Shown: one piece after another, positions 1 through 64,000 of the stretch
Numbering within the stretch: position 1 is the first letter of the stretch
How the letters are laid out: the number at the start of each line of letters is the position of its first letter
Assembly (NCBI GenBank): GCA_028346125.1
Contig: JAOMEV010000002.1
Coordinates: 23,291-87,290 of the forward strand
Reading direction: 5' to 3'
Origin: Bacteriovoracales bacterium
Lineage (GTDB): Bacteria > Bdellovibrionota > Bacteriovoracia > Bacteriovoracales > Bacteriovoracaceae
Length of the DNA stretch: 64,000 nt
Position numbers and translations under genes: made by a program
Notes under the pieces: model-generated
Told to the model about the DNA's origin: nothing
The model's database searches: none
Seen by the model: only the letters and a program-made list of their open reading frames with translations

Positions 1-89
1 CATTAAAAAATTTACTGGGATATTGGATGAGCCTATTGTCCTCGCTGGAGATGAATATACAGCACTATCGACTATCAGAGACTCAGAGG

Positions 90-284
90 TTAACCAAGAT
101 TTAAGCTTTGAGCTAAAAATGTAGATTGGTTAAATAAGAGGGCATTCATATTACAAATTGTATTTTTCCCAAAGGCTTTTAAATGTTCCATTTTTTCTAA
201 CTTTTTGGAGTCCTTGGTTAAATTTCTTAAACAATTTTTGGGCCCCCTCTTTTTTTTTGGACCAGCATATGTAGAGATAACCAT
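90..284 (-). pseudogene. in-frame continuation of the 285..887 frame after the TGA; probable C-terminal remainder of the solute-binding protein (disrupted gene or read-through)
   Basis: ORF 90..284 abuts 285 in the same frame. 200 + 64 aa gives 265 codons including the TGA position, the normal length for this family. A 64-codon open frame is unlikely by chance in AT-rich DNA. Confidence 0.4.
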
Positions 285-887
285 TCACAAAATCATTACC
301 AACAATTTCAAGTTGAATTTTTGAGAGGGAAATTTTCTTCCAATTTTATACTTCATGGCCGAGTAGTTTTCCATGATGACATCAACTTTCTTTTTCTTGA
401 GAAGCCTAAGGGCCTGGGAATCATCACTATATATCAAACTACTAAACTTTTTTTTCGAAAGGGCCTCTTTGAACTTTTGGCCCATACCATATCCCCGAAT
501 TCGACCAATAGTTAAACCATTAAGATCTTCGATTTTTTTGATATTGTATTTGGACTGTGGGAGGGATAAAAAGTGCATTCCAGCGTTAACATTTGTTTTA
601 CTGAATAAAAAATCTTTTTCTCTATCATTTGTACGCCAGCATCCAAGAAGAGCATGGTAAGAAGCTCTTTTCGCTTCTTTAAGGGCCCTGGCCCAAGGCT
701 GAAAAGTGACTTCTAGTTTGTGGCCTTGAGTTTTGAGAACCTCTTTGGTCAGAGCGGTCAGAAAACCACCATTTTCAAGGGATTTTCCGAAAAAAGGTGG
801 CCAACTAACGGTCGTCATTTTTATGAGATCGGCCTTTGTCCCACTAAGTGAGAAAATTAATAAAAGGCCCAAAAGAGTTTTTAACAT
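285..887 (-). CDS. periplasmic solute-binding protein, family-3 (amino-acid ABC type) like; reading frame ends at an in-frame TGA
   Basis: Signal peptide MLKTLLGLLLIFSLSG. SBP_bac_3-like motifs WPPFFG, QPWARAL, FLFSK, EDLNGLTIG. Paralogous in layout to 44898..45689. Only 200 aa versus about 250-270 typical. Confidence 0.6.
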   Translation of the reverse strand: MLKTLLGLLLIFSLSGTKADLIKMTTVSWPPFFGKSLENGGFLTALTKEVLKTQGHKLEVTFQPWARALKEAKRASYHALLGCWRTNDREKDFLFSKTNVNAGMHFLSLPQSKYNIKKIEDLNGLTIGRIRGYGMGQKFKEALSKKKFSSLIYSDDSQALRLLKKKKVDVIMENYSAMKYKIGRKFPSQKFNLKLLVMIL

Positions 888-989
888 ATATTGTCTCCTT
901 TATGACTAACGTCACATTCTAATCGGGAAAAAAAAACTTTTTGTGAGAAAGAAGTTATTCTAAGGTAAAAACCATTAACTCGGGTAAGT

Positions 990-2768
990 CTAAATGATAG
1001 GGAGGATCATACTTCCTAAGGTCTCTCTTAATGTATTAATAATAACGAGGTCTTTGACTTTAAGCTCATTAATGATTGGTTCAAAGTCACTTTTAGTTGA
1101 TTTTTTTATTCTCGTTTTTAACCATTCAAGATCGTCTATATTTTTCTTCATTTGGTAGGCGGCCGAAGCTGCAAATAAAGCGGTTTTATGGTCGAGTGTG
1201 TGAACTTCTTGGGCGGTTTTGAGACAGAGTTCGTCTCTTCCATCGACAAAGCAGGCAAAGACAACGTCTGATTTTCTTTTGTCACTGTTTGTTTGCCCCT
1301 GGGCGATGGGATCGTACTCTAGGGCAAGGATTGTTAAGTCACAGCCTAGTTTTGTATCTCCTGTTTTTAAGAGGGCCTCACCGTATTGTTGAAGTATACG
1401 GGGATCGTTTGGTACGAGGTCGTAGGCCTTCTTCCCATGTTCGAGAGAAAGTCCCATATCACCCGTAACTGAATAAATGGCCGAGAGGAGTCTATGGCAC
1501 TCAAAGTCATTGGGATCAATTTTTATTGCTTGTTGGATGAGGGAGCTACACTCTTTGAAAAGTTCCTCCATGGACATATCACTGAATTGTCTGACCATGG
1601 CCTGTCCGAGGGTGCAGGCCTTCCAAGCACGAGCTTGGGCATTGTCGGGGTCTGAACTTATGGCAGAGTCAAACATTTTTAAGGCCTCTTTGTTGGCCTC
1701 TTTGTTGAATTGATGGTGTAGCTCTTTACCCCTTAAGAGAAATTCATAGGAACTCATATTCTCGGTGGGTTTTCTTTTGGCCCTTTGGAGGCTTAATAAC
1801 TCGATTTCTCCTAGAATTTCTTGGGTGACATTCCTTACGATTTCGTCTTGGACTTCAAAAATATCATCTAGGGCCCTGTCAAATTTTTTACTCCAGAGTA
1901 TTTGGCCGGAGCTTGTTTGGTTGAGGGAAACAGATATTCTGACCTTTTTGCCAGATGACCTGGCGTTTCCTGTGATGAGGTAGCCAACACCAAACTTTTT
2001 TACAAATTCTTCTTCTGAGGCACCGCTTTCAGCAAAGTTAATACTCGACTGTCTCGAAACAATGGAGAGCTGTCTCACCATTGATAATTCTGTTGTTATA
2101 TCTTCAAAGATACCGTCTATAAGAAAGGAGCTGTCTTCGTTTTGATTGAGGTTTTTAAAGGGGAGAACAGAGAGGACAGGTCTTTTTTGTTGGACTTCTG
2201 GTTTCTCAACTTTTTCAACAGGTTTTTTTAGGCCAGAGTTTTTTGTAGAGATGCTAAAAACTTCAAAATCTGAAGAGATATTTTTGAGTATTTTTTTACC
2301 CGCTGCTGTAGATATCGCTTCAATACGGTCTGTAATGACTTCGTTGATGAGTTTCGAAATTAAAACTTCTCCAGGGTGGCACTGGGATTCCAAGCGAGCG
2401 GCTATATTGACACCGTTACCGTAAACATTATCCCCCTCAATGATGACGTCATCGCAGTGAATACCAACTCGCCAATTTAAATTGAGTTTGTCATCAAGTT
2501 GATTTCTGTCAAAAATGGCATTTTGAAAATTGACGGCACAGTGAACGCTTTCAATAGGGCTGTTGAATTCGGCCAAAACAGAGTCACCTGCTGTGTGGAA
2601 TATAACGCCGCCGTGTTTTTCAATAAAGGAATCGATAATTTCTCTGCAGGCCTTAAGACTTTCTAAGGTGCCGACTTCATTTTCAGACATGTGTTTACTA
2701 AATCCAACACAATCAGTTGCTAGAATGGTTGCAAAGCGTCTTCTAGTCGACTCCATTATTGACTCCAA
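990..2768 (-). CDS. class III adenylate/guanylate cyclase with C-terminal TolB-N-like and TPR region
   Basis: N-terminal cyclase homology domain: ILATDCVGFS, HTAGDSVLAEF, RVGIHCDDV, YGNGVNIAARLES. Metal Asp pair, Asn and Arg are all present. The C-terminal half is helical-repeat (TPR-like). Confidence 0.8.
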   Translation of the reverse strand: MESIMESTRRRFATILATDCVGFSKHMSENEVGTLESLKACREIIDSFIEKHGGVIFHTAGDSVLAEFNSPIESVHCAVNFQNAIFDRNQLDDKLNLNWRVGIHCDDVIIEGDNVYGNGVNIAARLESQCHPGEVLISKLINEVITDRIEAISTAAGKKILKNISSDFEVFSISTKNSGLKKPVEKVEKPEVQQKRPVLSVLPFKNLNQNEDSSFLIDGIFEDITTELSMVRQLSIVSRQSSINFAESGASEEEFVKKFGVGYLITGNARSSGKKVRISVSLNQTSSGQILWSKKFDRALDDIFEVQDEIVRNVTQEILGEIELLSLQRAKRKPTENMSSYEFLLRGKELHHQFNKEANKEALKMFDSAISSDPDNAQARAWKACTLGQAMVRQFSDMSMEELFKECSSLIQQAIKIDPNDFECHRLLSAIYSVTGDMGLSLEHGKKAYDLVPNDPRILQQYGEALLKTGDTKLGCDLTILALEYDPIAQGQTNSDKRKSDVVFACFVDGRDELCLKTAQEVHTLDHKTALFAASAAYQMKKNIDDLEWLKTRIKKSTKSDFEPIINELKVKDLVIINTLRETLGSMILPII

Positions 2769-2961
2769 TCAGAATGTAAAAGACGCCATTATAATTTAAA
2801 GGAAGCGTCTGTGCAATCGGGACTACATAAAATTTATTTGGTGATTGATTTATTGACAGCTGTCAAAATAATAACCCAATTTGAAGGTAGGTACCTATAA
2901 TTTTCAGGTAGTTAGAAGCTTGGTTTTGATTTTGCAATTATCAATTTATCGGGAGGATAAT

Positions 2962-4599
2962 ATGTCAAAAAAAGCTTTTGTATCTTTATTTCTACTTCTG
3001 CTTGTTTCTTGTGGAAAAAAAGAACAGGCCACATCTTTTTGTGGAAGTTCTGTTGTTAACGGTAAAGAAGTCAAAGAAAATGTAACATTGGAAGTTTCTA
3101 AAAATAAATGTGGAGTTTCCTTAAAAATGAATGGGAGTTTCCCCTCTGTCGTTTCTCTTAAAACCTCACATGGATTATGTACGGGAACCTTTATAAATGA
3201 CCATACGATCCTTACAGCGGCCCATTGTTTTTCAGATAACTTTAATGTGGATTCGAATGGGCAGGTTGATGTTGCTGTTTCCATCAAGGAAAAAAAGGCA
3301 GTTTCAACTCAGGTGATTATAAACCAAAAATATTTTTTAGAAGAGAAAAATTATAAATACGACCAAGCTCTTATTTTTGTTCCCAAGGGAACATCTAAAG
3401 ATTCACTTGAATTATATGAAGGTGCCATTGAGGAAAAGGGCCAGATTTATTCCGTGGGTTTTGGAAATAACAAAAAAGAGAACGGAAGACTTGTCGGTTC
3501 CGGTAAAAAAAGATGGGGAACAAATGTCATTGAAGAAATCAAAGATAATTTCATTATCCTTGATGGAACTTCTATAAATGAAAAAAATGGTGAGGATGTC
3601 TCCATCGGTCAAGGTGATTCTGGTGGACCTCTTATTTATAAAAATAAGGTTCTAGGAATAGCTTCTAATATTATTATCAAAGAAAGAATTACTTCAACGT
3701 ATGTCAAAATTGATAGTGTTGAAACAAAAAAGTTTTTGAAAAAGGCACTTTCACTTTATAATCCCAATTTTAAAAATAATCAGGATGCATTTTTAAAGCT
3801 ATGTAAAAACCCTAAGCTAAAAACGAATTACTATAAAAACTTAATGGGAAAAATTTTAACCGCCTATAATTTAAAAAAATGTGAAGATCTTTCTTATCAT
3901 TATCCTCTGTATAGGAGCTTAGATCTTTCCTCTGTGGATTTGAAAAAAATTAATGATGATAAACTATTGGATGGTATAAAGCTTTTTAAAAATCTAAGGC
4001 TTCTTAAGCTCAACAATACAGGATTGAAAAGCTTAGACCTTTTTAAAAAGATGAAAGATTTAGAGGAATTAGAAATTAAAAATAACCCTTTTGAAGACTT
4101 TGATTCAATAAACCATTTTAAAAAACTGAAAACGATTCAATTAGATAACAAAAGTATTTTAAAAGATCATCCTATAACGGGTTTAAATTTACAGGGTAAA
4201 TGGTTAAAAAAGTGTCATTTTTCTGAAGACTACAAGGTTTATGTCATTGAGGAAAGTGTATTTAGCTCGATTTTAACAGTGACGCTGAATTTCTTCAATG
4301 ATGAAAAATGCACTAAAAAAGTTGTGGCCATGGAACTTAGTTCCAATTTTAAAGTTAGAACTAAAAATGAAAATTATAGCGAGATAGATCTCCATTTATT
4401 TCATATGAAAAAGATCGACTTTTATGAAGATGGTAGTAAAAAAGAGGACGAGTGGCCCTTAAACAATAGAAAATACCAAATTATTAAAATTAAAGGTAAT
4501 CATTTGATAAATGGAAATTCAAAAGGCCAAAACAACGATCAAAGAAGGTTAAGGCCAAAGAGCTTAAATAATAATGAACATTACCTCAGAGTTATCTAA
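2962..4599 (+). CDS. secreted lipoprotein: trypsin-like S1 serine protease fused to leucine-rich repeats and an extra C-terminal domain
   Basis: Start moved to ATG 2962, with GGGAGGA at 2951..2957 upstream. Lipobox LLLLVSCGKK. Catalytic motifs LTAAHCF, YDQALI, GDSGGPL. LRR segment LRLLKLNNTGLKSLDLFKKMKDLEELEIKNNPFEDFDSINHFKKLKTIQLDNKSI. Confidence 0.8.
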   Translation: MSKKAFVSLFLLLLVSCGKKEQATSFCGSSVVNGKEVKENVTLEVSKNKCGVSLKMNGSFPSVVSLKTSHGLCTGTFINDHTILTAAHCFSDNFNVDSNGQVDVAVSIKEKKAVSTQVIINQKYFLEEKNYKYDQALIFVPKGTSKDSLELYEGAIEEKGQIYSVGFGNNKKENGRLVGSGKKRWGTNVIEEIKDNFIILDGTSINEKNGEDVSIGQGDSGGPLIYKNKVLGIASNIIIKERITSTYVKIDSVETKKFLKKALSLYNPNFKNNQDAFLKLCKNPKLKTNYYKNLMGKILTAYNLKKCEDLSYHYPLYRSLDLSSVDLKKINDDKLLDGIKLFKNLRLLKLNNTGLKSLDLFKKMKDLEELEIKNNPFEDFDSINHFKKLKTIQLDNKSILKDHPITGLNLQGKWLKKCHFSEDYKVYVIEESVFSSILTVTLNFFNDEKCTKKVVAMELSSNFKVRTKNENYSEIDLHLFHMKKIDFYEDGSKKEDEWPLNNRKYQIIKIKGNHLINGNSKGQNNDQRRLRPKSLNNNEHYLRVI

Positions 4600-5060
4600 T
4601 AAAATAATCTTTTAAGACAAGGAAGTCTTTATGAAATAATTAAAAAAACAACCACTAAAAGTTTATAAATATAAACTCTTTATCAGTAAAATTATTAGAA
4701 TAAATTCAATGGCCTTTCGGTCTTCTTCTTTAAGTCTGTCATGAGTCTTCTTAAGCCTGTTTTTGAAAGGTATTTTAGATATTAAAAGCTAGAAAGGAGA
4801 GGCGATTAAAAAAGGAATTAAACTGAGGTTTTTATTCAAAAAAAATTGCAACTTATAATGGCCTCTTTTACAAACACAGAGGGTATGCTCTCTAATAATA
4901 AGGCCATTTTTAAAAAAATATTGAAGGGGAGCATGCTCTTAATGAACTGTCTAAAGTAGGTATAGGGTCTGAGGTTAAGTTTCATTATATGAGTGGATTT
5001 GAAAAATTAGTTCAGGAAAAAGTTAATAACCTAAATAATTATAAAAGAACTCTTTTATAA

Positions 5061-7589
5061 TTATTTAGGCTTCTTTAAATCCATATAGGGTTTGAATAGA
5101 TTATTTCTAAGGTCATGGGATGTAATGACATCCGTTTTCGGTAAAGCTTTGATTGAATCGATGAAGTGCTCGTAAAGATAGTGCATTTTCATTTTGCCTT
5201 TTACAAAATGGAGAAGAGAAAGGAGTTTAACTTTTTGATAAATGATGGCCTTATTTGCTTCAAAGTTTTTACGATTATTTGTTCTCACATTATCGGCGGC
5301 CTTTTCATATTCTGGTTCTTGTATAGTTTGAAGGTCCTTGCTATGAATAATAAGTGTGTATTCCATAAGATTGGAAAATTGTGCGTCGAGGACACTTTTT
5401 GTATTTTTAATAATATCAGAAATTTCGGTATCCAATTTAATTTTAATTCCAAATGTATTTAATTCATCAGTGTATTTTAAAAGTGAGGCAAGAATTGAGG
5501 AAATGCTGTCCGAGACGCCGATAATGGAAGAAAGTGGAATATGGCCGATTTGTTCTGAAGTGGACTTTAAAAGCACCAAATGTTTTTCTATCTCTTCTAC
5601 TTTTGAAGCGCACTCATTTCTTAAGATATCTGTGGGGAGGTGAGAGATAATGTGCCAGGCATCGCTTTTGACATTCGAAATAATTGAATCTGGGTTACTT
5701 GTTTCAATCGCTGGACTCGAGAGGTCCTCTAAGAGGTAAAAGCATATTTTGATTGAATTTTTTAAGGGGAGAATTAAAGAAAGCCTTTCTTTTTCCTCCG
5801 TATGAAGAATGTCTTTAAGGAAGCGGTAACTAAGAGATTCCTCTATGGCCCTTTTAAATCTTTCGATTTCCATTGTTTTATCTTCGGCCAAGCAAAGAAT
5901 TTTAACAACCTTTTTGTCTTCCGCGAAAATGGGTGAGTAATGCAATTTTAATATTTTTTTCTCAGATTCTTTGGTGGCAAGCTCTAATTGTGAAGGGAGG
6001 GATGACTTAAAAGAATTAAAAAATGTTTCATCCTGGCCGAAAACCTTTATGAGGTTTTTTCTGAGCTCTTCAAATCTTCCTGATCCAAGTTTTAGGTTGG
6101 GGTAGAGAATATGACTTAGCTTCTCATTTAAAATGTCTTGCTGAAAAAGATGATTGGCAAAACTCGAAATGGGATCCAAAATAATTCCTGTTTGGTTAAA
6201 GGCAAAAAAGGCCTGTTGGGAAACGGCCAAAAGGGACGCTATTTCCTGGGTTCTTTCTTTTATCAGCTTATCCATGTCTTTATTAAGGTTTTTCAAGTCA
6301 TAGCTAAGCATGGATATTTCGTTAAAACTATCAGTGACTGTTTTCCTTAATTTTCTCTCTTCAAAAAGAGATTCCTTTAGACTTATGGAAAGTTGTGCGG
6401 ATGTTTCATAAGCTTGGTTAAATTTTATTGAAAGGACGTAACTTTGGATAAATACAAAAAAGGATAAAGTTATGGGCACAAAGGAGTTTTCTGTATGTAA
6501 AAAGAAATTGATATATAACTCGTAAAGGAAACCTATAAAGAAAACGGTGCAACCCAATAATATAATTCTTGATGCTGGATAGCTATGATAAGAAAATATA
6601 AGGAGTCTTGTTAGAATAATTAAAGAGTTAATAAGAGTTATGAGTAAAACGAAAAATAATACGGCCTTTTGAGTAAAAAATGATGGGGGTCCAAAAAGGC
6701 AAAAGGGTAGAAATAAAAGAGCGATAATAAAGTTTATATTTTTTAATTTGAGAAAAAAATTATCTCTAAAGAGATGGCCCAAGTTCCCAGTTATTAAAGT
6801 GGAGAAAAAGACTAAAGCGGTAAACTCCAAAGAGAGTAAAATATTAAAAGCACTTGCGTCTGTCTGTACAAAATAGCTATCGAGGTAATGGCCTGAGCTT
6901 TTGCCACTTAATTGCCATATGAGCATATTCAAACAAAAGAGACTAAAGAATAAGGAGGCCATATTAGATTTTCTTTGGGCAAAAATAGCAAGATGATAAA
7001 GTCCCATGATAAATAAAATTCCCATCACAAAAGAATTAAAGAAACCTTTGTGATGGAGATCTCTTTTGATGTTTTCTTTTGATCCAAGAAAAGGGTTTTG
7101 AACGTGGCCATTTCGATAATGGAAGTTGGAAATATGTATGACGATCCATGTGGAGGAACTTGGGGCAAGAACGCTGGTAACAATTCCAAGCTGGGGAATT
7201 TCCTCTTTAGCGCTTTTACCCACTTTTCCAACTTTAAAAAGGCCTTTGACACCCTTTGAATTGACTGCGAAGGTATCCTGAGCAGATGATATAATATTGC
7301 CTTGAAGAGTCATTTCATTGACAAGGCCTTCAATTTTAAGAAGTAGGGTTCCATACCCAAATCGAGGAATGACGACTCCGGGAATTTGAACAAAATTTCC
7401 TTTAGGGGGACTTGTTGCTTTTATCAGGGTTTGAGGGTCAATGAATTTATTCTTATAAAAACGCCATTGCCCTTTTAGAGAAAAACTTTTCAATGTCTTT
7501 TTAGGAAGTTTTAAAACTCCTCTCACAACAGAGGCCTTCATTTCAAAGGCGACTAAACAAAAAATGATAAATAAATAGATTCTATACAT
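5061..7589 (-). CDS. 7TMR-DISM-type receptor (extracellular DISMED2-like domain + 7 TM) with coiled coil, PAS-like segment and an uncharacterised helical C-terminal module; no recognisable catalytic output
   Basis: Signal peptide, then VLKLPKKTLKSFSLKGQWRFYKNKFI (DISMED2-like entry motif) and about 7 hydrophobic helices. Then ERTQEI signalling helix, QAFFAFNQTGIILDPISSFANHLF, and C-terminal NLMEYTLIIHS...LFKPYMDL. No HisKA/HATPase, GGDEF, EAL, PP2C or cyclase motifs seen. Confidence 0.7.
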   Translation of the reverse strand: MYRIYLFIIFCLVAFEMKASVVRGVLKLPKKTLKSFSLKGQWRFYKNKFIDPQTLIKATSPPKGNFVQIPGVVIPRFGYGTLLLKIEGLVNEMTLQGNIISSAQDTFAVNSKGVKGLFKVGKVGKSAKEEIPQLGIVTSVLAPSSSTWIVIHISNFHYRNGHVQNPFLGSKENIKRDLHHKGFFNSFVMGILFIMGLYHLAIFAQRKSNMASLFFSLFCLNMLIWQLSGKSSGHYLDSYFVQTDASAFNILLSLEFTALVFFSTLITGNLGHLFRDNFFLKLKNINFIIALLFLPFCLFGPPSFFTQKAVLFFVLLITLINSLIILTRLLIFSYHSYPASRIILLGCTVFFIGFLYELYINFFLHTENSFVPITLSFFVFIQSYVLSIKFNQAYETSAQLSISLKESLFEERKLRKTVTDSFNEISMLSYDLKNLNKDMDKLIKERTQEIASLLAVSQQAFFAFNQTGIILDPISSFANHLFQQDILNEKLSHILYPNLKLGSGRFEELRKNLIKVFGQDETFFNSFKSSLPSQLELATKESEKKILKLHYSPIFAEDKKVVKILCLAEDKTMEIERFKRAIEESLSYRFLKDILHTEEKERLSLILPLKNSIKICFYLLEDLSSPAIETSNPDSIISNVKSDAWHIISHLPTDILRNECASKVEEIEKHLVLLKSTSEQIGHIPLSSIIGVSDSISSILASLLKYTDELNTFGIKIKLDTEISDIIKNTKSVLDAQFSNLMEYTLIIHSKDLQTIQEPEYEKAADNVRTNNRKNFEANKAIIYQKVKLLSLLHFVKGKMKMHYLYEHFIDSIKALPKTDVITSHDLRNNLFKPYMDLKKPK

Positions 7590-7694
7590 AGTTATATAGT
7601 CGGCAGTTTCACTCAGTTAATAAAGCAAACACTATTTGTGGTAATGGATTTAAAGGACAGACCGATAAAGACAAAAATTTTAAAGTGAGGAACG

Positions 7695-8180
7695 ATGGTT
7701 TCTTATCCGGTGTACCCTGAAGAAAACAGGTTTATTTTTACGGGACTTTTTGTCGGGGCTTCGGTGGTTTTGATCATTCTGGCCTTTGTCGTTTCTTATT
7801 TTGAATCTCCTAAAGAAAATAGAAGTTGGTCCCTTACTCCCTTAATAAAACAGAGGTTAATAGGTTTTATTTTTATGTTTATGGGGTTTTATTTTGCTTT
7901 CACTTATCTCACTATGAAAACGATTTTTATTAACAAGGAAAAGAAGGAATTTACTTTGGCCAAAACTCTTTTTGGTAATCCTATTCAGGAGAAAAAATAT
8001 CAAATGAGTTTTGTCCAGGAAATTTCCATTGTACAAACAAATATTGATATTGTTTATGAAGTGATCCTAATGGGCGGGGCATTTCAGCTACCTCTGGGAA
8101 AAGGGGAAATTGAATACGCTGAAAAGTTAGGAAAAAACCTTAGTCGTGAATTTGGTGTCCCTGTAAAAAGAAGGCCTTAA
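7695..8180 (+). CDS. small 2-TM membrane protein, copy 1 of a tandem triplication
   Basis: Shares YPVYPE, GFYFAF, INKEKKEF, KTLFG, LGKGEIEYAEKLG, GVPVKRR with the next two ORFs. Its stop overlaps the next start (TAATG at 8178..8182). Confidence 0.65.
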   Translation: MVSYPVYPEENRFIFTGLFVGASVVLIILAFVVSYFESPKENRSWSLTPLIKQRLIGFIFMFMGFYFAFTYLTMKTIFINKEKKEFTLAKTLFGNPIQEKKYQMSFVQEISIVQTNIDIVYEVILMGGAFQLPLGKGEIEYAEKLGKNLSREFGVPVKRRP

Positions 8181-8677
8181 TGATGAATACTTATCCTCTT
8201 TACCCTGAAAAACATAGAAAAATGTGTGCCTACGTTATGGTGGGTACGGTTATTTTTATGTTGGTGTTTACTCTTATTTTTTCTTATTTAACACCTTTAC
8301 GAGGTATCCCCTCAGAAGTGATCCATAAACTTGTGAGTTTTTCTTTTTTCTTTTTTGGCTTTTATCTCTGTTTTTCCTTTTTTGTTTTTAAAACCCTTGT
8401 CATAGAAAAAGAAAAAAGAAAATTCTATGTTTGCCGTACTTTAATGGGAAAGATTATATTTAAAAAACCTTATAAATTAAAAAGTGCCAAGGCCGTGATT
8501 GTCTCTCCAAACCCCAAGATTAAGAGTCTTTACAAGGTCACGCTTGAAGGTAAACGCCTCAAACTTTTTTTAGGAAAGGGAACGGTGGAGTTTGCTGAAG
8601 AACTTGGAATGAAAGTTTGTGATGACCTTGGTGTCTCTCTTCAAAAAGTCTCTTCAAAAAAGAAATCTTCGAAATAA
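8180..8677 (+). CDS. small 2-TM membrane protein, copy 2 of a tandem triplication
   Basis: YPLYPE, GFYLCF, IEKEKRKF, RTLMGK, LGKGTVEFAEELG, GVSLQK. Same length class and topology as its neighbours. Confidence 0.65.
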   Translation: MMNTYPLYPEKHRKMCAYVMVGTVIFMLVFTLIFSYLTPLRGIPSEVIHKLVSFSFFFFGFYLCFSFFVFKTLVIEKEKRKFYVCRTLMGKIIFKKPYKLKSAKAVIVSPNPKIKSLYKVTLEGKRLKLFLGKGTVEFAEELGMKVCDDLGVSLQKVSSKKKSSK

Positions 8678-8686
8678 GGAAAGCGT

Positions 8687-9148
8687 ATGATCTTCTATCC
8701 ACTTTACTCTGAGTCTCAAAGAAGAATTTTTAAATTCGTTTTTTTTGGCGCGATTGTAGGTATGGCCTTGGGCGCTGCTGTGATCAGCTATCTTTATCCA
8801 AGCTCTCAAGGAATTGGACAACAGCTTTTTCAGTTTTGTTGTATGCTGATGGGTTTTTATGTCGCCTTTTCTTATTTTAATTTTCATACTCTTGTTGTTG
8901 AAAAAGAAAAGAAAGAGTTTCATATATGTAAAACTTTATTTGGTAAGATTCTTCAAAAAAGAACATTTAGGATTAAAGATGCCAAAGAAGTTATTATCGG
9001 GCCTACTCCTATAAATACTGTTTATGATATCACTTTGAAAGGTAAGGGCTATGAGCTCTTTCTCGCCAAAGGGGAGCAAGAATTTATTAATGAGCTCGGT
9101 ACTGGCCTGATTCGAGACCTTGGAGTGACCCTTAAAAAAAGATCTTAG
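8687..9148 (+). CDS. small 2-TM membrane protein, copy 3 of a tandem triplication
   Basis: YPLYSE, GFYVAF, VEKEKKEF, KTLFGK, LAKGEQEFINELG, GVTLKKR. AAGGAAAG lies upstream of the ATG. Confidence 0.65.
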   Translation: MIFYPLYSESQRRIFKFVFFGAIVGMALGAAVISYLYPSSQGIGQQLFQFCCMLMGFYVAFSYFNFHTLVVEKEKKEFHICKTLFGKILQKRTFRIKDAKEVIIGPTPINTVYDITLKGKGYELFLAKGEQEFINELGTGLIRDLGVTLKKRS

Positions 9149-9230
9149 TGTTCCTTGTTAGATAAAAAACTACATTTTTAGTCAGGAGATGCCGAAAGGT
9201 AAAACAGAGTTTTATTTACTGGAGTCGTGA

Positions 9231-11738
9231 ATGGTAAGACTCGTTTTACTTATTTTTATTGTTTGCGGTCAAACCTTTGCAGAGGTGCGCCCTGAAATTA
9301 AAAAAGGCGTTCTAGACCTTTCAAATTGGGACTTTAAAAAGGGAAGTGTTGAGCTTAAAGGAGAATGGCTGTTCTTCTGGAAAAAGTTTATAAAAAACTC
9401 TTCTGATATCGTTGGCCCTAGTCACTTTTTGAAAACAAATACCTCTTGGACCACTTTAAGTAAGGATTATACACGAACGGGGTATGGCAGTTTTGTCGTT
9501 AAGGTAGTGGGTGTTAAAGGAAGAAAAATTGCTTTTAAGTCCGGGTATGTGCAATCAGCTTTTGAAATGCTTAAAGTCACTGGAAAGGGGACAGGGCTTA
9601 TACAAAAAGGTGGGTCCCTAGGAAAAAATGCTGATGAAGAGATCCCTCAATTCAAATCTTTTGTGACTGATAGTTTTAAAGGGGATGAGTTTTTTCTGGT
9701 TTTAAATATTTCAAACTTTAATTTTAGAGAAGGGGCCATTGGTAACTTTAAAATTGGCGCTTATTCAGTTGTTATGAGGGAGTTTGAGGTTGAAAGATAT
9801 TCAATCTTATTTGTACTAGGAGTACTCTTTATTTTTGGGTGTTATCATCTTGGTTTATATTTAAATAGGAGAGAAGACAAAGCTTCTTTATTTTTTAGTT
9901 TTTTTTGCTTTAACCTTTTCTTAAGACAGTTAGGAACTGGGGAAATTAATTCCTGGCTTTTTGAAGCACCAAACTGGTTTATTTTCGACATTTTTTTGAG
10001 GTATGAATATTTTTCAATTTTTTTTGCCCCATATTTTTTTGCAGGCTTCCTCAATCATCTTTTTGATAAAAAATTAGAACGTTTTCAAAAAATAACTTTC
10101 ATTTTTTCTGTTTCTCAACTGCCCTTAATATTCCTTCCAACGAGTATTTTTACATATAAAAATATCCTTTTGATTCCTCAAATGTATATTTCAATCTGGA
10201 TGGTTTTTTTAATTTATTATTTAACTTCCTTATTTTTAAAAAGGGTCCTTTTTGCAAGGTTAGTTTTTCTAGGGTCATTTATTCTTATATTAGGTGCTTG
10301 TTATGATTTGGCCATTGCTTTTTTCCCAGAGTTTTCTAGTTTTGAAATAATACCTTTTGCCCTTTTAATTTATATTTTTGTGCAAAGTTATGTTCTTTCT
10401 GTAAAGTTCTCGGATGCCTTTAAAAGAGAGAGAAAAGTCAGTTATGATCTTGAAATGCAAACATTTCAACTTGAAGAGGAAATGAGAATTTCTAAAATTT
10501 TATCCGAGCAACTAAAGGTCGTAAATGAATCTTTAGAAAACAAAATTTTGGAAAGTACCAGCGAACTTTATAGGTCGGCTGCAAAAACACAGGGGATGCT
10601 TGCCAATATTAATAAGTCTATTTTTTCTTTGGATAAAGAGGGCACTGTTTTGGCGCCAGTTTCTAATTTTTCAAAAGAAATATTTAGGAAAAATATTGTG
10701 GGGTTAAATGGGCTTTCTTTATTATTTTTTCATTTTAAAAAGGGAAGCAAACAAAAGAATGACCTTGTAAATTCTTTCAAAGGAGTTTTTGGTGGGTCTG
10801 AAGATAATTATTTAAGTTTAAAGGGTGGATTTCCAGAAAAAGTAACGATACCAGATAGGGAGAATGAAAGGGGGCGTGTTTTAGAAATTAATTATGTTCC
10901 TCTTTATGATGATCACTCCAAAGTCGAAAACCTTATGTTGCTAGTGGATGATATTACAGAGGTTGAACAGGAGTTACAGGAAAGTAGGGAAGATCAATTA
11001 AAGTATGCCATCTTGATGGAGCTCCTTCCTGTAAAAAAAGATGAAAAGTTTTGTGAAATTATTAGTGTTTCGATCAAACATGCTATTTTTGTTTTAGAAA
11101 GGTGGGTCGGCCCAGAGTCTTCTTATTGGTCTGTGGAGGATTATCAGAGAAACATTTACGAAATTCAGGCCCCATTGAATCAGGATCAATTTAAAAAGAT
11201 GAAAAACTTTTGGAAAGCAATTTTGTTTGTTAAACGAGAGATGGAAGCCCCTAAAATTTCCGAAACTCTTGAGATTCGTGTTGTTGAAGTCGTTTCTTAT
11301 ATTATAGAAACCCTCATGAAGTATGCAGAAGCTATTAATATTTTTCACAAGTATAATTTAGGCCCTGAGGTTAGATATCAATTGCCTCAAGGTTTTGAAC
11401 AGTCTCTTGTGGAGAAAATAGATGACTTCGAGGGAGTGATGGCGAACCTGATGGGTTATGTTTTTTTAGTAAGAAGAATAAGTGATCTTGATGAAGAAAA
11501 AATGGCCAATGCTCCTATGAAGGCAAGATTGTATAGTGAGTTTGATTCCACAATTAATCTTCTTATGACTCGTGCGAAGCTCATTTCTTATTTATTGAAA
11601 GTTTTTGGTAAGATGCAGCTCTCAGAACAATACAATAATTTTTCGATTTTACTCAAGCAAATGCCTTCTAAAGAAAAGTTGACTCAGGATGCTCTAGTTA
11701 ATCATTTAATAGGGCCTTATAAAAACCTCGTAGGTTAA
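9231..11738 (+). CDS. 7TMR-DISM-type receptor, paralog of 5061..7589, with the same PAS-like + helical C-terminal module
   Basis: GVLDLSNWDFKKGSVELKGEWLFFWKKFI, 7 TM region, KSIFSLDKEGTVLAPVSNFSKEIF, NLMGYVFLVRRISDLDEEKM...LIGPYKNL. Collinear with 5061..7589 and with the C-terminal two thirds of 19489..21453. Confidence 0.7.
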   Translation: MVRLVLLIFIVCGQTFAEVRPEIKKGVLDLSNWDFKKGSVELKGEWLFFWKKFIKNSSDIVGPSHFLKTNTSWTTLSKDYTRTGYGSFVVKVVGVKGRKIAFKSGYVQSAFEMLKVTGKGTGLIQKGGSLGKNADEEIPQFKSFVTDSFKGDEFFLVLNISNFNFREGAIGNFKIGAYSVVMREFEVERYSILFVLGVLFIFGCYHLGLYLNRREDKASLFFSFFCFNLFLRQLGTGEINSWLFEAPNWFIFDIFLRYEYFSIFFAPYFFAGFLNHLFDKKLERFQKITFIFSVSQLPLIFLPTSIFTYKNILLIPQMYISIWMVFLIYYLTSLFLKRVLFARLVFLGSFILILGACYDLAIAFFPEFSSFEIIPFALLIYIFVQSYVLSVKFSDAFKRERKVSYDLEMQTFQLEEEMRISKILSEQLKVVNESLENKILESTSELYRSAAKTQGMLANINKSIFSLDKEGTVLAPVSNFSKEIFRKNIVGLNGLSLLFFHFKKGSKQKNDLVNSFKGVFGGSEDNYLSLKGGFPEKVTIPDRENERGRVLEINYVPLYDDHSKVENLMLLVDDITEVEQELQESREDQLKYAILMELLPVKKDEKFCEIISVSIKHAIFVLERWVGPESSYWSVEDYQRNIYEIQAPLNQDQFKKMKNFWKAILFVKREMEAPKISETLEIRVVEVVSYIIETLMKYAEAINIFHKYNLGPEVRYQLPQGFEQSLVEKIDDFEGVMANLMGYVFLVRRISDLDEEKMANAPMKARLYSEFDSTINLLMTRAKLISYLLKVFGKMQLSEQYNNFSILLKQMPSKEKLTQDALVNHLIGPYKNLVG

Positions 11739-11825
11739 GAATTATTCTTGGCAAACCAAAATAAACTCGTCTATCATTGAATGTCTTTTAAACGATGTTG
11801 ATCGAGCACCCTGTGAGGAGGCACC

Positions 11826-12176
11826 ATGAAAAAATTGACTGTCCTAATTTTGAGCGCATTTGTCCTATGTTCCAACGCATTTTCTAATGAATATTATTGT
11901 ACAACGAGTAAAAATCAAGGTGAGAGTGAAACAATAAAGGGACGAACGAATAGAAGTGGGGCTTCCTATCTTGATAAAAAAGTTATTTTTGATGATAAAA
12001 CTGAATATCACTTCAGAGCGGAACTCCAGCATCAACAGATGCATTATTTGGCCGTCACACATTTAGAAACAGGAATTAAGGCAGTTTCCCACGGTGGAGA
12101 CAATATTGGATTAATGCTTCCTGGTGGTGATCAAATTAATATTACCTGCTTTATTTTCCCCAGGGCGATAGACTAA
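11826..12176 (+). CDS. small secreted protein, unknown function
   Basis: Signal peptide MKKLTVLILSAFVLCSNAFS. GAGGAGG upstream of the ATG. No recognisable family. Confidence 0.5.
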   Translation: MKKLTVLILSAFVLCSNAFSNEYYCTTSKNQGESETIKGRTNRSGASYLDKKVIFDDKTEYHFRAELQHQQMHYLAVTHLETGIKAVSHGGDNIGLMLPGGDQINITCFIFPRAID

Positions 12177-12222
12177 ATTCCATTCAAAAAGGAAAATTTT
12201 TCCTTGAATTTTATAACCTTCT

Positions 12223-12254
12223 TTAGGGTAAAGGGTCCTGACCTTTTACCCTAA
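12223..12254 (+). terminator. strong stem-loop downstream of 11826..12176
   Basis: TTAGGGTAAAGGGT / ACCTTTTACCCTAA pair as about 14 bp including one G-U, with loop CCTG. There is no clean T-tract after it (TCGTGCTTGTTCT). Confidence 0.45.
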
Positions 12255-12325
12255 TCGTGCTTGTTCTAGACCCATAAACTGATAAAATAAACTCATTCAA
12301 ATCAAAAAAATGAGGATCCAAAAAC

Positions 12326-12661
12326 ATGGAATCTTTGGAAAATAGAGTCCTATTAGATAGGCCGTGTACAGTATTTTGGGAAAGCCCTGATGAGCTTATT
12401 GATTGTACAATTTCAAAAATTTCAGGAAAAATGGCGACTCTTCATTTTGAAAATTCCAATATTCCGAAAGGGCTTTTTCATATCAATATATCTTTCGAGT
12501 CTTTTAATTTTACCTTGAGGGCGGAAATTTTAAAGTCTGAACTCGATGAAGGTTGGAGTGGGCCTCAAGTTGCTCGTTTTGTTTATAAGAGTTGGTGGGA
12601 AAAGAAAAAGGTCAATGCTTTTATAAAACTGGTCAAAAAGAAGATTCCTCAGACAATGTAA
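12326..12661 (+). CDS. hypothetical protein, possibly a degenerate PilZ-like beta-barrel
   Basis: The size and the pattern NRVLLDRP...CTISKISGKMATL loosely resemble the PilZ RxxxR / DxSxxG layout, but neither motif is intact. Confidence 0.4.
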   Translation: MESLENRVLLDRPCTVFWESPDELIDCTISKISGKMATLHFENSNIPKGLFHINISFESFNFTLRAEILKSELDEGWSGPQVARFVYKSWWEKKKVNAFIKLVKKKIPQTM

Positions 12662-13377
12662 GTATCATACTTAACTCTGGTTCCTTTATAGCTTATTGTC
12701 GGAGAGGAGTCGGCCCAAAGAGGTCTTTTAACGACAACCCTTTTTTTTGCTGTTTTTAGGGCCCATTTAAGGAGTTCTTCCTGGTCTTCATCTTTTCCTA
12801 TGAGGTGGGAAAACATCACCATTTCTTTTTTGGGAAGGGCCTTCTTTTTTTTGGGGGGAAACATGGGGTCTAAGAAAATAACATCTGGCCTTTCATGACA
12901 GTTGCGAGCGTCTTCAAAACGGATATCAAGCTCTAGCTCTGGCGCTCTTCGTTGAGCGTCCCATAAAAGGGGGGCCAGGAGAGGAGACCTTTCGTAGGAG
13001 ATAACTTTTAGACCGAGTTTTAAAAAAGAGAGAGTGTCTTTTCCCGTGCCGCAGGTAGCATCAAGAACAAGGTCTCTTTGATTGCCAAGCGCTTTTATAA
13101 GAGGGTCTTTTTTAGAAAAAGGTCTTAAGGAGTCCCATTCTTTACGAAAGTCAAAAGAGAGGGGCTTCATGTTTTTTGCGCTTGTAAAATTTAAATCTGG
13201 GTTAGAATGAAGGGAGAGGATATTTTCTGTAAAAGAGTAGTAAGGATATTTAATTTCAGATGCGAGCTCGAGAGAGAATGTTTCAAGCAGCGTTTCTAAA
13301 AGAGTGGGAGAAAGTTCCTCTGAGGGCATTAAAGGGTAGATAAAGGATTGATATTCGTGGTAATTATCTAAATGCAT
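12649..13377 (-). CDS. rsmJ: 16S rRNA (guanine1516-N2)-methyltransferase RsmJ (YhiQ family)
   Basis: LVLDATCGTGKDTL (SAM motif I). DVIFLDPMFPPKKKKALPKKEMVMFSHLIG and KRVVVKRP match E. coli RsmJ [29 protein letters not shown] / KRVVVKRP. Confidence 0.85.
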   Translation of the reverse strand: MHLDNYHEYQSFIYPLMPSEELSPTLLETLLETFSLELASEIKYPYYSFTENILSLHSNPDLNFTSAKNMKPLSFDFRKEWDSLRPFSKKDPLIKALGNQRDLVLDATCGTGKDTLSFLKLGLKVISYERSPLLAPLLWDAQRRAPELELDIRFEDARNCHERPDVIFLDPMFPPKKKKALPKKEMVMFSHLIGKDEDQEELLKWALKTAKKRVVVKRPLWADSSPTISYKGTRVKYDTYIV

Positions 13378-13402
13378 TTAAAACCCTTAAAAGGAAGATC
13401 AA

Positions 13403-16390
13403 ATGACTTCACGATTTGATAAACTCCCCTATGATCCCAGTAAGTTAAATAGAGAGCTTAGGCCCTATTTTATTTCCGCAGATGATGAGGAAATAAAGGA
13501 GATGCTTAAGGAAATAGGCCTTGAAAAATTGGAGGACCTTTTCTCTCATATTCCTGAGGACATCCAATTTAAGAGCGATCACGCAGTCTGTCAAGAACTG
13601 ACTTATGAAGAGTGCCTAAACCATGTAGAACATGTCGCACAAAAAAATAAGGTTAAAACCTCATTTTTAGGTAATGGACTCAAAAATTATAAGGTTATGG
13701 ACCTTATCCCTTATGTTTGCAGTATACGTGGCCTCACCACGGCCTATACACCCTATCAGCCAGAAAGAAGCCAGGGAACTCTACAAACCTTATGGACGTA
13801 CTCCTCTTGTTTGGCCCAGCTCACGGGTTTTGAGGCGATCAATGCTTCACTTTATGAAAGGTCCACCTGTTTGGCGGAATCTTTAAATGTTTGTGTCCGC
13901 CTTCATAAAAAAGGAGACACTGTTTTAGTTTCAAAGGCCATTTACGAAGGTGATAGAGAGGTTGTTGAAACCCTCATCAAAGAAACCGACGTAAATGTTG
14001 AGTGGGTAGGTGTTGATGAAACAGGTCTTACGAACATAGAAAAACTCAATGAGCTTGCTTTATCTCTTTCCAAGGAAAACAGATTGGCAGGGATCGTGTT
14101 TCCTCAGATCAATAACCTTGGACTTTTAGAAGATGTTGATGCTCTTGCTGATTTAGCGACTTCTTTAAAGGTACCTTCCGTTGCGATGATTGATCCTATG
14201 ACTCTTGCTCAAGGTGGATTAAAACCCCCTTCAGAGTTTGGTGCCGAAGGTGCTGAAATCATCGTTGGAGAAGGACAGCATTTGGCGATAGGGCCTAATT
14301 TTGGAGGGCCTGGATTGGGAATTTTTGGCATTCGTTTTAATAAGGCCAAGAAAATAGGAATTCGCTCAACCCCAGGACGTTATGTGGGGAAGACCAAAGA
14401 TATTAAAGGCAAGGAATGTCTCGCCATGGTCCTCTCAACAAGAGAGCAGCATATAAGAAGAGAAAAGGCGACCTCCAATATTTGTTCTAACCAATCCTTT
14501 TTAGCGACCCTTGCAGGGGCCGGTGTTTTGGCCAGGGGAGAAAAGGGGATGAAGGCCTCCTGTCAAAAGTCACAGGAGAACGCCCAAAAAATGGCCAGGG
14601 CCCTTACTCAAAGAGAAGGTGTGAGTTTGGCCTTTCCTGAAACACCTTTTTTCAACGAATTCGTTTTACAGCTTAATACTCCTGTCGCCCCTTTGATTGA
14701 AAAAGCAGTAGAGAAAGGCCTTCATCTAGGAGTTGGCCTATCAAAGGATCGGCTTCTCATTTCTTTTTTTGATATCCACGAAAAAGAAGACCTCGAAAAA
14801 TTAGAGTCCTTTTTTAAGGAGCACTTTCCAGGTGAGAAAGAAGAAAGCATGATCCCTGCGATCCCAAGCACTTTATTAAGAAAAGGCGAAGTGGGTCTAC
14901 CAAATTTTTCTGAAAATGAACTCAAAGAGTTTTACACGGCCTTGGGACGCCAAAATGTAAGTCCTGATGACAGCATTTATCCTCTGGGTTCTTGTACCAT
15001 GAAGTACAATCCCTATATTAATGATTACGCGGCTTCTTTACCTGGTTTCACAGATATCCACCCCGAGGCTCCTCTTTCAGAAGCTCAAGGGTGTCTTCAG
15101 GTTCTTTATGAAACTCAGGAAATATTTAAAAAGGTCACAGGACTTCCCGGTGTGACCACCCAACCTGTCGCTGGTGCTCAGGGTGAACTGGTGGGCATAA
15201 AAATGTTTCAGGCCTATCACGCCTCCAAGGGAGAGTCAGACCAGAGAAAAGTCATTCTTATCCCAACAAGTGCTCATGGGACAAACCCTGCCACTGCTAC
15301 GATGGCCGGCTTTGATACAAAAGTGGTTGACGGTATCCAATACGGAATTGTCCCTATTTTGTCTGATGAGGCCGGGCAAATAAAAATTGATCAAGTTGAT
15401 GAAATGATCGAAAAGCATGGTAACCGCATTGCTGGTATCATGGTCACAAACCCCAATACCGCAGGGATTTTTGAAACTCGTTTTAAAGAAATGGCCGATA
15501 AAATTCATGCTGTTGGTGGCCTGGTTTATATGGACGGCGCCAATATGAATGCTATTGCCGGATGGGTTGACCTCAATGCCATGGGTGTCGATGCGGTTCA
15601 CAATAATCTTCATAAAACATGGACCATCCCCCACGGAGGTGGTGGACCTGGTGATGCTATTGTCGCCGTTAGTGAATGTCTTGTGGATTTTCTTCCTGGT
15701 ATCCAGGTAGAAAAAAATGGGGATGTCTACTCTGTGGTAAAACCTAAAAACTCGATTGGAAGTTTTCATCGTCATTATGGAAATTTTGCTCATAAGGTCA
15801 GGGCCTATACTTATATGAGGCTTTTAGGGACTGAAGGGATTAAAAAAATGGCCGCGGTTTCTGTTCTTTCGGCCAAATACCTCTTTAAAAAACTCATTGA
15901 GACTTATCCAACTCTTCCTGGAGGCTGTGAAAAAGTTCCGAGAATGCATGAATTTATCCTCACTTTAACAGAAGAGGACTTTGATAGAATTGCCAAGGCG
16001 GGTGTTCCTAAGGCCCAAGCGATTGCTAAGGTTGGAAAACTCTTTTTGGATTTTGGCCTTCATGCACCGACAGTCGCTTTTCCTGAAGCCTTTGGATTAA
16101 TGGTTGAGCCTACAGAGAGTTTTAGTAAAAGAGAGCTTGATCGTTTTGTGGATGTTGTGAAAAGCATTTATAAAATTATCCAGGAAACCCCCGAAGTGTT
16201 AACCACCACACCTCACTTTACCCCTGTGAGAAAAATTGATGAGGTTGGTGCCAATAAAAACCTTATCTTGAGTGAAAAAATAGAAAAATTACCCGAAGTG
16301 AGTCCTAATGTCGTTGAGCCTGAGGACCTTTCCAATATGGAGACAGGTCTCATCGCCGTGAAGATTGTGGAGTTTCATAAAAAGGGTTAG
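13403..16390 (+). CDS. gcvP: glycine dehydrogenase (decarboxylating), single polypeptide resembling fused GcvPA + GcvPB subunits
   Basis: The N-terminal half is GcvPA-like (EEIKEMLKEIGLEKLEDLFSHIPEDIQF, TAYTPYQPERSQGTLQ). The C-terminal half is GcvPB-like (YPLGSCTMKYNP, SAHGTNPATA, NLHKTWTIPHGGGGPG with the PLP lysine). Confidence 0.9.
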   Translation: MTSRFDKLPYDPSKLNRELRPYFISADDEEIKEMLKEIGLEKLEDLFSHIPEDIQFKSDHAVCQELTYEECLNHVEHVAQKNKVKTSFLGNGLKNYKVMDLIPYVCSIRGLTTAYTPYQPERSQGTLQTLWTYSSCLAQLTGFEAINASLYERSTCLAESLNVCVRLHKKGDTVLVSKAIYEGDREVVETLIKETDVNVEWVGVDETGLTNIEKLNELALSLSKENRLAGIVFPQINNLGLLEDVDALADLATSLKVPSVAMIDPMTLAQGGLKPPSEFGAEGAEIIVGEGQHLAIGPNFGGPGLGIFGIRFNKAKKIGIRSTPGRYVGKTKDIKGKECLAMVLSTREQHIRREKATSNICSNQSFLATLAGAGVLARGEKGMKASCQKSQENAQKMARALTQREGVSLAFPETPFFNEFVLQLNTPVAPLIEKAVEKGLHLGVGLSKDRLLISFFDIHEKEDLEKLESFFKEHFPGEKEESMIPAIPSTLLRKGEVGLPNFSENELKEFYTALGRQNVSPDDSIYPLGSCTMKYNPYINDYAASLPGFTDIHPEAPLSEAQGCLQVLYETQEIFKKVTGLPGVTTQPVAGAQGELVGIKMFQAYHASKGESDQRKVILIPTSAHGTNPATATMAGFDTKVVDGIQYGIVPILSDEAGQIKIDQVDEMIEKHGNRIAGIMVTNPNTAGIFETRFKEMADKIHAVGGLVYMDGANMNAIAGWVDLNAMGVDAVHNNLHKTWTIPHGGGGPGDAIVAVSECLVDFLPGIQVEKNGDVYSVVKPKNSIGSFHRHYGNFAHKVRAYTYMRLLGTEGIKKMAAVSVLSAKYLFKKLIETYPTLPGGCEKVPRMHEFILTLTEEDFDRIAKAGVPKAQAIAKVGKLFLDFGLHAPTVAFPEAFGLMVEPTESFSKRELDRFVDVVKSIYKIIQETPEVLTTTPHFTPVRKIDEVGANKNLILSEKIEKLPEVSPNVVEPEDLSNMETGLIAVKIVEFHKKG

Positions 16391-17079
16391 TGAAGGAGTT
16401 CGAAGGCCGTGTGAAGTTTATCTCGCTCGAGAGAGAAGCGGCCTTGAAAACTCATGCCCTCCTTGAACTCTTCGTTGAGTGATTTTAAGAGAGAAAAATC
16501 AAAAGTTCTTTTTTCAAAGTCTACCTGATCAATATTGACGTCGTGGAACTCTATATATTTATTAACGAGTGGGTGAAGGCATTTAAAAATGCTTTCTTTT
16601 GCTGAATAAATAAGGGTGAAATACTCAAAGGGATCAAAGGAAAAGCTGTCTTTTTTTTCTTTATCAGTCGCCACAAGTCCCTCGATCATATTGGCACTTT
16701 GAGGACCTAGGATTTTTTCAGTGTCGATGCCTATACCACGAAGGTTTTTTTTGTCAGCAACGACGGCCCCAACGAAATTTTCATTGTGAGTAATCGATCC
16801 GATAATCCCTTCCGGCCAAATAGGCGCGCCCTCTTCTCCTTTTTGAATGGGGAGAGCTTCATCGCTACCATGCATCATTTCGAGCGCTTGGTGAGCACAG
16901 TACCGACCTCCCAAAAAGTGTGCCTTTCTTTTAGGAACCTCCTCTTCCATGTCAGCAGGCAAAGAAATGCCTCTCGTGGAAAAAAAGAGATTATCGTATT
17001 CTTGCCACTCGAACTCTATACAGTAGTGATAAGTCGTATTTTCTAGAATGGGGGGGGTGCTTATGGGAACTAGTATCAT
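16387..17079 (-). CDS. 4'-phosphopantetheinyl transferase, EntD/Sfp type
   Basis: WPEGIIGSITHNENFVGAVV, GIGIDTEKI, IYSAKESIFKCL are the EntD-family signature blocks. Confidence 0.8.
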   Translation of the reverse strand: MILVPISTPPILENTTYHYCIEFEWQEYDNLFFSTRGISLPADMEEEVPKRKAHFLGGRYCAHQALEMMHGSDEALPIQKGEEGAPIWPEGIIGSITHNENFVGAVVADKKNLRGIGIDTEKILGPQSANMIEGLVATDKEKKDSFSFDPFEYFTLIYSAKESIFKCLHPLVNKYIEFHDVNIDQVDFEKRTFDFSLLKSLNEEFKEGMSFQGRFSLERDKLHTAFELLH

Positions 17080-17164
17080 GAAAAAAGGGTCCTTCCTAAA
17101 TTGATAACTTTATCATGATAAATTTTTTGTTTAAGATTATCAAAAAAAGATTAGGGGAGAAGTC

Positions 17165-17503
17165 ATGGCGAGTGTCACCAAATATTATCAAGTTCGGGGA
17201 AAAGTTCAAAATGTTATGTTTCGACAAACTTTCATTCGTGGTGCTCAAAAAAGAGATCTTGCCGCAGGCGCGACAAATGATAGTATGTTTTCAGACCGTG
17301 TCTTTTTTATCCTCCATGGAGAGGAGTCTGAAATTAATAAATACGTAGAGAGGTTGAAAAAGGTAAAGGTTCTTAACTCTTGGGGGGCAACCGTAGAAGA
17401 ATTAACTGAAGTGGGGCCAGGAGGAGATCTTAACTCTTTCCAGGTGACGACAGAAAATGTCGACAAGTTTAATTGGAATCCTGATGTTGAAATGTATATT
17501 TAG
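17165..17503 (+). CDS. acylphosphatase-like protein
   Basis: YQVRGKVQNVMFRQ matches the acylphosphatase VxGxVQGVxFR signature with one substitution. Size 112 aa. Confidence 0.55.
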   Translation: MASVTKYYQVRGKVQNVMFRQTFIRGAQKRDLAAGATNDSMFSDRVFFILHGEESEINKYVERLKKVKVLNSWGATVEELTEVGPGGDLNSFQVTTENVDKFNWNPDVEMYI

Positions 17504-18209
17504 CTTTTTTCTCATTGTGGATGCTTTTGGCTATGACATTTTTGATCAGGCCAAAATTGAACAATGCGAAAAGGTAAAGAGAGCGGCCTTTACTCATGAG
17601 ATTACCGACTATTCTAAGATTGAAGAAATTTGGGGATGGGGGTTAACTCCTGGGAATTACCTCAAAAATCACACTTATATTTTTTTTAAAAATTCAAAGC
17701 ATATTGGGAAGAGGGCCATTGCTCATAAAGCGGCCTCTATTTATGCTCCAGGGGACTCTTATCTGATTCTTTATAGTAAGTTTAGACTGGAAGGTTCAAA
17801 GGATATTCACTGGCGTCTTATCTTTCAGGTTGGTTGTGAAATAGTTTACAGGTTTGATCATCTGGAAACCTTGTCTCAAAGAATAAAGGCCCATTTAGGT
17901 GAAAAAAAAGTCGATGAAGATCAGGTGAGGGCACGAAATATCTCAGTCTCCCCACTAAAAATTAAGGCAGGAGAGTTGATTGGGTTTACAAAGTCCACCT
18001 TGGATTTTGGTGTTCTTGACTTGCGGAGAAATAATATTTTACCGAAGCGCTTAAAACGGTTTGAAAACAGACCCACAGGGCAGCAATTTAAGTATGCTGC
18101 TTGTCCATATGATTATTTTAATGAGAAAATAAAAGCGAAGTATTTGAAAAAGATTAAGAAGGGTTTTTGCCTTAAGGGAGAAAAAAATGCTGGCAATTTT
18201 AGTCGTTGA
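17484..18209 (+). CDS. secreted hypothetical protein
   Basis: Start moved to ATG 17484, giving signal-like MLKCIFSFFLIVDAFG. No family recognised. Its 3' end overlaps the next gene by 23 nt. Confidence 0.5.
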   Translation: MLKCIFSFFLIVDAFGYDIFDQAKIEQCEKVKRAAFTHEITDYSKIEEIWGWGLTPGNYLKNHTYIFFKNSKHIGKRAIAHKAASIYAPGDSYLILYSKFRLEGSKDIHWRLIFQVGCEIVYRFDHLETLSQRIKAHLGEKKVDEDQVRARNISVSPLKIKAGELIGFTKSTLDFGVLDLRRNNILPKRLKRFENRPTGQQFKYAACPYDYFNEKIKAKYLKKIKKGFCLKGEKNAGNFSR

Positions 18210-18564
18210 TGATGAGAGAAGTATTGTTGAAATGCTTGAGGAAGTTATCGAAGAGGACCAAGATTGCTTTGTAGACCGTTGTGAGAGCAGTACCCTTGCC
18301 AGTTTTATGACTAAAGGAACAAAGTATCAATTGATTATTCTAGACTTTAGAATGCCTCATAAAAATGGAGGGGAAGTCGCAGATGCGATTAGATCAAATG
18401 ATGGCCCTAATAAAGAGACCCCGATTCTTTTTATTTCTGCTTATATGGATGAGGTTAAAGAAAGAACGGAAGATTTAAAGAATGTTCATTATCTCAATAA
18501 GCCTCTTGAAATAAAAAGTCTTATGCCCACTATTTACAACATCACAGGAAAATCTTCTGGTTGA
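18187..18564 (+). CDS. single-domain response regulator receiver
   Basis: ILVVDDE, LIILDFRMPHKNG (phospho-acceptor Asp), ILFISAY, LNKP. Confidence 0.8.
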   Translation: MLAILVVDDERSIVEMLEEVIEEDQDCFVDRCESSTLASFMTKGTKYQLIILDFRMPHKNGGEVADAIRSNDGPNKETPILFISAYMDEVKERTEDLKNVHYLNKPLEIKSLMPTIYNITGKSSG

Positions 18565-18610
18565 CACTTTTTTTGGCCCGTCATAAAACATTTCTAAAAA
18601 GGGGCGAGCG

Positions 18611-19492
18611 ATGGTTTCAGCAATTTTTAATCCTGAAAAATGGACAAATGTAGAAGGTTTTGATTTTAAAGATATTACCTACCATAGAGCAGTGGGTCAG
18701 GGAACCGTCAGGATCGCGATTGATCGCCCTGAAGTGAGAAATGCCTTTAGGCCTCAAACAGTTGATGAGCTTTATATCGCACTGGACCATGCTAGGGCCT
18801 CAAGTGATGTTGGTTGTGTCCTTTTAACAGGAAATGGCCCCTCTCCTAAAGACAGCGGGTGGGCCTTTTGCTCTGGAGGGGACCAGCGTATTCGAGGCGC
18901 GGATGGCTATCAATATGAAGGCGCAGATAAGGCGAAGCTCGGACGTCTCCATATTTTAGAAGTTCAACGTTTGATCCGTTTTATGCCTAAAGTTGTGATT
19001 TGTGTGGTTCCGGGATGGGCCGTTGGAGGAGGGCATAGCCTTCATGTGGTTTGTGACCTTACGTTGGCCAGTGAAGAGCACGCTGTTTTTAAGCAGACAG
19101 ACCCCGATGTGGCCAGTTTCGATAGTGGCTATGGTTCAGCTTATCTCGCCAAACAAGTAGGACAAAAAAGGGCGAGAGAAATCTTTTTCCTTGGAAGAAA
19201 CTATTCCGCTAAAGAAGCTTTCGATATGGGAATGGTTAACAAAGTTGTACCTCATAAAGACTTAGAAGAAGAGGCCCTTTCATGGGGACAAGAAATCAAC
19301 TCAAAAAGTCCAACCGCCATGAGAATGCTTAAGTTTGGTTTTAACCTTACTGATGATGGTCTTGTGGGCCAACAGCTTTTTGCTGGAGAGGCCACCCGTT
19401 TGGCCTATGGAACAGAAGAAGCGAAAGAGGGAAGAACTTCTTTTTGTGAAAAAAGAGATAAAGATTTCTCTTCTTTTCCTTGGCATTATTAA
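18611..19492 (+). CDS. menB: 1,4-dihydroxy-2-naphthoyl-CoA synthase
   Basis: IAIDRPEVRNAFRPQTVDEL, LLTGNGPSPKDSGWAFCSGGDQRIRG, and the C-terminal FPWHY tail are typical of MenB (crotonase fold). Confidence 0.9.
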   Translation: MVSAIFNPEKWTNVEGFDFKDITYHRAVGQGTVRIAIDRPEVRNAFRPQTVDELYIALDHARASSDVGCVLLTGNGPSPKDSGWAFCSGGDQRIRGADGYQYEGADKAKLGRLHILEVQRLIRFMPKVVICVVPGWAVGGGHSLHVVCDLTLASEEHAVFKQTDPDVASFDSGYGSAYLAKQVGQKRAREIFFLGRNYSAKEAFDMGMVNKVVPHKDLEEEALSWGQEINSKSPTAMRMLKFGFNLTDDGLVGQQLFAGEATRLAYGTEEAKEGRTSFCEKRDKDFSSFPWHY

Positions 19493-21453
19493 TTTATTTC
19501 TAGTGTTTTTCCGTACGGATCAATGAGGTTAAATTTTAAGGACTTCTCGTTTAATTGACGTTGATGGGGGAGTCCTTTAACCGAATAGGCCAAATGATCA
19601 AAGGCCTTATGGGCATCATTATTCATCAAGACTTTGTAAAAAAAAGAAATAAACTTAGACCTTTGGTAAACGAGCCCCATTGTTTTTTCAAAGTCAGGGT
19701 AGAGCTTGGCAACATTCACCGCTTTTTTGAGTTTTTCCTCATCGATTTGATCAATTCTTCGCACCAGAAAAATATATTCAAAAATGTTTCGGTAAATTTT
19801 ATGAAGGTCTTCTTTTTTCTCTTTGAGAGAGGTTAAAATTTCATCTTTTATTTTGTAATTAATGGGAGAGATGATTTCAATGACTTGAGCGTAGAGAATA
19901 AGTTGTTCGATAATTTGACAGAGTTTTTCAGACGTTTCAACTTGAACATTTAATTTGGCATTTTCTATGTCTTTAATCCAAATGTTAATATCAGGGATAA
20001 TATCGCTGATATTTTTTTGAAGAACATCAAAACCTTTTAAACTATCTTTGAGGTAAAGATGGAACTCTAAAATTCCTTCAAAAAAGTGCTCTTTAGGATA
20101 GGTATCAGAAAGAGGGGATATAAAATCCTCAAAAAGGCCCATGGATTTTTCAATGGCCTGTTCAATTTTTTCAGGGACCTTGTCGCCTTCTTTTTTGGAA
20201 AGAATTTCTTTTATAAAAAAGAATTTATTTTGATCAGTGAAGGCCTGGTAGTGGTAATGATTGTACTCTGTCACATCTTCGACAATAACCATAAGCTTTT
20301 CAATCAGGTCATTTGGGCCACAAAGAGGGGAATAAGAAATTTTAAAAATACTTCCCCCCTGTTTTTTGGAATGGAAGTTTGTAACTTGAGAGGGGAGTTT
20401 GTCTTCAAGGGCCAAAAATTGGATTTTACTCTGGCCAAAAATCATGAGGAGAGAACTTGTGAGGTCGACAAATTGCTGGGTTCCTCTTTTAAATTGAGAA
20501 TAAAGAACCTCAGAGACTTTTTTCCCTTCTATTTTTTCACCAAAGAGGTGTTCAGCAAATTGGGAGACGGGGGGTAAAATAATAAAGTTAGAATCAATGG
20601 CAAAAATGGCACTTTTCATATTGTTCATATATTCAGAAATTTCTTTGGTTCTTATTTCGACCTTTTTCTCTAGTAAAGTATTTGTTCCTTGTAATTTTTT
20701 ATTCACATCCCAAACTTTATCTAAGGAGATTAAGACATCTTCTTTGGCTTGATTGAGATTTGAAATCATTTCGTTCATTGAGGATTCAATAACGGTGAAC
20801 TCATTTTTTTCACCTTTTTTAAAGCCCAAAGAAAACTTTTCCATATGATGGAAATCCAGCTTTTCAGCAGCGTTTGCCAATTTTAGAAAGGGTTTAATTA
20901 AAATGGCCCTGAAGGCGAAGATAAGAAGGGCAATGAGAAGAATCGTTTTTAAAAGACCTGCGAGGATAATGAGAATAAACCCGTAACGAATACGAGTAAG
21001 AACGACATCGTCACCGGAGTAAAGATATAATGTTCCAACCTTTGTCTCCTGAGAGTTTGCTCTATGAGTGAGTTCATATTTCAAACGAAACATTTTTTCG
21101 GGGTCAAACTTTTTGCCAAAGGTGAAGGGTTTTACCCTGCTTTCGTGGTCGACTTTGACTCCTAAGATAATGGGCGATTTAGTAAGACCTTTTAGAATTT
21201 TTTTCGTGGACACTTCATCAAAATTATAAAGAGAAAGGGAAAGACTATCGATATTTGTTTGGGCAACAATATCGACTTCATTAATAAGGTCATTTTGAAT
21301 AGCACTGTATTCAGCTATCATTTGAGAAATCGTGATCACGAGAGTAACAACTATATAAATAGAGAAGACTGCCTTGATCAGCTTCAAACCTATGGAGTGT
21401 TTTAAAGGAAAAGTCTCACTTTTCATTTCGTACTCTTTTACGAGAAATATCAA
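19489..21453 (-). CDS. membrane sensor (2 TM + periplasmic domain + HAMP) carrying the same PAS-like + helical C-terminal module as the two 7TMR-DISM receptors
   Basis: HAMP-like FRAILIKPFLKLANAAEKL. IRTKEI signalling helix. SAIFAIDSNFIILPPVSQFAEHLF. NIFEYIFLVRRIDQIDEEKL...LIDPYGKTL. Collinear with the C-termini of 5061..7589 and 9231..11738. Confidence 0.7.
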   Translation of the reverse strand: MIFLVKEYEMKSETFPLKHSIGLKLIKAVFSIYIVVTLVITISQMIAEYSAIQNDLINEVDIVAQTNIDSLSLSLYNFDEVSTKKILKGLTKSPIILGVKVDHESRVKPFTFGKKFDPEKMFRLKYELTHRANSQETKVGTLYLYSGDDVVLTRIRYGFILIILAGLLKTILLIALLIFAFRAILIKPFLKLANAAEKLDFHHMEKFSLGFKKGEKNEFTVIESSMNEMISNLNQAKEDVLISLDKVWDVNKKLQGTNTLLEKKVEIRTKEISEYMNNMKSAIFAIDSNFIILPPVSQFAEHLFGEKIEGKKVSEVLYSQFKRGTQQFVDLTSSLLMIFGQSKIQFLALEDKLPSQVTNFHSKKQGGSIFKISYSPLCGPNDLIEKLMVIVEDVTEYNHYHYQAFTDQNKFFFIKEILSKKEGDKVPEKIEQAIEKSMGLFEDFISPLSDTYPKEHFFEGILEFHLYLKDSLKGFDVLQKNISDIIPDINIWIKDIENAKLNVQVETSEKLCQIIEQLILYAQVIEIISPINYKIKDEILTSLKEKKEDLHKIYRNIFEYIFLVRRIDQIDEEKLKKAVNVAKLYPDFEKTMGLVYQRSKFISFFYKVLMNNDAHKAFDHLAYSVKGLPHQRQLNEKSLKFNLIDPYGKTLEIN

Positions 21454-21495
21454 TTGGTTATCGGAAAAATTGAAGGCCCAAATTAATTTGTTTTG

Positions 21496-21723
21496 TCAGT
21501 AAACAACTTTTTTGGATGTCTGGTAATGGGTTTTGATGAAATCAAGAAAGTGGGGTTTTCTTTCTAAAATGTCTTTTTGAGAAATATTGTTTTTTTGAAG
21601 TTCTTTTTCCCAGAGTGAACAATAGGAGCCAACAAGAAACACCAAGTTCTCATTAGCAACATCTCCTCCTTTGAAGCTAACAGCATGGGTAAGGTAAGTG
21701 ATGAGGTTTTTATTATCTCCCAT
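21496..21723 (-). CDS. hypothetical small protein
   Basis: 75-aa ORF in an otherwise empty gap, same strand as its neighbours. No family recognised. Confidence 0.35.
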   Translation of the reverse strand: MGDNKNLITYLTHAVSFKGGDVANENLVFLVGSYCSLWEKELQKNNISQKDILERKPHFLDFIKTHYQTSKKVVY

Positions 21724-21829
21724 GCTGATTATTATACACTGATTTACATAATTAATTAAACGGCGTTTAATGGTTTGTTTGATTTTATTAAAATCTATAA
21801 TGAAAACAGATACTTAGGGTCAATATTTT

Positions 21830-22588
21830 TTAAGGTGACCAAAAAAGAGGCACTTTAAGCTCTGGAAAAATGTTTAAGCTTCCAAGCGGTACTCCCAGCA
21901 GGTTGTCTTGAATAGTATTGCCTGTAATGGCGAGCTGGTGGAAGGTCGGTCCTTGGGGGTAAACTCTGTTAAAATTATTTTTCCATCCTTTGGGAAAAAT
22001 AAGGTCTTGAAAAGGGACCAAAGAAGTGTCGACGTTAAAAAGAGCATTCTTTCTAAGAGACCATACGAAGTTTCTTTTCTTGAAAGAGAGTGTTTTGTAA
22101 CTGAACTTTTTTCCTTTTAAAATATCCTTTTTATGTTTCGTGGCGATCATGGATTTCAAAGAAGTATCACTTAAATCATAGGGGTATTCCTGGGCATGGA
22201 AGACCAAGAGAAGGTCGTTCTCAAAAAAACTAAGATGGGCGTGGAAAAGGTCTGTGGAATTTAAGGTAATGGAGAGTCCGTTTTCTTTGGCATATTGAAA
22301 AATTTTGTAAAAAATGTGAGTGAAGTAATCCTCTACATTTTTTTTGAAAAGAAAGGCATAGGGGCGAGAGCTTCCCCAGCTTAAAATTTCAGGGTGAAAA
22401 AGGGTCGTTTTGTCTTTGGAAATATTGTGGAGGAAGGACCTTTTATTATGAGCAGTGAGGAGATTTTTAATTGAAGGAGGTGCTGATTTATCTAGAGTGA
22501 TGGCCTCTTTTTGAAAAAGAAGGTTCAATATTTTTTTAGGACTTGAAAAGGCACTGGTAGAAATTAGAAAAAAAAGCAAAAATCTCAT
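21830..22588 (-). CDS. secreted hypothetical protein
   Basis: Signal peptide MRFLLFFLISTSAFS. No family recognised. Confidence 0.5.
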   Translation of the reverse strand: MRFLLFFLISTSAFSSPKKILNLLFQKEAITLDKSAPPSIKNLLTAHNKRSFLHNISKDKTTLFHPEILSWGSSRPYAFLFKKNVEDYFTHIFYKIFQYAKENGLSITLNSTDLFHAHLSFFENDLLLVFHAQEYPYDLSDTSLKSMIATKHKKDILKGKKFSYKTLSFKKRNFVWSLRKNALFNVDTSLVPFQDLIFPKGWKNNFNRVYPQGPTFHQLAITGNTIQDNLLGVPLGSLNIFPELKVPLFWSP

Positions 22589-22596
22589 CGTCCTTC

Positions 22597-23400
22597 CTAA
22601 TAAAGATCAAAATTCATATGGTAAACTTCTACTTCAGCATCAGGGTCTTCAGGGCCCACCATTTTTTGGGCCTCAACGACAAACTTTTTGAAAAGGTCTC
22701 GGATTTCCTTTTTTTTCTCCTCTGTAGTACTGAATAGAGTCGAAAATTGCCAGTCATGGCCCTTTTTTTGGCCTTTTTGGAGGTGGTTTATGGATTCAAG
22801 TCGCCAATTGATGAGGTTGTGCTTGTGCATTTTGTGAGATTCATCAATATGAATGCTTCTATTGATGACTTCTAATCCATCATTTTCTATAACGAGGTTT
22901 AGTTTTATGAGAGTCCGGATTTCCTTATCAATGACCGCTGGATCTAAGTGAAGGGCCTTTGCTATAAGTTTAGGTTTATTTCTATACTTTTGAATCGTGA
23001 GATACATGAGAATAAGGGCGGTTAAAGGGCTTTGATAGTATTCCTCTTTCTCTTGTTCGGACATGGTTAAATTAAGGTCTTTCAGATTGGAAAGGACTTT
23101 TTGTTTTTCGTTTCTGATGGCCACTATTTTTTTATCAACATAATCAGCATGATTTTTTACTGAGCTTGAGTCCCTTTCACCCAGAAGAAGGAGAAAATCA
23201 AGCTCCCAGCCGGTAAGGTTCAGGGCCTTACCTATGAGGTAAAGCTGTTCTTGTGAAAAATCGGCCCTTTCGTTCATAACCCTTGAAAAATAGGAGCTAT
23301 GAATGTTGGTTATCTGGCAAATTTGCCGGAAAGTGAGGCCTTCTCTTTTGGAGAGGGATTTAATGAGTTCTCGGTAGTGGTCAAAGGTGCTTAAGTTCAT
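22597..23400 (-). CDS. HTH-containing protein resembling the TIGR02147 / DUF4423 family
   Basis: N-terminal XRE-like HTH (LTFRQICQITNIHSSYFSRVMNERADFSQEQLYLIGKAL) followed by about 170 aa. The architecture is as recalled for TIGR02147 proteins. Family assignment is from memory only. Confidence 0.5.
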   Translation of the reverse strand: MNLSTFDHYRELIKSLSKREGLTFRQICQITNIHSSYFSRVMNERADFSQEQLYLIGKALNLTGWELDFLLLLGERDSSSVKNHADYVDKKIVAIRNEKQKVLSNLKDLNLTMSEQEKEEYYQSPLTALILMYLTIQKYRNKPKLIAKALHLDPAVIDKEIRTLIKLNLVIENDGLEVINRSIHIDESHKMHKHNLINWRLESINHLQKGQKKGHDWQFSTLFSTTEEKKKEIRDLFKKFVVEAQKMVGPEDPDAEVEVYHMNFDLY

Positions 23401-23502
23401 GGTTTACCTTTAGTACACTTTTTTCACAAAATAAATTTATTTTTAGTATTCAGGTGCATTTTATATAGGCCAAATAGTACTAACACTAACCAGGAGAAAA
23501 AA

Positions 23503-23904
23503 ATGAAAAAAGTGTTATTTGGAATTTTGGCGATGATGACTGTTTTGAGTGTTCAGGCACGGCCTGGATTTTTTCTAGGAAGCGTTTCCCTTACGGATAG
23601 GAAAGATGTTGATGTTATTCATCTTCGTTCTTGTCGTACAAGATCTAACCGTCCCGTTTCACAGATTAAGCTTAAAGTAAAAAAGGTCCCAGCTGAAATT
23701 GATAGACTTAAAGTGATTTTTCAAAATGGTGGGCAACAGGAAATTTACGTGAGAGACCATTTCAAATCTTTTAGTGGATCACGATGGATCGACCTAAGAG
23801 GACAAAGAAGATGTATCAAAAAGATTATTGTTAGAGGAGATGCTGACACTTGGAGAAGAACAGGATTTAGAAAGCAGGCCAAAGTCCTCTTCTTTGGAAG
23901 GTAG
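23503..23904 (+). CDS. small secreted protein, possibly DUF2541 (YaaI)-like
   Basis: Signal peptide MKKVLFGILAMMTVLSVQA. The layout CR..(V)SQIKLKV...LKVIFQNG...WIDL...RRCIKKIIVRGD resembles E. coli YaaI (CRIVKRIQLSA...WININ...RCVSKITFSG) as recalled. Confidence 0.4.
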   Translation: MKKVLFGILAMMTVLSVQARPGFFLGSVSLTDRKDVDVIHLRSCRTRSNRPVSQIKLKVKKVPAEIDRLKVIFQNGGQQEIYVRDHFKSFSGSRWIDLRGQRRCIKKIIVRGDADTWRRTGFRKQAKVLFFGR

Positions 23905-23912
23905 TACTAGTT

Positions 23913-23934
23913 AGACCTCCCTTTCGGGAGGTCT
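23913..23934. terminator. bidirectional stem-loop between convergent genes
   Basis: AGACCTCCC-TTTC-GGGAGGTCT is a perfect 9-bp GC-rich stem in the 36-bp gap between 23904 and 23941. Confidence 0.6.
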
Positions 23935-23940
23935 TCCTTA

Positions 23941-25536
23941 TTATAGTGAAGGTTGTGTGGTTCTTTGTGCTTTTATGATGGGTGCCCCTTTTTTATAGGT
24001 CTCATAAAATGCTGGAAACTTTCTCATTTTTTGATGGAAAGAAAGGGCCAACTCTCTTGCCTTATTGTCATATTCATCCAGATTGGCCCAGGATTTTTTA
24101 GGATTTAAGAGGTTGGTTTCAACACCTTCAAGTTCTCTTGGAATTTGAAGTCCAAAAATAGGCTCTTGAACGATTTCTACATCTTTAAGGTTATCTTTTT
24201 GAATTGACCTTATAATTTGTCTCGTGACTTTGATTGGGAAACGCTCTCCAACTCCGTAAACGCCGCCTGTCCAACCGGTGTTTACGAGCCAAACCTGGAT
24301 ATTGTGTTTTTCAATGTAGTGGCCAAGAAGTTCTGCATAAACACTTGGGTGCCTAAGCATAAAAGGAGCTCCAAAGCAGGGGCTGAAGGTTGCTTGAGGT
24401 TCTTTAACTCCAACTTCTGTACCTGCGACTTTTGCTGTGTATCCTAAAACAAAATAGAACATGGCCTGTTCTTTTGTAAGCTTCGCTACGGGAGGAAGAA
24501 CGCCGAAGGCATCTGCTGTGAGAAAAAAGATCTGTTTTGGAAGTGGCCCTTGAGAAGAATCTTTGATCCCATCAATAAAGCTTAAGGGGTAACTTGAGCG
24601 TCCGTTTTCAGAAAGGGACTTGTCATCAAAATCAACTTCTTTTGTGACTGGGTCCATAACGACGTTTTCGAGCATATTGCCAAACTTGTTGCAAGCGCTC
24701 CAAATACCTGGCTCAGCTTCTTTAGAAAGTTTATAGGTTTTGGCGTAACAACCACCTTCGAAGTTAAAAACACCCTCGTCGTAAAGAGCGTGCTCATCAT
24801 CTCCAATGAGGAGACGACCTTCGTCTGTTGAAAGGGTTGTTTTTCCAGTTCCTGAAAGACCAAAGAAAACAGATGGACCTTGTGGCCCCTCATTTGCTCC
24901 AGCGTGCATGGGGAGGATACCCTTTTCAGGAAGCTCGTAATTAAGAATAGAAAACATGGATTTTTTTATTTCACCAGCATAGAAGGTTCCAATGATGATG
25001 GTGATTTTTTGTTCAAAGCAGGTTGTAATAACCGTGTTTGCACGGAGTTCTTGGAATTTTTCAGGGTCTATTTCTAGGCCTGGAACATGAAGAATGGTAA
25101 AGTCATCCTGGTTGAGTTCTCGAATTTTATCTCTGAAAAGGTGATTGCTAAAAAGAGCGGCGGAAGGTCTTGAAGTGATAAGTCTTGCGCCGACATTATG
25201 AGTTTTATGAGCACCCACGCTTCTCTCTGTTATGAAAAGGTCAGTCTGTTCGTTGAGATAATCTATAGCGAGTTTTTTGAGGGCGTTAAATGTCTCAGTG
25301 GACATTTCTCTAAGAGCATTTTCCCACCAGACATTTTTTTCAGTTTTCTGGGTTTTCACAACGTATTTATCTTTAGCGGCCCGGCCTGTAAAAGAGCCAG
25401 TTTTAACAACCAGAGAACCATTTTTACTCAGTTCACCGTGACCTAAGGAAACAGCTTTTTCAACAAGAACCTTATCTTCTGCGTTGATGCAGGCTTCTTT
25501 TTTGAACTTGAGGCCAAGCTCTTTATAAAAGTCCAT
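23941..25536 (-). CDS. pckA: phosphoenolpyruvate carboxykinase (ATP)
   Basis: GLSGTGKTTLS (P-loop), IGDDEH, FNFEGGCYAK, and length 531 aa are typical of PckA. Confidence 0.92.
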   Translation of the reverse strand: MDFYKELGLKFKKEACINAEDKVLVEKAVSLGHGELSKNGSLVVKTGSFTGRAAKDKYVVKTQKTEKNVWWENALREMSTETFNALKKLAIDYLNEQTDLFITERSVGAHKTHNVGARLITSRPSAALFSNHLFRDKIRELNQDDFTILHVPGLEIDPEKFQELRANTVITTCFEQKITIIIGTFYAGEIKKSMFSILNYELPEKGILPMHAGANEGPQGPSVFFGLSGTGKTTLSTDEGRLLIGDDEHALYDEGVFNFEGGCYAKTYKLSKEAEPGIWSACNKFGNMLENVVMDPVTKEVDFDDKSLSENGRSSYPLSFIDGIKDSSQGPLPKQIFFLTADAFGVLPPVAKLTKEQAMFYFVLGYTAKVAGTEVGVKEPQATFSPCFGAPFMLRHPSVYAELLGHYIEKHNIQVWLVNTGWTGGVYGVGERFPIKVTRQIIRSIQKDNLKDVEIVQEPIFGLQIPRELEGVETNLLNPKKSWANLDEYDNKARELALSFHQKMRKFPAFYETYKKGAPIIKAQRTTQPSL

Positions 25537-25675
25537 TGAATCCCCCCGTGAGAAATGACTTTTCTCAAAACTTATTAAATTATCTTAAAATAACTCCGCT
25601 GATTCTGCATAAGCAAGATAAAAACTTGAAGGTTTACGAAATAATTTGTATGCGTAGCGAAATTTGGGTAGGGGC

Positions 25676-26086
25676 TTAATTATTGCTGCAGAGGTTTTGG
25701 ATTTTTTCGTAGAGGATATGGGCAGAAAAGGGCTTCCCAATATACCCATTGACGCCTGCTTGTACGGCAAGAACGACATTTCCCTGCTTGGTTTCATTGG
25801 TAATCATTAAAAAGGGAACATCTTTTATTTCTCCATCCATGCCCCTGACTGCTTTTAAAAGGTCAAGGCCGGTCATCCCCGGCATATTCCAATCAGATAT
25901 AATAAGGTCAAAGTTTACACCAAGTTCAATACCTGTCTTGATAAGGTTGAGGGCCTTTGTTCCATCATGGGCCTCATTAAAGTTGGTAAAGCCCAAAGAG
26001 ATGAGGTGTTTTTTAAGAATTCTTCTCATTGTGACCATATCGTCAACAATAAGAATTTTGAGATCCTTGCTTACTTCATCTCCCAT
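25676..26086 (-). CDS. CheY-like single-domain response regulator
   Basis: ILIVDDMVTMRRIL, LIISDWNMPGMTGLDLLKAVR, AGVNGYIGKPFS closely follow the CheY pattern. No che operon is in the window. Confidence 0.85.
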   Translation of the reverse strand: MGDEVSKDLKILIVDDMVTMRRILKKHLISLGFTNFNEAHDGTKALNLIKTGIELGVNFDLIISDWNMPGMTGLDLLKAVRGMDGEIKDVPFLMITNETKQGNVVLAVQAGVNGYIGKPFSAHILYEKIQNLCSNN

Positions 26087-26296
26087 TTTGGATTCTCCTT
26101 GAGCCCCGGATGTGAAAATGGAGCACGGCTATTCTTGAGTATAGCTTCGGTTAGTTTTTTTCTCAATTTAAGCAATAATTCCCTTTTTGGTGATGCGCAT
26201 TAAAATTGTCAGTTTTTTTATTTTGATTTCAGGTTGTATTTACACTAAAACGTAAAAGAAATAGAATGAGGGGAGCCGTTCCGAGAGGAGTACGAT

Positions 26297-26590
26297 ATGC
26301 ATAGACACATTGCTAAGATTGTAAGAGAAAAAAGGTTGGCCTTAGTAGCGAAACTTACTGAAGTTGAGCTATCTAAACGGTTAAACTGTGAAGACAGTTT
26401 TATCGAACGAGTTGAAAGTGGTGAATGTTCCATCTTTCCCAAATTATTAAGGCCACTTTGCAAGGAACTTGATGTTTCCCCTGAAGAAGTGGTTGAGGCC
26501 ATTATTCAGGACCAGAAAGAAAACATTGAAAAAAGCTCTACAGTGAAAGCAAAAATTGGAAAGAAATTCTCTGTTGATCTGACTCCCTGA
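26297..26590 (+). CDS. XRE-family helix-turn-helix protein
   Basis: KRLALVAKLTEVELSKRLNCEDSFIERVESGE is an HTH_3-like pattern. Confidence 0.6.
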   Translation: MHRHIAKIVREKRLALVAKLTEVELSKRLNCEDSFIERVESGECSIFPKLLRPLCKELDVSPEEVVEAIIQDQKENIEKSSTVKAKIGKKFSVDLTP

Positions 26591-26609
26591 ACTCACCCAG
26601 GAGACGAAA

Positions 26610-27503
26610 ATGAATGAGGTTAGAGTTGTCTTGAGCGTAGACTGGGAAGGCCGAGAGCTCGATGAAAAAAACCTAGAGGCCATGATTGCTTTTAGAGAGG
26701 AATTCAAAGAGGCCGCAACCCTCCATTTTCTGAATGCCGCTTATTTCACCAAAAAAAATGCAAATCCCGAACTCGTTAGAAAAAAAATTGTTTCCGTCCT
26801 GAGAAAAGGTGATGAACACGGCCTTCACATTCATGGCTGGAAAAGCCTTTTTGAACAGTCAAATGTTACTTATAGGTACCGTCCAAGTTGGATGTGCGAA
26901 AGACCTGTCCCCCCTGTCAGCGATGGGCCAGACTGTGGACATGATGTTCCTATTAGTTCTTACAGCGTTACAGAATTGAGGAGTGTTATTCAGTATAGTC
27001 TTGATGTCTTTAAAAGATATGACTTTTCCAGACCTTTTGGTTTTAGAGCAGGAGGTTGGATGGCCACCCAAGAAGTCCTTGAAGCTGTTCAAAAAGAAGG
27101 GTTTCTTTTTGACAGTTCCGCAGTTCCCTCAATCTTTCTAAAGGACAAGAGAAAAGTTCCTATTCTTCATGACTGGCTCGAGCCCCTATGGCCAGATATA
27201 ACACAAACAACTCAGCCTTACGTCATTTTAGAAGGCCCGAACCCTCTTTGGGAAGTCCCAGACAATGGTTGTCTGGCCGATTATATGACTGGTGATGAAA
27301 TGTTTTGGGTCTTTAAGCAAAATTGGGAGACCCTCAAAGATAAAAAATTAAAAGATAATACAATAACAGTTTCTCTGGGCTACCATCAGGAAACTGCCGC
27401 TAAATACCTTCCCAGGCTTTCTGATGGCCTAAAAAAAATTAGTAAGTTTTGCAAAAGGGAAGGAATCCCTTGGAGATTTGGTCCCCTTCCTCTGGAGATT
27501 TAA
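26610..27503 (+). CDS. hypothetical protein, possibly a divergent polysaccharide-deacetylase-fold (CE4-like) enzyme
   Basis: VVLSVDWEG and HGLHIHGW loosely resemble NodB motifs 1 and 2. This is a weak assignment. Confidence 0.35.
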   Translation: MNEVRVVLSVDWEGRELDEKNLEAMIAFREEFKEAATLHFLNAAYFTKKNANPELVRKKIVSVLRKGDEHGLHIHGWKSLFEQSNVTYRYRPSWMCERPVPPVSDGPDCGHDVPISSYSVTELRSVIQYSLDVFKRYDFSRPFGFRAGGWMATQEVLEAVQKEGFLFDSSAVPSIFLKDKRKVPILHDWLEPLWPDITQTTQPYVILEGPNPLWEVPDNGCLADYMTGDEMFWVFKQNWETLKDKKLKDNTITVSLGYHQETAAKYLPRLSDGLKKISKFCKREGIPWRFGPLPLEI

Positions 27504-27506
27504 AAA

Positions 27507-28391
27507 GTGGAAACAAAAGTTGGTTGGATCGGAACAGGGGTTATGGGCCACTCGATGGCCATGCGGCTCTTAAAAAAAAATATTCCCTTGGTTGTTCATA
27601 ATCGTTCAGAATCAAAGACTAAAGAGCTCATTAAGGAAGGTGCCCTATGGGCCGAAAGCCCTTGTGAAGTTGCTAAACAAACTGATGTCATTTTTCAAAT
27701 GGTGGGGCTTCCTAAAGACGTGGAGCAATGTACACTAGGGGAAAAAGGCGTTTTAGAGGGAATTTCTGAAGGAAAAATTTTTGTCGATATGACCACAAGT
27801 TCTCCTTCTCTTGCTCAAAAAATAGGGGAGGCCTTTAAGGCCAAAAAAGCTCTGACTTTGGATGCTCCTGTTTCTGGAGGGGATATTGGTGCTCGGGAAG
27901 GGACGCTCTCTATTATGGTTGGAGGAGATGAAAAGGCCTTCCAATCTTTAGAAAAATTTTGGGATATCTTGGGTAAAACGGTTGTTTACCAGGGTCCTTA
28001 CGGAGCCGGCCAACATACAAAAATGGTCAATCAGATTTTGATTGCCACAAATATGATAGGTGTCTGTGAAGGGCTTTTATATGCCTACAGATCTGGCATG
28101 GATCCCTGGAAAGTTCTTGAATCAGTCGAAAGTGGTGCTGCCGCTTCATGGTCTTTATCCCAGTTAGGAAGAAGGGTGCTCGATAAAAACTTTGAACCTG
28201 GATTTTATGTCGAACATTTTATTAAGGATATGGGGCTAGCACTTGATGAGGCCAAAAAAATGAATCTAAGTTTACCAGGCCTTGCCCTTGCCCATCAGCT
28301 TTACATCGCACTTAAGGCCCAAGGAGGTGGGAAGAAGGGGACTCAAGCGCTCTTTTTGGCCCTTTCGGAGCTTTCACCTTCAATGGAATAA
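27507..28391 (+). CDS. NAD(P)-dependent beta-hydroxyacid dehydrogenase (3-hydroxyisobutyrate / tartronate semialdehyde reductase family)
   Basis: GTG start. [14 protein letters not shown] Rossmann motif, DAPVSGG, and KMVNQIL with the catalytic Lys context. Confidence 0.8.
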
Positions 28392-28462
28392 TTTTCCACT
28401 CCCAGTAACCGGTTAATTCCATTAGGATGGAATGTGCGACTTAAGAGTTTAAGGGGATAGTC

Positions 28463-29035
28463 ATGATTGATAATGATATGAAGTTATTTTCTCTAGAAGA
28501 GTTTAAACAAATGAAGGATCAGTTTAAGGTTAACTTCATTAACTCTTTAAGCGGTTTTGAGAGCTCCAATCTCATCGGAACTGTTGATTCGGAAGGACAG
28601 CCGAACCTTGGATTGACAAGCGCATGCTTTCATTTAGGTGCTGATCCTGCCATGATTGGTTTGGCCATATCTCCTTTGCATGTTGAACCCCAAACAATAA
28701 AAAACCTTATTGAGCAAAACTCCTTCACGATTAATCACGTTGATAAATCCCAGTATAAAAAAAGAGAAAATCCTCACCTTTATTTCACCCATGACTTTTC
28801 TGATGTTAACCCGAATGCCTTCACAGAATTCTATACGGGTTCCCTAGAGGCCCCTTATGCCGCAGAGGCCCTCATTAAAATCGGTCTCATGAAAAAGGAA
28901 TGTATGGCCATCAAAGAAACAAATTCCTATGTTTTGGTTGGTCTTATTCAAGAAGTCCTTTTGGATGAAACACTTATCAGTGACAATGGTCGAATAAACC
29001 CTGAGATGGTTGAATCTCACCTTCGGAAAAAATAG
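28463..29035 (+). CDS. flavin reductase-like FMN-binding domain protein
   Basis: FINSLSGFESSNLIGTVDSEGQPNLGLTSACFHLGADPAMIGLAISP fits the Flavin_Reduct pattern. Confidence 0.5.
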   Translation: MIDNDMKLFSLEEFKQMKDQFKVNFINSLSGFESSNLIGTVDSEGQPNLGLTSACFHLGADPAMIGLAISPLHVEPQTIKNLIEQNSFTINHVDKSQYKKRENPHLYFTHDFSDVNPNAFTEFYTGSLEAPYAAEALIKIGLMKKECMAIKETNSYVLVGLIQEVLLDETLISDNGRINPEMVESHLRKK

Positions 29036-29104
29036 AAGACCTCAGTCAGGTACTTTTTCTTTACTTTTCCTGAGACATGACGATGTGTATCACGAGGTGC
29101 TCTT

Positions 29105-29527
29105 ATGATTGAAGAATTTATGGACTTCATTAACTCTTATTCCATGGATAAGAAGCGTTACTGGGTTGTGTCTGACGTCTACGATGTTCAAAGGTACGAA
29201 GTTTTTTGGGAAAACAACAATAAATGGTCTGTGAAGAAAGTAGGAGATGAGAGCTTTCTTAAAGAAAAGGTTTCTCACGACGTCATAATAGAGACATTTA
29301 CAGAAAATAAAATTGATTTAGGCTCTCTTGAAGCTCAAATTAAGGCCGATATATTATCGCAGAGCCTCTACGCCAAAATCGTTTTCGATAAAACGAAAGA
29401 TCTTTTGGGGCAAGAGGCCATGGATCAAGCTGATGAAGATTTTAAAGAATTTAATAAAAACCTCCTCGATACAGTCGAAAAAATTTTAAAAAAGCCGAAA
29501 CTCAAGCTTGTCAAAGAAGATAAATAA
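29105..29527 (+). CDS. hypothetical protein
   Basis: 140-aa ORF with consistent codon usage and no recognised family. Confidence 0.45.
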   Translation: MIEEFMDFINSYSMDKKRYWVVSDVYDVQRYEVFWENNNKWSVKKVGDESFLKEKVSHDVIIETFTENKIDLGSLEAQIKADILSQSLYAKIVFDKTKDLLGQEAMDQADEDFKEFNKNLLDTVEKILKKPKLKLVKEDK

Positions 29528-29582
29528 AAATAATTTACCTGTATTCGATAGATTTTCTTTAGTCATTATCCGCCAAAGAAAC

Positions 29583-29610
29583 TTGCATAACCGTTTATTT
29601 ATGCTATATT
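29583..29610 (+). promoter_or_regulatory. sigma70-like promoter candidate for rpmG-rpsN, with an inverted repeat filling the spacer
   Basis: TTGCAT (29583..29588), 16 nt, TATATT (29605..29610), about 35 nt upstream of the rpmG ATG. GCATAA-N8-TTATGC at 29585..29604 spans the spacer. Confidence 0.35.
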
Positions 29611-29644
29611 GGCGCCTTCGAAAATCTAAAAAGGAAGGCTTTAA

Positions 29645-29848
29645 ATGGCGGCGAAGAAAGGTAAAGGGAAAAGAAGCAAAGGTCCAAGAGTGATCATTAC
29701 CCTTGAATGTACTGAAGCTAAAAAAGAAGGAAAACCACCTTCAAGATACACTACGACAAAAAATAAGAAGACAATCCCTGAGCGTTTGGAAATGAAAAAA
29801 TATAATCCGTTTTTAAGACGTCATACATTGCATAAAGAAATTAAATAA
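29645..29848 (+). CDS. rpmG: 50S ribosomal protein L33, cysteine-poor (C-) form with a Lys-rich N-terminal extension
   Basis: [33 protein letters not shown] matches the L33 core. CxxC pairs are replaced (CTEA; NPFL). AAGGAAGG RBS. Confidence 0.85.
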
Positions 29849-29889
29849 AGTAAATATCTTAGTAGGAAATAATTAAGGAGTTTTTTTTA

Positions 29890-30195
29890 ATGGCAAGGTT
29901 ATCTAAAGTTGTTGCTAATGAGAAAAAGGCCAAGCTTGTCGCTAAATATAAAGAGCGTAGGTTAGAGCTGAGAAAAAAATCAAAAGATCTTACTGTAAGT
30001 GATGAAGCAAGAGCAGAGGCACGTTATAAGTTGTCTAAGCTTCCAAGAAATTCTGCTGCGGTTCGTTTTAGAAACCGTTGTGGTGTTACAGGAAGACCTC
30101 GTGCTTTTTACAGAAAGTTTAGACTTTCTAGAATCGCCTTCAGAGAGCTTGCTCTTTCTGGGATGATTCCTGGCGTAACTAAATCAAGTTGGTGA
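29890..30195 (+). CDS. rpsN: 30S ribosomal protein S14, long (101 aa, non-zinc) form
   Basis: [51 protein letters not shown] matches long-form S14. AAGGAG RBS. Confidence 0.9.
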
Positions 30196-30204
30196 TCAAA
30201 GATA

Positions 30205-30240
30205 TTTAGAAGATATAGGGAGTTCCTTATATCTTCTAAA
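30205..30240. terminator. bidirectional stem-loop between rpsN and the DksA-like gene
   Basis: TTTAGAAGATATA (30205..30217) pairs perfectly with TATATCTTCTAAA (30228..30240): a 13-bp AT-rich stem with a 10-nt loop. The 3' arm overlaps the minus-strand stop codon. Confidence 0.55.
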
Positions 30241-30637
30241 CTGACTTGGGCTTTCTTAGATTACTCTGTTCACGTTCTTTTTCTTCGGCTGCGGCAATAG
30301 AAAGCCTGGCCCAAGGAACCTTTTGTAGTCTTCTTTTTTCTATCGGTTCATCAGTCTCTTCACAGAATCCATAAGATCCGTTTTCTATTCTCATAAGAGC
30401 AGACTCTACTTCTCTTAGTCTCGAAATCTCTCTTTCTCTCAGTCCAAAAGAAACATTTTGATTAATATAGGTTTGGGCCTGGTCCCCATCTTCGACGATT
30501 TCGTCAGAAGGGATGTGGAGGTCTTCAGTCGATTTATACTTGATGGCATTAAGAAGTTCATTACGTAATCTGAGCAGTTGCTCCTTTTGATTCAAGACAA
30601 ACCGGTTATCTTCCATGACAGTCATCCTTAACCTCAC
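30236..30637 (-). CDS. DksA/TraR-family protein with a cysteine-depleted (DksA2-like) zinc-finger region
   Basis: ALMRIENGSYGFCEETDEPIEKRRLQKVPWARLSIAAAE aligns to the YGxCxxCGxxIxxxRLxAxPxAxxCxxC pattern but reads CxxT-(17)-SxxA. An N-terminal coiled coil is present. Confidence 0.7.
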   Translation of the reverse strand: MRLRMTVMEDNRFVLNQKEQLLRLRNELLNAIKYKSTEDLHIPSDEIVEDGDQAQTYINQNVSFGLREREISRLREVESALMRIENGSYGFCEETDEPIEKRRLQKVPWARLSIAAAEEKEREQSNLRKPKSV

Positions 30638-30837
30638 TTTTTGATAAAAATAAATGTTACCCCAGGTTAGTGTGGGCCCCTAGAGCAAAACAATAAGTGG
30701 TGATATTCCATTTCCCAATTATTACGTTTTAACATTTGGCCATTTATTTTTTTGATTGTAAAGCCAAAATATTTAAGTTAAGTTTTTGAAATTATAAGCC
30801 ACCTTGGCACATCGTTTCAACAACCTATAGAGGAAGC

Positions 30838-32349
30838 ATGGCAAAGAAAGAGACATTTGCAATTAGTCCATTGAGAGAAAGTGATTTTCCCGGCTGGTAC
30901 CAGCAAGTCATCAAAGCTGCCGACTTGGCAGAGAATTCTCCAGTCAGAGGTTGTATGGTGATTAAGCCTTGGGGCTATGGCCTTTGGGAAAACCTGCAAG
31001 CGCAATTAGACAAAAGAATAAAGGAAACTGGACATGAGAATGCTTATTTTCCTCTTTTTATACCCCTAAGTTTTCTTGAAAAAGAGGCCAAGCATGTTGA
31101 AGGCTTTGCCAAAGAATGTGCTGTTGTTACTCATCATAGACTTGAAGAAAAAGATGGAAAACTCATTCCAACGGGAGAACTTGAAGAACCTCTCATTGTG
31201 AGGCCAACCTCAGAAACAATTATCGGTGAGTCTTTTTCAAAATGGGTAAACTCCTATAGAGACCTACCTCTTTTAATTAATCAATGGGCCAATGTTGTTC
31301 GGTGGGAAATGAGACCCAGAGTCTTTTTGAGAACAGCTGAGTTTCTTTGGCAGGAAGGACACACAGTTCATAGCACCCAAGAAGAGGCCTTTGAAGAAAC
31401 AATAAAGATGCTTGGGGTTTATAAAGAGTTTGCAGAAAATGTTCTGGCCCTCCCTGTGATTGCAGGTGAAAAAAGTGAAGGGGAGAGATTTCCAGGTGCC
31501 TCTAATACTTTTACGATTGAGGCGATGATGCAAGATGGGAAGGCCCTCCAGGCCGGAACTTCTCATTACCTTGGACAAAATTTCGCTAAAGGTTCCAATA
31601 TCCAGTTCAGTAATAAAAATGGAAATATGGAATATGCTTACACAACGAGTTGGGGAGTTTCAACTCGTTTGATTGGAGGCATGATCATGGTTCATGGGGA
31701 TGATGATGGAATGAGGGTTCCTCCAAGAGTGGCGCCTAAACATCTTGTTCTTCTTCCTATCACTCCAGGAAAAAATCAGGAAAAAGATGATCAGGTTTTA
31801 GATCAGGTTCAAAAGTTGGCAGTAGAGTTAAGGTCTTGTTCTTTTGATGGACAGCCTATTCGTGTGCATATTGATAAAAGAGATAGAGGCGGGGGAGAAA
31901 AAAATTGGGAATGGATTAAAAAAGGAATTCCTCTTCGTGTAGAGCTAGGACCTAGGGATCTCGACAGTGGTACTGTTATGGTGGCCAGAAGAGATAAAGG
32001 TCATAGAGATAAGCTCAAGATGCCTTTTGATGAATTGAAAGAAAAAGTTTCAACACTCCTTGAAGAAATTCAAGAAAACTATTTTGGCCAAGCGAAAGAG
32101 TTCAGAGACCAAAATCTAGAAACAGGCCTTAAGACCAGGGAAGAATTTGAATCCTATTTCAAAAAGACTGATGGAAGAGTTGGTTTTGTGAGGGCCAAAT
32201 GGTGTGAAGACCCTGAGACCGAAGAAGAGCTTAAAAAACTTAAGGTTTCAGTCCGTTGTCTTCCAGAAGATCAAAGTGGGACTGTCGGCACTTGTATCCT
32301 TACGGGTAAAGAGGCCAAAACAGACGCCATTTTTGCGCGATCTTATTAA
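30838..32349 (+). CDS. proS: prolyl-tRNA synthetase, archaeal/Thermus-type (no editing insertion)
   Basis: FPGWYQQVIKAADLAENSPVRGCMVIKPWGYGLWENLQ, RPTSETIIG, NQWANVVRWEMRPRVFLRTAEFLWQEGHT, ALQAGTSHYLGQNFA, terminal ...ARSY. Nearly collinear with T. thermophilus ProRS as recalled. Confidence 0.92.
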   Translation: MAKKETFAISPLRESDFPGWYQQVIKAADLAENSPVRGCMVIKPWGYGLWENLQAQLDKRIKETGHENAYFPLFIPLSFLEKEAKHVEGFAKECAVVTHHRLEEKDGKLIPTGELEEPLIVRPTSETIIGESFSKWVNSYRDLPLLINQWANVVRWEMRPRVFLRTAEFLWQEGHTVHSTQEEAFEETIKMLGVYKEFAENVLALPVIAGEKSEGERFPGASNTFTIEAMMQDGKALQAGTSHYLGQNFAKGSNIQFSNKNGNMEYAYTTSWGVSTRLIGGMIMVHGDDDGMRVPPRVAPKHLVLLPITPGKNQEKDDQVLDQVQKLAVELRSCSFDGQPIRVHIDKRDRGGGEKNWEWIKKGIPLRVELGPRDLDSGTVMVARRDKGHRDKLKMPFDELKEKVSTLLEEIQENYFGQAKEFRDQNLETGLKTREEFESYFKKTDGRVGFVRAKWCEDPETEEELKKLKVSVRCLPEDQSGTVGTCILTGKEAKTDAIFARSY

Positions 32350-32765
32350 GTGACGTTTTTGTGCCCTTTATTTCTTTTCTGAGCTGATATGATGACTTTC
32401 TTTATGGCCTCTTTGGTAAACGTGTGATCATAGGGTTTTCCTATGATTGTGTTTAGAGGATTGTCGAGTCTAAAACTATCAAGCTCTTGATGATCTTCAG
32501 GTCTTTCGGCCGAGAAAAGAAAAAATGGAATATTTTGATTACCCAGATTAAATGTATAGATTCCTCCACCGTTGACACCACCATCACCTAGGTCAGGGAA
32601 GTTGTAATCCGCAATAATCAATCCAATTTCAGTTTCGCTTTCTAGGGCGTTAATGGCATCCATTCCTGTGCTTGCTTGGATCACATCCAAATCAAAGTTT
32701 TCGGCAATGAAATCTGTGATGATTTCTCTTACATCTTCTTCATCGTCGACAACCAAAATCTTCAT
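32346..32765 (-). CDS. single-domain response regulator receiver
   Basis: MKILVVDDEEDVREI, LIIADYNFPD (acceptor Asp), IIGKPY. Confidence 0.75.
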   Translation of the reverse strand: MKILVVDDEEDVREIITDFIAENFDLDVIQASTGMDAINALESETEIGLIIADYNFPDLGDGGVNGGGIYTFNLGNQNIPFFLFSAERPEDHQELDSFRLDNPLNTIIGKPYDHTFTKEAIKKVIISAQKRNKGHKNVT

Positions 32766-32881
32766 GACTTGACTCCCTCTTAAAAAAGCTTCCTATATCT
32801 CTGATATTTTAGCATATTTTTAAATTTCTTTAATGCCTTTTTGAGCTGGAAAAAAGGTCAATTCTGACTGTTTTTATTCAA

Positions 32882-33088
32882 TTAAATAAGACCGAGCCTT
32901 TTTTTGAGGTCCTCTTCTGTAAGCTCTCCTTCACTGACGGCGGCCCTTACAACCATCATGGCCTTTTTGTATTCGTCGAGGTGGTTGGCATTAACAAGTG
33001 AGAAGTCTACATGCTTTTGGTTATCCAAATGCGAGTATTTGACGGCCTTTTTAAGTAACTTGACGGCGTCTTCAAATTTTTCGTTCAT
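32882..33088 (-). CDS. hypothetical small protein
   Basis: 68-aa helical ORF. A weak hairpin, CCTTTTT(8 nt)AAAAAGG at 32836..32857, lies downstream on the minus strand. Confidence 0.4.
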   Translation of the reverse strand: MNEKFEDAVKLLKKAVKYSHLDNQKHVDFSLVNANHLDEYKKAMMVVRAAVSEGELTEEDLKKRLGLI

Positions 33089-33162
33089 ACTAAGTCCCTT
33101 TTCCCAAACATTACAATTTTACTCAATGTTGATCTTATACCAAAGTCTATTTGAAAAGTAAT

Positions 33163-34134
33163 TTAATGAGAATTTTGCCCAGTGTCCAAAAATTGAATAA
33201 TTTTTTTCTTCATTTGAGACCAGGCCTTGTTGCCAACACTTTTTTTATCTAAAAGAAGGTGGGAAATCACTCTAGAAGTTGTGGCCTTACTATTATTTAT
33301 TAGATTGATTTTCCATGACTCTAGATTGTTTTTTTCAATAAAGTTTTGAAACTTTTTAAAGTCAAGAAGCTCATCCTCCGGGTTCATAAAAATCATAGTC
33401 GGGATATTTCTCCATGTTTTTTGAAGGGTACTAGACATTGATTTGTTTTTATCCAAGAACTTAAAAAAGGCTTCATAAGAGGCCACAGTTGTACCTTCTT
33501 GGACGCGATAATTTTTCAAGTTTAGGCTTGGAATAGTCCAATCTTTTGGAAAGAGAAATCCCATAAGTTGGTAAAAAAAAGTCAGAGGGGCCTTGACAGT
33601 AATGGCAGGAGAAATAAGTATAATTTTGTTAATTTCGGCCTTATGAGGAGTTTTTTCCAGGTCATTCAAAAAATTAAAAAGGAGAAGGCAGCCTAGGGAA
33701 AAGCAGTTGATATTGAGAGGAAGGCCTAGTCTTTTTGCCTTTTTGTGGGCCAGGCAATAGAGGTTTTTAAAGTCATCTTTCCAGTTTTTTTCTGTGAGAT
33801 CCTTTGCCTCAGAAGCGCTTCCTCTATGGCCGGTCAAAGACCCTCTGAGGGTTTCCAGCCCAGAGGAAGTGAATAAATTGGCCAATGAATTCATGACGCT
33901 GGGCTTATTATTAAGGCCATGGACTGTTAGAATAACCCCCTTTTTCTTTGTTGAAGGGCTAAGCCACCTTGTCGATTCTTCCGCGTCATACTCTTTGTGG
34001 TAGAAAGTCCAATTGAGCTTGGCCAAGGACTCATTCTCGGGGGAGGGGCAAAGGGACGCATAGCCCAAATTTGAAAGAAAAAGGAAAATAAATTTGAAGA
34101 AGTAGACTTGTTTCATATAAATTAGAGTTTTCAT
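33163..34134 (-). CDS. secreted alpha/beta-fold hydrolase
   Basis: VILTVHGLNNKPS (oxyanion region), nucleophile elbow CFSLGC, signal-like N-terminus. Confidence 0.6.
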   Translation of the reverse strand: MKTLIYMKQVYFFKFIFLFLSNLGYASLCPSPENESLAKLNWTFYHKEYDAEESTRWLSPSTKKKGVILTVHGLNNKPSVMNSLANLFTSSGLETLRGSLTGHRGSASEAKDLTEKNWKDDFKNLYCLAHKKAKRLGLPLNINCFSLGCLLLFNFLNDLEKTPHKAEINKIILISPAITVKAPLTFFYQLMGFLFPKDWTIPSLNLKNYRVQEGTTVASYEAFFKFLDKNKSMSSTLQKTWRNIPTMIFMNPEDELLDFKKFQNFIEKNNLESWKINLINNSKATTSRVISHLLLDKKSVGNKAWSQMKKKIIQFLDTGQNSH

Positions 34135-34166
34135 CGATGAGGGGCAAAGGTCAATGGAGAGAAGAA

Positions 34167-35072
34167 ATGGATACTATAGAGAGTTGGATTAAAAATAAAG
34201 AAAGGAAAGTCACTGTTGTTGGTGGAACTCATGGAAATGAGTTTTTAGGTGCTTACCTTGTTAAAAAACTGGAAGAAGAAAAATATTCTCGAGAGGGACT
34301 TGATATCAACTACGAACTTGCTAACCCGAAGGCCTTTGAGCAGGGAACAAGGTATGTGGATGAAGATTTGAATCGCTGTTTTTCAACGGAGTATTTAAAA
34401 AAGGCCAAGGAAAATAAAGGACCCAAGACTTATGAAGAAGGTTTGGCCCTTCATTTTTATGAAAAATTTAAAAAAGATAATATAGACTTTATTATTGACC
34501 TTCATACTACAACTTCCAATATGGGCCCGACGGTTATTTTATCCCATCGAGATGAACTTTCTTTGAAGGCCGCAGATCATTTGAAAAAAAAGTTTCCCGA
34601 GTTGAAAGTTATTTGCGATTTTGTTGAACTTGAAGAATGTTATTGTCTTTTTAGTGTGGCCCCATCGGGACTTTTATTTGAGTTTGGGCCTGTGCCTCAA
34701 GGAGTCCTTAAATCCAAGCAATTCTTGCTTATGGAAAATGTTGTGAAAGAGGCCTTGAGTTTTTTGAGTTGCTTGAAAGAAGATGATCATGAACGGATTG
34801 ATTTTGAAAAGGGTTCTTGTGGATATGAAACTTACCATGTCACGAAACCTGTTGATTTTCCGAGAGATGAAAAAGGAAAAATAAGAGGAATGATCCACCC
34901 TGAGAGAGAGGGGTTGGATTTTGTTCCAATGAAGAAGGGAGATCCTCTTTTTTTATGCTTTGATGGGGAGAACCTTAATTGGGAGGGGGAGACTTCCTGG
35001 CCTATTTTTATGAATGAAGCCGCTTATTATGAAAAGTCGACAGCGCTTGTTTTAACTCAAAAAAGGGATTAG
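34167..35072 (+). CDS. aspartoacylase / succinylglutamate desuccinylase family zinc hydrolase
   Basis: Start moved to the Met of MDTIESW. VTVVGGTHGNEFLG, DLNRCF, IIDLHTTTSNMG are AstE_AspA signatures. Confidence 0.8.
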   Translation: MDTIESWIKNKERKVTVVGGTHGNEFLGAYLVKKLEEEKYSREGLDINYELANPKAFEQGTRYVDEDLNRCFSTEYLKKAKENKGPKTYEEGLALHFYEKFKKDNIDFIIDLHTTTSNMGPTVILSHRDELSLKAADHLKKKFPELKVICDFVELEECYCLFSVAPSGLLFEFGPVPQGVLKSKQFLLMENVVKEALSFLSCLKEDDHERIDFEKGSCGYETYHVTKPVDFPRDEKGKIRGMIHPEREGLDFVPMKKGDPLFLCFDGENLNWEGETSWPIFMNEAAYYEKSTALVLTQKRD

Positions 35073-35707
35073 TTGAGAGTCATCACCCCGAGGGATTCAG
35101 TTCCGTGTTTGTCTTCTTTAAATATGATGGCCTTTTTTCCTTTAAATTTTTCCTTATTTTTTCTGGCCTCGGCCATTTCAAAGGGTGATGGACCCTTTTT
35201 GAGAATGGCCGCATGTTTTTCGAGATTTGATTTGATATCGAAAAAGCTTTTATAGTAGTCTTTTATTTTTGAAGGGACATTGACATCTTTTTCTGGAGAA
35301 ACAAAAGGGGGAGCAAAAATGACGTATTTATCTGTCACCCCCACAAGTTTGGCCGGGTGCCTTCTTTGCATCATACCGAATGAATAGCCAGCTTCTATTT
35401 TTTCATAAAAGTAACGAATAAGTTGAGGTCTCATTACGTGAGTTTTTTTTGATTTTGGATAAAGCTTTTTGTAGGATTTATCCTTTAATTCTTTTTCCGT
35501 TTGGGGATTAAAAATTTCAAGACGGAATCCTTCTGCTAAAGGGCCATTCCATTCATAGGGAGGGTGTTTAATTGGTTCTATTTTTATTTGCCATGGAGAA
35601 GGGAGTGATGTTTTAAAGTTTTCCCATGATTTCGGGCCAGACTTTTTTTCGTTACAAGAACTAAAAAGTAAAAGCAGGAAAAAAAATGTAAGGAATCGTT
35701 TCATCAT
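35069..35707 (-). CDS. lipoprotein, unknown function
   Basis: Lipobox FLLLLFSSCNEKK. No family recognised. Confidence 0.5.
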   Translation of the reverse strand: MMKRFLTFFFLLLLFSSCNEKKSGPKSWENFKTSLPSPWQIKIEPIKHPPYEWNGPLAEGFRLEIFNPQTEKELKDKSYKKLYPKSKKTHVMRPQLIRYFYEKIEAGYSFGMMQRRHPAKLVGVTDKYVIFAPPFVSPEKDVNVPSKIKDYYKSFFDIKSNLEKHAAILKKGPSPFEMAEARKNKEKFKGKKAIIFKEDKHGTESLGVMTLN

Positions 35708-35895
35708 TTATCTTCAGGGTTAGGGTTAACCTATCATAGAGAAGGTAGGTAAATTTGACAAACATAGTTTGGTGTAATGAAGGCTTGATAGAAAATATTA
35801 GTATTAAAGGCTAAAAATACTTTTTGGAATTTAATAAAATAAGAATGAGGAGATGACTTTCATGAAAGAAAGTCGGCCAACAAGAAGGATTTTGA

Positions 35896-37191
35896 ATGAA
35901 CTCATTTGAGAAAATTAAATGGACTCTCGTTTTGCTTTTGTTAACGGGCTGTTTGGAAATAGATCAAAATAATAAAAAGTTTCTTTCAGGAAAGGTTATT
36001 TATGGAACGGATGATCGCTACGATGTTGAAGATTTTCCTTTAAAAAGGTTTAGAAAATATGCACGGTCTACCGCCGCCCAGATTTCCAGGGATATTTTAA
36101 AAAAAGAAGGCGATTTTTACTCCCTTCGTGGAAAAAAGCTTTCAGATAAAGGCATATGCAAAGAAGAGAAGTTTTCCAATCAGGTCTCTCCGGCCAATTG
36201 TTCAGGTTTTCTTGTTGGTGAAGATATCCTAGTGACGGCCGGACACTGCATGCAAAGTGAGGAAGATTGCCTTTATTATCAATGGGTTTTTGGTTTTAAA
36301 AAAGGAAAAGACTCAATGAGCATGAAAAAGTTTCCACTTGAAAATGTTTATTCCTGTAAAAAAATTCTTGTCTCAAAATATGACCCTATAGAAAGAGAAG
36401 ATTACGCCGTTGTTAAATTAGACCGAGCAGTTTTTAATAGAGAACCTCTTAAATTTAGAAAAAGGGGAAAAATTGCCGATGAGACCTCTGTCATAGCTAT
36501 AGGTCACCCTTCAGGTCTTCCCACAAAAATAGCTGGAAATGCCAGAGTGAGACAGAATGGCCACACCATTTTTTTTAATGCTAACTTGGACACTTTTGCC
36601 GGTAATTCAGGGTCACCTGTTTTCAATAAAAAGTCAGGCCTTGTGGAAGGTATCCTTGTCAGAGGGGACACAGACTACGTGACGGAAAACTCTTGTATGG
36701 TATCCAACCGTTGCAAAAACGAAGAATGTCGAGGTGAAGATGTTACCCGGATGACCTTTTTAAAAGATATCAAAAAAATTATTAAGGATAATAAGAAAAA
36801 ATCTCTCAACATTTTGAAAGGTCATCTTAGTGTTTTCTCAAAAGATATACCCATTGAACTTCCTGACAAAGGAGTACTCAATTATCGTTTTGAATTGGAA
36901 GGTAAGACTAAAATTAGAAGTTTAGAAATGGAAATTAAAGTTTTTCATCCACTCATAAATGATCTTGATATTTCCATCATCCACCCTTCCGGTGAAGAAA
37001 TCGCCTTGGATAAAGAAAAAGGTTATCCCCAGTTGGTTTTGGATAAGGTCTTTTTCGATGATGACCAGACATCTGGGTTCTTGTCCCCCTTAGTAGGTCT
37101 GAAATCTGAGGGAACATGGATTTTAAAAATTGAAGATGGTGTTCACTTTGATAAAGGTCAGCTTGAGTATTTTTCTTTTAGGGTGAATTGA
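35896..37191 (+). CDS. secreted S1-family (V8/Glu-endopeptidase-like) serine protease with C-terminal proprotein-convertase P-domain
   Basis: CSGFLVGEDILVTAGHC, DYAVVKLD, GNSGSPVF form the catalytic triad. The C-terminus DLDISIIHPSGEEIAL...GTWILKIEDG is P-domain-like. Confidence 0.75.
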   Translation: MNSFEKIKWTLVLLLLTGCLEIDQNNKKFLSGKVIYGTDDRYDVEDFPLKRFRKYARSTAAQISRDILKKEGDFYSLRGKKLSDKGICKEEKFSNQVSPANCSGFLVGEDILVTAGHCMQSEEDCLYYQWVFGFKKGKDSMSMKKFPLENVYSCKKILVSKYDPIEREDYAVVKLDRAVFNREPLKFRKRGKIADETSVIAIGHPSGLPTKIAGNARVRQNGHTIFFNANLDTFAGNSGSPVFNKKSGLVEGILVRGDTDYVTENSCMVSNRCKNEECRGEDVTRMTFLKDIKKIIKDNKKKSLNILKGHLSVFSKDIPIELPDKGVLNYRFELEGKTKIRSLEMEIKVFHPLINDLDISIIHPSGEEIALDKEKGYPQLVLDKVFFDDDQTSGFLSPLVGLKSEGTWILKIEDGVHFDKGQLEYFSFRVN

Positions 37192-37194
37192 AGT

Positions 37195-38049
37195 TTATTC
37201 TTCTTCTTTTTCTCCTTCTTCGCCTTCTTCTTCCTCTTCCTCTTCTTCCTTAAGTTCGCGCTTTGTCGTGGTTACAGACCTCAATTCTTTTCGATCGTCT
37301 TCTGTCAGGCCTTTAAAAAAAATGTCCGTTTCAAAAAGATCAGGGCCTTTTTTCTCTTGAAAGACAACCGCTCCTTTTAAAAGAACCGGCCTTTTAAAAT
37401 AACCTTCCAATTTTGGGCTATGGATAGTTACGACCGTGGCATCAGGGATATGATAACCACATTCAAATTTACAACTGACTTCTGATACTTCTGTCATGAG
37501 GGCAGGCTTTTCTTTGGGATATTCTTCAATTGTAATTTCAAGTTGAGTTCTTAGGATCGCAAACATTTGGTTCTCATTTTGACCCATAAGACGGTTTATT
37601 TTTTGAACCATAATGGTTTCATCAATAGGTTTGGTGATATAGTCATCTGCACCCGCTTGAAGTGCCAATTCTATTTGGCGGGGGTCTTGTTTGGCAGTAC
37701 AGAAAACAACTTTAAGAAGAGGCAAATTTTCAGCTTCAGGAACATCTTTACTAATGGGTTCTTCTGCTTCTTCTTCCGTTTCTCCCTCATCTGTACTTGT
37801 TTGATTTTTCTCAATTCTGTTAAGAAGAAGTTTCATTGTTTGAATACCGTTCATAACAGGCATCATGACATCAAGGATAATAAGTTTGATATCCTTATTC
37901 TCCCCAACCATTTCCAGGGCCTCCATACCGTTGGAAGCTGCAAGGACCTCGTATCCAACTTTTTTTAGTTTCAGGATAAGAAGAAGACGGATGTCTGCAC
38001 TATCGTCAACAACAAGAATTTTTCCTTTCGATTTTGATTCGTCTGCCAT
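37195..38049 (-). CDS. response regulator receiver with an acidic insertion, a beta-rich C-terminal domain and a poly-Glu tail
   Basis: ILVVDDSADIRL, LIILDVMMPVMNG, DYITKP. A roughly 35-aa acidic insert (TSTDEGETEEEAEEPISKDVPEAEN) sits inside the REC fold. The tail is KEEEEEEEEGEEGEKEEE. Confidence 0.75.
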   Translation of the reverse strand: MADESKSKGKILVVDDSADIRLLLILKLKKVGYEVLAASNGMEALEMVGENKDIKLIILDVMMPVMNGIQTMKLLLNRIEKNQTSTDEGETEEEAEEPISKDVPEAENLPLLKVVFCTAKQDPRQIELALQAGADDYITKPIDETIMVQKINRLMGQNENQMFAILRTQLEITIEEYPKEKPALMTEVSEVSCKFECGYHIPDATVVTIHSPKLEGYFKRPVLLKGAVVFQEKKGPDLFETDIFFKGLTEDDRKELRSVTTTKRELKEEEEEEEEGEEGEKEEE

Positions 38050-38188
38050 TTCCAGAGTCTCTCCATTAGATATTGCCTTCCATTTTACAACGAATCGCAG
38101 AGGCCAAAAAGGGGAAATTTTTGAAATAACTCTTTTTATTTCAGAGTTTATCTTTTAATATCCCGGAAAATATTTGGGGGGTAAATCT

Positions 38189-38965
38189 ATGGGCCTACGA
38201 ATTGTCTGTTTTTGTATTTTTTTAATTCCTTTTTCCCTTTGGCCGTCGACAGGTTGCCGAGATTTTTATGCGATCAGTGACTTCGATGACACCATCAAAA
38301 CCTATACCTCAAAAGGCGCTGGTCAAGTTCTCTATCACGCGCTTTTTAAAAAAGAAATTAACGCAGGATTTGACCTTTTCATTAAAGAATTGGAAAAAAG
38401 TGGCCATAATAACTGTAAAGATACTTTTTTAAGTATTGTAAGTGCCTCTCCTTGGCCTTTGAAATATAAAATTTCGGAGCTTTTAAAGCTTTATTCCTTC
38501 CCTGAATTTAAACTTTCTCTAAGGCCTTTAACCGCCCAGAGTAGGGTCTTTAAAAAGGAAACCCTTTCTCATATCTTGGAAAAAAACCCAGGACCTTTTC
38601 TTTTATTTGGGGATGATTTACATGATGATCCTGAGATTTATCATGAACTGAAAGAGAAATACCCAGAAAAAATCCTTGCTATCTATATTCACAATATTAA
38701 TAATCGACCTCCGATCAAAGGACAAGAAACGTATTTAACGACTTTTGATCTTGCTTTTAAGGAGTACCAACAAGGAAGAGTTTCGTTGAGAGCTCTAAAG
38801 GAAATAGGTCAGAGAATAATGTTCTCCTCTCCTTGGAAAGTTATTCCTCCTTATGGACACTGTCCTGCTTTAGGGAAGCTGAAACTAGAGAACGAAGAAT
38901 ATTTAGAATTAGTTCCTCGTGTTGAGATGCGTCTATCAGAAATATGTGAGTCAAGAAAACTTTAG
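38189..38965 (+). CDS. App1-like / DUF2183 phosphatidate-phosphatase-family protein (HAD-like DxDxT)
   Basis: Start moved to ATG 38189 (GGGGGG RBS at 38175..38180). ISDFDDTIKTY and LFGDDLHDDPEIY match the App1 catalytic-domain pattern (DIDDTI / GDSGxxDPEIY) as recalled. Confidence 0.55.
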   Translation: MGLRIVCFCIFLIPFSLWPSTGCRDFYAISDFDDTIKTYTSKGAGQVLYHALFKKEINAGFDLFIKELEKSGHNNCKDTFLSIVSASPWPLKYKISELLKLYSFPEFKLSLRPLTAQSRVFKKETLSHILEKNPGPFLLFGDDLHDDPEIYHELKEKYPEKILAIYIHNINNRPPIKGQETYLTTFDLAFKEYQQGRVSLRALKEIGQRIMFSSPWKVIPPYGHCPALGKLKLENEEYLELVPRVEMRLSEICESRKL

Positions 38966-39654
38966 GAAGCTTTTTTCTTTTTAAGGGCCTTAAAAAGGCA
39001 TTTTTGAACTTCCTTTTTAATATTAAACTTTACGGTTTCTGTAATGGTTTTGAATGAAAGGCCAATTTGGGCCTTTCCTTTTTCTGTATCGTGATCCCCA
39101 TTATATTGAACAATAACAAGCTCAATAGCATAGTTCTTACCATTAAGCTCTAGAAAGACATCCCTGAATTTTTTGTTGACTGTAAAGACTTCCTTTTTGT
39201 CATTATTACAAACGATTCCAACACCACCTTCCGAAATATTGATACCTGGAAAATGAAAATCTTTTTGTCTGTTGACTTTAAAAATGAGCTCTTCAGTAAA
39301 TTCTGCCGGAATTCTGAGGTTTTTTCTTTTGTCGAATCTAAAGACCTTATTGCCTAGTGAAAAAGTGTAAAGTCCTTGTTTTCTGGGTAGGAGAGTTCCA
39401 GTTGAAAAAAATTCTCTGTCTTCAGCTTCAAAGTTAATAAGACATTCTTTATCATTGAGTTTTGTCTCTTTTCCTCCAGCTCTCAGGATAAAGTAATTCT
39501 CTTCTTTATTGTATTCAGTAATGTAAAAGAGTTCTCTGCTACTATCTGTTTGCTCCCAAATATGGGCCTCTGAGTGCTCTTTCGCCGCGAGCTCGAGCTT
39601 TTTTTTCATATCTTCATCAGATAACGATTTAAACAAGTTCTTTTTCTTTGCCAT
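38962..39654 (-). CDS. PilZ-domain (YcgR-like) c-di-GMP receptor candidate
   Basis: KRKNLRIPA (RxxxR) and NISEGGVGI (D/NxSxxG) with correct spacing, plus a PilZN-like N-terminal domain. Confidence 0.75.
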   Translation of the reverse strand: MAKKKNLFKSLSDEDMKKKLELAAKEHSEAHIWEQTDSSRELFYITEYNKEENYFILRAGGKETKLNDKECLINFEAEDREFFSTGTLLPRKQGLYTFSLGNKVFRFDKRKNLRIPAEFTEELIFKVNRQKDFHFPGINISEGGVGIVCNNDKKEVFTVNKKFRDVFLELNGKNYAIELVIVQYNGDHDTEKGKAQIGLSFKTITETVKFNIKKEVQKCLFKALKKKKAS

Positions 39655-39760
39655 GGCCTATCCAATGTTTAAACGTGTGGTGATTCTCTTATAATAAATG
39701 AAAGTGTGGAAAAATGAAGAAAACCGGCAAAAACTAATAGGAGAGTGGATAAGTTCGGCC

Positions 39761-40396
39761 CTAAAAAAAAGATTTCCAGGTTTTAAGGATCTCTTCTAAC
39801 TCTTCTTGGATGGCCACGCATTTGAGCGCTAAGTCCTCTTTTTTCTGAAGGAGGTCTTGAAGTTCGGCTTTTTTATTACCTTTTTCCAATTTTAGATCTG
39901 AAAGGGCATATTTTGGATTATTTTTGAAATTGTTAAAATGCTCTATGGACACCTGTAAGTTTTTAAAGGCCACGGAGAGATCACTTTTTGGTCCACTAAT
40001 GGTTTCTTGATTCCCCTGAGTTTTCAAATTTTCAATATTAAGTTTCAAGCTGTCATTTTCGTAGGAGGTAACGGGGTCCTTCTTGTCACCGAGCTCATGA
40101 ACGAAGGTAAAAAATTGTTTTCCGGCCTGAATGACATCATTTTCTTTAAGTGCAACCTTTTTGTCTGGTTTTATGTCTATTTCGTTTATGAATGTTTTAT
40201 TAAAGGACTTTAGGTCGGTTATATAAAGAGTGTGCCCGACAAGGATAATTTCAAAGTGCTTGCCGCTGACAAGTTGGTCGGGAATAGAAAAGTCACATTC
40301 TTTTTTGCGTCCAAAGACCATGCCGTTTTTTAGCTTAATAGTTTCACTTTCCCCAGATTCTTTTTTCCAGATAAAAAAGTATTCTTTTTTTGACAT
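39761..40396 (-). CDS. FHA-domain protein with C-terminal coiled coil
   Basis: VFGRKKECDFSIPDQLVSGKHFEI...ITDLKSFNKTFINE...LKENDVIQAGKQFFTF follows the FHA pattern. Confidence 0.75.
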   Translation of the reverse strand: MSKKEYFFIWKKESGESETIKLKNGMVFGRKKECDFSIPDQLVSGKHFEIILVGHTLYITDLKSFNKTFINEIDIKPDKKVALKENDVIQAGKQFFTFVHELGDKKDPVTSYENDSLKLNIENLKTQGNQETISGPKSDLSVAFKNLQVSIEHFNNFKNNPKYALSDLKLEKGNKKAELQDLLQKKEDLALKCVAIQEELEEILKTWKSFF

Positions 40397-40411
40397 GCGG
40401 AGATTTCCTTT

Positions 40412-41581
40412 TCAATTATAAAGAAGAATGTGCTCTCTTTGGTTCAAGTAGCTTTCCTGGTTTTCTTTTTCAATTTTTTTAAGGTCTTCCCAGGCGCCTT
40501 TTTCTTCTATCCATTGTCTTATTTTTGATGTTCCGTTGATCATATCGATGGCCGGTCTTTCAAATTCATATTCGTATGGTTTTGTGTTCCATTCGAAACT
40601 TTTTAAAGAATGGTAGAACTCGTAACAAAGGAGTTGGCCCAAAGTCCATGGACGAAACTTTTTGGGGTCAGTTATATGGATTTGAAACCCTCCACAGGTC
40701 GTTTGGGCATGCTTTTGGAAAGTGGGCCTAAAAAAGGCAGGCCTTAAAATAAAACCTTCGCTAGGATATTTTTTAATAAAGTTATCCTTAAAGGAGAAAG
40801 GTTCAATTTCGGGATGGCCTACAATTTCAAGGCTTCTTGTGGTTCCTCTTCCTTCGGAAATATTTGTCCCTTCAAAGAGCACTGTCCCAACGAAGGTTAA
40901 AGAGCTTTCCCAAGTGGGGAGATTTGGGGAGGGCAGAACCCAGGGAAGTTCTGTTTCCGGGAAAAACATGTCCCTTTTCCAGCCTTCCATTTGAATGACT
41001 TTAAGTTCACAACGCCCTTCGCTAAACTTATTGGAGAAATGGGCCACTTCTCCCATGGTGAGGCCATGTCTCATGGGCATTTTAAAGTGCCCGACAAAAG
41101 AATGGAAGTCCTCTTCTAGTACATTGCCCTCTATAACCGTGCCGCCCACAGGATTAGGACGATCAAGAACAACGACCTCAATGCCTTTTTTTCCACAGGC
41201 CTCCATTAAGAGTCCCAAAGTTGAAATATAGGTATAGACTCTTGTTCCGACGTCTTGAAGGTCGACGACGAGAGTGTCGATCCCCTCAAGCATTTTATCC
41301 GTGGGGCCTCGCGTTTCTGAATAAAGACTAAAAACAGGAAGTTTAAAATAAGGGTGCACGGAGTGATCAGACTCAATCATATTGTCTTGGACATCTGTGA
41401 TCAGACCATGTTGAGGGCCAAAAAGTTTGACCAGTCGCTTTCCAAAAAGGGATTGAAAAATTTCTATAGCATGGTTAAATTTTTGATCGATGGAAGCGTT
41501 GTGGCAAAGAAGGCCGATATTGCCCTTTATTTTTTTTTGAAGATCACTATCTTGTGCGAGGAGGTCTAGACCAGTGTGCAT
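40412..41581 (-). CDS. DUF1343 family protein (NamZ-like exo-beta-N-acetylmuramidase family)
   Basis: GLLCHNASIDQ, LFGPQHGL, VVDLQDVGTRVYTYISTL, and length 389 aa are typical of DUF1343. Confidence 0.7.
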   Translation of the reverse strand: MHTGLDLLAQDSDLQKKIKGNIGLLCHNASIDQKFNHAIEIFQSLFGKRLVKLFGPQHGLITDVQDNMIESDHSVHPYFKLPVFSLYSETRGPTDKMLEGIDTLVVDLQDVGTRVYTYISTLGLLMEACGKKGIEVVVLDRPNPVGGTVIEGNVLEEDFHSFVGHFKMPMRHGLTMGEVAHFSNKFSEGRCELKVIQMEGWKRDMFFPETELPWVLPSPNLPTWESSLTFVGTVLFEGTNISEGRGTTRSLEIVGHPEIEPFSFKDNFIKKYPSEGFILRPAFFRPTFQKHAQTTCGGFQIHITDPKKFRPWTLGQLLCYEFYHSLKSFEWNTKPYEYEFERPAIDMINGTSKIRQWIEEKGAWEDLKKIEKENQESYLNQREHILLYN

Positions 41582-41724
41582 GATGATTCCTTTTATTGCT
41601 TTACTCTATTTTTACCCCTCTAAGGGAGACTGACAAGAAAATGATTTATTGCTTTGCCATAGACACAGGATGGTTTTACCTCCAAGAATCTCGGTTATAA
41701 GATAGCTCCTCCAAGGGAGAAAAA

Positions 41725-42519
41725 ATGAAGCAATATTTAAATTTAATGGAAGATGTTTTAAAAAATGGAACTTTAAAGGAAGATCGGACGGGAACGGGCA
41801 CCTTAAACGTTTTCGGTAGGCAAATGCGTTTTGATTTAAAGGAGCATTTTCCCCTTTTGACAACTAAAAAACTCCATTTACGTTCCATTATTGTTGAACT
41901 TCTTTGGTTTCTCAAAGGTGACACCAATGTGAAATTTCTTAAAGAAAATGGGTGCTCAATTTGGGACGATTGGTGTGATGAGTCGGGCGACCTTGGTCCC
42001 ATTTATGGGAAGCAGTGGCGATCCTGGGAAACAACTGGTGGAAAAACGATTGACCAGTTAACGGGAGTACTCAAACAAATTAAGGAAAACCCTAACTCTA
42101 GACGAATGGTTGTTTCAGCGTGGAACCCAGGGGAACTTGATCAAATGGCCCTCCCACCTTGTCATTGTTTGTTTCAGTTTTTTGTCGCTGATGGTGCTCT
42201 TTCGTGTCACCTTTATCAAAGAAGCTGCGATGTCTTTTTAGGTCTTCCTTTTAATATTGTCTCTTACTCTTTGCTTACCCATATGGTCGCTCAACAATGT
42301 GGCCTCAAAGTGGGAGAGTTTGTTTGGACGGGTGGAGACACTCATCTTTATACGAATCATTTAGAGCAGGCCAAAAAACAATTGGGAAGAGACGTAAGAG
42401 ATCTTCCCCAACTTAAAATTTTAAGAAAGGCCTCCACATTGTGGGATTACAAATTTGAAGACTTTGTCTTTGAAAATTATAATCCCCATCCCCATATAAA
42501 AGCAGAGGTCGCTGTATGA
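41725..42519 (+). CDS. thyA: thymidylate synthase (ThyA type)
   Basis: [59 protein letters not shown]. Confidence 0.95.
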
Positions 42520-43010
42520 AAATATCTTTGATTGCCGCCATTGATGAAAAAAGAGGATTAGGGAAAGGAAACGAACTCCTTTGGCGAATACCAGAGGATT
42601 TGAAAAACTTTAAAAAAATGACAATGGGCCATTGTGTTTTATTGGGAAGAAAAACTTATCAGTCTATTGGAAGGGCCCTTCCGGGAAGAACACTTCTTGT
42701 CCTTACAAAAAAAGAATCTCTTGAACTGCCTGAGGGAGTTGTTAAAGTGAGCAGTGTTAAAGAGGCTTTAGAAATAGCACGCGGTAAAGGAGACAATGAA
42801 CTTATGGTGGCCGGCGGTGCAGAAGTTTATAATGAGTTGTTACCAATCGCCGAAACACTTTATTTGACTCGGATTCATGGAACAAAAGAAGCTGATGTTT
42901 TTTTTCCCACTTTTAAAAACGAATCTTGGGAGCTTTCATCAGAAACATTTCACCCTCTTAAAGGACAGGTACCCCCTTGGACTTTTCAGGTGCTTAACAG
43001 AAGGGTTTAA
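42516..43010 (+). CDS. folA: dihydrofolate reductase
   Basis: [50 protein letters not shown]. The ATGA overlap with thyA indicates translational coupling. Confidence 0.9.
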
Positions 43011-43465
43011 ACCCTGTCAGGGGTTTCATCTGCTTCGAGATAAGCAGAGTTTTTTTCATTTTCTCTCACTTCAACTTTCGTTACCCAGGCCCTTCCCTGA
43101 GTCATGTCATGAATCATTTTATTAACGTGGTCATAGACAAATTGGGCCGTTCCTTCCATGCCCGCATTTGGGAGAACTCTCAACTGGAGGACGCCTTCTT
43201 TATCGAGTTCTTTGAATTTTTCCAAATAGGGATCATCCTGGGAGGAGAGAAAAGTGTGGTCAAACATAGAGGCCAACCACTTTTTGACCTCTTTAAGACC
43301 GCCAAAGTCGACGACCCAGCCCTCTTTTGTGAGTTCTTTACAAGCAAATTCGAAATAGAAGTCTCTTGAATAGCCATGAACAAAACGGCAGTGGCTTTCG
43401 GCCTTCCATTGTCTATGGGTACAAGGGTACCCTCGAAGCAGTTTAGTCGAAGTAAATTTTGGCAT
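43007..43465 (-). CDS. 6-pyruvoyl-tetrahydropterin synthase / QueD family protein with an altered metal triad
   Basis: Aligns to E. coli QueD blocks: CTHRQ (AAHRL), HCRFVHGYS (KCGRLHGHS), GWVVDFGGLK (GWIIDFAELK), FDHTFL (LDHHYL). The third His of the Zn triad is Tyr. Confidence 0.7.
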   Translation of the reverse strand: MPKFTSTKLLRGYPCTHRQWKAESHCRFVHGYSRDFYFEFACKELTKEGWVVDFGGLKEVKKWLASMFDHTFLSSQDDPYLEKFKELDKEGVLQLRVLPNAGMEGTAQFVYDHVNKMIHDMTQGRAWVTKVEVRENEKNSAYLEADETPDRV

Positions 43466-43510
43466 TTTAAAACCCTTTTTTCTTTTTATACCAAGATATT
43501 AAAAGTGTGC

Positions 43511-43927
43511 CTAGGTGAAAAAGGCCTCAAGGTTTTCAGGTGCTCTTTGAATTTTACGGTTTTCGTAGTCATAAAAGCCCAGTGTTGTCTTTGCCCTTGC
43601 TACTTCCTGGCCTTTTTTGTGCTTGATGGCATAATAAAGGCAAAAAGATGTTCCTGAAAAGTCGGCCGTGCTGAGCTCAAAGGTGAGTTCATCGCCGAGA
43701 TGTCCCTCATTTATATACTGGACTGCGCAATCAACCATAATGATGCTTTTCCCTAAAAGGTCCATCTCTGTAAGGTTTTTGGATTCAAAAAATTGCCGCC
43801 TAGCTTCATGGCACAAAGTTAAAACTTTGTCGTGAGCAAGGTGCTCTCGATAGTTGATATCATCGACTCTCACTGTTAAAGTAGTGCGGAATTGAGGGCC
43901 AGGTGTTTTTATTTTTAATCGTCCCAA
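43511..43927 (-). CDS. hotdog-fold acyl-CoA thioesterase (4HBT/YbgC-like)
   Basis: TLTVRVDDINYREHLAHDKVLTLCHEARRQFF is typical of 4HBT thioesterases. TTG start. Confidence 0.6.
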   Translation of the reverse strand: MGRLKIKTPGPQFRTTLTVRVDDINYREHLAHDKVLTLCHEARRQFFESKNLTEMDLLGKSIIMVDCAVQYINEGHLGDELTFELSTADFSGTSFCLYYAIKHKKGQEVARAKTTLGFYDYENRKIQRAPENLEAFFT

Positions 43928-44009
43928 AATGTCCTCGTTGTGTTAAAGGTAAGGGCCTTTGGATTTTAATGAAGGCCTTCGTGTTTTTCAATCCTTTTGA
44001 GTAAAGAAA

Positions 44010-44759
44010 ATGAAAGTTGGTCTTTTTGATTCTGGAATAGGCGGATTTAGCATTTTAAGAGAGCTTTTAGACTTTCCTCTAGAGCTTTTCTATGTGGCCG
44101 ATGATGCTTTTTCTCCTTATGGAAAAAAACCTGATGAGCTTATTGAAAAGCGATGCCATGAGGTGACTTCAGTTTTAGTTGATAGAGGAGTGGACCTTGT
44201 GGTGGTGGCCTGCAATACGGCAACTGCTTTAGGTATTCAGTCCTTAAGAGAATCCTTTCCTGGTATCCAGTTTGTCGGTGTTGAACCTTATTTAAATATT
44301 GTAAATCAAAAAAAACTCTTTGAAGAAGGCCGTTTGGCGGCCTTGATTACTCCTTCAACAAAAAGTTCTTTAAGGTTTAAAGGGCTTCAAGAAAGGGTTG
44401 ACCCCTCTGAGCAAATAAGTGTTTTTGGGTGTCCGAATTTAGCAGGGCTCATAGAGAAGGCCTATTTTGAAGGAATGAACCCCCAAGTTAAAAAAGAAAT
44501 TCAAAAAGAATTAGCGCCTATCCGAAAGGGTTCTTTTTCCCACGTTATTTTAGGGTGTACTCATTACCCTTTGATTCAATCTTTTATTGAAGAAGAGCTT
44601 GGTTGTAGTTGTATTTCACCAGGCCCTTTTGTTGCTAAGAGAGTTTTTAACCTTCTTGATAAAGGAACTCTAGTAAGCTCCACCTATGATGAGTTTCACT
44701 TTCTTTCCACCGAAAAAGGTGCTTGGTCGCTAAAAAAGAGAAAAGAACTTCTTAATTGA
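44010..44759 (+). CDS. murI: glutamate racemase
   Basis: VGLFDSGIGGFSILREL, VVACNTAT, ILGCTHYPL. Confidence 0.9.
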   Translation: MKVGLFDSGIGGFSILRELLDFPLELFYVADDAFSPYGKKPDELIEKRCHEVTSVLVDRGVDLVVVACNTATALGIQSLRESFPGIQFVGVEPYLNIVNQKKLFEEGRLAALITPSTKSSLRFKGLQERVDPSEQISVFGCPNLAGLIEKAYFEGMNPQVKKEIQKELAPIRKGSFSHVILGCTHYPLIQSFIEEELGCSCISPGPFVAKRVFNLLDKGTLVSSTYDEFHFLSTEKGAWSLKKRKELLN

Positions 44760-44897
44760 AAAAGAAAGTAACCGACAAGCGTTTTAAGCAATTAATAAAA
44801 TTAGGTGCGTTTAGAAAGTAGGGTTACCCACTTAAAGTTTTTCATTTGTCAGTTACAAAGAAAAAGAACTTTGAAGAGGATAAAAAAGGGGCAAGTT

Positions 44898-45689
44898 ATG
44901 AAATCATTATTTTTTGTTTTTTTAGTTGGGTTTTCATTTTTGGGTAAAACAAATGAAATAACAATTGCAGTGGAAAATAAACCATGGGAGCCCTATTATT
45001 CGGGAAAAAGAAAGTTTGATGCAAAAAAACCAGGCGTTTGGATTGAACTCTTAAAAAGAGTGGAAAAGAACTTAAAATCCGAGAACCTTAAAATCATGTA
45101 TAAAAGATTGCCATGGAAGAGATGTCTTACGTCTTTAAAAAGTAATTATGTTGATGCCGTATTAGGAGCAAGCTTTAAAAAAAGTAGAATGGAAGTTGGG
45201 GAGTATCCAATGAACTCAGGACAACCAGACAATACAATGGGAGTTACGAACTCCACTTATTCTTTTTACAAATTGAAGTTGGGGAAAATTGAGTGGGATG
45301 GCAAAAAGTTCCTGAACTTGGTCGGTAGTCGTAAAATCGGAGTGACGGCCGGTTATTCGATTGGAGACGACTTAAAAAAAATGAATATTCGAATACATTC
45401 TGGCACTCATTCGAAAAATGTTTTGGAAATGGTTTTAAAAGGAAGGTTGTCCGGGTTTGCGGGTTTTACAGACATTACTGATAGCATTATAGGTAAAGAC
45501 AAAGTTAAATATTCAAATGTGGTTAAATCAAAAATTCCTATCAAGGAAAAAACCTACTACCTCATGCTTTCTAAGAAGCTTGTTCAAACAAAAGAATCAT
45601 TGGCCAAGAAAATTTGGTCAGAAATAAAAAAAGTAAGAAGTACTCAGGCTTATTTGGATCTAGAGTTAGAATACCGAGAAAGTAAGTAG
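44898..45689 (+). CDS. periplasmic solute-binding protein family-3-like
   Basis: Start moved to ATG 44898, giving signal peptide MKSLFFVFLVGFSFLG. KPWEPYY, LPWKRCL, GVTAGYSIGDDL. Confidence 0.6.
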   Translation: MKSLFFVFLVGFSFLGKTNEITIAVENKPWEPYYSGKRKFDAKKPGVWIELLKRVEKNLKSENLKIMYKRLPWKRCLTSLKSNYVDAVLGASFKKSRMEVGEYPMNSGQPDNTMGVTNSTYSFYKLKLGKIEWDGKKFLNLVGSRKIGVTAGYSIGDDLKKMNIRIHSGTHSKNVLEMVLKGRLSGFAGFTDITDSIIGKDKVKYSNVVKSKIPIKEKTYYLMLSKKLVQTKESLAKKIWSEIKKVRSTQAYLDLELEYRESK

Positions 45690-45872
45690 TATTTCCACGA
45701 GAGAAGTGTGCTCTTAGAAACCTATGGACCGTTTCTCTTCATCTCTTTTTTCTCCAAAAAAAATAAGACCCTCAGTAGCTAGAGATTACTTTTAGCGTCA
45801 AATGGATTCTATCGACAAAAAATAAAGAACATGGTTAAATTCTGCGTCTAATTCCATCAAGAGGGGTAAAGA

Positions 45873-47153
45873 ATGTCAAAAATTGAAAAAGTCATCGCTA
45901 GACAGATTCTCGATTCAAGAGGAAATCCAACTGTTGAAGTCGATATCATTACTGATAAAGGGGTTCTTGGAAGGGCGGCAGTCCCTTCAGGTGCATCAAC
46001 AGGTTCGAGAGAGGCCTTAGAGCTTCGAGATAATGATAAATCATATTATCTTGGAAAATCAGTTTTGAAGGCCGTTGGTCATATTAAAGAAGAAATAGCT
46101 CCTTCAATTCAGGGTAAAGATGTTTTTGCTCAGGAAGAAATTGATAAAATAATGTTGGAAAAGGATGGGACAGAAAATAAGGCCAACCTTGGTGCCAATT
46201 CCATGTTGGCGGTGAGTATGGCCGTTTGTCGGGCAGCCGCTAATGAAGCTTCTATGCCTCTTTTTAAATATCTTCACGAGTCTCTTAAAGTTCCAACACC
46301 CGAGGGACAATTGCTTCTCCCTTCGCCTTTAATGAATATTATCAATGGTGGAGAGCACGCTTCTAATAATTTGGATATTCAAGAGTTTATGATACTTCCC
46401 CATTTAAAGAAGTCGTTTTCAGAAAATTTAAGGGCCGGAGTTGAAATTTTTCACAACCTGAAAAAGGTTTTAAATGAGAAAGGTCATTCCACTAATGTTG
46501 GAGATGAAGGTGGTTTTGCTCCGAATTTAAATTCACATGAAGAAGCACTTGATCTTATTTTGAAGGCGATTGAAAAGGCCGGTTACAAACCTGGAGAGGA
46601 AATCTCTTTGAGTCTTGATTCTGCTGCCAGTGAGTTTTATCAGGACGGTAAGTATAAAATGCAAGGAAAAGACTTCTCCTCAGAAGGGATGATTGAATAT
46701 TATTCAAATCTTTGTGAGCGTTACCCGATATATTCTATAGAGGACGGACTAAATGAGTCTGACTTTGATGGTTGGGTTAACCTGACTTCAAAGCTTGGAA
46801 GTAAGATTGTCCTTATTGGTGATGATCTTTTTGTGACAAATAAGAAGATCTTAAAAGAAGGAATTGAGAAGAAACAGGCCAATGCGATTTTAGTTAAAGT
46901 CAATCAGATTGGAACATTGACTGAAACTTTTGAAACGATGGACCTCGCTTATAAAAATAACTTTAAAGCAGTGGTCAGTCATAGGTCTGGGGAAACAGGA
47001 GATTCCTTTATCGCCGACTTGGCGGTGGCGACAGGATCGGGACATATAAAAACCGGATCGGCCAGCCGTTCTGACAGAATGGAAAAGTATAACCAGTTAC
47101 TAAGAATAGAAGAGCTTTTGGGAGAGAAGGCCCTTTATAGGCCAGTAAAGTAG
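45873..47153 (+). CDS. eno: enolase
   Basis: [72 protein letters not shown]. Confidence 0.95.
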
Positions 47154-47186
47154 ACCCAAAAGTCTTCATAAAGGGAGATAGGGTCT

Positions 47187-48146
47187 TTGAAAAAAAAAGT
47201 TAATGATTTTTTCAGTGACTATCTCCTTTTCTCCCTTTTGTTCTCTTTGGGGCTATGGCTTTTTAACTTTGCTCTTTTTGAAGGTCACTTCTCTTCCCTT
47301 TTTTTTTCTTCTGTTAATCTTTTTTTTCATTTTCAGCTTTTGTATTTGGAATCTTATAAACTTTTGGAAGAAGAGTTTTGTTTCTTTGAAACACTTTTAG
47401 GTCAATTTGTTTTTTTGACTTTGGCCATTTGTGAAAGTGGAGCACCTCTTTTAGTCATTTCACTTGTTATTCCCATTTATGGGGCCTTGAGGCTTGAGGG
47501 AATTTATGGGTACTTTCCTTTATTAAAAGTGGAAGACCGTAATGACGTTAATAAACTTTTTTTTCATGACCTTGTTAATAAAACTCATGGTATGAAACTT
47601 TTCTTGAAAAGTAGAATTGATCAAAAAAAAGAAATGAGTGAAGAAGACTTGAAAGAATTGGTCAATGAGGTTGAAAGTTTACAGCTTTTAATTAAAGACC
47701 ACTTCAAAGAGCACCACAAAAATTTGGAATCTCTTGAAGATTATGTATCTTCGGAAAAGGCCCTTGAAGGAGTTAAGAGACTGGCCAATTATTTTCTTCC
47801 TGAAAAAGACATGAGTATTGTTTTTGAGAATCAGCTTATTCAAAATGAAGGATTTGTTCATTATCCTTCTTTTTATAGGATTTTTGGGAACCTTATAAAA
47901 AACATCGCAGATCATAAGGGATACAATATTAAAGTCTCTTTCGAGAGTAAAGGAGAGGGGTTATTCGTCGTTGTTCAAAACCAGTTTGATTCTTCAGCTC
48001 CTCCGCAGGATATAAGTAGAAGTTTTGGTATTCGTTCAATTGAAAAAAATTGTTTGGAGCAAGGGGGAACTTTTACTTTTAAGGTAGAGAATAAAGTGTG
48101 GGAAAGTGAAATTTGGATTCCCTTGCACCGTAGGGAGGCCAGTTAA
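47187..48146 (+). CDS. membrane histidine-kinase-like protein (AgrC/HPK10-like H-box and GHKL ATPase), no cognate regulator adjacent
   Basis: TTG start with AGGGAG RBS. 3-4 N-terminal TM helices. FFHDLVNKTHGM (H-box-like), IFGNLIKNIADH (N-box-like), GIRSIEKNCLEQGGTF (G-box-like). Confidence 0.5.
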   Translation: MKKKVNDFFSDYLLFSLLFSLGLWLFNFALFEGHFSSLFFSSVNLFFHFQLLYLESYKLLEEEFCFFETLLGQFVFLTLAICESGAPLLVISLVIPIYGALRLEGIYGYFPLLKVEDRNDVNKLFFHDLVNKTHGMKLFLKSRIDQKKEMSEEDLKELVNEVESLQLLIKDHFKEHHKNLESLEDYVSSEKALEGVKRLANYFLPEKDMSIVFENQLIQNEGFVHYPSFYRIFGNLIKNIADHKGYNIKVSFESKGEGLFVVVQNQFDSSAPPQDISRSFGIRSIEKNCLEQGGTFTFKVENKVWESEIWIPLHRREAS

Positions 48147-49303
48147 TGAGAGGTATTGGTCTTTTTATTCTATTCAATTTTTTAATGGCCTCTTCTTTTG
48201 GGGAAGAACTCAAACCTCTTTCAAGAACAATTAATGAGAAGGCCTTTTTAATAGGTTTAAATTCCTCTTTATTTAATACTACTGGTGTCTACAATGATTC
48301 AGGATCTTCTTATAAATTAAATCAAAGTGAACTCTTTCAAAAATATGATTATGGCCTCCTTTTAAAGTATGGTTTTTCGCGAGACCTGGAACTATTTGGC
48401 GATATTAATTTAAGGTCCATTATGGCCAAGACCTCAAGCGCGGAAAATACGGTTTTAGGTTTGGAGTCTTTTTCTTTGGGGACAAAGTACCAAATGAGGC
48501 CGATAGGTTCTTTGACATTTGCATGGGAAGCTTATTACCGAAAGACATTTTATTCGAAATCTCAAACAAGTACTTTAACTCTTGGAGACCCAGGCCAAGA
48601 GGTGGCAGTTCATTTTATTGGTAGCTATAGGGCCTTCGATCGTCAGTTTTTTTCCTTTCTTTTAGGTTATAAACGCCCAGCTAATGAGTTGAGTTCTGAA
48701 ATCCCTTATCTTATAGAGTCGGTTTGGACTAGGAATAAATGGAGTCTTTTTGTTGGCCTTGAGGGAAATATTTCTATGAATCAAGACCTTTATAGCTTAA
48801 ACCCTGGAACTAAGCCAGTGATTGAGGTGGCGTCTAACTCACCTTCTGAACTTTTTAATAGTATTAACAAAAAAGTTATGAATACTTACGGTAAAATTAG
48901 AAAAAACTTTGGGCGATGGAACCTGGAAGCAGGTTATAAAAAGGTTCTATCGGGACTTTCTACAGACATAGGTTGGCAGGCAGAAATGAGTTTGTCTTGG
49001 CAGACAGATGGAATAAGTGAGACTAAGAGGAAAAAGGAAAGGTTTAAAGAGTACGAGGTTGATGCTCTTATAACTAAAGTCTCTCCGCGAGGAGGGTTTG
49101 TTAAAATAGATAAGGGCCATCAGGATTATATTGAAAAAGGCATGAAGATGGACATTTATTATAGTGATTTTAAAGGAAAAAATGTCCTTGTTGGAAAGGG
49201 AATTATATATGAAACGAAGGCCAATTGGTCGGTTTTAAAAATAATAAAGAAGTATGTTGATCGGCCAATTAAAAAAGGTTTTATTGTTAGAGGTAGGCTT
49301 TAA
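48146..49303 (+). CDS. secreted protein, beta-rich (outer-membrane-like), unknown function
   Basis: Signal peptide MRGIGLFILFNFLMASSFG. Alternating beta-strand-like sequence. TAATG overlap with the upstream kinase-like gene. Confidence 0.45.
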   Translation: MRGIGLFILFNFLMASSFGEELKPLSRTINEKAFLIGLNSSLFNTTGVYNDSGSSYKLNQSELFQKYDYGLLLKYGFSRDLELFGDINLRSIMAKTSSAENTVLGLESFSLGTKYQMRPIGSLTFAWEAYYRKTFYSKSQTSTLTLGDPGQEVAVHFIGSYRAFDRQFFSFLLGYKRPANELSSEIPYLIESVWTRNKWSLFVGLEGNISMNQDLYSLNPGTKPVIEVASNSPSELFNSINKKVMNTYGKIRKNFGRWNLEAGYKKVLSGLSTDIGWQAEMSLSWQTDGISETKRKKERFKEYEVDALITKVSPRGGFVKIDKGHQDYIEKGMKMDIYYSDFKGKNVLVGKGIIYETKANWSVLKIIKKYVDRPIKKGFIVRGRL

Positions 49304-49408
49304 GAAAAAAATTCCGGCAAAGTATTCTTTTGGCCCTGTTGTAGGGGGCGCATTAAATCAGTTAAAATACTTATAAGTGTCTAATGGTCAAAACGAGGAT
49401 GTTGATCA

Positions 49409-50188
49409 ATGTTAAGGCTTATTTTAGTTATTGGGGTGCTTTGGTGTCAGTTAGTACAGGCCAAGAAGTTTGCAACTAAATATTGTGAGTTTGAGCTGCC
49501 TGCAGGCTGGGAATGCGTTTTAGAAGGACTGGAATGGGTTTGCCAAAGTTCTAGTAAAGATAGGAAAAAAGAAGCGATTATTATTTTGGCCGCAAAGTTG
49601 AGGGGATCTCAGGATTCGCTTGATCAGTATCAAACTTATTTGAAAAAGAGTAAGGCCTTTAAAGTTCCTGGACGGAAAACTCAAATTTCAGAACCTAAAT
49701 ATGCTTCAATGAAAATTATTAATCGTCATCAATGGATTGATGCTCTTCATTTAGCGAGTGAGGTCCCAGGTTTTTATACGAGATACTTGGCCACCGTTAA
49801 AGAGGATTTGGGTATTGCTGTTACTTTTTCTGTTTCCCGTGTCCACTATGCTTCCTACCAGTCTGTTTTTGACAGAATGGTATCTACGTTAAGAGTTTTT
49901 AGACAAAGAAAAAGTGCAAGTAAAAGCAATTTGAAGTTTAAGAAAAGAGGTGAAGACCTTCTCGGTGATACTACGTATATTCCTGATTCAGGGGATAAAT
50001 TTGATATTGGAACTCAAAAGAAACGAAGGAAAAAATCCGGCGGGATGGGTGATGACCTTATTTTCATTATTCTTGGTGTGCTCGCTGCAGCTGGAGGGGC
50101 GTTTTACTTTATAAGAAAACGAAAGGGACCTGAAGCTAAAAAGAAAAAGAAGAAGAAAAAGAAGAAAAAGAAAAAGAAAGTTGAGTAG
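49409..50188 (+). CDS. exported single-pass membrane protein with a C-terminal poly-lysine tail
   Basis: Signal peptide MLRLILVIGVLWCQLVQA. TM helix LIFIILGVLAAAGGAFYFI. The tail has 14 consecutive Lys then VE. Confidence 0.55.
   Translation: MLRLILVIGVLWCQLVQAKKFATKYCEFELPAGWECVLEGLEWVCQSSSKDRKKEAIIILAAKLRGSQDSLDQYQTYLKKSKAFKVPGRKTQISEPKYASMKIINRHQWIDALHLASEVPGFYTRYLATVKEDLGIAVTFSVSRVHYASYQSVFDRMVSTLRVFRQRKSASKSNLKFKKRGEDLLGDTTYIPDSGDKFDIGTQKKRRKKSGGMGDDLIFIILGVLAAAGGAFYFIRKRKGPEAKKKKKKKKKKKKKKVE
50138..50179 (+). repeat. 42-nt homopurine (AAA/AAG)14 tract encoding poly-Lys
   Basis: Direct reading of 50138..50179: only A and G, in frame with 49409..50188. Confidence 0.9.
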
Positions 50189-50190
50189 AG

Positions 50191-52218
50191 TTACTTTTCT
50201 TCTTCAAAGAATATCGGATAGGCCGTTTTTAAATATCTTGTTTCAATAATTTTAAAGAGACTTGTTTCACTATTTTGAGAAACATCATCTTGGTCTGTTT
50301 CATATTGGTCGAGTTCTTTTTCAAGTGCTTTATCTTCCGTGTGGCCCAGTCCCTTTTTCTTTTCTTCCTCCTCCTCCATGTCAAAGTCAAATTTGAAGTC
50401 GCCCCCTTTCGCTTTTGGCTTTGCAACAGCTTTAGATGGAGGAGGGGCCTTGGCTTTTGTCACTCCAGCGGCACCTCTTTTTGATTGAGGTTCCCTTTTA
50501 TCCATAATTTTTTTATCTTTGTCGAAGCTAAAGGCCTTGCTTTTTAAATCACTTGAAAGATTGTTATAGTCGTTTCTTAAATTACTGGCCAATGAGGCCT
50601 TTTGGTCAGCTATTTCTTTATCAAAATCGTAGGGCTTTTTACCGGACTGCTTGAGAAGTCTATTAACATTACCTCTAATGCTTTTATTAAGTTTTTTTAA
50701 ACGAGCAGCATTTTTATTATTGTTGGCCTCAGCAAGTAAGTTAGCACCTTCAATATTACCTTTATAGTACTGGTCCATAATTTGGCCGTTGGAGTCGACG
50801 ATATTTTTCATTGTGGTAGGTGTTTGAAAACCCTCAAAACTTATTGTTGGCATCCCAGATTTTTTACAACTTTTAGAGTTTTGACAATTACAGCTTGGGT
50901 CTGTTCTCACTTTTCCCACCCCTCCTGTGAAACATTGACCGTTAAGAGATTGTGCCGCCATTGTTGAGCTCATTGATCTTATGATAGGGGCCTGTGCAGA
51001 TTGGTTAATACCAGTTGTTGAAGTTATTTGGGAGTTGGCCTGTTGAAGTTGTTGCATAAGATTAAAGTATTGATTGGCCTGCTTTTCTAATTTACCGGCA
51101 CCTTTTTTTACCAAAGCGGTTGTTCCGCCTGCAAAGCCAGCAAAGGCAGCAAAAACTGCACCTCTAATGAAAGGTTGGGACCAAGCGGCTTTAAGAGTTG
51201 CCGTTATGGCCGTTGTTTTTGCAAGAACTGCGGCCAGAACGGCGGCTGAGAGGCCCATAGAAGCTCCTGATGCAATGGAAGCAACATTCTCAGGGTCTTT
51301 TGTGTCTTTATTTGAATTTTCTTCCTCTTCTTCTGCATGAACCTTAGGTACAATAAGCTCCATGGCGAAAACGAGAAGTTCAGATAAGTTTTTTGTAAAC
51401 TTAGTGCTATCTTGGGAAAGAACATTGGTGTTCTTTATTTGTTCGTATTCTTTGAGGCTCAATGACCGGACTTCCCCTTTGTAAAATCGAGTTTCTTCTT
51501 GAAGAAGTGTAAATGACTCTAAATCGTTTCTTCCAGAAGATAAGACCTTAGCAATTTTTTTTAAAGGGAGAGATTTTTGGATAAGGTTTTTGTCAATCCA
51601 TTCATCATTTTCTATACCTTCAAAGAGACCGGTGGGACCTACCGGAGGAGGCGCATGGCATGGACCAAGTGTATCAGGTCTACAAGGGCCAGGACAAACG
51701 GACATGGCAATACCTATAGCTCCTTCAATAAAAGCAACAGCAGATGCAACTCCCCATGTGATAGAAATGGACATGAGAAAGTTTCCTTTAAGTGCCGCTT
51801 TATTCGCGGCTTCCAGAGTTTGTTCGCCAGCGGCTTGGAGGGCAGTGACCTGTTTATCGGCCTCTGCGGATTTGTCGTAAATTTCCATTGCTTTTTCTGA
51901 AGCTGATTTATAAGTGGCCCAATTATAAATTTCTTGCCCTATAAAAAAGGCGGCACCAGCTGAAAAAATGATGGCCGAAGGTTTTTTTGGACAAGAAATA
52001 ACAAAAAAAGGTGCTAAGAGGACGGTGGCGAACATCATAATAGTTGTCATCGCTATTTCACCAACTTTTTCTCCCGTTGATTTTTTATCGATTTCTTCTT
52101 GGTAAATTACGGCTTCTTCTTGAGTCGTGGGACTATCCTGGGCGTAAAGATTATAATGAGGGCCAAAAGAGGTTAGTGTTAAAGAAAATATTAAAATTAG
52201 GGTAACAAATGTTTTCAA
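50191..52218 (-). CDS. multi-pass membrane protein with Cys/Pro-rich loop and charged C-terminal tail, unknown function
   Basis: Signal peptide, several Ala/Gly-rich TM helices, CPGPCRPDTLGPCHAPPPVGPTG, C-terminal Lys/Glu-rich region. No family recognised. Confidence 0.5.
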   Translation of the reverse strand: MKTFVTLILIFSLTLTSFGPHYNLYAQDSPTTQEEAVIYQEEIDKKSTGEKVGEIAMTTIMMFATVLLAPFFVISCPKKPSAIIFSAGAAFFIGQEIYNWATYKSASEKAMEIYDKSAEADKQVTALQAAGEQTLEAANKAALKGNFLMSISITWGVASAVAFIEGAIGIAMSVCPGPCRPDTLGPCHAPPPVGPTGLFEGIENDEWIDKNLIQKSLPLKKIAKVLSSGRNDLESFTLLQEETRFYKGEVRSLSLKEYEQIKNTNVLSQDSTKFTKNLSELLVFAMELIVPKVHAEEEEENSNKDTKDPENVASIASGASMGLSAAVLAAVLAKTTAITATLKAAWSQPFIRGAVFAAFAGFAGGTTALVKKGAGKLEKQANQYFNLMQQLQQANSQITSTTGINQSAQAPIIRSMSSTMAAQSLNGQCFTGGVGKVRTDPSCNCQNSKSCKKSGMPTISFEGFQTPTTMKNIVDSNGQIMDQYYKGNIEGANLLAEANNNKNAARLKKLNKSIRGNVNRLLKQSGKKPYDFDKEIADQKASLASNLRNDYNNLSSDLKSKAFSFDKDKKIMDKREPQSKRGAAGVTKAKAPPPSKAVAKPKAKGGDFKFDFDMEEEEEKKKGLGHTEDKALEKELDQYETDQDDVSQNSETSLFKIIETRYLKTAYPIFFEEEK

Positions 52219-52499
52219 GCTCTGACCTCATATAAATTAAGGACGGTTTCTTCTCTTGTCGACCAAAAGGTAACTAAATTTATTATAAATTTTAATTGGA
52301 GTTAACGGACAAAAAAAGTCGCGCTTTGAGATTTAATTTCTTAACTCAAGGAAAATCATACATAGGTGTTCAGGTAGTGAAATAAAATTTATTTAGAGGA
52401 AAAGTCCTCTTAATTTTGGCAGACGGTACTTAAAAAATTTAAAAAAAAGAGGATAACCGAAAAGGTAAGAAGAAGATAGGTTCAACAAAAGAGTTAAGT

Positions 52500-53441
52500 T
52501 TGAGTTCTCATGAAGCAGAAAATGTTTTTGAAAAAGTTCATTTAGGAAACCTTCTTCCCAATATTATCGCTCCATGTGGGCTTTATTTAAAATTTAAGGG
52601 AAAAGTGATTCCTGTTTTGAAAAAGGGGAGTCCTGTCAATTTAGATTTTTTAAACAGAATGTATTCTAACAGAATTTATTTTGCTCTTATAAAAAGTGAT
52701 GATAAAGGTTTGTGGGATGACTGGATTAAAAAAAGATTTCCTTTTTCTCAGGCGCTAACGTGGTTTCAAGTTCAAGAAAATAAGGAACTTATAAAGCAAA
52801 TAGCATCTTTTAAGTCCTATGCTTTTGATAAGATAAAGGTTTCCTCTGATGAGGTTTCTAACTATGAGAATTACCTAAAAGAACAGAATAAAATTTTTAA
52901 TCGCTTTATAAAGGATATCAATCTTCGGTGGTACTTTTCTAAACATTGGACTGAACAATCTTTTTTCCTCTCTTCCAAAATTAGTTATATCCTTATATTT
53001 TTTTTGGATTTCCTAAGAGAAAAAGGAAAGATCAAGAAAGATAAAGAAAATGAGAAAGGTGTTATTCAGTTTGCAATCGTCCATAACCCAGAAACGGAAA
53101 AAAGCATTATGGATAAAGAGAAGGAGCATGAAAGGGCCTCTCTTTATATAAAAACAAATAAAATTGTTGTAGGAAAAGAATTAGGAGTCTTTTTAAGAGA
53201 AAATTATGAGTTTTATAAAAACCTTAACAATAAATCTTTTGATTTAAATCAATTTACAATTTTTTATAAGAGTTTTTCACTCATTCAGGAATTTGAGAAA
53301 AATATGTCCAATATTCATGGCGGAAACAGAAAGGAAAGAATTGAAAAATCATTAGGCCCATTAAGATCACATGAAAGGATGGATGAAGAACTTGTCACTT
53401 TGTTTGAGGATTTTTTGAAAAGGATTGTATTTAAAATATGA
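52500..53441 (+). CDS. hypothetical protein, first gene of the cyclase operon; possibly a degenerate HD(-GYP)-like domain
   Basis: TTG start. ATGA overlap with the next gene. SKHWTEQSFF...FAIVHNPETEK...NIHGGNRKE loosely follows H...HD...HHExxDGxGYP spacing, with catalytic residues replaced. Confidence 0.5.
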   Translation: MSSHEAENVFEKVHLGNLLPNIIAPCGLYLKFKGKVIPVLKKGSPVNLDFLNRMYSNRIYFALIKSDDKGLWDDWIKKRFPFSQALTWFQVQENKELIKQIASFKSYAFDKIKVSSDEVSNYENYLKEQNKIFNRFIKDINLRWYFSKHWTEQSFFLSSKISYILIFFLDFLREKGKIKKDKENEKGVIQFAIVHNPETEKSIMDKEKEHERASLYIKTNKIVVGKELGVFLRENYEFYKNLNNKSFDLNQFTIFYKSFSLIQEFEKNMSNIHGGNRKERIEKSLGPLRSHERMDEELVTLFEDFLKRIVFKI

Positions 53442-54916
53442 AAGAAGAAACTATAGATCTTCCAAAAATTTTACAAAATTCATCTTTAAAAAAGGTACTT
53501 ACTTCTATACCTCTTCAAGTTTTTGATCAGGCCAATCAACTTATATTTCAAGGGGGGTCATGTGAGGGAATTCCAAAAGTAAGAGGCTTCCCATTATCTC
53601 TTTCCAGTGGAAATATTATTGGACTTATTAGAACTGAACGGAAATATAAAGAGGCCATTCTCAAAATAATAGGCAAGGAAATAGATAGATATTTTGACAG
53701 AGAAGAAATCGAACATTTTAAGGCCAGGCACGAAATTATCTATAAAGATTCTTTAAGGCTTTTAAGAAAGGGTTTCGTTAAAGATTTAAGTAAATTAGAA
53801 GGCCTTATAGTTCAATATTTAAATTTTTTTAGAAACTATTTCCTTTTTGAAGGCCTGCAGATTTACCTCGTAGATGCTGGTAATTTAATTTTTCCATTTA
53901 TGGAGTTTTCAGGCGATGGACCTAAATTTCAAGGAGAAGAGTTTTCTTTTGATTTTGGAGAAATGGCCCAATTTGTTGCTTCTGATAAAGAGTATATTTA
54001 TATTGAAAACTGTAAGGATAATGAGATTATAGAGGCCTTCTTTCCGGAAGAAAAACTAGAATTTAAGGGCCTTCTGGCAATGCCACTTAATCATGATGAA
54101 GAAAAAGTAGGGGCCATTATTTTTACTGATTTTTTTAAACCAAATTTGAATGAAAAAGAATTAGAAGAGATTAATTCTTTTATTTTTTTACTATCTAGAG
54201 TTTTCATGAACTTCAAGTCACAAGAAAGGCAAAAAAAAACCGATCTCATTTTTAAAGATTTAAAAAAATATGTTTCAAAAAAAATGGTGGAAATGAGAAG
54301 AGATAATGAGGGGTCTGTAGGAGGGGTAGAGAAGGATATTACTGTCTTATTTGGACAAATACACCAGTTCCAAAAAATTTACAATTCCTTGGGACCAAAA
54401 AAAATGATGTATCTCCTTAATATTCATTACGAGTTTTTAATTAAAATAGCAGAGTCGTTTGGAGGTAATGTTGATAAGGTTCTTGGCGAATCTCTGATGG
54501 TTGTATGGAATCATCCTTTTATTCAGGATGAACCGGAGCTTTTAGCTTTTGAGGCAGCAAAAAATATGATTGAATGTTCTTGTCATACCATAGGTCCTGT
54601 ATGGAAAAAACTTGGAATAAAAAATTATTCTTTTGGAATTGGAATTAATACAGGTAAGGCCGTTGCTGGTAACCTCGGAAGTAAAGATTTCATGGACTTC
54701 ACCGTGATTGGAGATACTGTAAATGTTGCCCAAAGATTGGAAACGAAGGCATCACCGTGGGAAGTTTTTATTCATAAAAATGTCGCTAAAAAAATAAAGA
54801 GTAAAATTGGAGTCCCTTTAAAAGAAGTAAAAGGGCTGAATTTAAAAGGTAAGGCAGAAGAAATGACAGCTTACTGTTTCACTGATCAAAATTTAACAGA
54901 TCCTTTTAAGGTGTAA
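53438..54916 (+). CDS. GAF-domain class III nucleotidyl cyclase homolog, C2-like (metal-binding Asp pair lost; Lys, Asn, Arg retained)
   Basis: ITVLFGQIHQF (Q307 at the first metal Asp position), DKVLGESLM (E351 at the second), IGDTVNVAQRLE (N429, R433 intact). The central region is GAF-like. Confidence 0.8.
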   Translation: MKEETIDLPKILQNSSLKKVLTSIPLQVFDQANQLIFQGGSCEGIPKVRGFPLSLSSGNIIGLIRTERKYKEAILKIIGKEIDRYFDREEIEHFKARHEIIYKDSLRLLRKGFVKDLSKLEGLIVQYLNFFRNYFLFEGLQIYLVDAGNLIFPFMEFSGDGPKFQGEEFSFDFGEMAQFVASDKEYIYIENCKDNEIIEAFFPEEKLEFKGLLAMPLNHDEEKVGAIIFTDFFKPNLNEKELEEINSFIFLLSRVFMNFKSQERQKKTDLIFKDLKKYVSKKMVEMRRDNEGSVGGVEKDITVLFGQIHQFQKIYNSLGPKKMMYLLNIHYEFLIKIAESFGGNVDKVLGESLMVVWNHPFIQDEPELLAFEAAKNMIECSCHTIGPVWKKLGIKNYSFGIGINTGKAVAGNLGSKDFMDFTVIGDTVNVAQRLETKASPWEVFIHKNVAKKIKSKIGVPLKEVKGLNLKGKAEEMTAYCFTDQNLTDPFKV

Positions 54917-54919
54917 AAG

Positions 54920-56389
54920 ATGGAATTTAATGAGGCCTGTTTTGAACAATTTTATGAGTCACTAAACTTAGAGGGAATTTTTGAGGGCATCGATCATGTC
55001 CTAAAAAATTGTAATCAGCATATTATTTCAAAAAAGGAAACTGTATCTCTTGATGAAATAGCGGAAAAAAAAATAAAAACAGACGAAGGGAGTACTCTTT
55101 TTTTCCTAAAGGTAGAGGGAGAAATGATAAAATTTTATGAAAGTTACCTTTTACATTGCTGGAAAATGTTTATTCATGAGGAAAAAGAAAAAGGAATACA
55201 TGGAATTAAGGAAATTTTAAAAAAAGATTTGGACGGAATTTTGAGACCGAAAACTTTTAAGAATGAAACTGATATGAAGGAATTTCTTTCAAGATCCTTA
55301 CTTCGTTTGTCCATTTCTTTCCCTTGTGACGAGTTGAAAATTTTTTATCTTGATAATGATCTTTTAAGAGAAATGGCCTCATGGACCTCATTTGAAGTAG
55401 AAAATGAAGAGAGCATCGTACTTCCTTTAGATACAGATTCTATAGAAAGTATTAGCTTACTTAGTGAGTTTCCCTATCATGTCCCAGATACCTCTGAGCT
55501 AAAGGATATAGATTTAAAAGGGGATTGGAAAAGTTATAGCAGCTTTCCTCTATATTCTGGAGAGCAAATTATAGGTGTTCTGAGTTTAAAGAACTTATAT
55601 AGGCCTCATCTTACTTTTGCAGATTTTAAAATGATTGAATTCGTTTGTCAGGGTATCGGTAATGTTCTCGGGCAGGGTTTTACTCAACTCGAATTAGATG
55701 AATCAACAAAAGATAATAAATTTCTATCCAATTATATTTCCAAATTTCTTTTAAGTGAAATCGAAGAAGAGGGAAGTCAAGATCGTTTTAAGGCAATGAA
55801 AAAAGAGGTAGTTTCTTTATTTGCAGATATCAGGAGTTTTACAAGTATCAGTGAAAAACTAGACCCAAAAGTTTTAATTAATCTTCTTAATATTTACTTT
55901 GAAGAAGTCACCTCTGTTATTGAGGAGCATTATGGGACTGTTGATAAACTTGTGGGAGATATGATTATGGTAAAATGGAATATCCCCCATGATGTTAAAG
56001 ATGCGAGAATTCATGCTGTAAAGGCCGCAGTGGCCATGCAAAAAAAAATGATAACCAAAGTTGTTCCCCACTGGAAAAATGCTGGTGTCCCTATGGTGGG
56101 CATAGGGATCGGCGTTGATTGTGGAGAGGCCTATGTTGGAAATGTGGGAAGTTCAAACTTTATCAATTATACTGCTTTTGGGGAATCTGTCGAAGTGGCG
56201 GCTCAATTAGAAGCATTAGCAAGGCCTGGGCAAGTACTTATAACTGATCAGTATTTTAAAAAAGTAAAGGGTAAGATTCCAATGCCTTATAAGCAATTAA
56301 GAAATATACCTTTAAAGGGACGAGGCAAAAATAATATGGTTCATGTCATTAAAACCTTAGACTATCCGGATTATACGTCTAGAATGTAA
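54920..56389 (+). CDS. GAF-domain class III nucleotidyl cyclase homolog, C1-like (metal-binding Asp pair intact; transition-state Asn/Arg lost)
   Basis: VSLFADIRSFT (D303), DKLVGDMIM (D347), FGESVEVAAQLE (E425 and Q429 at the Asn/Arg positions). The central region is GAF-like. Starts 4 nt after the upstream gene. Confidence 0.8.
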   Translation: MEFNEACFEQFYESLNLEGIFEGIDHVLKNCNQHIISKKETVSLDEIAEKKIKTDEGSTLFFLKVEGEMIKFYESYLLHCWKMFIHEEKEKGIHGIKEILKKDLDGILRPKTFKNETDMKEFLSRSLLRLSISFPCDELKIFYLDNDLLREMASWTSFEVENEESIVLPLDTDSIESISLLSEFPYHVPDTSELKDIDLKGDWKSYSSFPLYSGEQIIGVLSLKNLYRPHLTFADFKMIEFVCQGIGNVLGQGFTQLELDESTKDNKFLSNYISKFLLSEIEEEGSQDRFKAMKKEVVSLFADIRSFTSISEKLDPKVLINLLNIYFEEVTSVIEEHYGTVDKLVGDMIMVKWNIPHDVKDARIHAVKAAVAMQKKMITKVVPHWKNAGVPMVGIGIGVDCGEAYVGNVGSSNFINYTAFGESVEVAAQLEALARPGQVLITDQYFKKVKGKIPMPYKQLRNIPLKGRGKNNMVHVIKTLDYPDYTSRM

Positions 56390-57170
56390 AACCTCTTTCA
56401 AGAAATAAAGTGACGGCCTTTTCAAATGAGTTGGGGTCTTCAAAGTGAGTATTATGGGAAACATCGTTAATAGATTTGTGATAACTATTGGGGACTTTGT
56501 CTATAAAATCTTTACCTATTTGAGTATATTTTTTATCTCTTTCACCAGAAATATAAAGGAGAGGTGTCTGATTTTTTTTAAAAAGGGGAATAAGGTTATC
56601 TTGTCTTCCTAAAGAAAAATTTTGAAGAGATTTTTTTATTTCTTTTAAGGAGTTTTTTTCTCTTCTTGTAAGAAGCTTATGAAAGTTCTCTTTTTTAGAA
56701 ATATCCCCAAAAAGTTCTAGATTGTACCACTTTAATAAAAAATTGTTAAAATCATTTTGAGAATGAATATGAGAGAGCAATCCTTCATCACTTTTTATTC
56801 TTTCTTTTTTAAGAAAATCAGACTCAAGTCCAGGATGACATGATTCTACGATAACTTTTTCAAATTGGTCTGGGTCTTTTGATAGGAGGTCTAATGCGAT
56901 TCTGCCACCAAGAGAATAACCTAAAAGAAAGCAGGGCCTTGTTGTAATTTTTTTTATATGGCCAAGAATTGAAAAAGAGAGATCATTGAAGCTTTGTATA
57001 GAAATTTTTTCAAAAGGGTTTACCCCATGTCCGGGAAGGTCTAAAAGAAGGCAGCTGTATTTTTTGGATAAAGATTGGGTTATCTCGAACCAATCGTAGT
57101 GGGAACCCATAAATCCATGCAGAAATAAAACCAAAGGTTTGGAAGGGTCTCCAACACGAAAAAATTTCAA
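56379..57170 (-). CDS. menH: 2-succinyl-6-hydroxy-2,4-cyclohexadiene-1-carboxylate synthase
   Basis: LVLFLHGFMGSHYDW, LLDLPGHG, LLGYSLGGRIAL, VESCHPGL, GERDKKY are collinear with E. coli MenH blocks. Overlaps menE by 4 nt. Confidence 0.85.
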   Translation of the reverse strand: MKFFRVGDPSKPLVLFLHGFMGSHYDWFEITQSLSKKYSCLLLDLPGHGVNPFEKISIQSFNDLSFSILGHIKKITTRPCFLLGYSLGGRIALDLLSKDPDQFEKVIVESCHPGLESDFLKKERIKSDEGLLSHIHSQNDFNNFLLKWYNLELFGDISKKENFHKLLTRREKNSLKEIKKSLQNFSLGRQDNLIPLFKKNQTPLLYISGERDKKYTQIGKDFIDKVPNSYHKSINDVSHNTHFEDPNSFEKAVTLFLERGFTF

Positions 57171-58516
57171 GCGGAGTTCTCCTTCTCAATTATTGCTAAG
57201 GCCTTTTTTTTGAGCTCACTTTTTTGGGGTTTGATTCCTTGATAGGAAAAATCATTTGGAAAATAATACTTCGGTTTTTTAAAGGGGTGAATTTTATCTT
57301 TTAAGAATTGGGAAAGCTCTTCTTTAGTTAATTTTTTTTTGGATTTATAAAAAGCGAAGGGAACTTTCTCAAATTTGGAGTGTGGAACAGGAACAACATG
57401 GACTTCTTCAATATCCTGATGTTCTATTAGGGCCTCTTCAATTTCAACAGGGTTTATATTTTCTCCCCCGGAGATAAAAATATTATCAACTCTACCTTTA
57501 ATGATAAGATTTCCTGTTTTTGTTAATTCGCCTAGGTCTTGTGATATCCATTTTTTTTCAGAAGGAGTTAGCTCTTTATTTATTATGTATCCCAAAAATG
57601 ATGTTGGACCCTCTAAGATAACTTTACCTTTGGAACCAATTTTTAGGTTCCTGTAAGGGAGGGGAGACCCAAGATGATAGATATCCTTTTTTTCTAAAAA
57701 GTCACGAGGTTTTTGGGCCGTCACCTGAGAGGCCATTTCGGAAAGTCCATATGTTGGTGAAAGAGGTAATCTTTGTCTTTTCGCATCCTTCATTAATGAG
57801 TTACTGACCTGGGCACCACCAACTAAGATGGCCTTTAAAGAGTGGTCCAATTTAGAGTTTATAATGCTTTTTAATTGATGAGGAACAAGAGAAAGAAAAG
57901 TCGGTTTCTCTGTATTAATAAACTCAGTTAAGTTTTGAGATTTGTGTTTTATGACGACTGAGGCTCCAGCAATGAGGCACCTAAGGCCAATCATCAGTCC
58001 TCCAATATGGTGGGGTGGAAGAGTGAGGCCCCAACGGTCGTGATTTCCTAAGGAATAGAATTGGTTGGTTCCAAGGGCACTATAATAAAGGTTTTTTTGT
58101 TCAAGCACGACCCCTTTTGGTTGGCCCGAGCTCCCTGAAGTGAGAATAACGAGGCAGGGTCCTTCATGGCCAAAAGTTGAAGTTAAAGTTGAAAGCTTCA
58201 AAACTTTTTCTTTTTGGATGAGGAATGAAAAAGGAATTTCTTTATGCCACTTTTTTATTTCTTCTAGAGGGGCCTTTGGAGAGAAGGGAACTGCAATTGC
58301 ATCAAGTTTCCAAAGGGCAAAAAGATCAATGAAGAAATCTATTGGAGAGCTTCTTTGAAAAGCGATAAGGTGACCTTTTTTGATACCTTGATGCCTAAGG
58401 CTTTTGGACCGCTCTATAATGCGGAGCTCTATATGCTTGTAAGAATACTTCTTGCCCTCTTCAATAAAAAAGGGAGAATTTTGCGATGCATTTATGTGGT
58501 CAAAAAAAGTTTTCAT
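57167..58516 (-). CDS. menE: O-succinylbenzoate-CoA ligase
   Basis: AMP-binding motif LTSGSSGQPKGV, about 450 aa (MenE size class), operonic with menH. Confidence 0.8.
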   Translation of the reverse strand: MKTFFDHINASQNSPFFIEEGKKYSYKHIELRIIERSKSLRHQGIKKGHLIAFQRSSPIDFFIDLFALWKLDAIAVPFSPKAPLEEIKKWHKEIPFSFLIQKEKVLKLSTLTSTFGHEGPCLVILTSGSSGQPKGVVLEQKNLYYSALGTNQFYSLGNHDRWGLTLPPHHIGGLMIGLRCLIAGASVVIKHKSQNLTEFINTEKPTFLSLVPHQLKSIINSKLDHSLKAILVGGAQVSNSLMKDAKRQRLPLSPTYGLSEMASQVTAQKPRDFLEKKDIYHLGSPLPYRNLKIGSKGKVILEGPTSFLGYIINKELTPSEKKWISQDLGELTKTGNLIIKGRVDNIFISGGENINPVEIEEALIEHQDIEEVHVVPVPHSKFEKVPFAFYKSKKKLTKEELSQFLKDKIHPFKKPKYYFPNDFSYQGIKPQKSELKKKALAIIEKENSA

Positions 58517-58568
58517 GAACGTTTTGAGTAGATTATTTTTACACGAATTTCAAGGAAAAAGACTTATT

Positions 58569-58841
58569 TTAGGCCGCAATAATTTCCTCATTGTCTTTTT
58601 TTTCTTCCTCTTGGTCCTTCTTGTTCAACAAGGTGTTAACGAGTGGGTCGTTTTTCTCGATCTCTTCTACAAATTCTTCGAGGACACATTTTAGAGTTTC
58701 GTTAACTTTCCTATTGTATCGGTTGCAAAATGTTTGAATTTTTTCATAGTATTCTATGTCTAAAGACACACGGATCATTTTCTTCTTGCCACTTTTTCTT
58801 TTAGTTCCGCTGTTTATGATTTGTCTCAATATTTTTGACAT
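58569..58841 (-). CDS. small basic protein, possibly ribbon-helix-helix
   Basis: MIRVSLDIEYYEKIQTFCNRYNRKVNETLKCVLEEF resembles a CopG/RHH beta-alpha-alpha layout. Weak assignment. Confidence 0.35.
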   Translation of the reverse strand: MSKILRQIINSGTKRKSGKKKMIRVSLDIEYYEKIQTFCNRYNRKVNETLKCVLEEFVEEIEKNDPLVNTLLNKKDQEEEKKDNEEIIAA

Positions 58842-58934
58842 AGTTTCTCTCCATTTTGACCTTCTTTTGTTAGGTCGGTAAATGGAAAGAAAAACTTTAC
58901 TAAAAAAGTCTTGTTTTCGTTAGTAAAAAAAAAT

Positions 58935-59306
58935 TTATGAAAGTAATTTGTTGATTGCTTCGTCAAAGTCTTCTTTGAATATGGGTTTAGAAAGGTATCC
59001 AACTTTGGGAAACTTCGAAGTTTTCTCTTTCGCCTCTTCAACGCTAGCGCTCACTACGAGAACTGGGGTAGTTATTCCTCTTTCATTCCTTAACTTTTCA
59101 ATAAATTTTATTCCATTAAGTTCAGGCATAATGATATCAAGAAAAATAAGGTCGATATGGTCTTCCTTATCAATGCTAGTTAAGGCCTCTTTTCCATTAA
59201 AGGCCTTAACAATTCTAGAGTCTTCACCGTAGAAATCTTCAATGAACTCACCGAGGATATCTGCAATCTTGGCTTCGTCATCAACAATTAAAAATGTTTT
59301 GGCCAT
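58935..59306 (-). CDS. single-domain response regulator receiver
   Basis: FLIVDDEAKIADIL, LIFLDIIMPELNG, VLVVSA, YLSKP. Confidence 0.8.
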   Translation of the reverse strand: MAKTFLIVDDEAKIADILGEFIEDFYGEDSRIVKAFNGKEALTSIDKEDHIDLIFLDIIMPELNGIKFIEKLRNERGITTPVLVVSASVEEAKEKTSKFPKVGYLSKPIFKEDFDEAINKLLS

Positions 59307-59336
59307 TGTTTACCTCTTTTTTAAAATTTATAAATA

Positions 59337-59546
59337 TTAATTTTCATCAAGTCTAAAGCCAACTTTTAAAGTCACCTGATAAAGAGGTTTTCCTAATTCA
59401 AAGTTGCCTCTTATTTCCTGAACCTCGAACCATCTTAAATTGTGAATGGATTGTGATGCTTTTTTGTGGGCGTTCTCAACTGCTTTTTCAATTGAATCTT
59501 CTGATACACCTACTATTTCAACTTTTTTGTATGTTTTATCTGGCAT
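59337..59546 (-). CDS. dodecin-family flavin-binding protein
   Basis: YKKVEIVGVSEDSIEKAVENA...NLRWFEVQEIRGNFELGKPLYQVTLKVGFRLDE matches the dodecin pattern. 69 aa. Confidence 0.8.
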   Translation of the reverse strand: MPDKTYKKVEIVGVSEDSIEKAVENAHKKASQSIHNLRWFEVQEIRGNFELGKPLYQVTLKVGFRLDEN

Positions 59547-59733
59547 TAAGGATTCTCCTTTTTAAAATCTATTTTGAGAGATCGTCACTTTTTTCATCTA
59601 TGTAAGGGATATGAGGTTTTTATGCCTTGGGGGAAAATTATTCTAATAAAATTTTATAAACAAAAAATATTCAAACCTTGGAATTTTTCAATATTACCTA
59701 AGAAAGTGATTAAAACACTCCGATAATTTCATT

Positions 59734-62550
59734 ATGTTTAAGGTCCTTTTAACAATATTATTCTTCTTATCGTGGTCAACGATATCACTTGGTTCTCTTG
59801 TTTTAGTAGATGGTAAGGACTTATATAAAGTGGGTTTTCATCTCGATATTCTTGAAGACCAAACAGGACTTCTTACAATTAGCGATGTTACCAAAGAAAG
59901 AATGTCCTTAAAGTTTAAAAAAAGTACAAGTGAGGCGCCTAATTTTGGTGGCTCAAAGTCTTCTTTTTGGGCAAGACTTAAAATAGAAAATCGGTCCATG
60001 AAAAAAAAGGAATGGCTTCTTTTTTCTACCTTTTATACCCAAGATGAAATTATTTTTTATAGAAAAATGGGAAGTGGTTGGAGCTTGTCAAAAACTGGAG
60101 ACCTTTACCCTTTTTCCTCACGGGAAATTAAAGCGAGACCATTTGTATTCAAATTAAATCCTGGGAAAGAATCTATTTATTACGTACGTATTAGGGGGAC
60201 AGATAACCAGTTTAGCCTCCATTTGACTGATGTAGAAAACTTTTCTTTAAGGGAATCAAAAGCAAATTATGTTTACGGTCTTATCTTTGGACTTTTTCTA
60301 TCTATGGTCCTTTACAATTTTTTTATTTCTGTAGTTACAAAAAGCTTCTCATACCTTTATTATGTTTTTTTCACTCTCTTTATGGGCATTTTTATTTCTG
60401 GACTTGAAGGTTTTAATCAAATTTACTTATTTCAGGATTATCCTTGGTTTAGTAATAGTGGTCAGGGTATGTGGAATGGACTTGGGCAGTTTTTTGGGAG
60501 TCTTTTTGCTTTTTACTACCTCGAAGTAAAGAATGCGGGATCAACCTTTTATAATATAATCTTAGCATTGTGCTTTTCAAGTGCCTTCGTTGCCCTTTCA
60601 TCTTTATTTTTGCCCTATTCTATTCATTTGAAGTTATGGCTTCTTCATGCTCTTTATATTGTTATCGTTTTGATATTATGTGCCTTTAAGCGATTAAGGC
60701 AAAATTATAGGCCAGCATTTTATTTCCTTATTTCATGGTTACCTCTTCTTTTAGGGGGAGGTCTAACTTCAATGATGCCTTTGGGCCTGGCCCCAAGTAA
60801 TTTTTTTACTCAAAATGCATTTACAATTGGAAGTGCGATTCAGTTCATTCTTCTTTCTATGGGTTTGGCGGATCGGTTTAATTATCAACAAAGTATTGCA
60901 CTTAAAAAAGAAAAAAGGCTCGTTTCGTTATTAGATAAATCAATGTTTGACCTTGGAGAAAAGAATAGCGAATTGGAATTTATGAATAGAAAAATGAAAA
61001 TTAAAAACTTGCAGGAAAAAGAAGACCACCGTCAATTGAAATTAATGTTTAACTCTTTAGAGGAAAGTAAAAATAATTTGGAAGGAAAAGTTAAAGAAAG
61101 AACAAAAGAATTAACGAAGGTTCAGGACGAAAGAAGTTTATTTTTTGCTAAGCTAAGTCATGAACTAAGAACTCCCCTTAATTCAATTTTGGGCTTTTCC
61201 AATTATTTATTGGAGTCCCGCGATAATTATAAAAGTGATGAGGAAGAGTATTTAAAGTGTATCAAGTCGAGCGGCTATTCTCTTTTAGGCTTGGTTGATG
61301 AAATTCATGATTTCACAAAGATCGACCTGTCCGAACTTAAAATTGTCAAAAGAAAAATGGATTTGAAGGCCTTTATAAAAAATATTTCTGTTTTTTATAA
61401 TCATCAATGTAATCAGAAAGGTTTGTCTTTTATTAGTGAAATTGATGATAAAGCTCCTAATTTTATTATTTTTGATGAATTAAGAATTAAGCAAGTTTTG
61501 AATAATATGTTGAATAATGCTTTAAAATTTACTGAAAAAGGGTCGTTAAATTTAAAATGCATTTGTAACTTTAGAGATGATTCTCCGTCAAAATTAGAAC
61601 TGAAGTTTATTATTCAAGACTCAGGAATTGGGATTAAAAACGAAAATATAAAAAAACTTTTTAATACTTTTTCTCAGGTTCATGAATCAGGAGCTATCGA
61701 AGAGAGAGGTACCGGTTTAGGTCTTTATATTTCTAAAAAAATTGTAGATGAAATGAATGGAACGATTATTGTTGAGAGTACATATGGTGAAGGAACAAAG
61801 TTTGAATTAAAATTCCTGAATATAGAAATTTCAGAGACACCGATTAATGAAAAAATTAACCCTATTAAATATAAGTTTTTTGGAGATAAAATTCTTATTG
61901 GAGATGACCTCCCCATAAATATTGTCCTCTTAGAGACATACCTTAGAGGCTGTGATCTTGATGTTTTAAAGGCGAATAATGGAAAAGAGGTGTTAAAAAA
62001 AGCAAAAAAATATCGTCCAGACCTTATTATTACGGATTATAATATGCCTGAAGGCGATGGTGGGAATGTCATTGATGAGCTAAAAAAAACAAGTGTTACT
62101 AAAGATATTCCTGTCATCCTTATTACCGCCTTTAAGGTTGAACAAAAAATGAAAAATCTCTTTCAAAGTGTTTTAAGTAAACCTATTGAAAAAGAAAATT
62201 TCCTTGAGGAAATTGCACGCTATCTTAAACATACCAAAGAAGAAGACGTTGATTATAACGAAAGTGCACAAAATAATTTTTACATTAGTGGTAATCTAGG
62301 AGAGATCGAAAAGGAAATTATTCAAAAAATGAAAAGCAAATTTGATAACTTTATAGAACTTCAGGACATAGTTGGATTAGAACAATTTTGTCAAGAGCTG
62401 ATCGAGATTATTGAAAATAATAAATTAAAATATTTAAGGCCGTGGTTTGAAAACCTTTTTATAGAATCATCAACCTTCCAAATCGATAAGATGAATGAAC
62501 ACCTCCAAGAGGCCCTAGAACAAATTAATAAATTTTTAGAAAAAGACTAA
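59734..62550 (+). CDS. 7TMR-DISM hybrid sensor histidine kinase (DISMED2 + 7TM + HisKA + HATPase + REC + helical C-terminal extension)
   Basis: FFAKLSHELRTPLNSILGF (H-box), NNMLNNALKFT (N-box), GTGLGLYISKKIV (G2), ILIGDDLPINIVLLE / LIITDYNMPEGDG (REC). Confidence 0.85.
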   Translation: MFKVLLTILFFLSWSTISLGSLVLVDGKDLYKVGFHLDILEDQTGLLTISDVTKERMSLKFKKSTSEAPNFGGSKSSFWARLKIENRSMKKKEWLLFSTFYTQDEIIFYRKMGSGWSLSKTGDLYPFSSREIKARPFVFKLNPGKESIYYVRIRGTDNQFSLHLTDVENFSLRESKANYVYGLIFGLFLSMVLYNFFISVVTKSFSYLYYVFFTLFMGIFISGLEGFNQIYLFQDYPWFSNSGQGMWNGLGQFFGSLFAFYYLEVKNAGSTFYNIILALCFSSAFVALSSLFLPYSIHLKLWLLHALYIVIVLILCAFKRLRQNYRPAFYFLISWLPLLLGGGLTSMMPLGLAPSNFFTQNAFTIGSAIQFILLSMGLADRFNYQQSIALKKEKRLVSLLDKSMFDLGEKNSELEFMNRKMKIKNLQEKEDHRQLKLMFNSLEESKNNLEGKVKERTKELTKVQDERSLFFAKLSHELRTPLNSILGFSNYLLESRDNYKSDEEEYLKCIKSSGYSLLGLVDEIHDFTKIDLSELKIVKRKMDLKAFIKNISVFYNHQCNQKGLSFISEIDDKAPNFIIFDELRIKQVLNNMLNNALKFTEKGSLNLKCICNFRDDSPSKLELKFIIQDSGIGIKNENIKKLFNTFSQVHESGAIEERGTGLGLYISKKIVDEMNGTIIVESTYGEGTKFELKFLNIEISETPINEKINPIKYKFFGDKILIGDDLPINIVLLETYLRGCDLDVLKANNGKEVLKKAKKYRPDLIITDYNMPEGDGGNVIDELKKTSVTKDIPVILITAFKVEQKMKNLFQSVLSKPIEKENFLEEIARYLKHTKEEDVDYNESAQNNFYISGNLGEIEKEIIQKMKSKFDNFIELQDIVGLEQFCQELIEIIENNKLKYLRPWFENLFIESSTFQIDKMNEHLQEALEQINKFLEKD

Positions 62551-63980
62551 TTTAATGTCAGTGAAAAAAATGTCTTTTTCGTTTGAAAGTCTCGAAGCAG
62601 GGAGAAATTGATTTTTAAAGGAGAAATATGACTTATAAGTATTTCAGTACTTAAAGTCACCCCTCCTGTGCTCCAGTGACTTTTATCAATAAGGTTATTT
62701 GTAAAATTATTAAAAATAAGAGAGAGGGCAGACCTTCTAAGAGAAAAAGGAAATACTTTGAAATAAAAGGATTTGTTGAAAACAGTGGTCGATTTTAACC
62801 CTAACCGAAAAGATGAGATGTTTTCATTTTGAGAAAGAGTGTAATTTGGATAGGGTACGTTTTCTGTAAGTCCATTAAGCTCTAAAGTTGTAGCGTCGGT
62901 CCAGGAAAAGTCAGTATCAATCGAAGCATAATTTTCACCTCCGAAATCTTTCGAATAAAGTCCTTTGACCTTAATAAGGTTCTTTTTTGTCGATAAGTTT
63001 TTTGAAAGGCCAAGACTTCCCTTAATTTTTTTATAAGAGTTATATGATAAAAAATATTTCTCATCCTTAACTAAGCTCAGCTCCAACCCGGTATTCGCAT
63101 TGTTGCTTGAAAGGTCTTTTGAAATAAAAGCGCCTGATAAGAGTTTAAATTGATTTATCTCTTTAAAAGGATAGTAAGCGCTCAATAAGATATTTATTTC
63201 ACTTATATCTTTATAGATATCTTCTTTATAGTCCGTTTTTTTTAAGTCGATGCCTAACTTCCAGGATAGGGGGTCCTTTTGAGAAGAGAGGAGACCCTTA
63301 AAAGAATGAGAGTAGGAGTTATTTGTTTTGTCATCAGATATATCGTAGAGGAGAGATAGGGCATTATACTTCAGTGGATCTTCCCAGTAAGCACTTAGAC
63401 CGAAGTTTTGCGATGTACTTTGGAGTTGAAAGTAGCTATAGCGGAGAGATTTAAAAGGAGAATATATTTTACCAGATTTAATTTTTTCTTTACCTTTTTC
63501 TATAACAATTTTTTTATTTTCAAAAAGGTTTTTAAAATAAGGAAGTTGCTCTAGATCCATGTCCTTTTTTATTACTTTATAGTGATGGCCATCTGAAAAA
63601 GTTTCGGCGACTAAAAACTCATTATCATTAAGAATTTTTGCCTCTACGATGGCATCTGAAGATGAGATCCTTTTAGGCAAACCTTTAAAATTATACTTAA
63701 AAAGAGACGAGCCATTTTTAACTTTGGCCATAAAATAAATAACCTGGTCATGAATATCGGAAATTTTTCCGTAATAACCTTTATACTTAAATATAGGTTT
63801 ATTATTTTTGAGAAGGATTCTGTCTTCTCCTTTTTGAAAAAAACAGAAGGCATTTTCATTTTTATCAAAAATAGCTTGAGAGTGACAGCGGCCGATTTTT
63901 TTATCACCGATGTAGAGATGGGGCGTCTCAAAGGCTTTTTTAGAGTCAAAAGAGAGCCACTTATGGTTTTTTATATCCAT
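62547..63980 (-). CDS. hypothetical beta-rich protein (possible outer-membrane barrel); N-terminus may lie beyond the window
   Basis: No signal peptide at the listed Met, and the frame stays open to the window edge. The C-terminal two thirds have an alternating beta-strand pattern. Confidence 0.4.
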   Translation of the reverse strand: MDIKNHKWLSFDSKKAFETPHLYIGDKKIGRCHSQAIFDKNENAFCFFQKGEDRILLKNNKPIFKYKGYYGKISDIHDQVIYFMAKVKNGSSLFKYNFKGLPKRISSSDAIVEAKILNDNEFLVAETFSDGHHYKVIKKDMDLEQLPYFKNLFENKKIVIEKGKEKIKSGKIYSPFKSLRYSYFQLQSTSQNFGLSAYWEDPLKYNALSLLYDISDDKTNNSYSHSFKGLLSSQKDPLSWKLGIDLKKTDYKEDIYKDISEINILLSAYYPFKEINQFKLLSGAFISKDLSSNNANTGLELSLVKDEKYFLSYNSYKKIKGSLGLSKNLSTKKNLIKVKGLYSKDFGGENYASIDTDFSWTDATTLELNGLTENVPYPNYTLSQNENISSFRLGLKSTTVFNKSFYFKVFPFSLRRSALSLIFNNFTNNLIDKSHWSTGGVTLSTEILISHISPLKINFSLLRDFQTKKTFFSLTLN

Positions 63981-64000
63981 AATTATTTTGTTTTGAGTTC

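What the first reader, a model, noticed from the sequence alone, without database searches (positions are those of the whole stretch)
5061..11738. Divergent pair of 7TMR-DISM receptors with an unrecognised output module, flanking a cassette of three small membrane proteins
Seen in sequence: 5061..7589 (minus strand) and 9231..11738 (plus strand) are full-length paralogs. Each has a signal peptide, a DISMED2-like ectodomain (LKGQWRFYKNKFI / LKGEWLFFWKKFI), 7 TM helices and a coiled coil. Each then has a PAS-like segment (AFFAFNQTGIILDPISSFANHLF / SIFSLDKEGTVLAPVSNFSKEIF) and about 250 aa of helical sequence ending in NLM.Y...(L)..PY. Three tandem paralogous 2-TM proteins lie between the two receptors. 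Established knowledge: 7TMR-DISM receptors normally end in a histidine kinase, GGDEF, PP2C or cyclase output, as the hybrid kinase at 59734..62550 does. Here I could find no H-box/N-box/G-box, GGDEF, EAL, HD-GYP, PP2C or cyclase motif. Inference: the conserved C-terminal module is an uncharacterised output or protein-interaction domain. The locus may encode a self-contained membrane signalling complex.
Basis: partly seen in the sequence, partly recalled or inferred. Interest (0 to 1): 0.7.

Follow-up and report, generated by a model that had tools for sequence, protein, structure and literature searches.

The report
Unnamed helical output domain on predator receptors
It recurs on many kinds of sensor proteins in marine predatory bacteria (Bdellovibrionota), so it looks like a new signalling output of unknown function.

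Summary
5061..7589(-) and 9231..11738(+) are full-length paralogs (27% identity, E 6e-74). Each has a 7TMR-DISM seven-helix core and no kinase, GGDEF, EAL, HD, PP2C or cyclase domain. Three paralogous 2-TM genes lie between them.

The C-terminal ~260 residues form a real, recurrent domain. A profile found 75 cluster representatives, and it matched end to end in 37 of them. A conserved PAS-like domain precedes it wherever enough upstream sequence is present. The domain lies at or near the C-terminus behind varied inputs: 7TMR-DISM, CHASE5, receiver, and hybrid kinase with two receivers. A third copy sits at 19489..21453(-). Every member that carries an organism name comes from Bdellovibrionota, with up to 7 paralogs per genome.

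AlphaFold gives a confident all-helical model (pLDDT 91) with no significant Foldseek match in the PDB. Pfam, NCBIfam and PDB sequence searches are also empty. An Hpt origin was tested and not supported.

The small proteins are membrane-anchored PH-like proteins, found only in this species-level population. They are absent from the other related loci, including the locus of the 48%-identical R2 relative. The "self-contained complex" idea is therefore not supported as a family feature.

My best reading is a non-enzymatic transmitter domain acting through protein contacts. Function is unproven.

The parts
5061..7589 (-). R1: 842-aa 7TMR-DISM receptor ending in the PAS-like + helical module unit
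   Evidence: ORF; paralog of R2 at 27% identity, E 6e-74; module HMM 203 bits
6429..7043 (-). R1 seven-helix membrane core (residues 183-387)
   Evidence: Pfam 7TMR-DISM_7TM, E 1.1e-12; hydropathy
5883..6257 (-). R1 PAS-like domain (about residues 445-569)
   Evidence: Aligns with the conserved pre-module region of all family members examined; no Pfam hit in R1 itself
5064..5882 (-). R1 C-terminal all-helical module (residues 570-842), R1 subtype (NLMEYTLIIH ... NNLFKPY)
   Evidence: Profile match from end to end; BLASTP against the R2 and R3 modules gives E 1e-11 and 7e-12
5028..5071 (.). 20-bp-stem inverted repeat overlapping the R1 stop codon; terminator-like
   Evidence: Pattern scan only
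7695..8180 (+). S1: 161-aa protein with two TM helices and a PH-like beta-sandwich with a C-terminal helix
   Evidence: ORF; paralog alignment; AlphaFold pLDDT 77.6; top Foldseek matches are almost all PH-superfold, prob about 1, E 5e-3 to 0.1
8180..8677 (+). S2: 165-aa paralog of S1; its start codon overlaps the S1 stop codon
8687..9148 (+). S3: 153-aa paralog of S1; 9-bp gap after S2 and 82-bp gap before R2
9231..11738 (+). R2: 835-aa 7TMR-DISM receptor ending in the PAS-like + helical module unit; probably co-transcribed with S1-S3
   Evidence: ORF; Pfam; module HMM 285 bits; no terminator-like site in the gaps between genes
9804..10400 (+). R2 seven-helix membrane core (residues 192-390)
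   Evidence: Pfam 7TMR-DISM_7TM, E 4.3e-14
10566..10946 (+). R2 PAS-like domain (about residues 446-572)
   Evidence: Partial Pfam PAS_4 hit, E 0.0033, below the cut-off; conserved family-wide; homologous region of P0049 hits PAS_9 at 6e-6
10947..11735 (+). R2 C-terminal all-helical module (residues 573-835), 12 helices
   Evidence: AlphaFold pLDDT 90.9, pTM 0.82; no Foldseek PDB match at E<=0.001; 75 homologous clusters
19489..21453 (-). CHASE5-like periplasmic domain, TM, coiled coil, PAS-like domain (20287..20622) and module (19492..20286). Probable ATG start at 21426
   Evidence: Module HMM 264 bits, E 2e-80; Pfam CHASE5, E 1.1e-4, below the cut-off; sequence; coordinates

Best explanation
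R1, R2 and R3 belong to an unnamed receptor family of marine Bdellovibrionota (Bacteriovoracales / Halobacteriovoraceae).

The shared part is a cytoplasmic unit of about 400 residues. It consists of a signalling helix, then a PAS-like domain of about 130 aa, then an all-helical module of about 260 aa built from two helical sub-bundles. This unit is the transmitter (output) end of the protein.

The input end varies: 7TMR-DISM, CHASE5-type periplasmic sensors, phospho-receiver domains, or a whole hybrid kinase.

I infer that the module has no enzymatic activity. I propose it works by signal-dependent protein contacts, either with a common downstream partner encoded elsewhere or by homo- or hetero-oligomerisation among the paralogs. 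This is conceptually like the conserved helical signalling domain shared by chemoreceptors.

In this genome R2 is probably co-transcribed with three membrane-anchored PH-like proteins. These may be lineage-specific accessory subunits.

Shown: the family, its architecture, its taxonomic range, its paralogy, and the lack of any known domain or fold match.
Inferred: that it is the output, that it is non-enzymatic, and that it acts through protein contacts.
For: Real, recurrent domain:
- A profile of the last ~260 aa finds 75 cluster representatives, 32 of them at E<=1e-30. It matches end to end (within profile positions 1-15 to 255-264) in 37 representatives. The match lies at the C-terminus, or before a ~130-aa extension in six members.

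Swappable inputs:
- 7TMR-DISM with or without DISMED2, CHASE5, REC, HisKA-HATPase-REC-REC, weak HAMP, and unrecognised N-termini.
- NCBI names two REC-bearing members 'response regulator'.

One conserved unit:
- The PAS-like domain is conserved directly upstream of the module in all 32 members with at least 150 aa before it.

No known output:
- Pfam and NCBIfam are empty for R1 and R2.
- A Pfam scan of all 38 module sequences at E<=10 gives no recurrent family.
- A PDB profile search gives only designed helical proteins, at E>=0.006.

Structure:
- AlphaFold pLDDT 90.9, pTM 0.82, 12 helices.
- Best Foldseek PDB E-value is 1.6. The only high-probability local matches are generic four-helix bundles.

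Non-enzymatic:
- Only five columns are conserved at >=90%: D4 (in the PAS tail), N169, F201, P242 and P259. L256 is invariant.
- That leaves a single near-invariant polar residue inside the module.

Paralogous expansion and clustering:
- Three copies in this 64-kb window.
- Seven copies on three contigs of one MAG.
- A tandem pair in L004, a convergent pair in L011, and a nearby pair in L017.

No universal neighbour:
- Across 32 loci no partner gene recurs, which fits a partner encoded elsewhere.
Against: - No partner has been identified and no experiment exists.
- Several conserved motifs sit at helix ends and loops: SPLSDTY, FLVR, LYPEFD and MP...L. That pattern would also fit a ligand pocket or an active site.
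- Output positions behind REC or sensor domains are often filled by enzymes or DNA-binding domains.
- Foldseek has low power on helical bundles, so 'no match' is weak evidence of a new fold.
- No AlphaFold DB library was available.
- The family is known almost only from metagenomes, so completeness and paralog counts are approximate.
Confidence: 0.5

Rival explanations
1. The module is a decayed CheA-like transmitter. The ancestor would have been a 7TMR-DISM-PAS-Hpt-HATPase kinase. The Hpt bundle lost its histidine and the ATPase domain was replaced or lost. What remains would be a pseudo-Hpt that binds or sequesters receiver domains, for example the orphan receivers in this window.
For: - The closest recognisable relatives of the PAS-like domain are rare 7TMR-DISM-PAS-Hpt-HATPase_c kinases (P0010, P0014, P0019, P0049). 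Their motifs are almost identical: P0049 AVFSVDESYKVIFPVSKYSKEIFGVDIVG against R2 SIFSLDKEGTVLAPVSNFSKEIFRKNIVG.
- hhalign of the module against their post-PAS region gives P 4.4e-4 over 150 columns and places the module's N-half on the Hpt.
- In P0088 the unit follows HisKA-HATPase-REC-REC, the position where hybrid kinases usually carry an Hpt.
- A fragment of the P0067 cluster was auto-labelled K03407 (CheA).
- The window encodes at least three single-domain receivers.
- A sub-bundle resembles generic four-helix bundles.
Against: - No histidine is conserved at the Hpt position. R2 has Tyr there, and the family alignment shows no conserved His anywhere.
- With the shared PAS tail removed, hhalign drops to P 0.078 for the N-half and 0.8 for the C-half.
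- None of 38 module sequences hits Pfam Hpt, even at E<=10.
- No Hpt or CheA structure appears among the top 50 Foldseek matches shown.
- The kinase-side profile was thin (Neff 1.7), and a further search added only three close relatives.
Confidence: 0.15
2. The module is a new enzymatic output domain, for example one that makes or breaks a small signalling molecule. It would be regulated by the upstream sensor or receiver through the PAS-like domain.
For: - It occupies the position that GGDEF, EAL, HD-GYP, cyclase and PP2C domains hold in sister 7TMR-DISM proteins.
- It is fused to REC as in enzymatic response regulators.
- The main clade carries conserved polar motifs at helix ends and loops.
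Against: - Within the module only one polar residue (N169) is conserved at >=90% across the three subfamilies. R1 and R2 diverge at SPLSDTY and LYPEFD.
- It is an all-helical fold with no metal- or nucleotide-binding signature.
- It has no fold match to HD, HD-GYP or other helical enzymes.
Confidence: 0.15
3. One reading: R1, R2 and the three small membrane proteins form a dedicated, self-contained membrane signalling complex, and the module's job is to bind the small proteins.
For: - S1-S2-S3-R2 are on one strand. The S1/S2 junction overlaps and the next two gaps are 9 bp and 82 bp. There is no terminator-like site in the gaps. R1 is divergent, 105 bp from S1.
- The R1-S1 junction is kept in a strain whose R1 is 90% identical.
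- There is a precedent: the 7TMR-DISM protein RgsP acts with a membrane-anchored partner, RgsM (PMC6107284).
- The S proteins carry a PH-like domain, a typical binding module.
Against: - No S homolog lies in any of the 30 other loci that carry module genes. This includes L001, the locus of the only full-length R2 relative, at 48% identity.
- The JGI metagenome pattern scan found none.
- The S clusters contain only sequences at >=90% identity.
- The module also occurs on soluble REC proteins.
- The cassette therefore cannot explain the family's function. At most it is a local accessory.
Confidence: 0.12
4. The module is a helical DNA- or RNA-polymerase-binding output, making these proteins membrane-tethered or REC-controlled transcription regulators.
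For: Most response-regulator outputs bind DNA, and REC-PAS-module proteins exist. The last three helices could in principle form a helix-turn-helix; this is inference only.
Against: - No HTH, winged-helix or sigma-related Pfam hit recurs among the 38 sequences at E<=10. TetR appears in 2 of 38 at E 0.049, which is noise.
- No DNA-binding fold appears among the Foldseek matches.
- Most members are polytopic membrane proteins.
Confidence: 0.05

Closest known systems
7TMR-DISM receptors (Anantharaman & Aravind 2003; examples RetS/LadS and RgsP)
   Same: Signal peptide, extracellular domain, the Pfam 7TMR-DISM_7TM core, then a cytoplasmic helix and a PAS-type domain. RgsP also acts together with a membrane-anchored partner (PMC6107284).
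   Different: Known members end in histidine kinase, GGDEF/EAL, HD-GYP, PP2C or cyclase modules. R1 and R2 end in an unnamed helical module instead. Their ectodomain is not detectably DISMED2.
7TMR-DISM-PAS-Hpt-HATPase_c kinases with CheA-like domain order
   Same: The same receptor front end and a clearly homologous PAS-like domain with near-identical motifs. The alignment with R2 covers about 70% of R2 for P0010, P0014 and P0019.
   Different: They carry an Hpt with the HxxKG histidine and a complete ATPase domain. The module family has neither. Profile-profile similarity beyond the PAS tail is not significant.
Methyl-accepting chemotaxis proteins (functional analogy only)
   Same: Many paralogous receptors per genome with different sensor domains share one conserved, non-enzymatic, all-helical cytoplasmic domain.
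   Different: There is no sequence or fold relationship. Pfam MCPsignal was not hit. The model is two compact bundles rather than a long hairpin. The module also follows REC domains, which MCP signalling domains do not. No CheA/CheW linkage was seen.
Bacterial membrane-anchored PH-like proteins (bPH type, for example YdbS/YdbT), compared with S1-S3
   Same: Two N-terminal TM helices followed by a seven-strand sandwich with a C-terminal helix. The top Foldseek matches are almost all PH-superfold.
   Different: No Pfam bPH hit. Foldseek E-values are only 5e-3 to 0.1. The matches are eukaryotic PH-like domains, not bacterial ones.

Membership tests
7TMR-DISM receptors | Seven-helix 7TMR-DISM_7TM membrane domain (PF07695) | tested here: met
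   R1 E 1.1e-12 and R2 E 4.3e-14, both above the gathering score
7TMR-DISM receptors | 7TMR-DISMED2 extracellular domain (PF07696) | tested here: not met
   No Pfam hit at E<=1. hhalign against a DISMED2 profile built from P0064, P0067, P0070, P0094 and the window's own hybrid kinase gives P 0.036 over 19 columns.
7TMR-DISM receptors | 7TMR-DISMED1 extracellular domain (the alternative type) | not testable with these tools
   No DISMED1 model surfaced in the libraries used. The ectodomain is shared with other 7TMR-DISM proteins that lack a DISMED2 hit.
7TMR-DISM receptors | Known intracellular signalling module (HK, GGDEF/EAL, HD-GYP, PP2C, cyclase) | tested here: not met
   Pfam and NCBIfam at E<=1 give none. 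All 38 module sequences at E<=10 give none.
PAS domain | Match to a PAS-clan profile above the curated threshold | tested here: inconclusive
   Sub-threshold partial PAS_4 hits fall at the same place in R2, P0001, P0054, P0077 and P0096 (E about 1e-3 to 3e-3). PAS_9 hits are 1e-3 in P0076 and 6e-6 in the homologous region of P0049. R1 has no hit.
Hpt phosphotransfer domain (PF01627) | Profile match to Hpt | tested here: not met
   0 of 38 module sequences hit Hpt at E<=10. The PDB profile search finds no Hpt or CheA chain.
Hpt phosphotransfer domain (PF01627) | Conserved phospho-accepting histidine (HxxKG) on the second helix | tested here: not met
   No conserved His in the family alignment. 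R2 has Tyr at the aligned position.
Hpt phosphotransfer domain (PF01627) | Profile-profile or fold similarity to Hpt | tested here: inconclusive
   hhalign P 4.4e-4 with the shared PAS tail and 0.078 without it. Foldseek finds generic four-helix bundles but no Hpt in the top 50 matches shown.
Histidine kinase transmitter (HisKA/DHp + HATPase_c) | H-box, N, G1, F and G2 boxes, or profile matches | tested here: not met
   No Pfam or NCBIfam match. hhalign of the C-half against the kinase region gives P 0.5-0.8. A MAFFT line-up of '...LIGPY' with the F-box was not backed by any statistic.
MCP signalling domain (PF00015) | Profile match, or a long antiparallel helical hairpin | tested here: not met
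   No Pfam hit. The model has 12 helices of at most 29 residues.
Bacterial PH-like membrane proteins (for S1-S3) | Two TM helices followed by a PH-superfold domain | tested here: met
   AlphaFold: helices 9-37 and 49-71, then six main strands (plus two short terminal ones) and a C-terminal helix. The top Foldseek matches are almost all PH-like, prob about 1.0.
Bacterial PH-like membrane proteins (for S1-S3) | Sequence-profile match to a bPH family (for example PF03703) | tested here: not met
   No such Pfam or NCBIfam hit at E<=1.
Anti-phage defence systems (PADLOC) | Match of any component to a PADLOC model | tested here: not met
   0 hits for R1, R2, R3 and S1-S3.

The most novel reading that the evidence does not exclude
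The PAS-like plus helical unit is the core of a lineage-specific signal-transduction system of predatory Bacteriovoracales. In this reading it is a new, non-enzymatic transmitter domain with a new fold. It would gather input from many sensor types (7TMR-DISM, CHASE5, phosphorylated receivers) and pass it by direct contact, possibly in mixed receptor assemblies, to a still unknown effector that controls predatory behaviour. That would make it a third kind of receptor output logic, beside kinase-based and second-messenger-based outputs.
Probability: 0.3. Interest if true: 0.8.

Novelty: new variant of a known kind. Interest (0 to 1): 0.58.

Why it matters
Catalogues of bacterial signalling classify proteins by their output domains. 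These receptors and response regulators currently fall through as 'hypothetical protein' or as a bare 'response regulator'.

Defining this unit adds a new output-type domain to those catalogues. It has a confident predicted structure and no significant match in the PDB library searched.

It is expanded to several copies per genome in an ecologically important but poorly studied group, the marine predatory bacteria.

It also gives a concrete handle for asking how 7TMR-DISM and CHASE5 sensors signal in these predators: a roughly 400-residue soluble fragment with a short list of conserved residues and several natural fusion contexts.

The value is limited by the narrow taxonomic range and by the complete lack of functional data.

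Tried and rejected
1. Degenerate, truncated HATPase_c. A MAFFT alignment placed R2 'KVFGKM' on the G1 box and '...LIGPY' on the CheA-type F-box 'LIFKPGFST'. hhalign gave no support, with P 0.5-0.8 for the C-half. Rejected.

2. Hpt-derived N-half. The first hhalign looked promising at P 4.4e-4. The signal came largely from the shared PAS tail; without it P is 0.078. There is no conserved His and no Pfam Hpt hit. Kept only as a low-probability rival.

3. Deepening the kinase profile. The third protein search, using P0049 PAS-Hpt-linker as query, returned only three close relatives. No gain.

4. Word-indexed profile search with the 38-sequence module alignment. It found only two close R2 relatives. 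It was useful only for a taxon name.

5. Genome scan with the full 38-sequence alignment. It failed because no stretch was conserved enough. It was redone with a 9-sequence sub-alignment. The patterns are strict, so the yield of two MAGs is a lower bound.

6. Search for relatives of the small proteins. The JGI metagenome pattern scan found none. tblastn against the loci held at that point found only the S1 N-terminus in a near-identical strain.

7. Conserved partner gene. Neighbour clustering over 32 loci found only paralogous module genes and orthologous synteny, such as enoyl-CoA hydratase and acyl-CoA dehydrogenase next to CHASE5-type members.

8. Defence-system reading. PADLOC was empty.

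9. Literature. Searches on 7TMR-DISM, Halobacteriovorax, Bdellovibrionota and output domains found no description of this module.

10. Promoter and terminator scans. Counts were at background level. Only the hairpin at the R1 stop codon stands out.
Full report
OBSERVATION

The ORFs are exactly as stated. I call 5061..7589(-) R1 (842 aa) and 9231..11738(+) R2 (835 aa). The small ORFs are S1 (7695..8180), S2 (8180..8677) and S3 (8687..9148), all on the + strand.

R1 and R2 align over their whole length at 27% identity, E 6e-74. Pfam finds only 7TMR-DISM_7TM in both, plus a sub-threshold partial PAS_4 hit in R2. NCBIfam finds nothing relevant. Sequence search of the PDB is empty. Hydropathy agrees with a leader peptide, a block of TM helices, and two TM helices in the small proteins.

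S1-S3 are 35-43% identical to one another. The S1/S2 junction overlaps. The S2-S3 gap is 9 bp and the S3-R2 gap is 82 bp. No terminator-like site falls in these gaps. R1 is divergent, 105 bp from S1. S1-S2-S3-R2 is therefore probably one operon.

The label 'DISMED2-like' is not confirmed. There is no Pfam hit, and hhalign against a DISMED2 profile gives P 0.036 over 19 columns.

THE C-TERMINAL MODULE IS A REAL, RECURRENT DOMAIN

A profile of the post-PAS ~260 residues of R2, R1 and P0001 was searched against 1.84 billion cluster representatives. P0001 is the one full-length relative found first. The search found 75 proteins at E<=1e-3, 59 at E<=1e-10 and 32 at E<=1e-30.

In 37 of those representatives the profile is matched from end to end. 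The match lies at the C-terminus of proteins of 272 to 1237 aa. Six members are the exception: they carry a further conserved helical extension of about 130 aa.

Conserved motifs, in the majority form, are:
- LEDFVSPLSDTY
- NLFEYVFLVR
- AKLYPEFDRTIDLIQQRSKLLSFLLK
- MPxxxKLTExxxxNLIxPYK

Three subtypes are visible, and the window holds one of each. R1 carries NLMEYTLIIH ... NNLFKPY. R2 carries NLMGYVFLVR ... NAPMKARLYSEFD.

R3 is 19489..21453(-), with a probable ATG at 21426. It scores 264 bits (E 2e-80) against the module profile. It has a CHASE5-like periplasmic domain instead of a 7TMR-DISM front end.

THE CONSERVED UNIT IS LARGER THAN THE MODULE

In all 32 family members with at least 150 residues upstream of the module, those residues align well. 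They carry the PAS-like motif IF..D....I..P.SKYSE.IFG..I.G ... LP.KV ... L..SY.P ... VEDITE.

The shared cassette is therefore a signalling helix, a PAS-like domain and a helical module, about 400 residues in all.

INPUTS VARY

Pfam scans of 30 longer members and of R3 show these N-terminal parts:
- 7TMR-DISM with or without DISMED2, in at least 10 members besides R1, R2 and P0001
- CHASE5 (P0059, P0084, R3)
- a single receiver domain (P0065, P0103)
- a complete HisKA-HATPase_c-REC-REC hybrid kinase (P0088)
- weak HAMP hits (P0063, P0068)
- N-termini with no recognisable domain

This is the behaviour of a signalling output module.

TAXONOMY AND COPY NUMBER

Every member that carries an organism name is from a Bdellovibrionota, Bacteriovoracales or Halobacteriovoraceae genome, mostly MAGs. 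The rest come from marine metagenomes such as Tara Oceans. The names given are 'hypothetical protein' or 'response regulator'.

A pattern scan of 185,579 species-representative genomes found the main subtype in only two MAGs. One of these MAGs carries seven paralogs on three contigs.

Paralogs are often close together. There are three in this window, a tandem pair in L004, a convergent pair in L011, and a CHASE5-type plus a 7TMR-DISM-type separated by two genes in L017.

WHAT THE MODULE IS NOT

None of the 38 aligned module sequences gives a recurrent Pfam hit, even at E<=10. In particular none hits Hpt, HisKA, HATPase_c, HD, GGDEF, EAL or MCPsignal. A PDB profile search returns only designed helical proteins at E>=0.006.

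AlphaFold with the 38-sequence alignment gives a confident model: pLDDT 90.9, pTM 0.82, twelve helices. Foldseek against the PDB finds nothing at E<=0.001. The best E-value is 1.6. The only high-probability local matches are generic four-helix bundles.

I examined one lead seriously. The nearest recognisable relatives of the PAS-like domain are rare 7TMR-DISM-PAS-Hpt-HATPase_c kinases with a CheA-like domain order, namely P0010, P0014, P0019 and P0049. hhalign placed the module's N-half on their Hpt with P 4.4e-4.

After removing the shared PAS tail, P rose to 0.078 for the N-half and 0.8 for the C-half. No histidine is conserved at the Hpt position.

The two families therefore share a front end and a PAS-like domain. 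Homology of what follows is not demonstrated.

THE SMALL PROTEINS

AlphaFold of S1 (pLDDT 77.6) gives two TM helices, then a beta-sandwich of six main strands with a C-terminal helix. The top Foldseek matches are almost all PH-superfold domains, with probability about 1 and E-values of 5e-3 to 0.1. S1-S3 are thus membrane-anchored PH-like proteins.

They have no detectable relatives beyond clusters at >=90% identity from the same marine population. Of the 31 related loci fetched, only L011 shows a trace: the first 49 residues of S1, at 94% identity, at the contig edge. L011 comes from a strain whose R1 is 90% identical.

The locus of P0001, the only full-length R2 relative (48% identity), has a nuclease and a lipoprotein as neighbours instead. 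The cassette is a recent, local addition, not part of the family's core machinery.

MECHANISM

Shown: the architecture, the modularity, the paralogy and the absence of known catalytic domains.

Inferred: the unit is the transmitter. The signal passes from the sensor or receiver through the helix and the PAS-like domain to the helical module.

Only one polar residue inside the module is nearly invariant across the three subtypes, and the fold is all-helical. I therefore favour a non-enzymatic output acting by protein contacts. The contacts could be with a shared partner encoded elsewhere, since no universal neighbour exists, or among the paralogs themselves. This is a functional analogy to chemoreceptor signalling domains, not a membership claim.

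Rivals are listed separately with their probabilities: a pseudo-Hpt that binds receivers, a new enzyme, a dedicated complex with S1-S3, and a DNA-binding output.

NOVELTY AND SCORE

The receptors are of known kinds (7TMR-DISM, CHASE5, response regulator). They carry an output unit that is absent from Pfam, NCBIfam and the PDB. It is also absent from the literature I could search.

I rate this a new variant of a known kind. Interest is moderate to high for signal-transduction specialists. It is limited by the narrow taxonomic range and the lack of any functional evidence.

Noticed in passing
window 19489..21453 (-): A third protein with the same PAS-like + helical module (R3). It has a CHASE5-like periplasmic sensor instead of a 7TMR-DISM front end, and its probable ATG is at 21426. 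It lies next to an enoyl-CoA hydratase gene (18611..19492). That neighbourhood recurs beside CHASE5-type members in other genomes (L010, L017, L028).
   Followed up: yes
window 5028..5071: A near-perfect 20-bp-stem inverted repeat overlaps the R1 stop codon. It is terminator-like on both strands and AT-rich.
   Followed up: no
L011 2789..4426 (-), compared with window 2881..4599: In a strain whose R1 is 90% identical, the gene convergent with R1 is another module-bearing receptor. The window has a secreted trypsin-like protease with leucine-rich repeats at that place. This is a local gene replacement between close relatives.
   Followed up: partly
proteins P0064, P0068, P0073, P0083, P0087, P0123 (family members outside the window): A subset of the family carries an extra conserved helical extension of about 130 aa after the module (motif ...LP....N.KFIKFLK). 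It has no Pfam hit either.
   Followed up: partly
proteins P0010, P0014, P0019, P0049 (outside the window): A rare architecture: 7TMR-DISM + PAS + Hpt + HATPase_c in CheA-like order, without a HisKA domain. The PAS is homologous to the one in the module family. Very few relatives exist in the 5.8-billion-protein index.
   Followed up: partly
window 18187..18561 (+), 25679..26086 (-), 58938..59306 (-), 37195..38049 (-): Three single-domain receiver proteins and one 284-aa receiver-containing protein are scattered through the window. One lies about 1 kb from R3 and one just upstream of the 7TMR-DISM hybrid kinase at 59734..62550.
   Followed up: partly
window 990..2768 (-): An adenylate/guanylate cyclase domain is fused to TPR repeats, two genes away from R1.
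   Followed up: no
window 11826..12176 (+) and 12326..12661 (+): Two small ORFs (116 and 111 aa) lie downstream of R2. The first has a signal-peptide-like N-terminus. Neither has a Pfam hit. Both are conserved in position in two related contigs (L012, L013).
   Followed up: partly
window 22597..23400 (-) and 23503..23901 (+), compared with L005: A DUF4423/MarR-like gene and its neighbour are syntenic with genes that lie beside a 7TMR-DISM-type module receptor in MAG SP87. The window has the CHASE5-type R3 nearby instead. This suggests the sensor was swapped at a conserved position.
   Followed up: no

Follow-up and report, generated by a model that had tools for sequence, protein, structure and literature searches.

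A candidate two-gene, C1/C2-style heterodimeric class III cyclase encoded by adjacent GAF-cyclase genes in Bdellovibrionota

In class III cyclases the active site lies at the dimer interface, and two adjacent cyclase genes of a Bacteriovoracales bacterium raise the question whether their products, each with half of such a site, could make one enzyme. The genes lie in a stretch of 64,000 nucleotides of contig JAOMEV010000002.1, referred to here as the window, and all coordinates are those of its forward strand. Three open reading frames were found, gene H (52500..53441, 313 aa, with an uncertain TTG start), cyclase A (53438..54916, 492 aa) and cyclase B (54920..56389, 489 aa), with the boundaries given in the first-pass annotation. 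The ATGA overlap of gene H and cyclase A that it had described, at 53438-53441, is present in the sequence. The three genes would constitute an operon in this predatory-type member of Bdellovibrionota (Bacteriovoracaceae/Halobacteriovoraceae-like).

A 281-nt gap (52219..52499), presumably the promoter region of the operon, separates the divergent gene 50191..52218 from the three-gene block. It contains a single, weak sigma-70-like match (52259-52286), which occurs at background frequency, and no Rfam family was matched in this intergenic region. At the junction of cyclases A and B (TAA-AAG-ATG, 54914..54922), a Shine-Dalgarno-like AAGGTG motif is located within the 3' end of gene A, and translational coupling is likely. 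That A and B share a reading frame in the window is incidental, since the spacing between them in other loci with the order H-A-B is anything from -14 to +92 nt, with no conserved frame.

Cyclase B is predicted to be the C1-like subunit, based on Pfam and PDB matches and residue conservation. Its cyclase homology domain (aa 294-474, 55799..56341) matches PF00211 above the Pfam cut-off (E 3.2e-21), and its PDB matches include mammalian C1 halves and the alpha chain of soluble guanylyl cyclase (sGC). Both metal-binding aspartates are intact, D303 in FADIRSFT (GAT, 55826..55828) and D347 (GAT, 55958..55960), and both are invariant in the B clade. Cyclase B also retains R305, T308, E312, K343 and T418, whereas the transition-state Asn and Arg are replaced by E425 (GAA) and Q429 (CAA) in the segment EVAAQ (56192..56206). 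The C-terminal tail motif Y482-P483-D484-Y485 (56363..56374) is invariant across the B clade.

Cyclase A shows the opposite pattern and is predicted, on the same kinds of evidence, to be the C2-like subunit. The cyclase homology domain (aa 299-480, 54332..54877) matches PF00211 above the cut-off (E 5.6e-18), and the PDB matches correspond to CyaB, Cya2, CyaC and mammalian C2 halves. Cyclase A retains K347, T422, K470 and the transition-state residues N429 and R433 (NVAQR, 54722..54736), which are invariant in the A clade. Its metal and phosphate half-site is destroyed: Q307 (CAA, 54356..54358) and E351 (GAA, 54488..54490) occupy the positions of the two metal-binding aspartates, and H309, Q312 and N316 mark the loss, in A only, of the equivalents of R309, T312 and E316.

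These assignments were checked by phmmer alignments against CyaB (3R5G) and Cya2 (2W01), by MAFFT and HMM alignments that took in 240 and then 150 further homologues, and by codon read-out. The three checks agree with the mirror-image replacements described in the first-pass annotation, all the peptide strings it quoted were found, and Thr occupies the second specificity position in both proteins, as it had stated (T422 in A, T418 in B).

Such losses are rare among relatives. The canonical DKDTNR set is present in 204 out of 240 homologues, and in 157 out of 165 cyclase domains from about 160 fetched loci. In the 240-homologue set, all A-clade matches (n=11) read x-K-x-T-N-R and all B-clade matches (n=12) D-K-D-T-x-x. 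Within the homologue and fetched-locus sets, only A-clade members and CHD1 of P0339 combined a first aspartate replaced by Q/K/I/V/L/R with intact K-T-N-R; one other protein, P0294, has Asn at this position. Joint loss of Asn and Arg in the same sets was restricted to a few tandem-domain proteins besides the B clade. In the A clade the first Asp position is Q/K/I/V/L, never Asp, and the second varies between E/D/N/S/P, while in the B clade the Asn position is E/Q/H/W/K and the Arg position Q/T/M/K/F/V/W, never N or R. In the DIRxFTxxxE segment the R, T and E persist in 0-8% of A versus 100% of B, and the GxNxG Asn in 100% of A versus 8% of B. Across lineages only about 30% identical, the Asn/Arg, GxNxG Asn, Lys and Thr of A are 100% conserved. 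Variability of the lost positions indicates relaxed selection on them, the retained positions being invariant, and judged by this pattern the complementary loss is not due to chance. Additional A-type and B-type representatives emerged when 1.84 billion proteins were searched exhaustively.

The GAF domain that the first-pass annotation assigned to each cyclase stands at the family level, with GAF families matched at E<=0.01 in 9 out of 13 A-clade and 8 out of 13 B-clade members (best about 1e-7). The window proteins' own Pfam matches fall below the gathering score: GAF_2 with E 0.017 for the GAF-like region of A (aa 142-252, 53861..54193), and GAF with E 0.0051 (aa 120-247) for that of B (aa 116-232, 55265..55615), which leads into a long linker helix (aa 233-283). 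The AlphaFold2 model of B (pLDDT 80.9) supports a GAF-like fold, presenting an alpha/beta GAF-like topology, a helix and the cyclase domain. Over the full length, Foldseek matches this model best to the phytochrome-cyclase 6FHT, and its cyclase domain superposes on CyaC, CyaB and Cya2 with TM 0.81-0.89.

The gene order H-A-B was found in 8 out of 8 loci, the window plus seven independent loci from metagenomes; the flanks of these loci are unrelated, and the complementary genes are adjacent in all of them. Reciprocal residue loss is present in all eight gene pairs, even where identity falls to about 25-30%. In distance trees A is monophyletic (93%), as is B (100%), their topologies mirror each other, and the A and B pairwise distances correlate (r = 0.90).

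Since each gene encodes half an active site, A and B most likely work only when paired, and we consider it likely that they form an obligate heterodimer in which one site is active and the other pocket dead, and which probably makes cAMP. The C1/C2-style pairing proposed in the first-pass annotation is strongly supported by the eightfold reciprocity, the additional half-site losses, adjacency, co-divergence and the C2 and C1 matches, from which we infer physical dimerisation. In each protein, a small domain at the N-terminus would be followed by a GAF-like domain, then a long signalling helix and a cyclase domain of class III (subclass IIIb), and the two proteins would assemble head-to-tail around a single catalytic centre. 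Cyclase B would provide the metal-binding D303/D347 and the phosphate-binding D-I-R-x-F-T-x-x-x-E segment, and cyclase A the base-selecting K347/T422, the transition-state N429/R433, and K470. As the N-terminal and GAF regions differ between A and B, two inputs would converge on one catalytic site.

The second, pseudo-symmetric pocket would be lined by Q307 and E351 of A and by K343, T418, E425 and Q429 of B, and would be incapable of catalysis. Both chains conserve the substrate Lys, the Thr and the C-terminal Lys, so this pocket is not merely decayed; as it keeps the base-contacting Lys/Thr, it may be regulatory. The Lys/Thr retained in B, facing the dead pocket, is left unexplained by a simple heterodimer model. 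Regarding the product, which the first-pass annotation held could not be called from sequence, the Lys/Thr pair is the signature of class IIIb adenylyl cyclases and most of the nearest solved relatives are adenylyl cyclases. ATP is therefore the likely substrate and cAMP the likely product, a call drawn from two residues only.

A homodimer of B could have weak residual activity, since cyclase B keeps both metal aspartates, Lys, Thr and the phosphate loop; in other class III cyclases, loss of Asn/Arg lowers activity and does not always abolish it. Accordingly, B homodimers might be the (weak) enzyme, with A a dead paralogue serving as inhibitory or modulatory decoy subunit or as nucleotide-binding receptor. 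We regard this as unlikely, because complete conservation of the Asn, Arg, GxNxG Asn, Lys and Thr of A beside a drifting metal site is expected only if these residues are used in catalysis, and the freely drifting Asn/Arg positions of B indicate that B does not use its own.

Each protein alone fails a full catalytic-residue test, and Bdellovibrionota genomes encode several cyclases (four are listed for strain HD100; PMC6717892), so both A and B could be pseudo-enzymes acting as sensors or scaffolds, or each could pair with a canonical cyclase encoded elsewhere. Invariant catalytic half-sites are not expected of pseudo-enzymes, and the exact complementarity, the adjacency in all loci, the tight junctions suggesting coupled translation and the correlated divergence all mark A and B as each other's partner and make these readings less probable still. 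Least credible is a Pycsar-like anti-phage module in which H is the effector and the cyclase makes cCMP, cUMP or another cNMP: flanking genes do vary from locus to locus and PADLOC PycC profiles match both cyclase domains (E 1.8e-14 and 2.7e-24), but these matches are no stronger than the generic PF00211 ones and so reflect the shared fold only, H has neither a PADLOC model match nor a cNMP-binding, TIR or membrane effector domain, the ancestral module of H and one cyclase occupies a conserved chromosomal context, and the Lys/Thr pair is a purine (adenine) signature.

That simpler module, H with one canonical GAF-cyclase, was found in related Oligoflexia/Bdellovibrionota (L010, L089, L090 and the P0026 contig); a squalene/phytoene-synthase-family gene precedes it, and epimerase and RNase T/WYL genes lie downstream. 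It likely represents the homodimeric ancestor and illustrates how such splitting arises: A and B would be paralogous sensor cyclases derived by tandem duplication, followed by complementary half-site loss. On the cyclase domain, A, B and the canonical clade together form a monophyletic group in 59/60 replicates. The distance trees grouped B with the canonical clade in 40/60 and A with it in 20/60, and never (0/100) recovered A and B as sisters to its exclusion, so these data do not order the duplication relative to the canonical lineage; long-branch effects are likely in these trees.

A natural bacterial two-gene cyclase of this complementary type was not found described in the literature. The closest parallel is with mammalian membrane adenylyl cyclases (VC1·IIC2, 1AZS/1CJK), which likewise place the Asp pair and phosphate loop opposite Lys/Asn/Arg and have one active site plus a degenerate pseudo-symmetric pocket, in their case the forskolin site. 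Among their halves, B scores best against C1 and A against C2. Unlike them, A and B are encoded by two genes as separate soluble proteins, in the order C2-like then C1-like, with GAF-like sensors replacing the 6TM blocks, belong to subclass IIIb (Thr) rather than IIIa (Asp), keep Lys/Thr in the dead pocket, and would have originated independently within Bdellovibrionota.

The mammalian soluble adenylyl cyclase ADCY10 belongs to the same subclass as A and B (IIIb, Lys/Thr) and is a pseudo-heterodimer with one active site; its degenerate site is regulatory and binds bicarbonate. Both A and B show weak direct sequence matches to its structures 4CLF/4CM0. However, ADCY10 carries C1 and C2 in one polypeptide and lacks a GAF domain. 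Anabaena CyaB1 and CyaB2 share the N-terminal GAF, helix link and class IIIb cyclase domain, but are homodimers with tandem cAMP-binding GAFs and NKFDE, whereas A and B each carry one GAF-like domain that lacks the NKFDE motif. Engineered Asp-minus and Asn/Arg-minus mutants of Rv1625c and of CyaB1 reportedly complement each other, restoring one active site (Guo et al. 2001, cited in PMC9552081). Those pairs are artificial point mutants of one gene, while the state of A and B is natural, ancient and clade-fixed; they provide a laboratory proof of principle for the apparent natural arrangement. Obligate heterodimers from two gene products, each with its own sensor, are also represented by sGC alpha/beta and chytrid RGC/NeoR (PMC3591389, PMC8815786), which, unlike A and B, are eukaryotic, GTP-specific (Glu/Cys or similar) and equipped with H-NOX/PAS or rhodopsin sensors.

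Gene H, with a beta domain at the N-terminus and a helical domain, gave no match when searched itself against Pfam and NCBIfam. Comparison of the H clade with distant orthologues by hhalign gave a probability of 99.9 (E 2e-36), and these orthologues match PF13487 HD_5 (best 4.5e-10) and, over the full length, the unconventional HD-GYP protein Bd1817 of Bdellovibrio bacteriovorus (3TM8, E 2.4e-5), the closest solved relative of the family, covering its N-terminal domain, linker and HD-GYP domain. In H the motifs are eroded (HSARV to LSSKI, HD to HN, GYP region gone). Bd1817 also departs from the consensus, and it showed neither hydrolysis nor binding of c-di-GMP (PMC3188283). Its HD and binuclear metal site are preserved, whereas in the H family HD has become HE (HN in the window), QDE replaces HHE and the region around the H212 ligand carries a deletion. 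None of the HD100 cyclases that PMC6717892 names (bd0081, bd1116, bd2640, bd3072) adjoins bd1817. H belongs to the module as a conserved degenerate HD-GYP-like partner, probably non-hydrolytic, and is predicted to be a non-catalytic partner or regulator. It lies immediately 5' of the cyclase gene or genes in 11 out of 11 loci examined, and in most of them the stop codon of H overlaps the start codon of the cyclase gene (ATGA), so H is likely to be co-produced with the cyclases and to act as their binding partner or regulator.

Three adjoining genes on the forward strand of the window encode a predicted signalling module: H (52500..53441, 313 aa, TTG start), and two cyclases, A (53438..54916, 492 aa) and B (54920..56389, 489 aa). 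The three reading frames, and the ATGA overlap in which the stop codon of H shares bases with the start codon of A, were found where the first-pass annotation had placed them. The boundary between A and B reads TAA-AAG-ATG, and the final codons of A contain a Shine-Dalgarno-like AAGGTG. Both cyclases match PF00211 above the curated cut-off (E 5.6e-18 for A, and 3.2e-21 for B). Promoter and terminator matches in 52100-56700 were at background level, and no Rfam family was matched in the whole window.

The active site of class III cyclases spans the dimer interface, where one chain contributes the Asp pair and the phosphate loop, and the other the base-specifying residues, the Asn and the Arg. 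Six catalytic positions (Asp1, Lys, Asp2, Thr, Asn and Arg, canonically DKDTNR) were placed by phmmer alignment to CyaB 3R5G, Cya2 2W01, and the 6FHT chimera. In A the two metal-binding Asp are replaced by Q307 and E351, and K347, T422, N429 and R433 are kept (QKETNR). B is intact at D303, K343, D347 and T418, with E425 in place of the Asn and Q429 in place of the Arg (DKDTEQ). These assignments, and every peptide string quoted in the first-pass annotation, were confirmed by the alignment together with codon read-out, and a profile check upheld the non-canonical residues of both proteins. The full catalytic set (two Asp, Lys, Thr/Asp, Asn, and Arg), which an active homodimer would require, is thus absent from each single chain, and complete only across A and B.

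The canonical string was present in 204 out of 240 homologues retrieved by two database searches and read at the six positions, and in 157 out of 165 cyclase domains from roughly 160 further loci that were retrieved. The eleven closest relatives of A (29-97% identity) carry QKETNR, QKDTNR, KKNTNR, IKNTNR or VKSTNR; Asp1 is never kept, Asp2 is often lost, and Lys, Thr, Asn and Arg are always kept. D-K-D-T is found in all twelve closest relatives of B (31-95% identity), none of which has the Asn and Arg, replaced by EQ, QQ, ET, QM, HT, WK, EF, HV or KW. Another six B-type and seven A-type representatives emerged when 1.84 billion representative proteins were searched exhaustively by profile. The drift at the lost positions and the invariance at the kept ones are the signature of relaxed versus purifying selection.

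The reciprocal degeneracy proposed in the first-pass annotation for this pair was recovered in eight out of eight A/B pairs (the window and loci L001 and L003-L008), and goes beyond the six residues considered there, since A has also lost the Arg, Thr and Glu of its phosphate loop, and B the Asn of GxNxG. In a column comparison, the Arg, Thr and Glu of D-I-R-x-F-T-x-x-x-E were present in 94-96% of the canonical proteins, 0-8% of the A clade, and 100% of the B clade. The GxNxG Asn and the transition-state Asn/Arg are kept in 100% of the A clade, and 0-8% of the B clade.

Following the interface principle, these residues make B a putative C1-like chain, supplying the Asp pair and the phosphate loop, and A a putative C2-like chain, supplying Lys, Asn and Arg, as in the halves of mammalian adenylyl cyclase. 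This is in agreement with the weaker PDB matches, which for B are C1 halves (1CJK_A, 1AZS_A; C1 regions of AC5, AC8, and AC9) and sGC alpha, and for A mammalian C2 halves (1AZS_B, 1CUL_B; C2 regions of AC5, AC8, and AC9). With complementary half-sites across the interface, an A·B dimer, most likely an obligate one, would hold a single complete active site and a single dead pocket. A scheme in which a B homodimer is the enzyme, albeit a weak one, and A a decoy or regulator, is disfavoured, given that the transition-state residues of A are invariant.

The substrate-specifying pair of the predicted heterodimer is Lys/Thr in both chains (K347/T422 in A, and K343/T418 in B). Lys followed by Thr, and not Asp, is the signature of subclass IIIb adenylyl cyclases, so that the pair probably makes cAMP. 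The closest relatives of known structure, CyaB 3R5G and CyaC 1WC0, are both adenylyl cyclases. The Lys, the Thr and the C-terminal Lys are conserved in B as well, where they face the dead pocket, a hint that this pocket may have retained a role in ligand binding. Such a role, speculative as it is, would resemble that of the pocket to which forskolin binds in membrane cyclases, or bicarbonate in soluble adenylyl cyclase.

Each cyclase had also been proposed to be gated by its own GAF domain. The Pfam GAF matches of A and B themselves are below the gathering score (E 0.017 and 0.0051), but GAF families are matched at E<=0.01 by 9 out of 13 members of the A clade, and 8 out of 13 of the B clade, the best at about 1e-7. 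The AlphaFold2 model of B (mean pLDDT 80.9) begins with a small beta domain (aa 1-65), from which a helix (aa 69-108) leads to a GAF-like alpha/beta domain (aa 116-232); a long helix (aa 233-283) then precedes the cyclase domain (aa 293-477). The best Foldseek match of the full-length model was the phytochrome-cyclase 6FHT, and its cyclase domain superposed on CyaC, CyaB and Cya2 with TM of 0.81-0.89. A putative GAF domain is therefore supported at the family level for both cyclases, and additionally by the predicted topology in B.

The N-terminal and GAF-like regions of A and B have diverged from each other, and a crude regular-expression search did not find the cNMP-binding NKFDE signature (NK...F...DE) in any of the 16 A and B proteins. 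Two different inputs may accordingly converge on one catalytic site. At its C-terminus B carries Y-P-D-Y (within LDYPDY; aa 482-485, window 56363-56374), invariant in 13 out of 13 B-clade proteins and not seen by eye in the C-termini of A or of the canonical cyclase of locus L010. This tail is possibly a docking motif.

The order H-A-B was found in seven further, independent metagenomic or MAG loci (L001, L003-L008), with completely different flanks and a gene of roughly 300 aa in the position of H. A search for conserved adjacency of complementary pairs found A beside B at all eight loci. The contigs are labelled as Bdellovibrionota, Halobacteriovoraceae or Bacteriovoracaceae. The gap between H and A is mostly -4 nt, and that between A and B varies from -14 to +92 nt. 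In the window A and B share a reading frame across the TAA-AAG spacer, and were thus considered as a read-through or recently split fusion; this was rejected, because the common frame is not conserved and the gaps differ in the other seven loci. Among the matches listed in a scan of metagenome contigs, at least two more A-type loci (L092, L093) were detected, on contigs ending at the gene. A XerC/D-like tyrosine recombinase gene is present just upstream of the triad in two out of the eight loci (L003:498-1580, and L006:2459-3433), which may reflect residual synteny or mobility.

The nearest canonical relatives of A and B, about 466-481 aa long and reading DKDTNR, come from Oligoflexia/Bdellovibrionota; each is encoded by a single gene directly behind an H homologue, usually with the same overlap. 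This module of H and one canonical GAF-cyclase was found in L010 (2678-5025), L089 (3090-5440), L090 (3072-5401) and the contig of the homologue P0026, in a conserved chromosomal context. In L010, L089 and L090, the module is preceded, on the opposite strand, by a squalene/phytoene-synthase-family gene, and followed by epimerase and RNase T/WYL genes. Among species-representative genomes, a contig profile scan returned L009 and L010 as the only relevant loci. H with a single canonical cyclase is the expected ancestral, homodimeric module.

Distance-based neighbour-joining trees (77 sequences, 475 columns) recovered A as monophyletic with 93% support and B with 100%, with internal branching orders that mirror each other. 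Pairwise distances of A and B across the eight loci correlate with r = 0.90. A proposal that both A and B are pseudo-enzymes, or that each pairs with a cyclase encoded elsewhere, is disfavoured by this co-divergence, together with their adjacency and exact complementarity. With the cyclase domain only, A, B and the canonical proteins formed a clade versus the outgroups in 59 out of 60 replicates; within it, B grouped with the canonical proteins in 40/60, A with the canonical proteins in 20/60, and A with B in 0/60. The mean within-clade distance is 0.55 for the canonical proteins, which have much shorter branches, 1.25 for B, and 1.53 for A. Long-branch effects are likely, and by these distance trees the canonical clade may have branched off before or after the A/B split. 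A and B of one genome are 24-29% identical. The simplest reading of these data would be that a canonical H-linked GAF-cyclase underwent a single, old tandem duplication, after which the copies degenerated at an accelerated rate and in complementary fashion.

H of the window had no Pfam match of its own. Profile-profile comparison (hhalign) linked the H clade with distant H proteins (probability 99.9, E 2e-36), and three distant orthologues match HD_5/HD-GYP PF13487 (best 4.5e-10). The profile of the distant orthologues (alignment A5) matched the whole of Bd1817 (3TM8), N-terminal domain included, with E 2.4e-5. For Bd1817, an HD-GYP protein of unconventional type, neither hydrolysis nor binding of c-di-GMP was detectable (PMC3188283). 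The gene numbers in PMC6717892 do not support a location of the Bd1817 gene beside a cyclase in strain HD100. A structure model of H from six close homologues (mean pLDDT 50.5) was too poor for a fold search.

The metal-ligand motifs of HD-GYP proteins (H...HD...H...HHE...D plus GYP) are not matched in H of the window, which has LSSKI and HN and lacks the GYP region. In the H family HD is replaced by HE (HN in the window) and HHE by QDE or HDE, GYP is either G[VNFI]P or missing, and a deletion affects the part that corresponds to the H212 region of Bd1817, with one of the His ligands; the family is thus more degenerate still than Bd1817. HE for HD and QDE for HHE are already present in the H proteins of L010, L089 and L090. 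Degenerate HD-GYP proteins that work via protein-protein contacts are known (bioRxiv 10.1101/2021.11.05.467447), and in view of its eroded motifs H is predicted to be a non-hydrolytic partner or regulator. The ancient, overlap-coupled linkage of H and cyclase argues for a physical or functional complex.

A fuller reading, possible though rather doubtful, is that H, A and B constitute a three-protein signalling machine, in which the design of mammalian adenylyl cyclase was independently re-invented within bacteria by duplication, complementary degeneration and obligate heterodimerisation. In it, the dead pocket with its kept Lys/Thr would be re-used as an allosteric nucleotide or bicarbonate site, and H, as a pseudo-phosphodiesterase, would dock on the heterodimer or sense its product.

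The predicted design of A and B is that of the C1/C2 halves of mammalian membrane adenylyl cyclase, soluble adenylyl cyclase, sGC alpha/beta, and the chytrid RGC/NeoR; a known principle would thus have been re-used convergently, and neither the enzyme chemistry nor the fold is new. Whereas both domains of tmAC and sAC reside in a single polypeptide, A and B are two reading frames split by a stop codon. They differ from the mammalian and other eukaryotic systems as a natural bacterial, soluble, two-gene version with putative GAF-type sensors, fixed in a clade, and from known systems in general by a likely homodimeric ancestor that survives in related Oligoflexia/Bdellovibrionota contigs, and by a conserved pseudo-HD-GYP partner. 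The laboratory equivalent of the pair is reportedly given by Rv1625c and CyaB1 mutants engineered to lack the Asp or the Arg. Assignment to a Pycsar anti-phage module was rejected, as the PADLOC PycC matches reflect generic cyclase-domain similarity, and the ancestral module lies in a conserved chromosomal context. Neither H, which had no PADLOC match, nor any neighbouring gene qualifies as a Pycsar effector, in which a cNMP-binding domain would be joined to TIR or transmembrane domains.

Bacterial class III monomers are described as forming homodimers with two equivalent productive centres, and pseudo-heterodimeric cyclases as a product of early eukaryotes, where they originated by duplication and fusion (Schultz 2022, PMC9552081). 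In the searched full-text literature, with few of the subscription reviews, a bacterial heterodimer of natural origin with complementary halves from two genes was not described, and a prior mention is possible. As a putative natural soluble, genetically split C1/C2-type cyclase, the pair should be easy to express and dissect, and the likely homodimeric ancestor, preserved in the related contigs, offers a clean system for the transition from homodimer to obligate heterodimer by complementary loss. The conserved linkage of a cAMP-type cyclase to the degenerate HD-GYP protein H could supply the Bd1817-like HD-GYP proteins regarded as "inactive" with a function, and tie cAMP to components of c-di-GMP-type signalling in predatory bacteria.

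Other proteins with degenerate cyclase domains were also detected. P0339 (L091:889-3579, 896 aa), obtained by the exhaustive profile search and known from one 3.6-kb contig, is high-GC, unrelated to the A/B clade, and has two hydrophobic, membrane-like blocks with a cyclase domain behind each. Its first domain is C2-like (RKPTNR); the second is C1-like, keeping D-R-T-E...D, with the Asn/Arg replaced by T/A and the Lys by S. P0339 is, as far as its sequence indicates, a single-chain pseudo-heterodimer with mammalian-AC-like topology. P0254, P0263, P0294 and P0265 carry two or three cyclase domains each, some of them partly degenerate. P0254 combines a B-type, a partly degenerate and a canonical domain, on contigs of up to 232 kb, and P0265 has a Glu/Gly guanylyl-type pair, of which one domain has lost the first Asp. 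Considering P0339 and the partly degenerate P0254, P0263 and P0294, class III cyclase domains may have degenerated reciprocally on repeated occasions outside animals. If the reading of H-A-B as a three-protein machine were true, P0339-type proteins would make class III heterodimerisation a recurrent bacterial route, rather than a eukaryotic invention.

The surrounding genes of the window are of diverse types. On the reverse strand, 56379-58516 encodes an alpha/beta-hydrolase (menH-like), followed by an AMP-binding ligase (menE-like); the menH-like gene is convergent with B and overlaps its 3' end by 11 nt, and an intrinsic terminator would not fit behind B. About 2.5 kb downstream (58935-62550) lie a stand-alone response regulator (-) and a hybrid histidine kinase of the 7TMR-DISM type (938 aa, +), which are not conserved beside the triad at other loci. 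Upstream, and divergent from the operon, 50191-52218 (-) encodes a low-complexity, secreted-looking protein of 675 aa without Pfam match, rich in Ala, Lys and Ser and with several Cys. The preceding frame, 49409-50188 (+), likewise without Pfam match, encodes 259 aa that start with a signal-like stretch, include a membrane-like segment at the C-terminal side, and end in 16 consecutive lysines (…KKKKKKKKKKKKKKKKVE).
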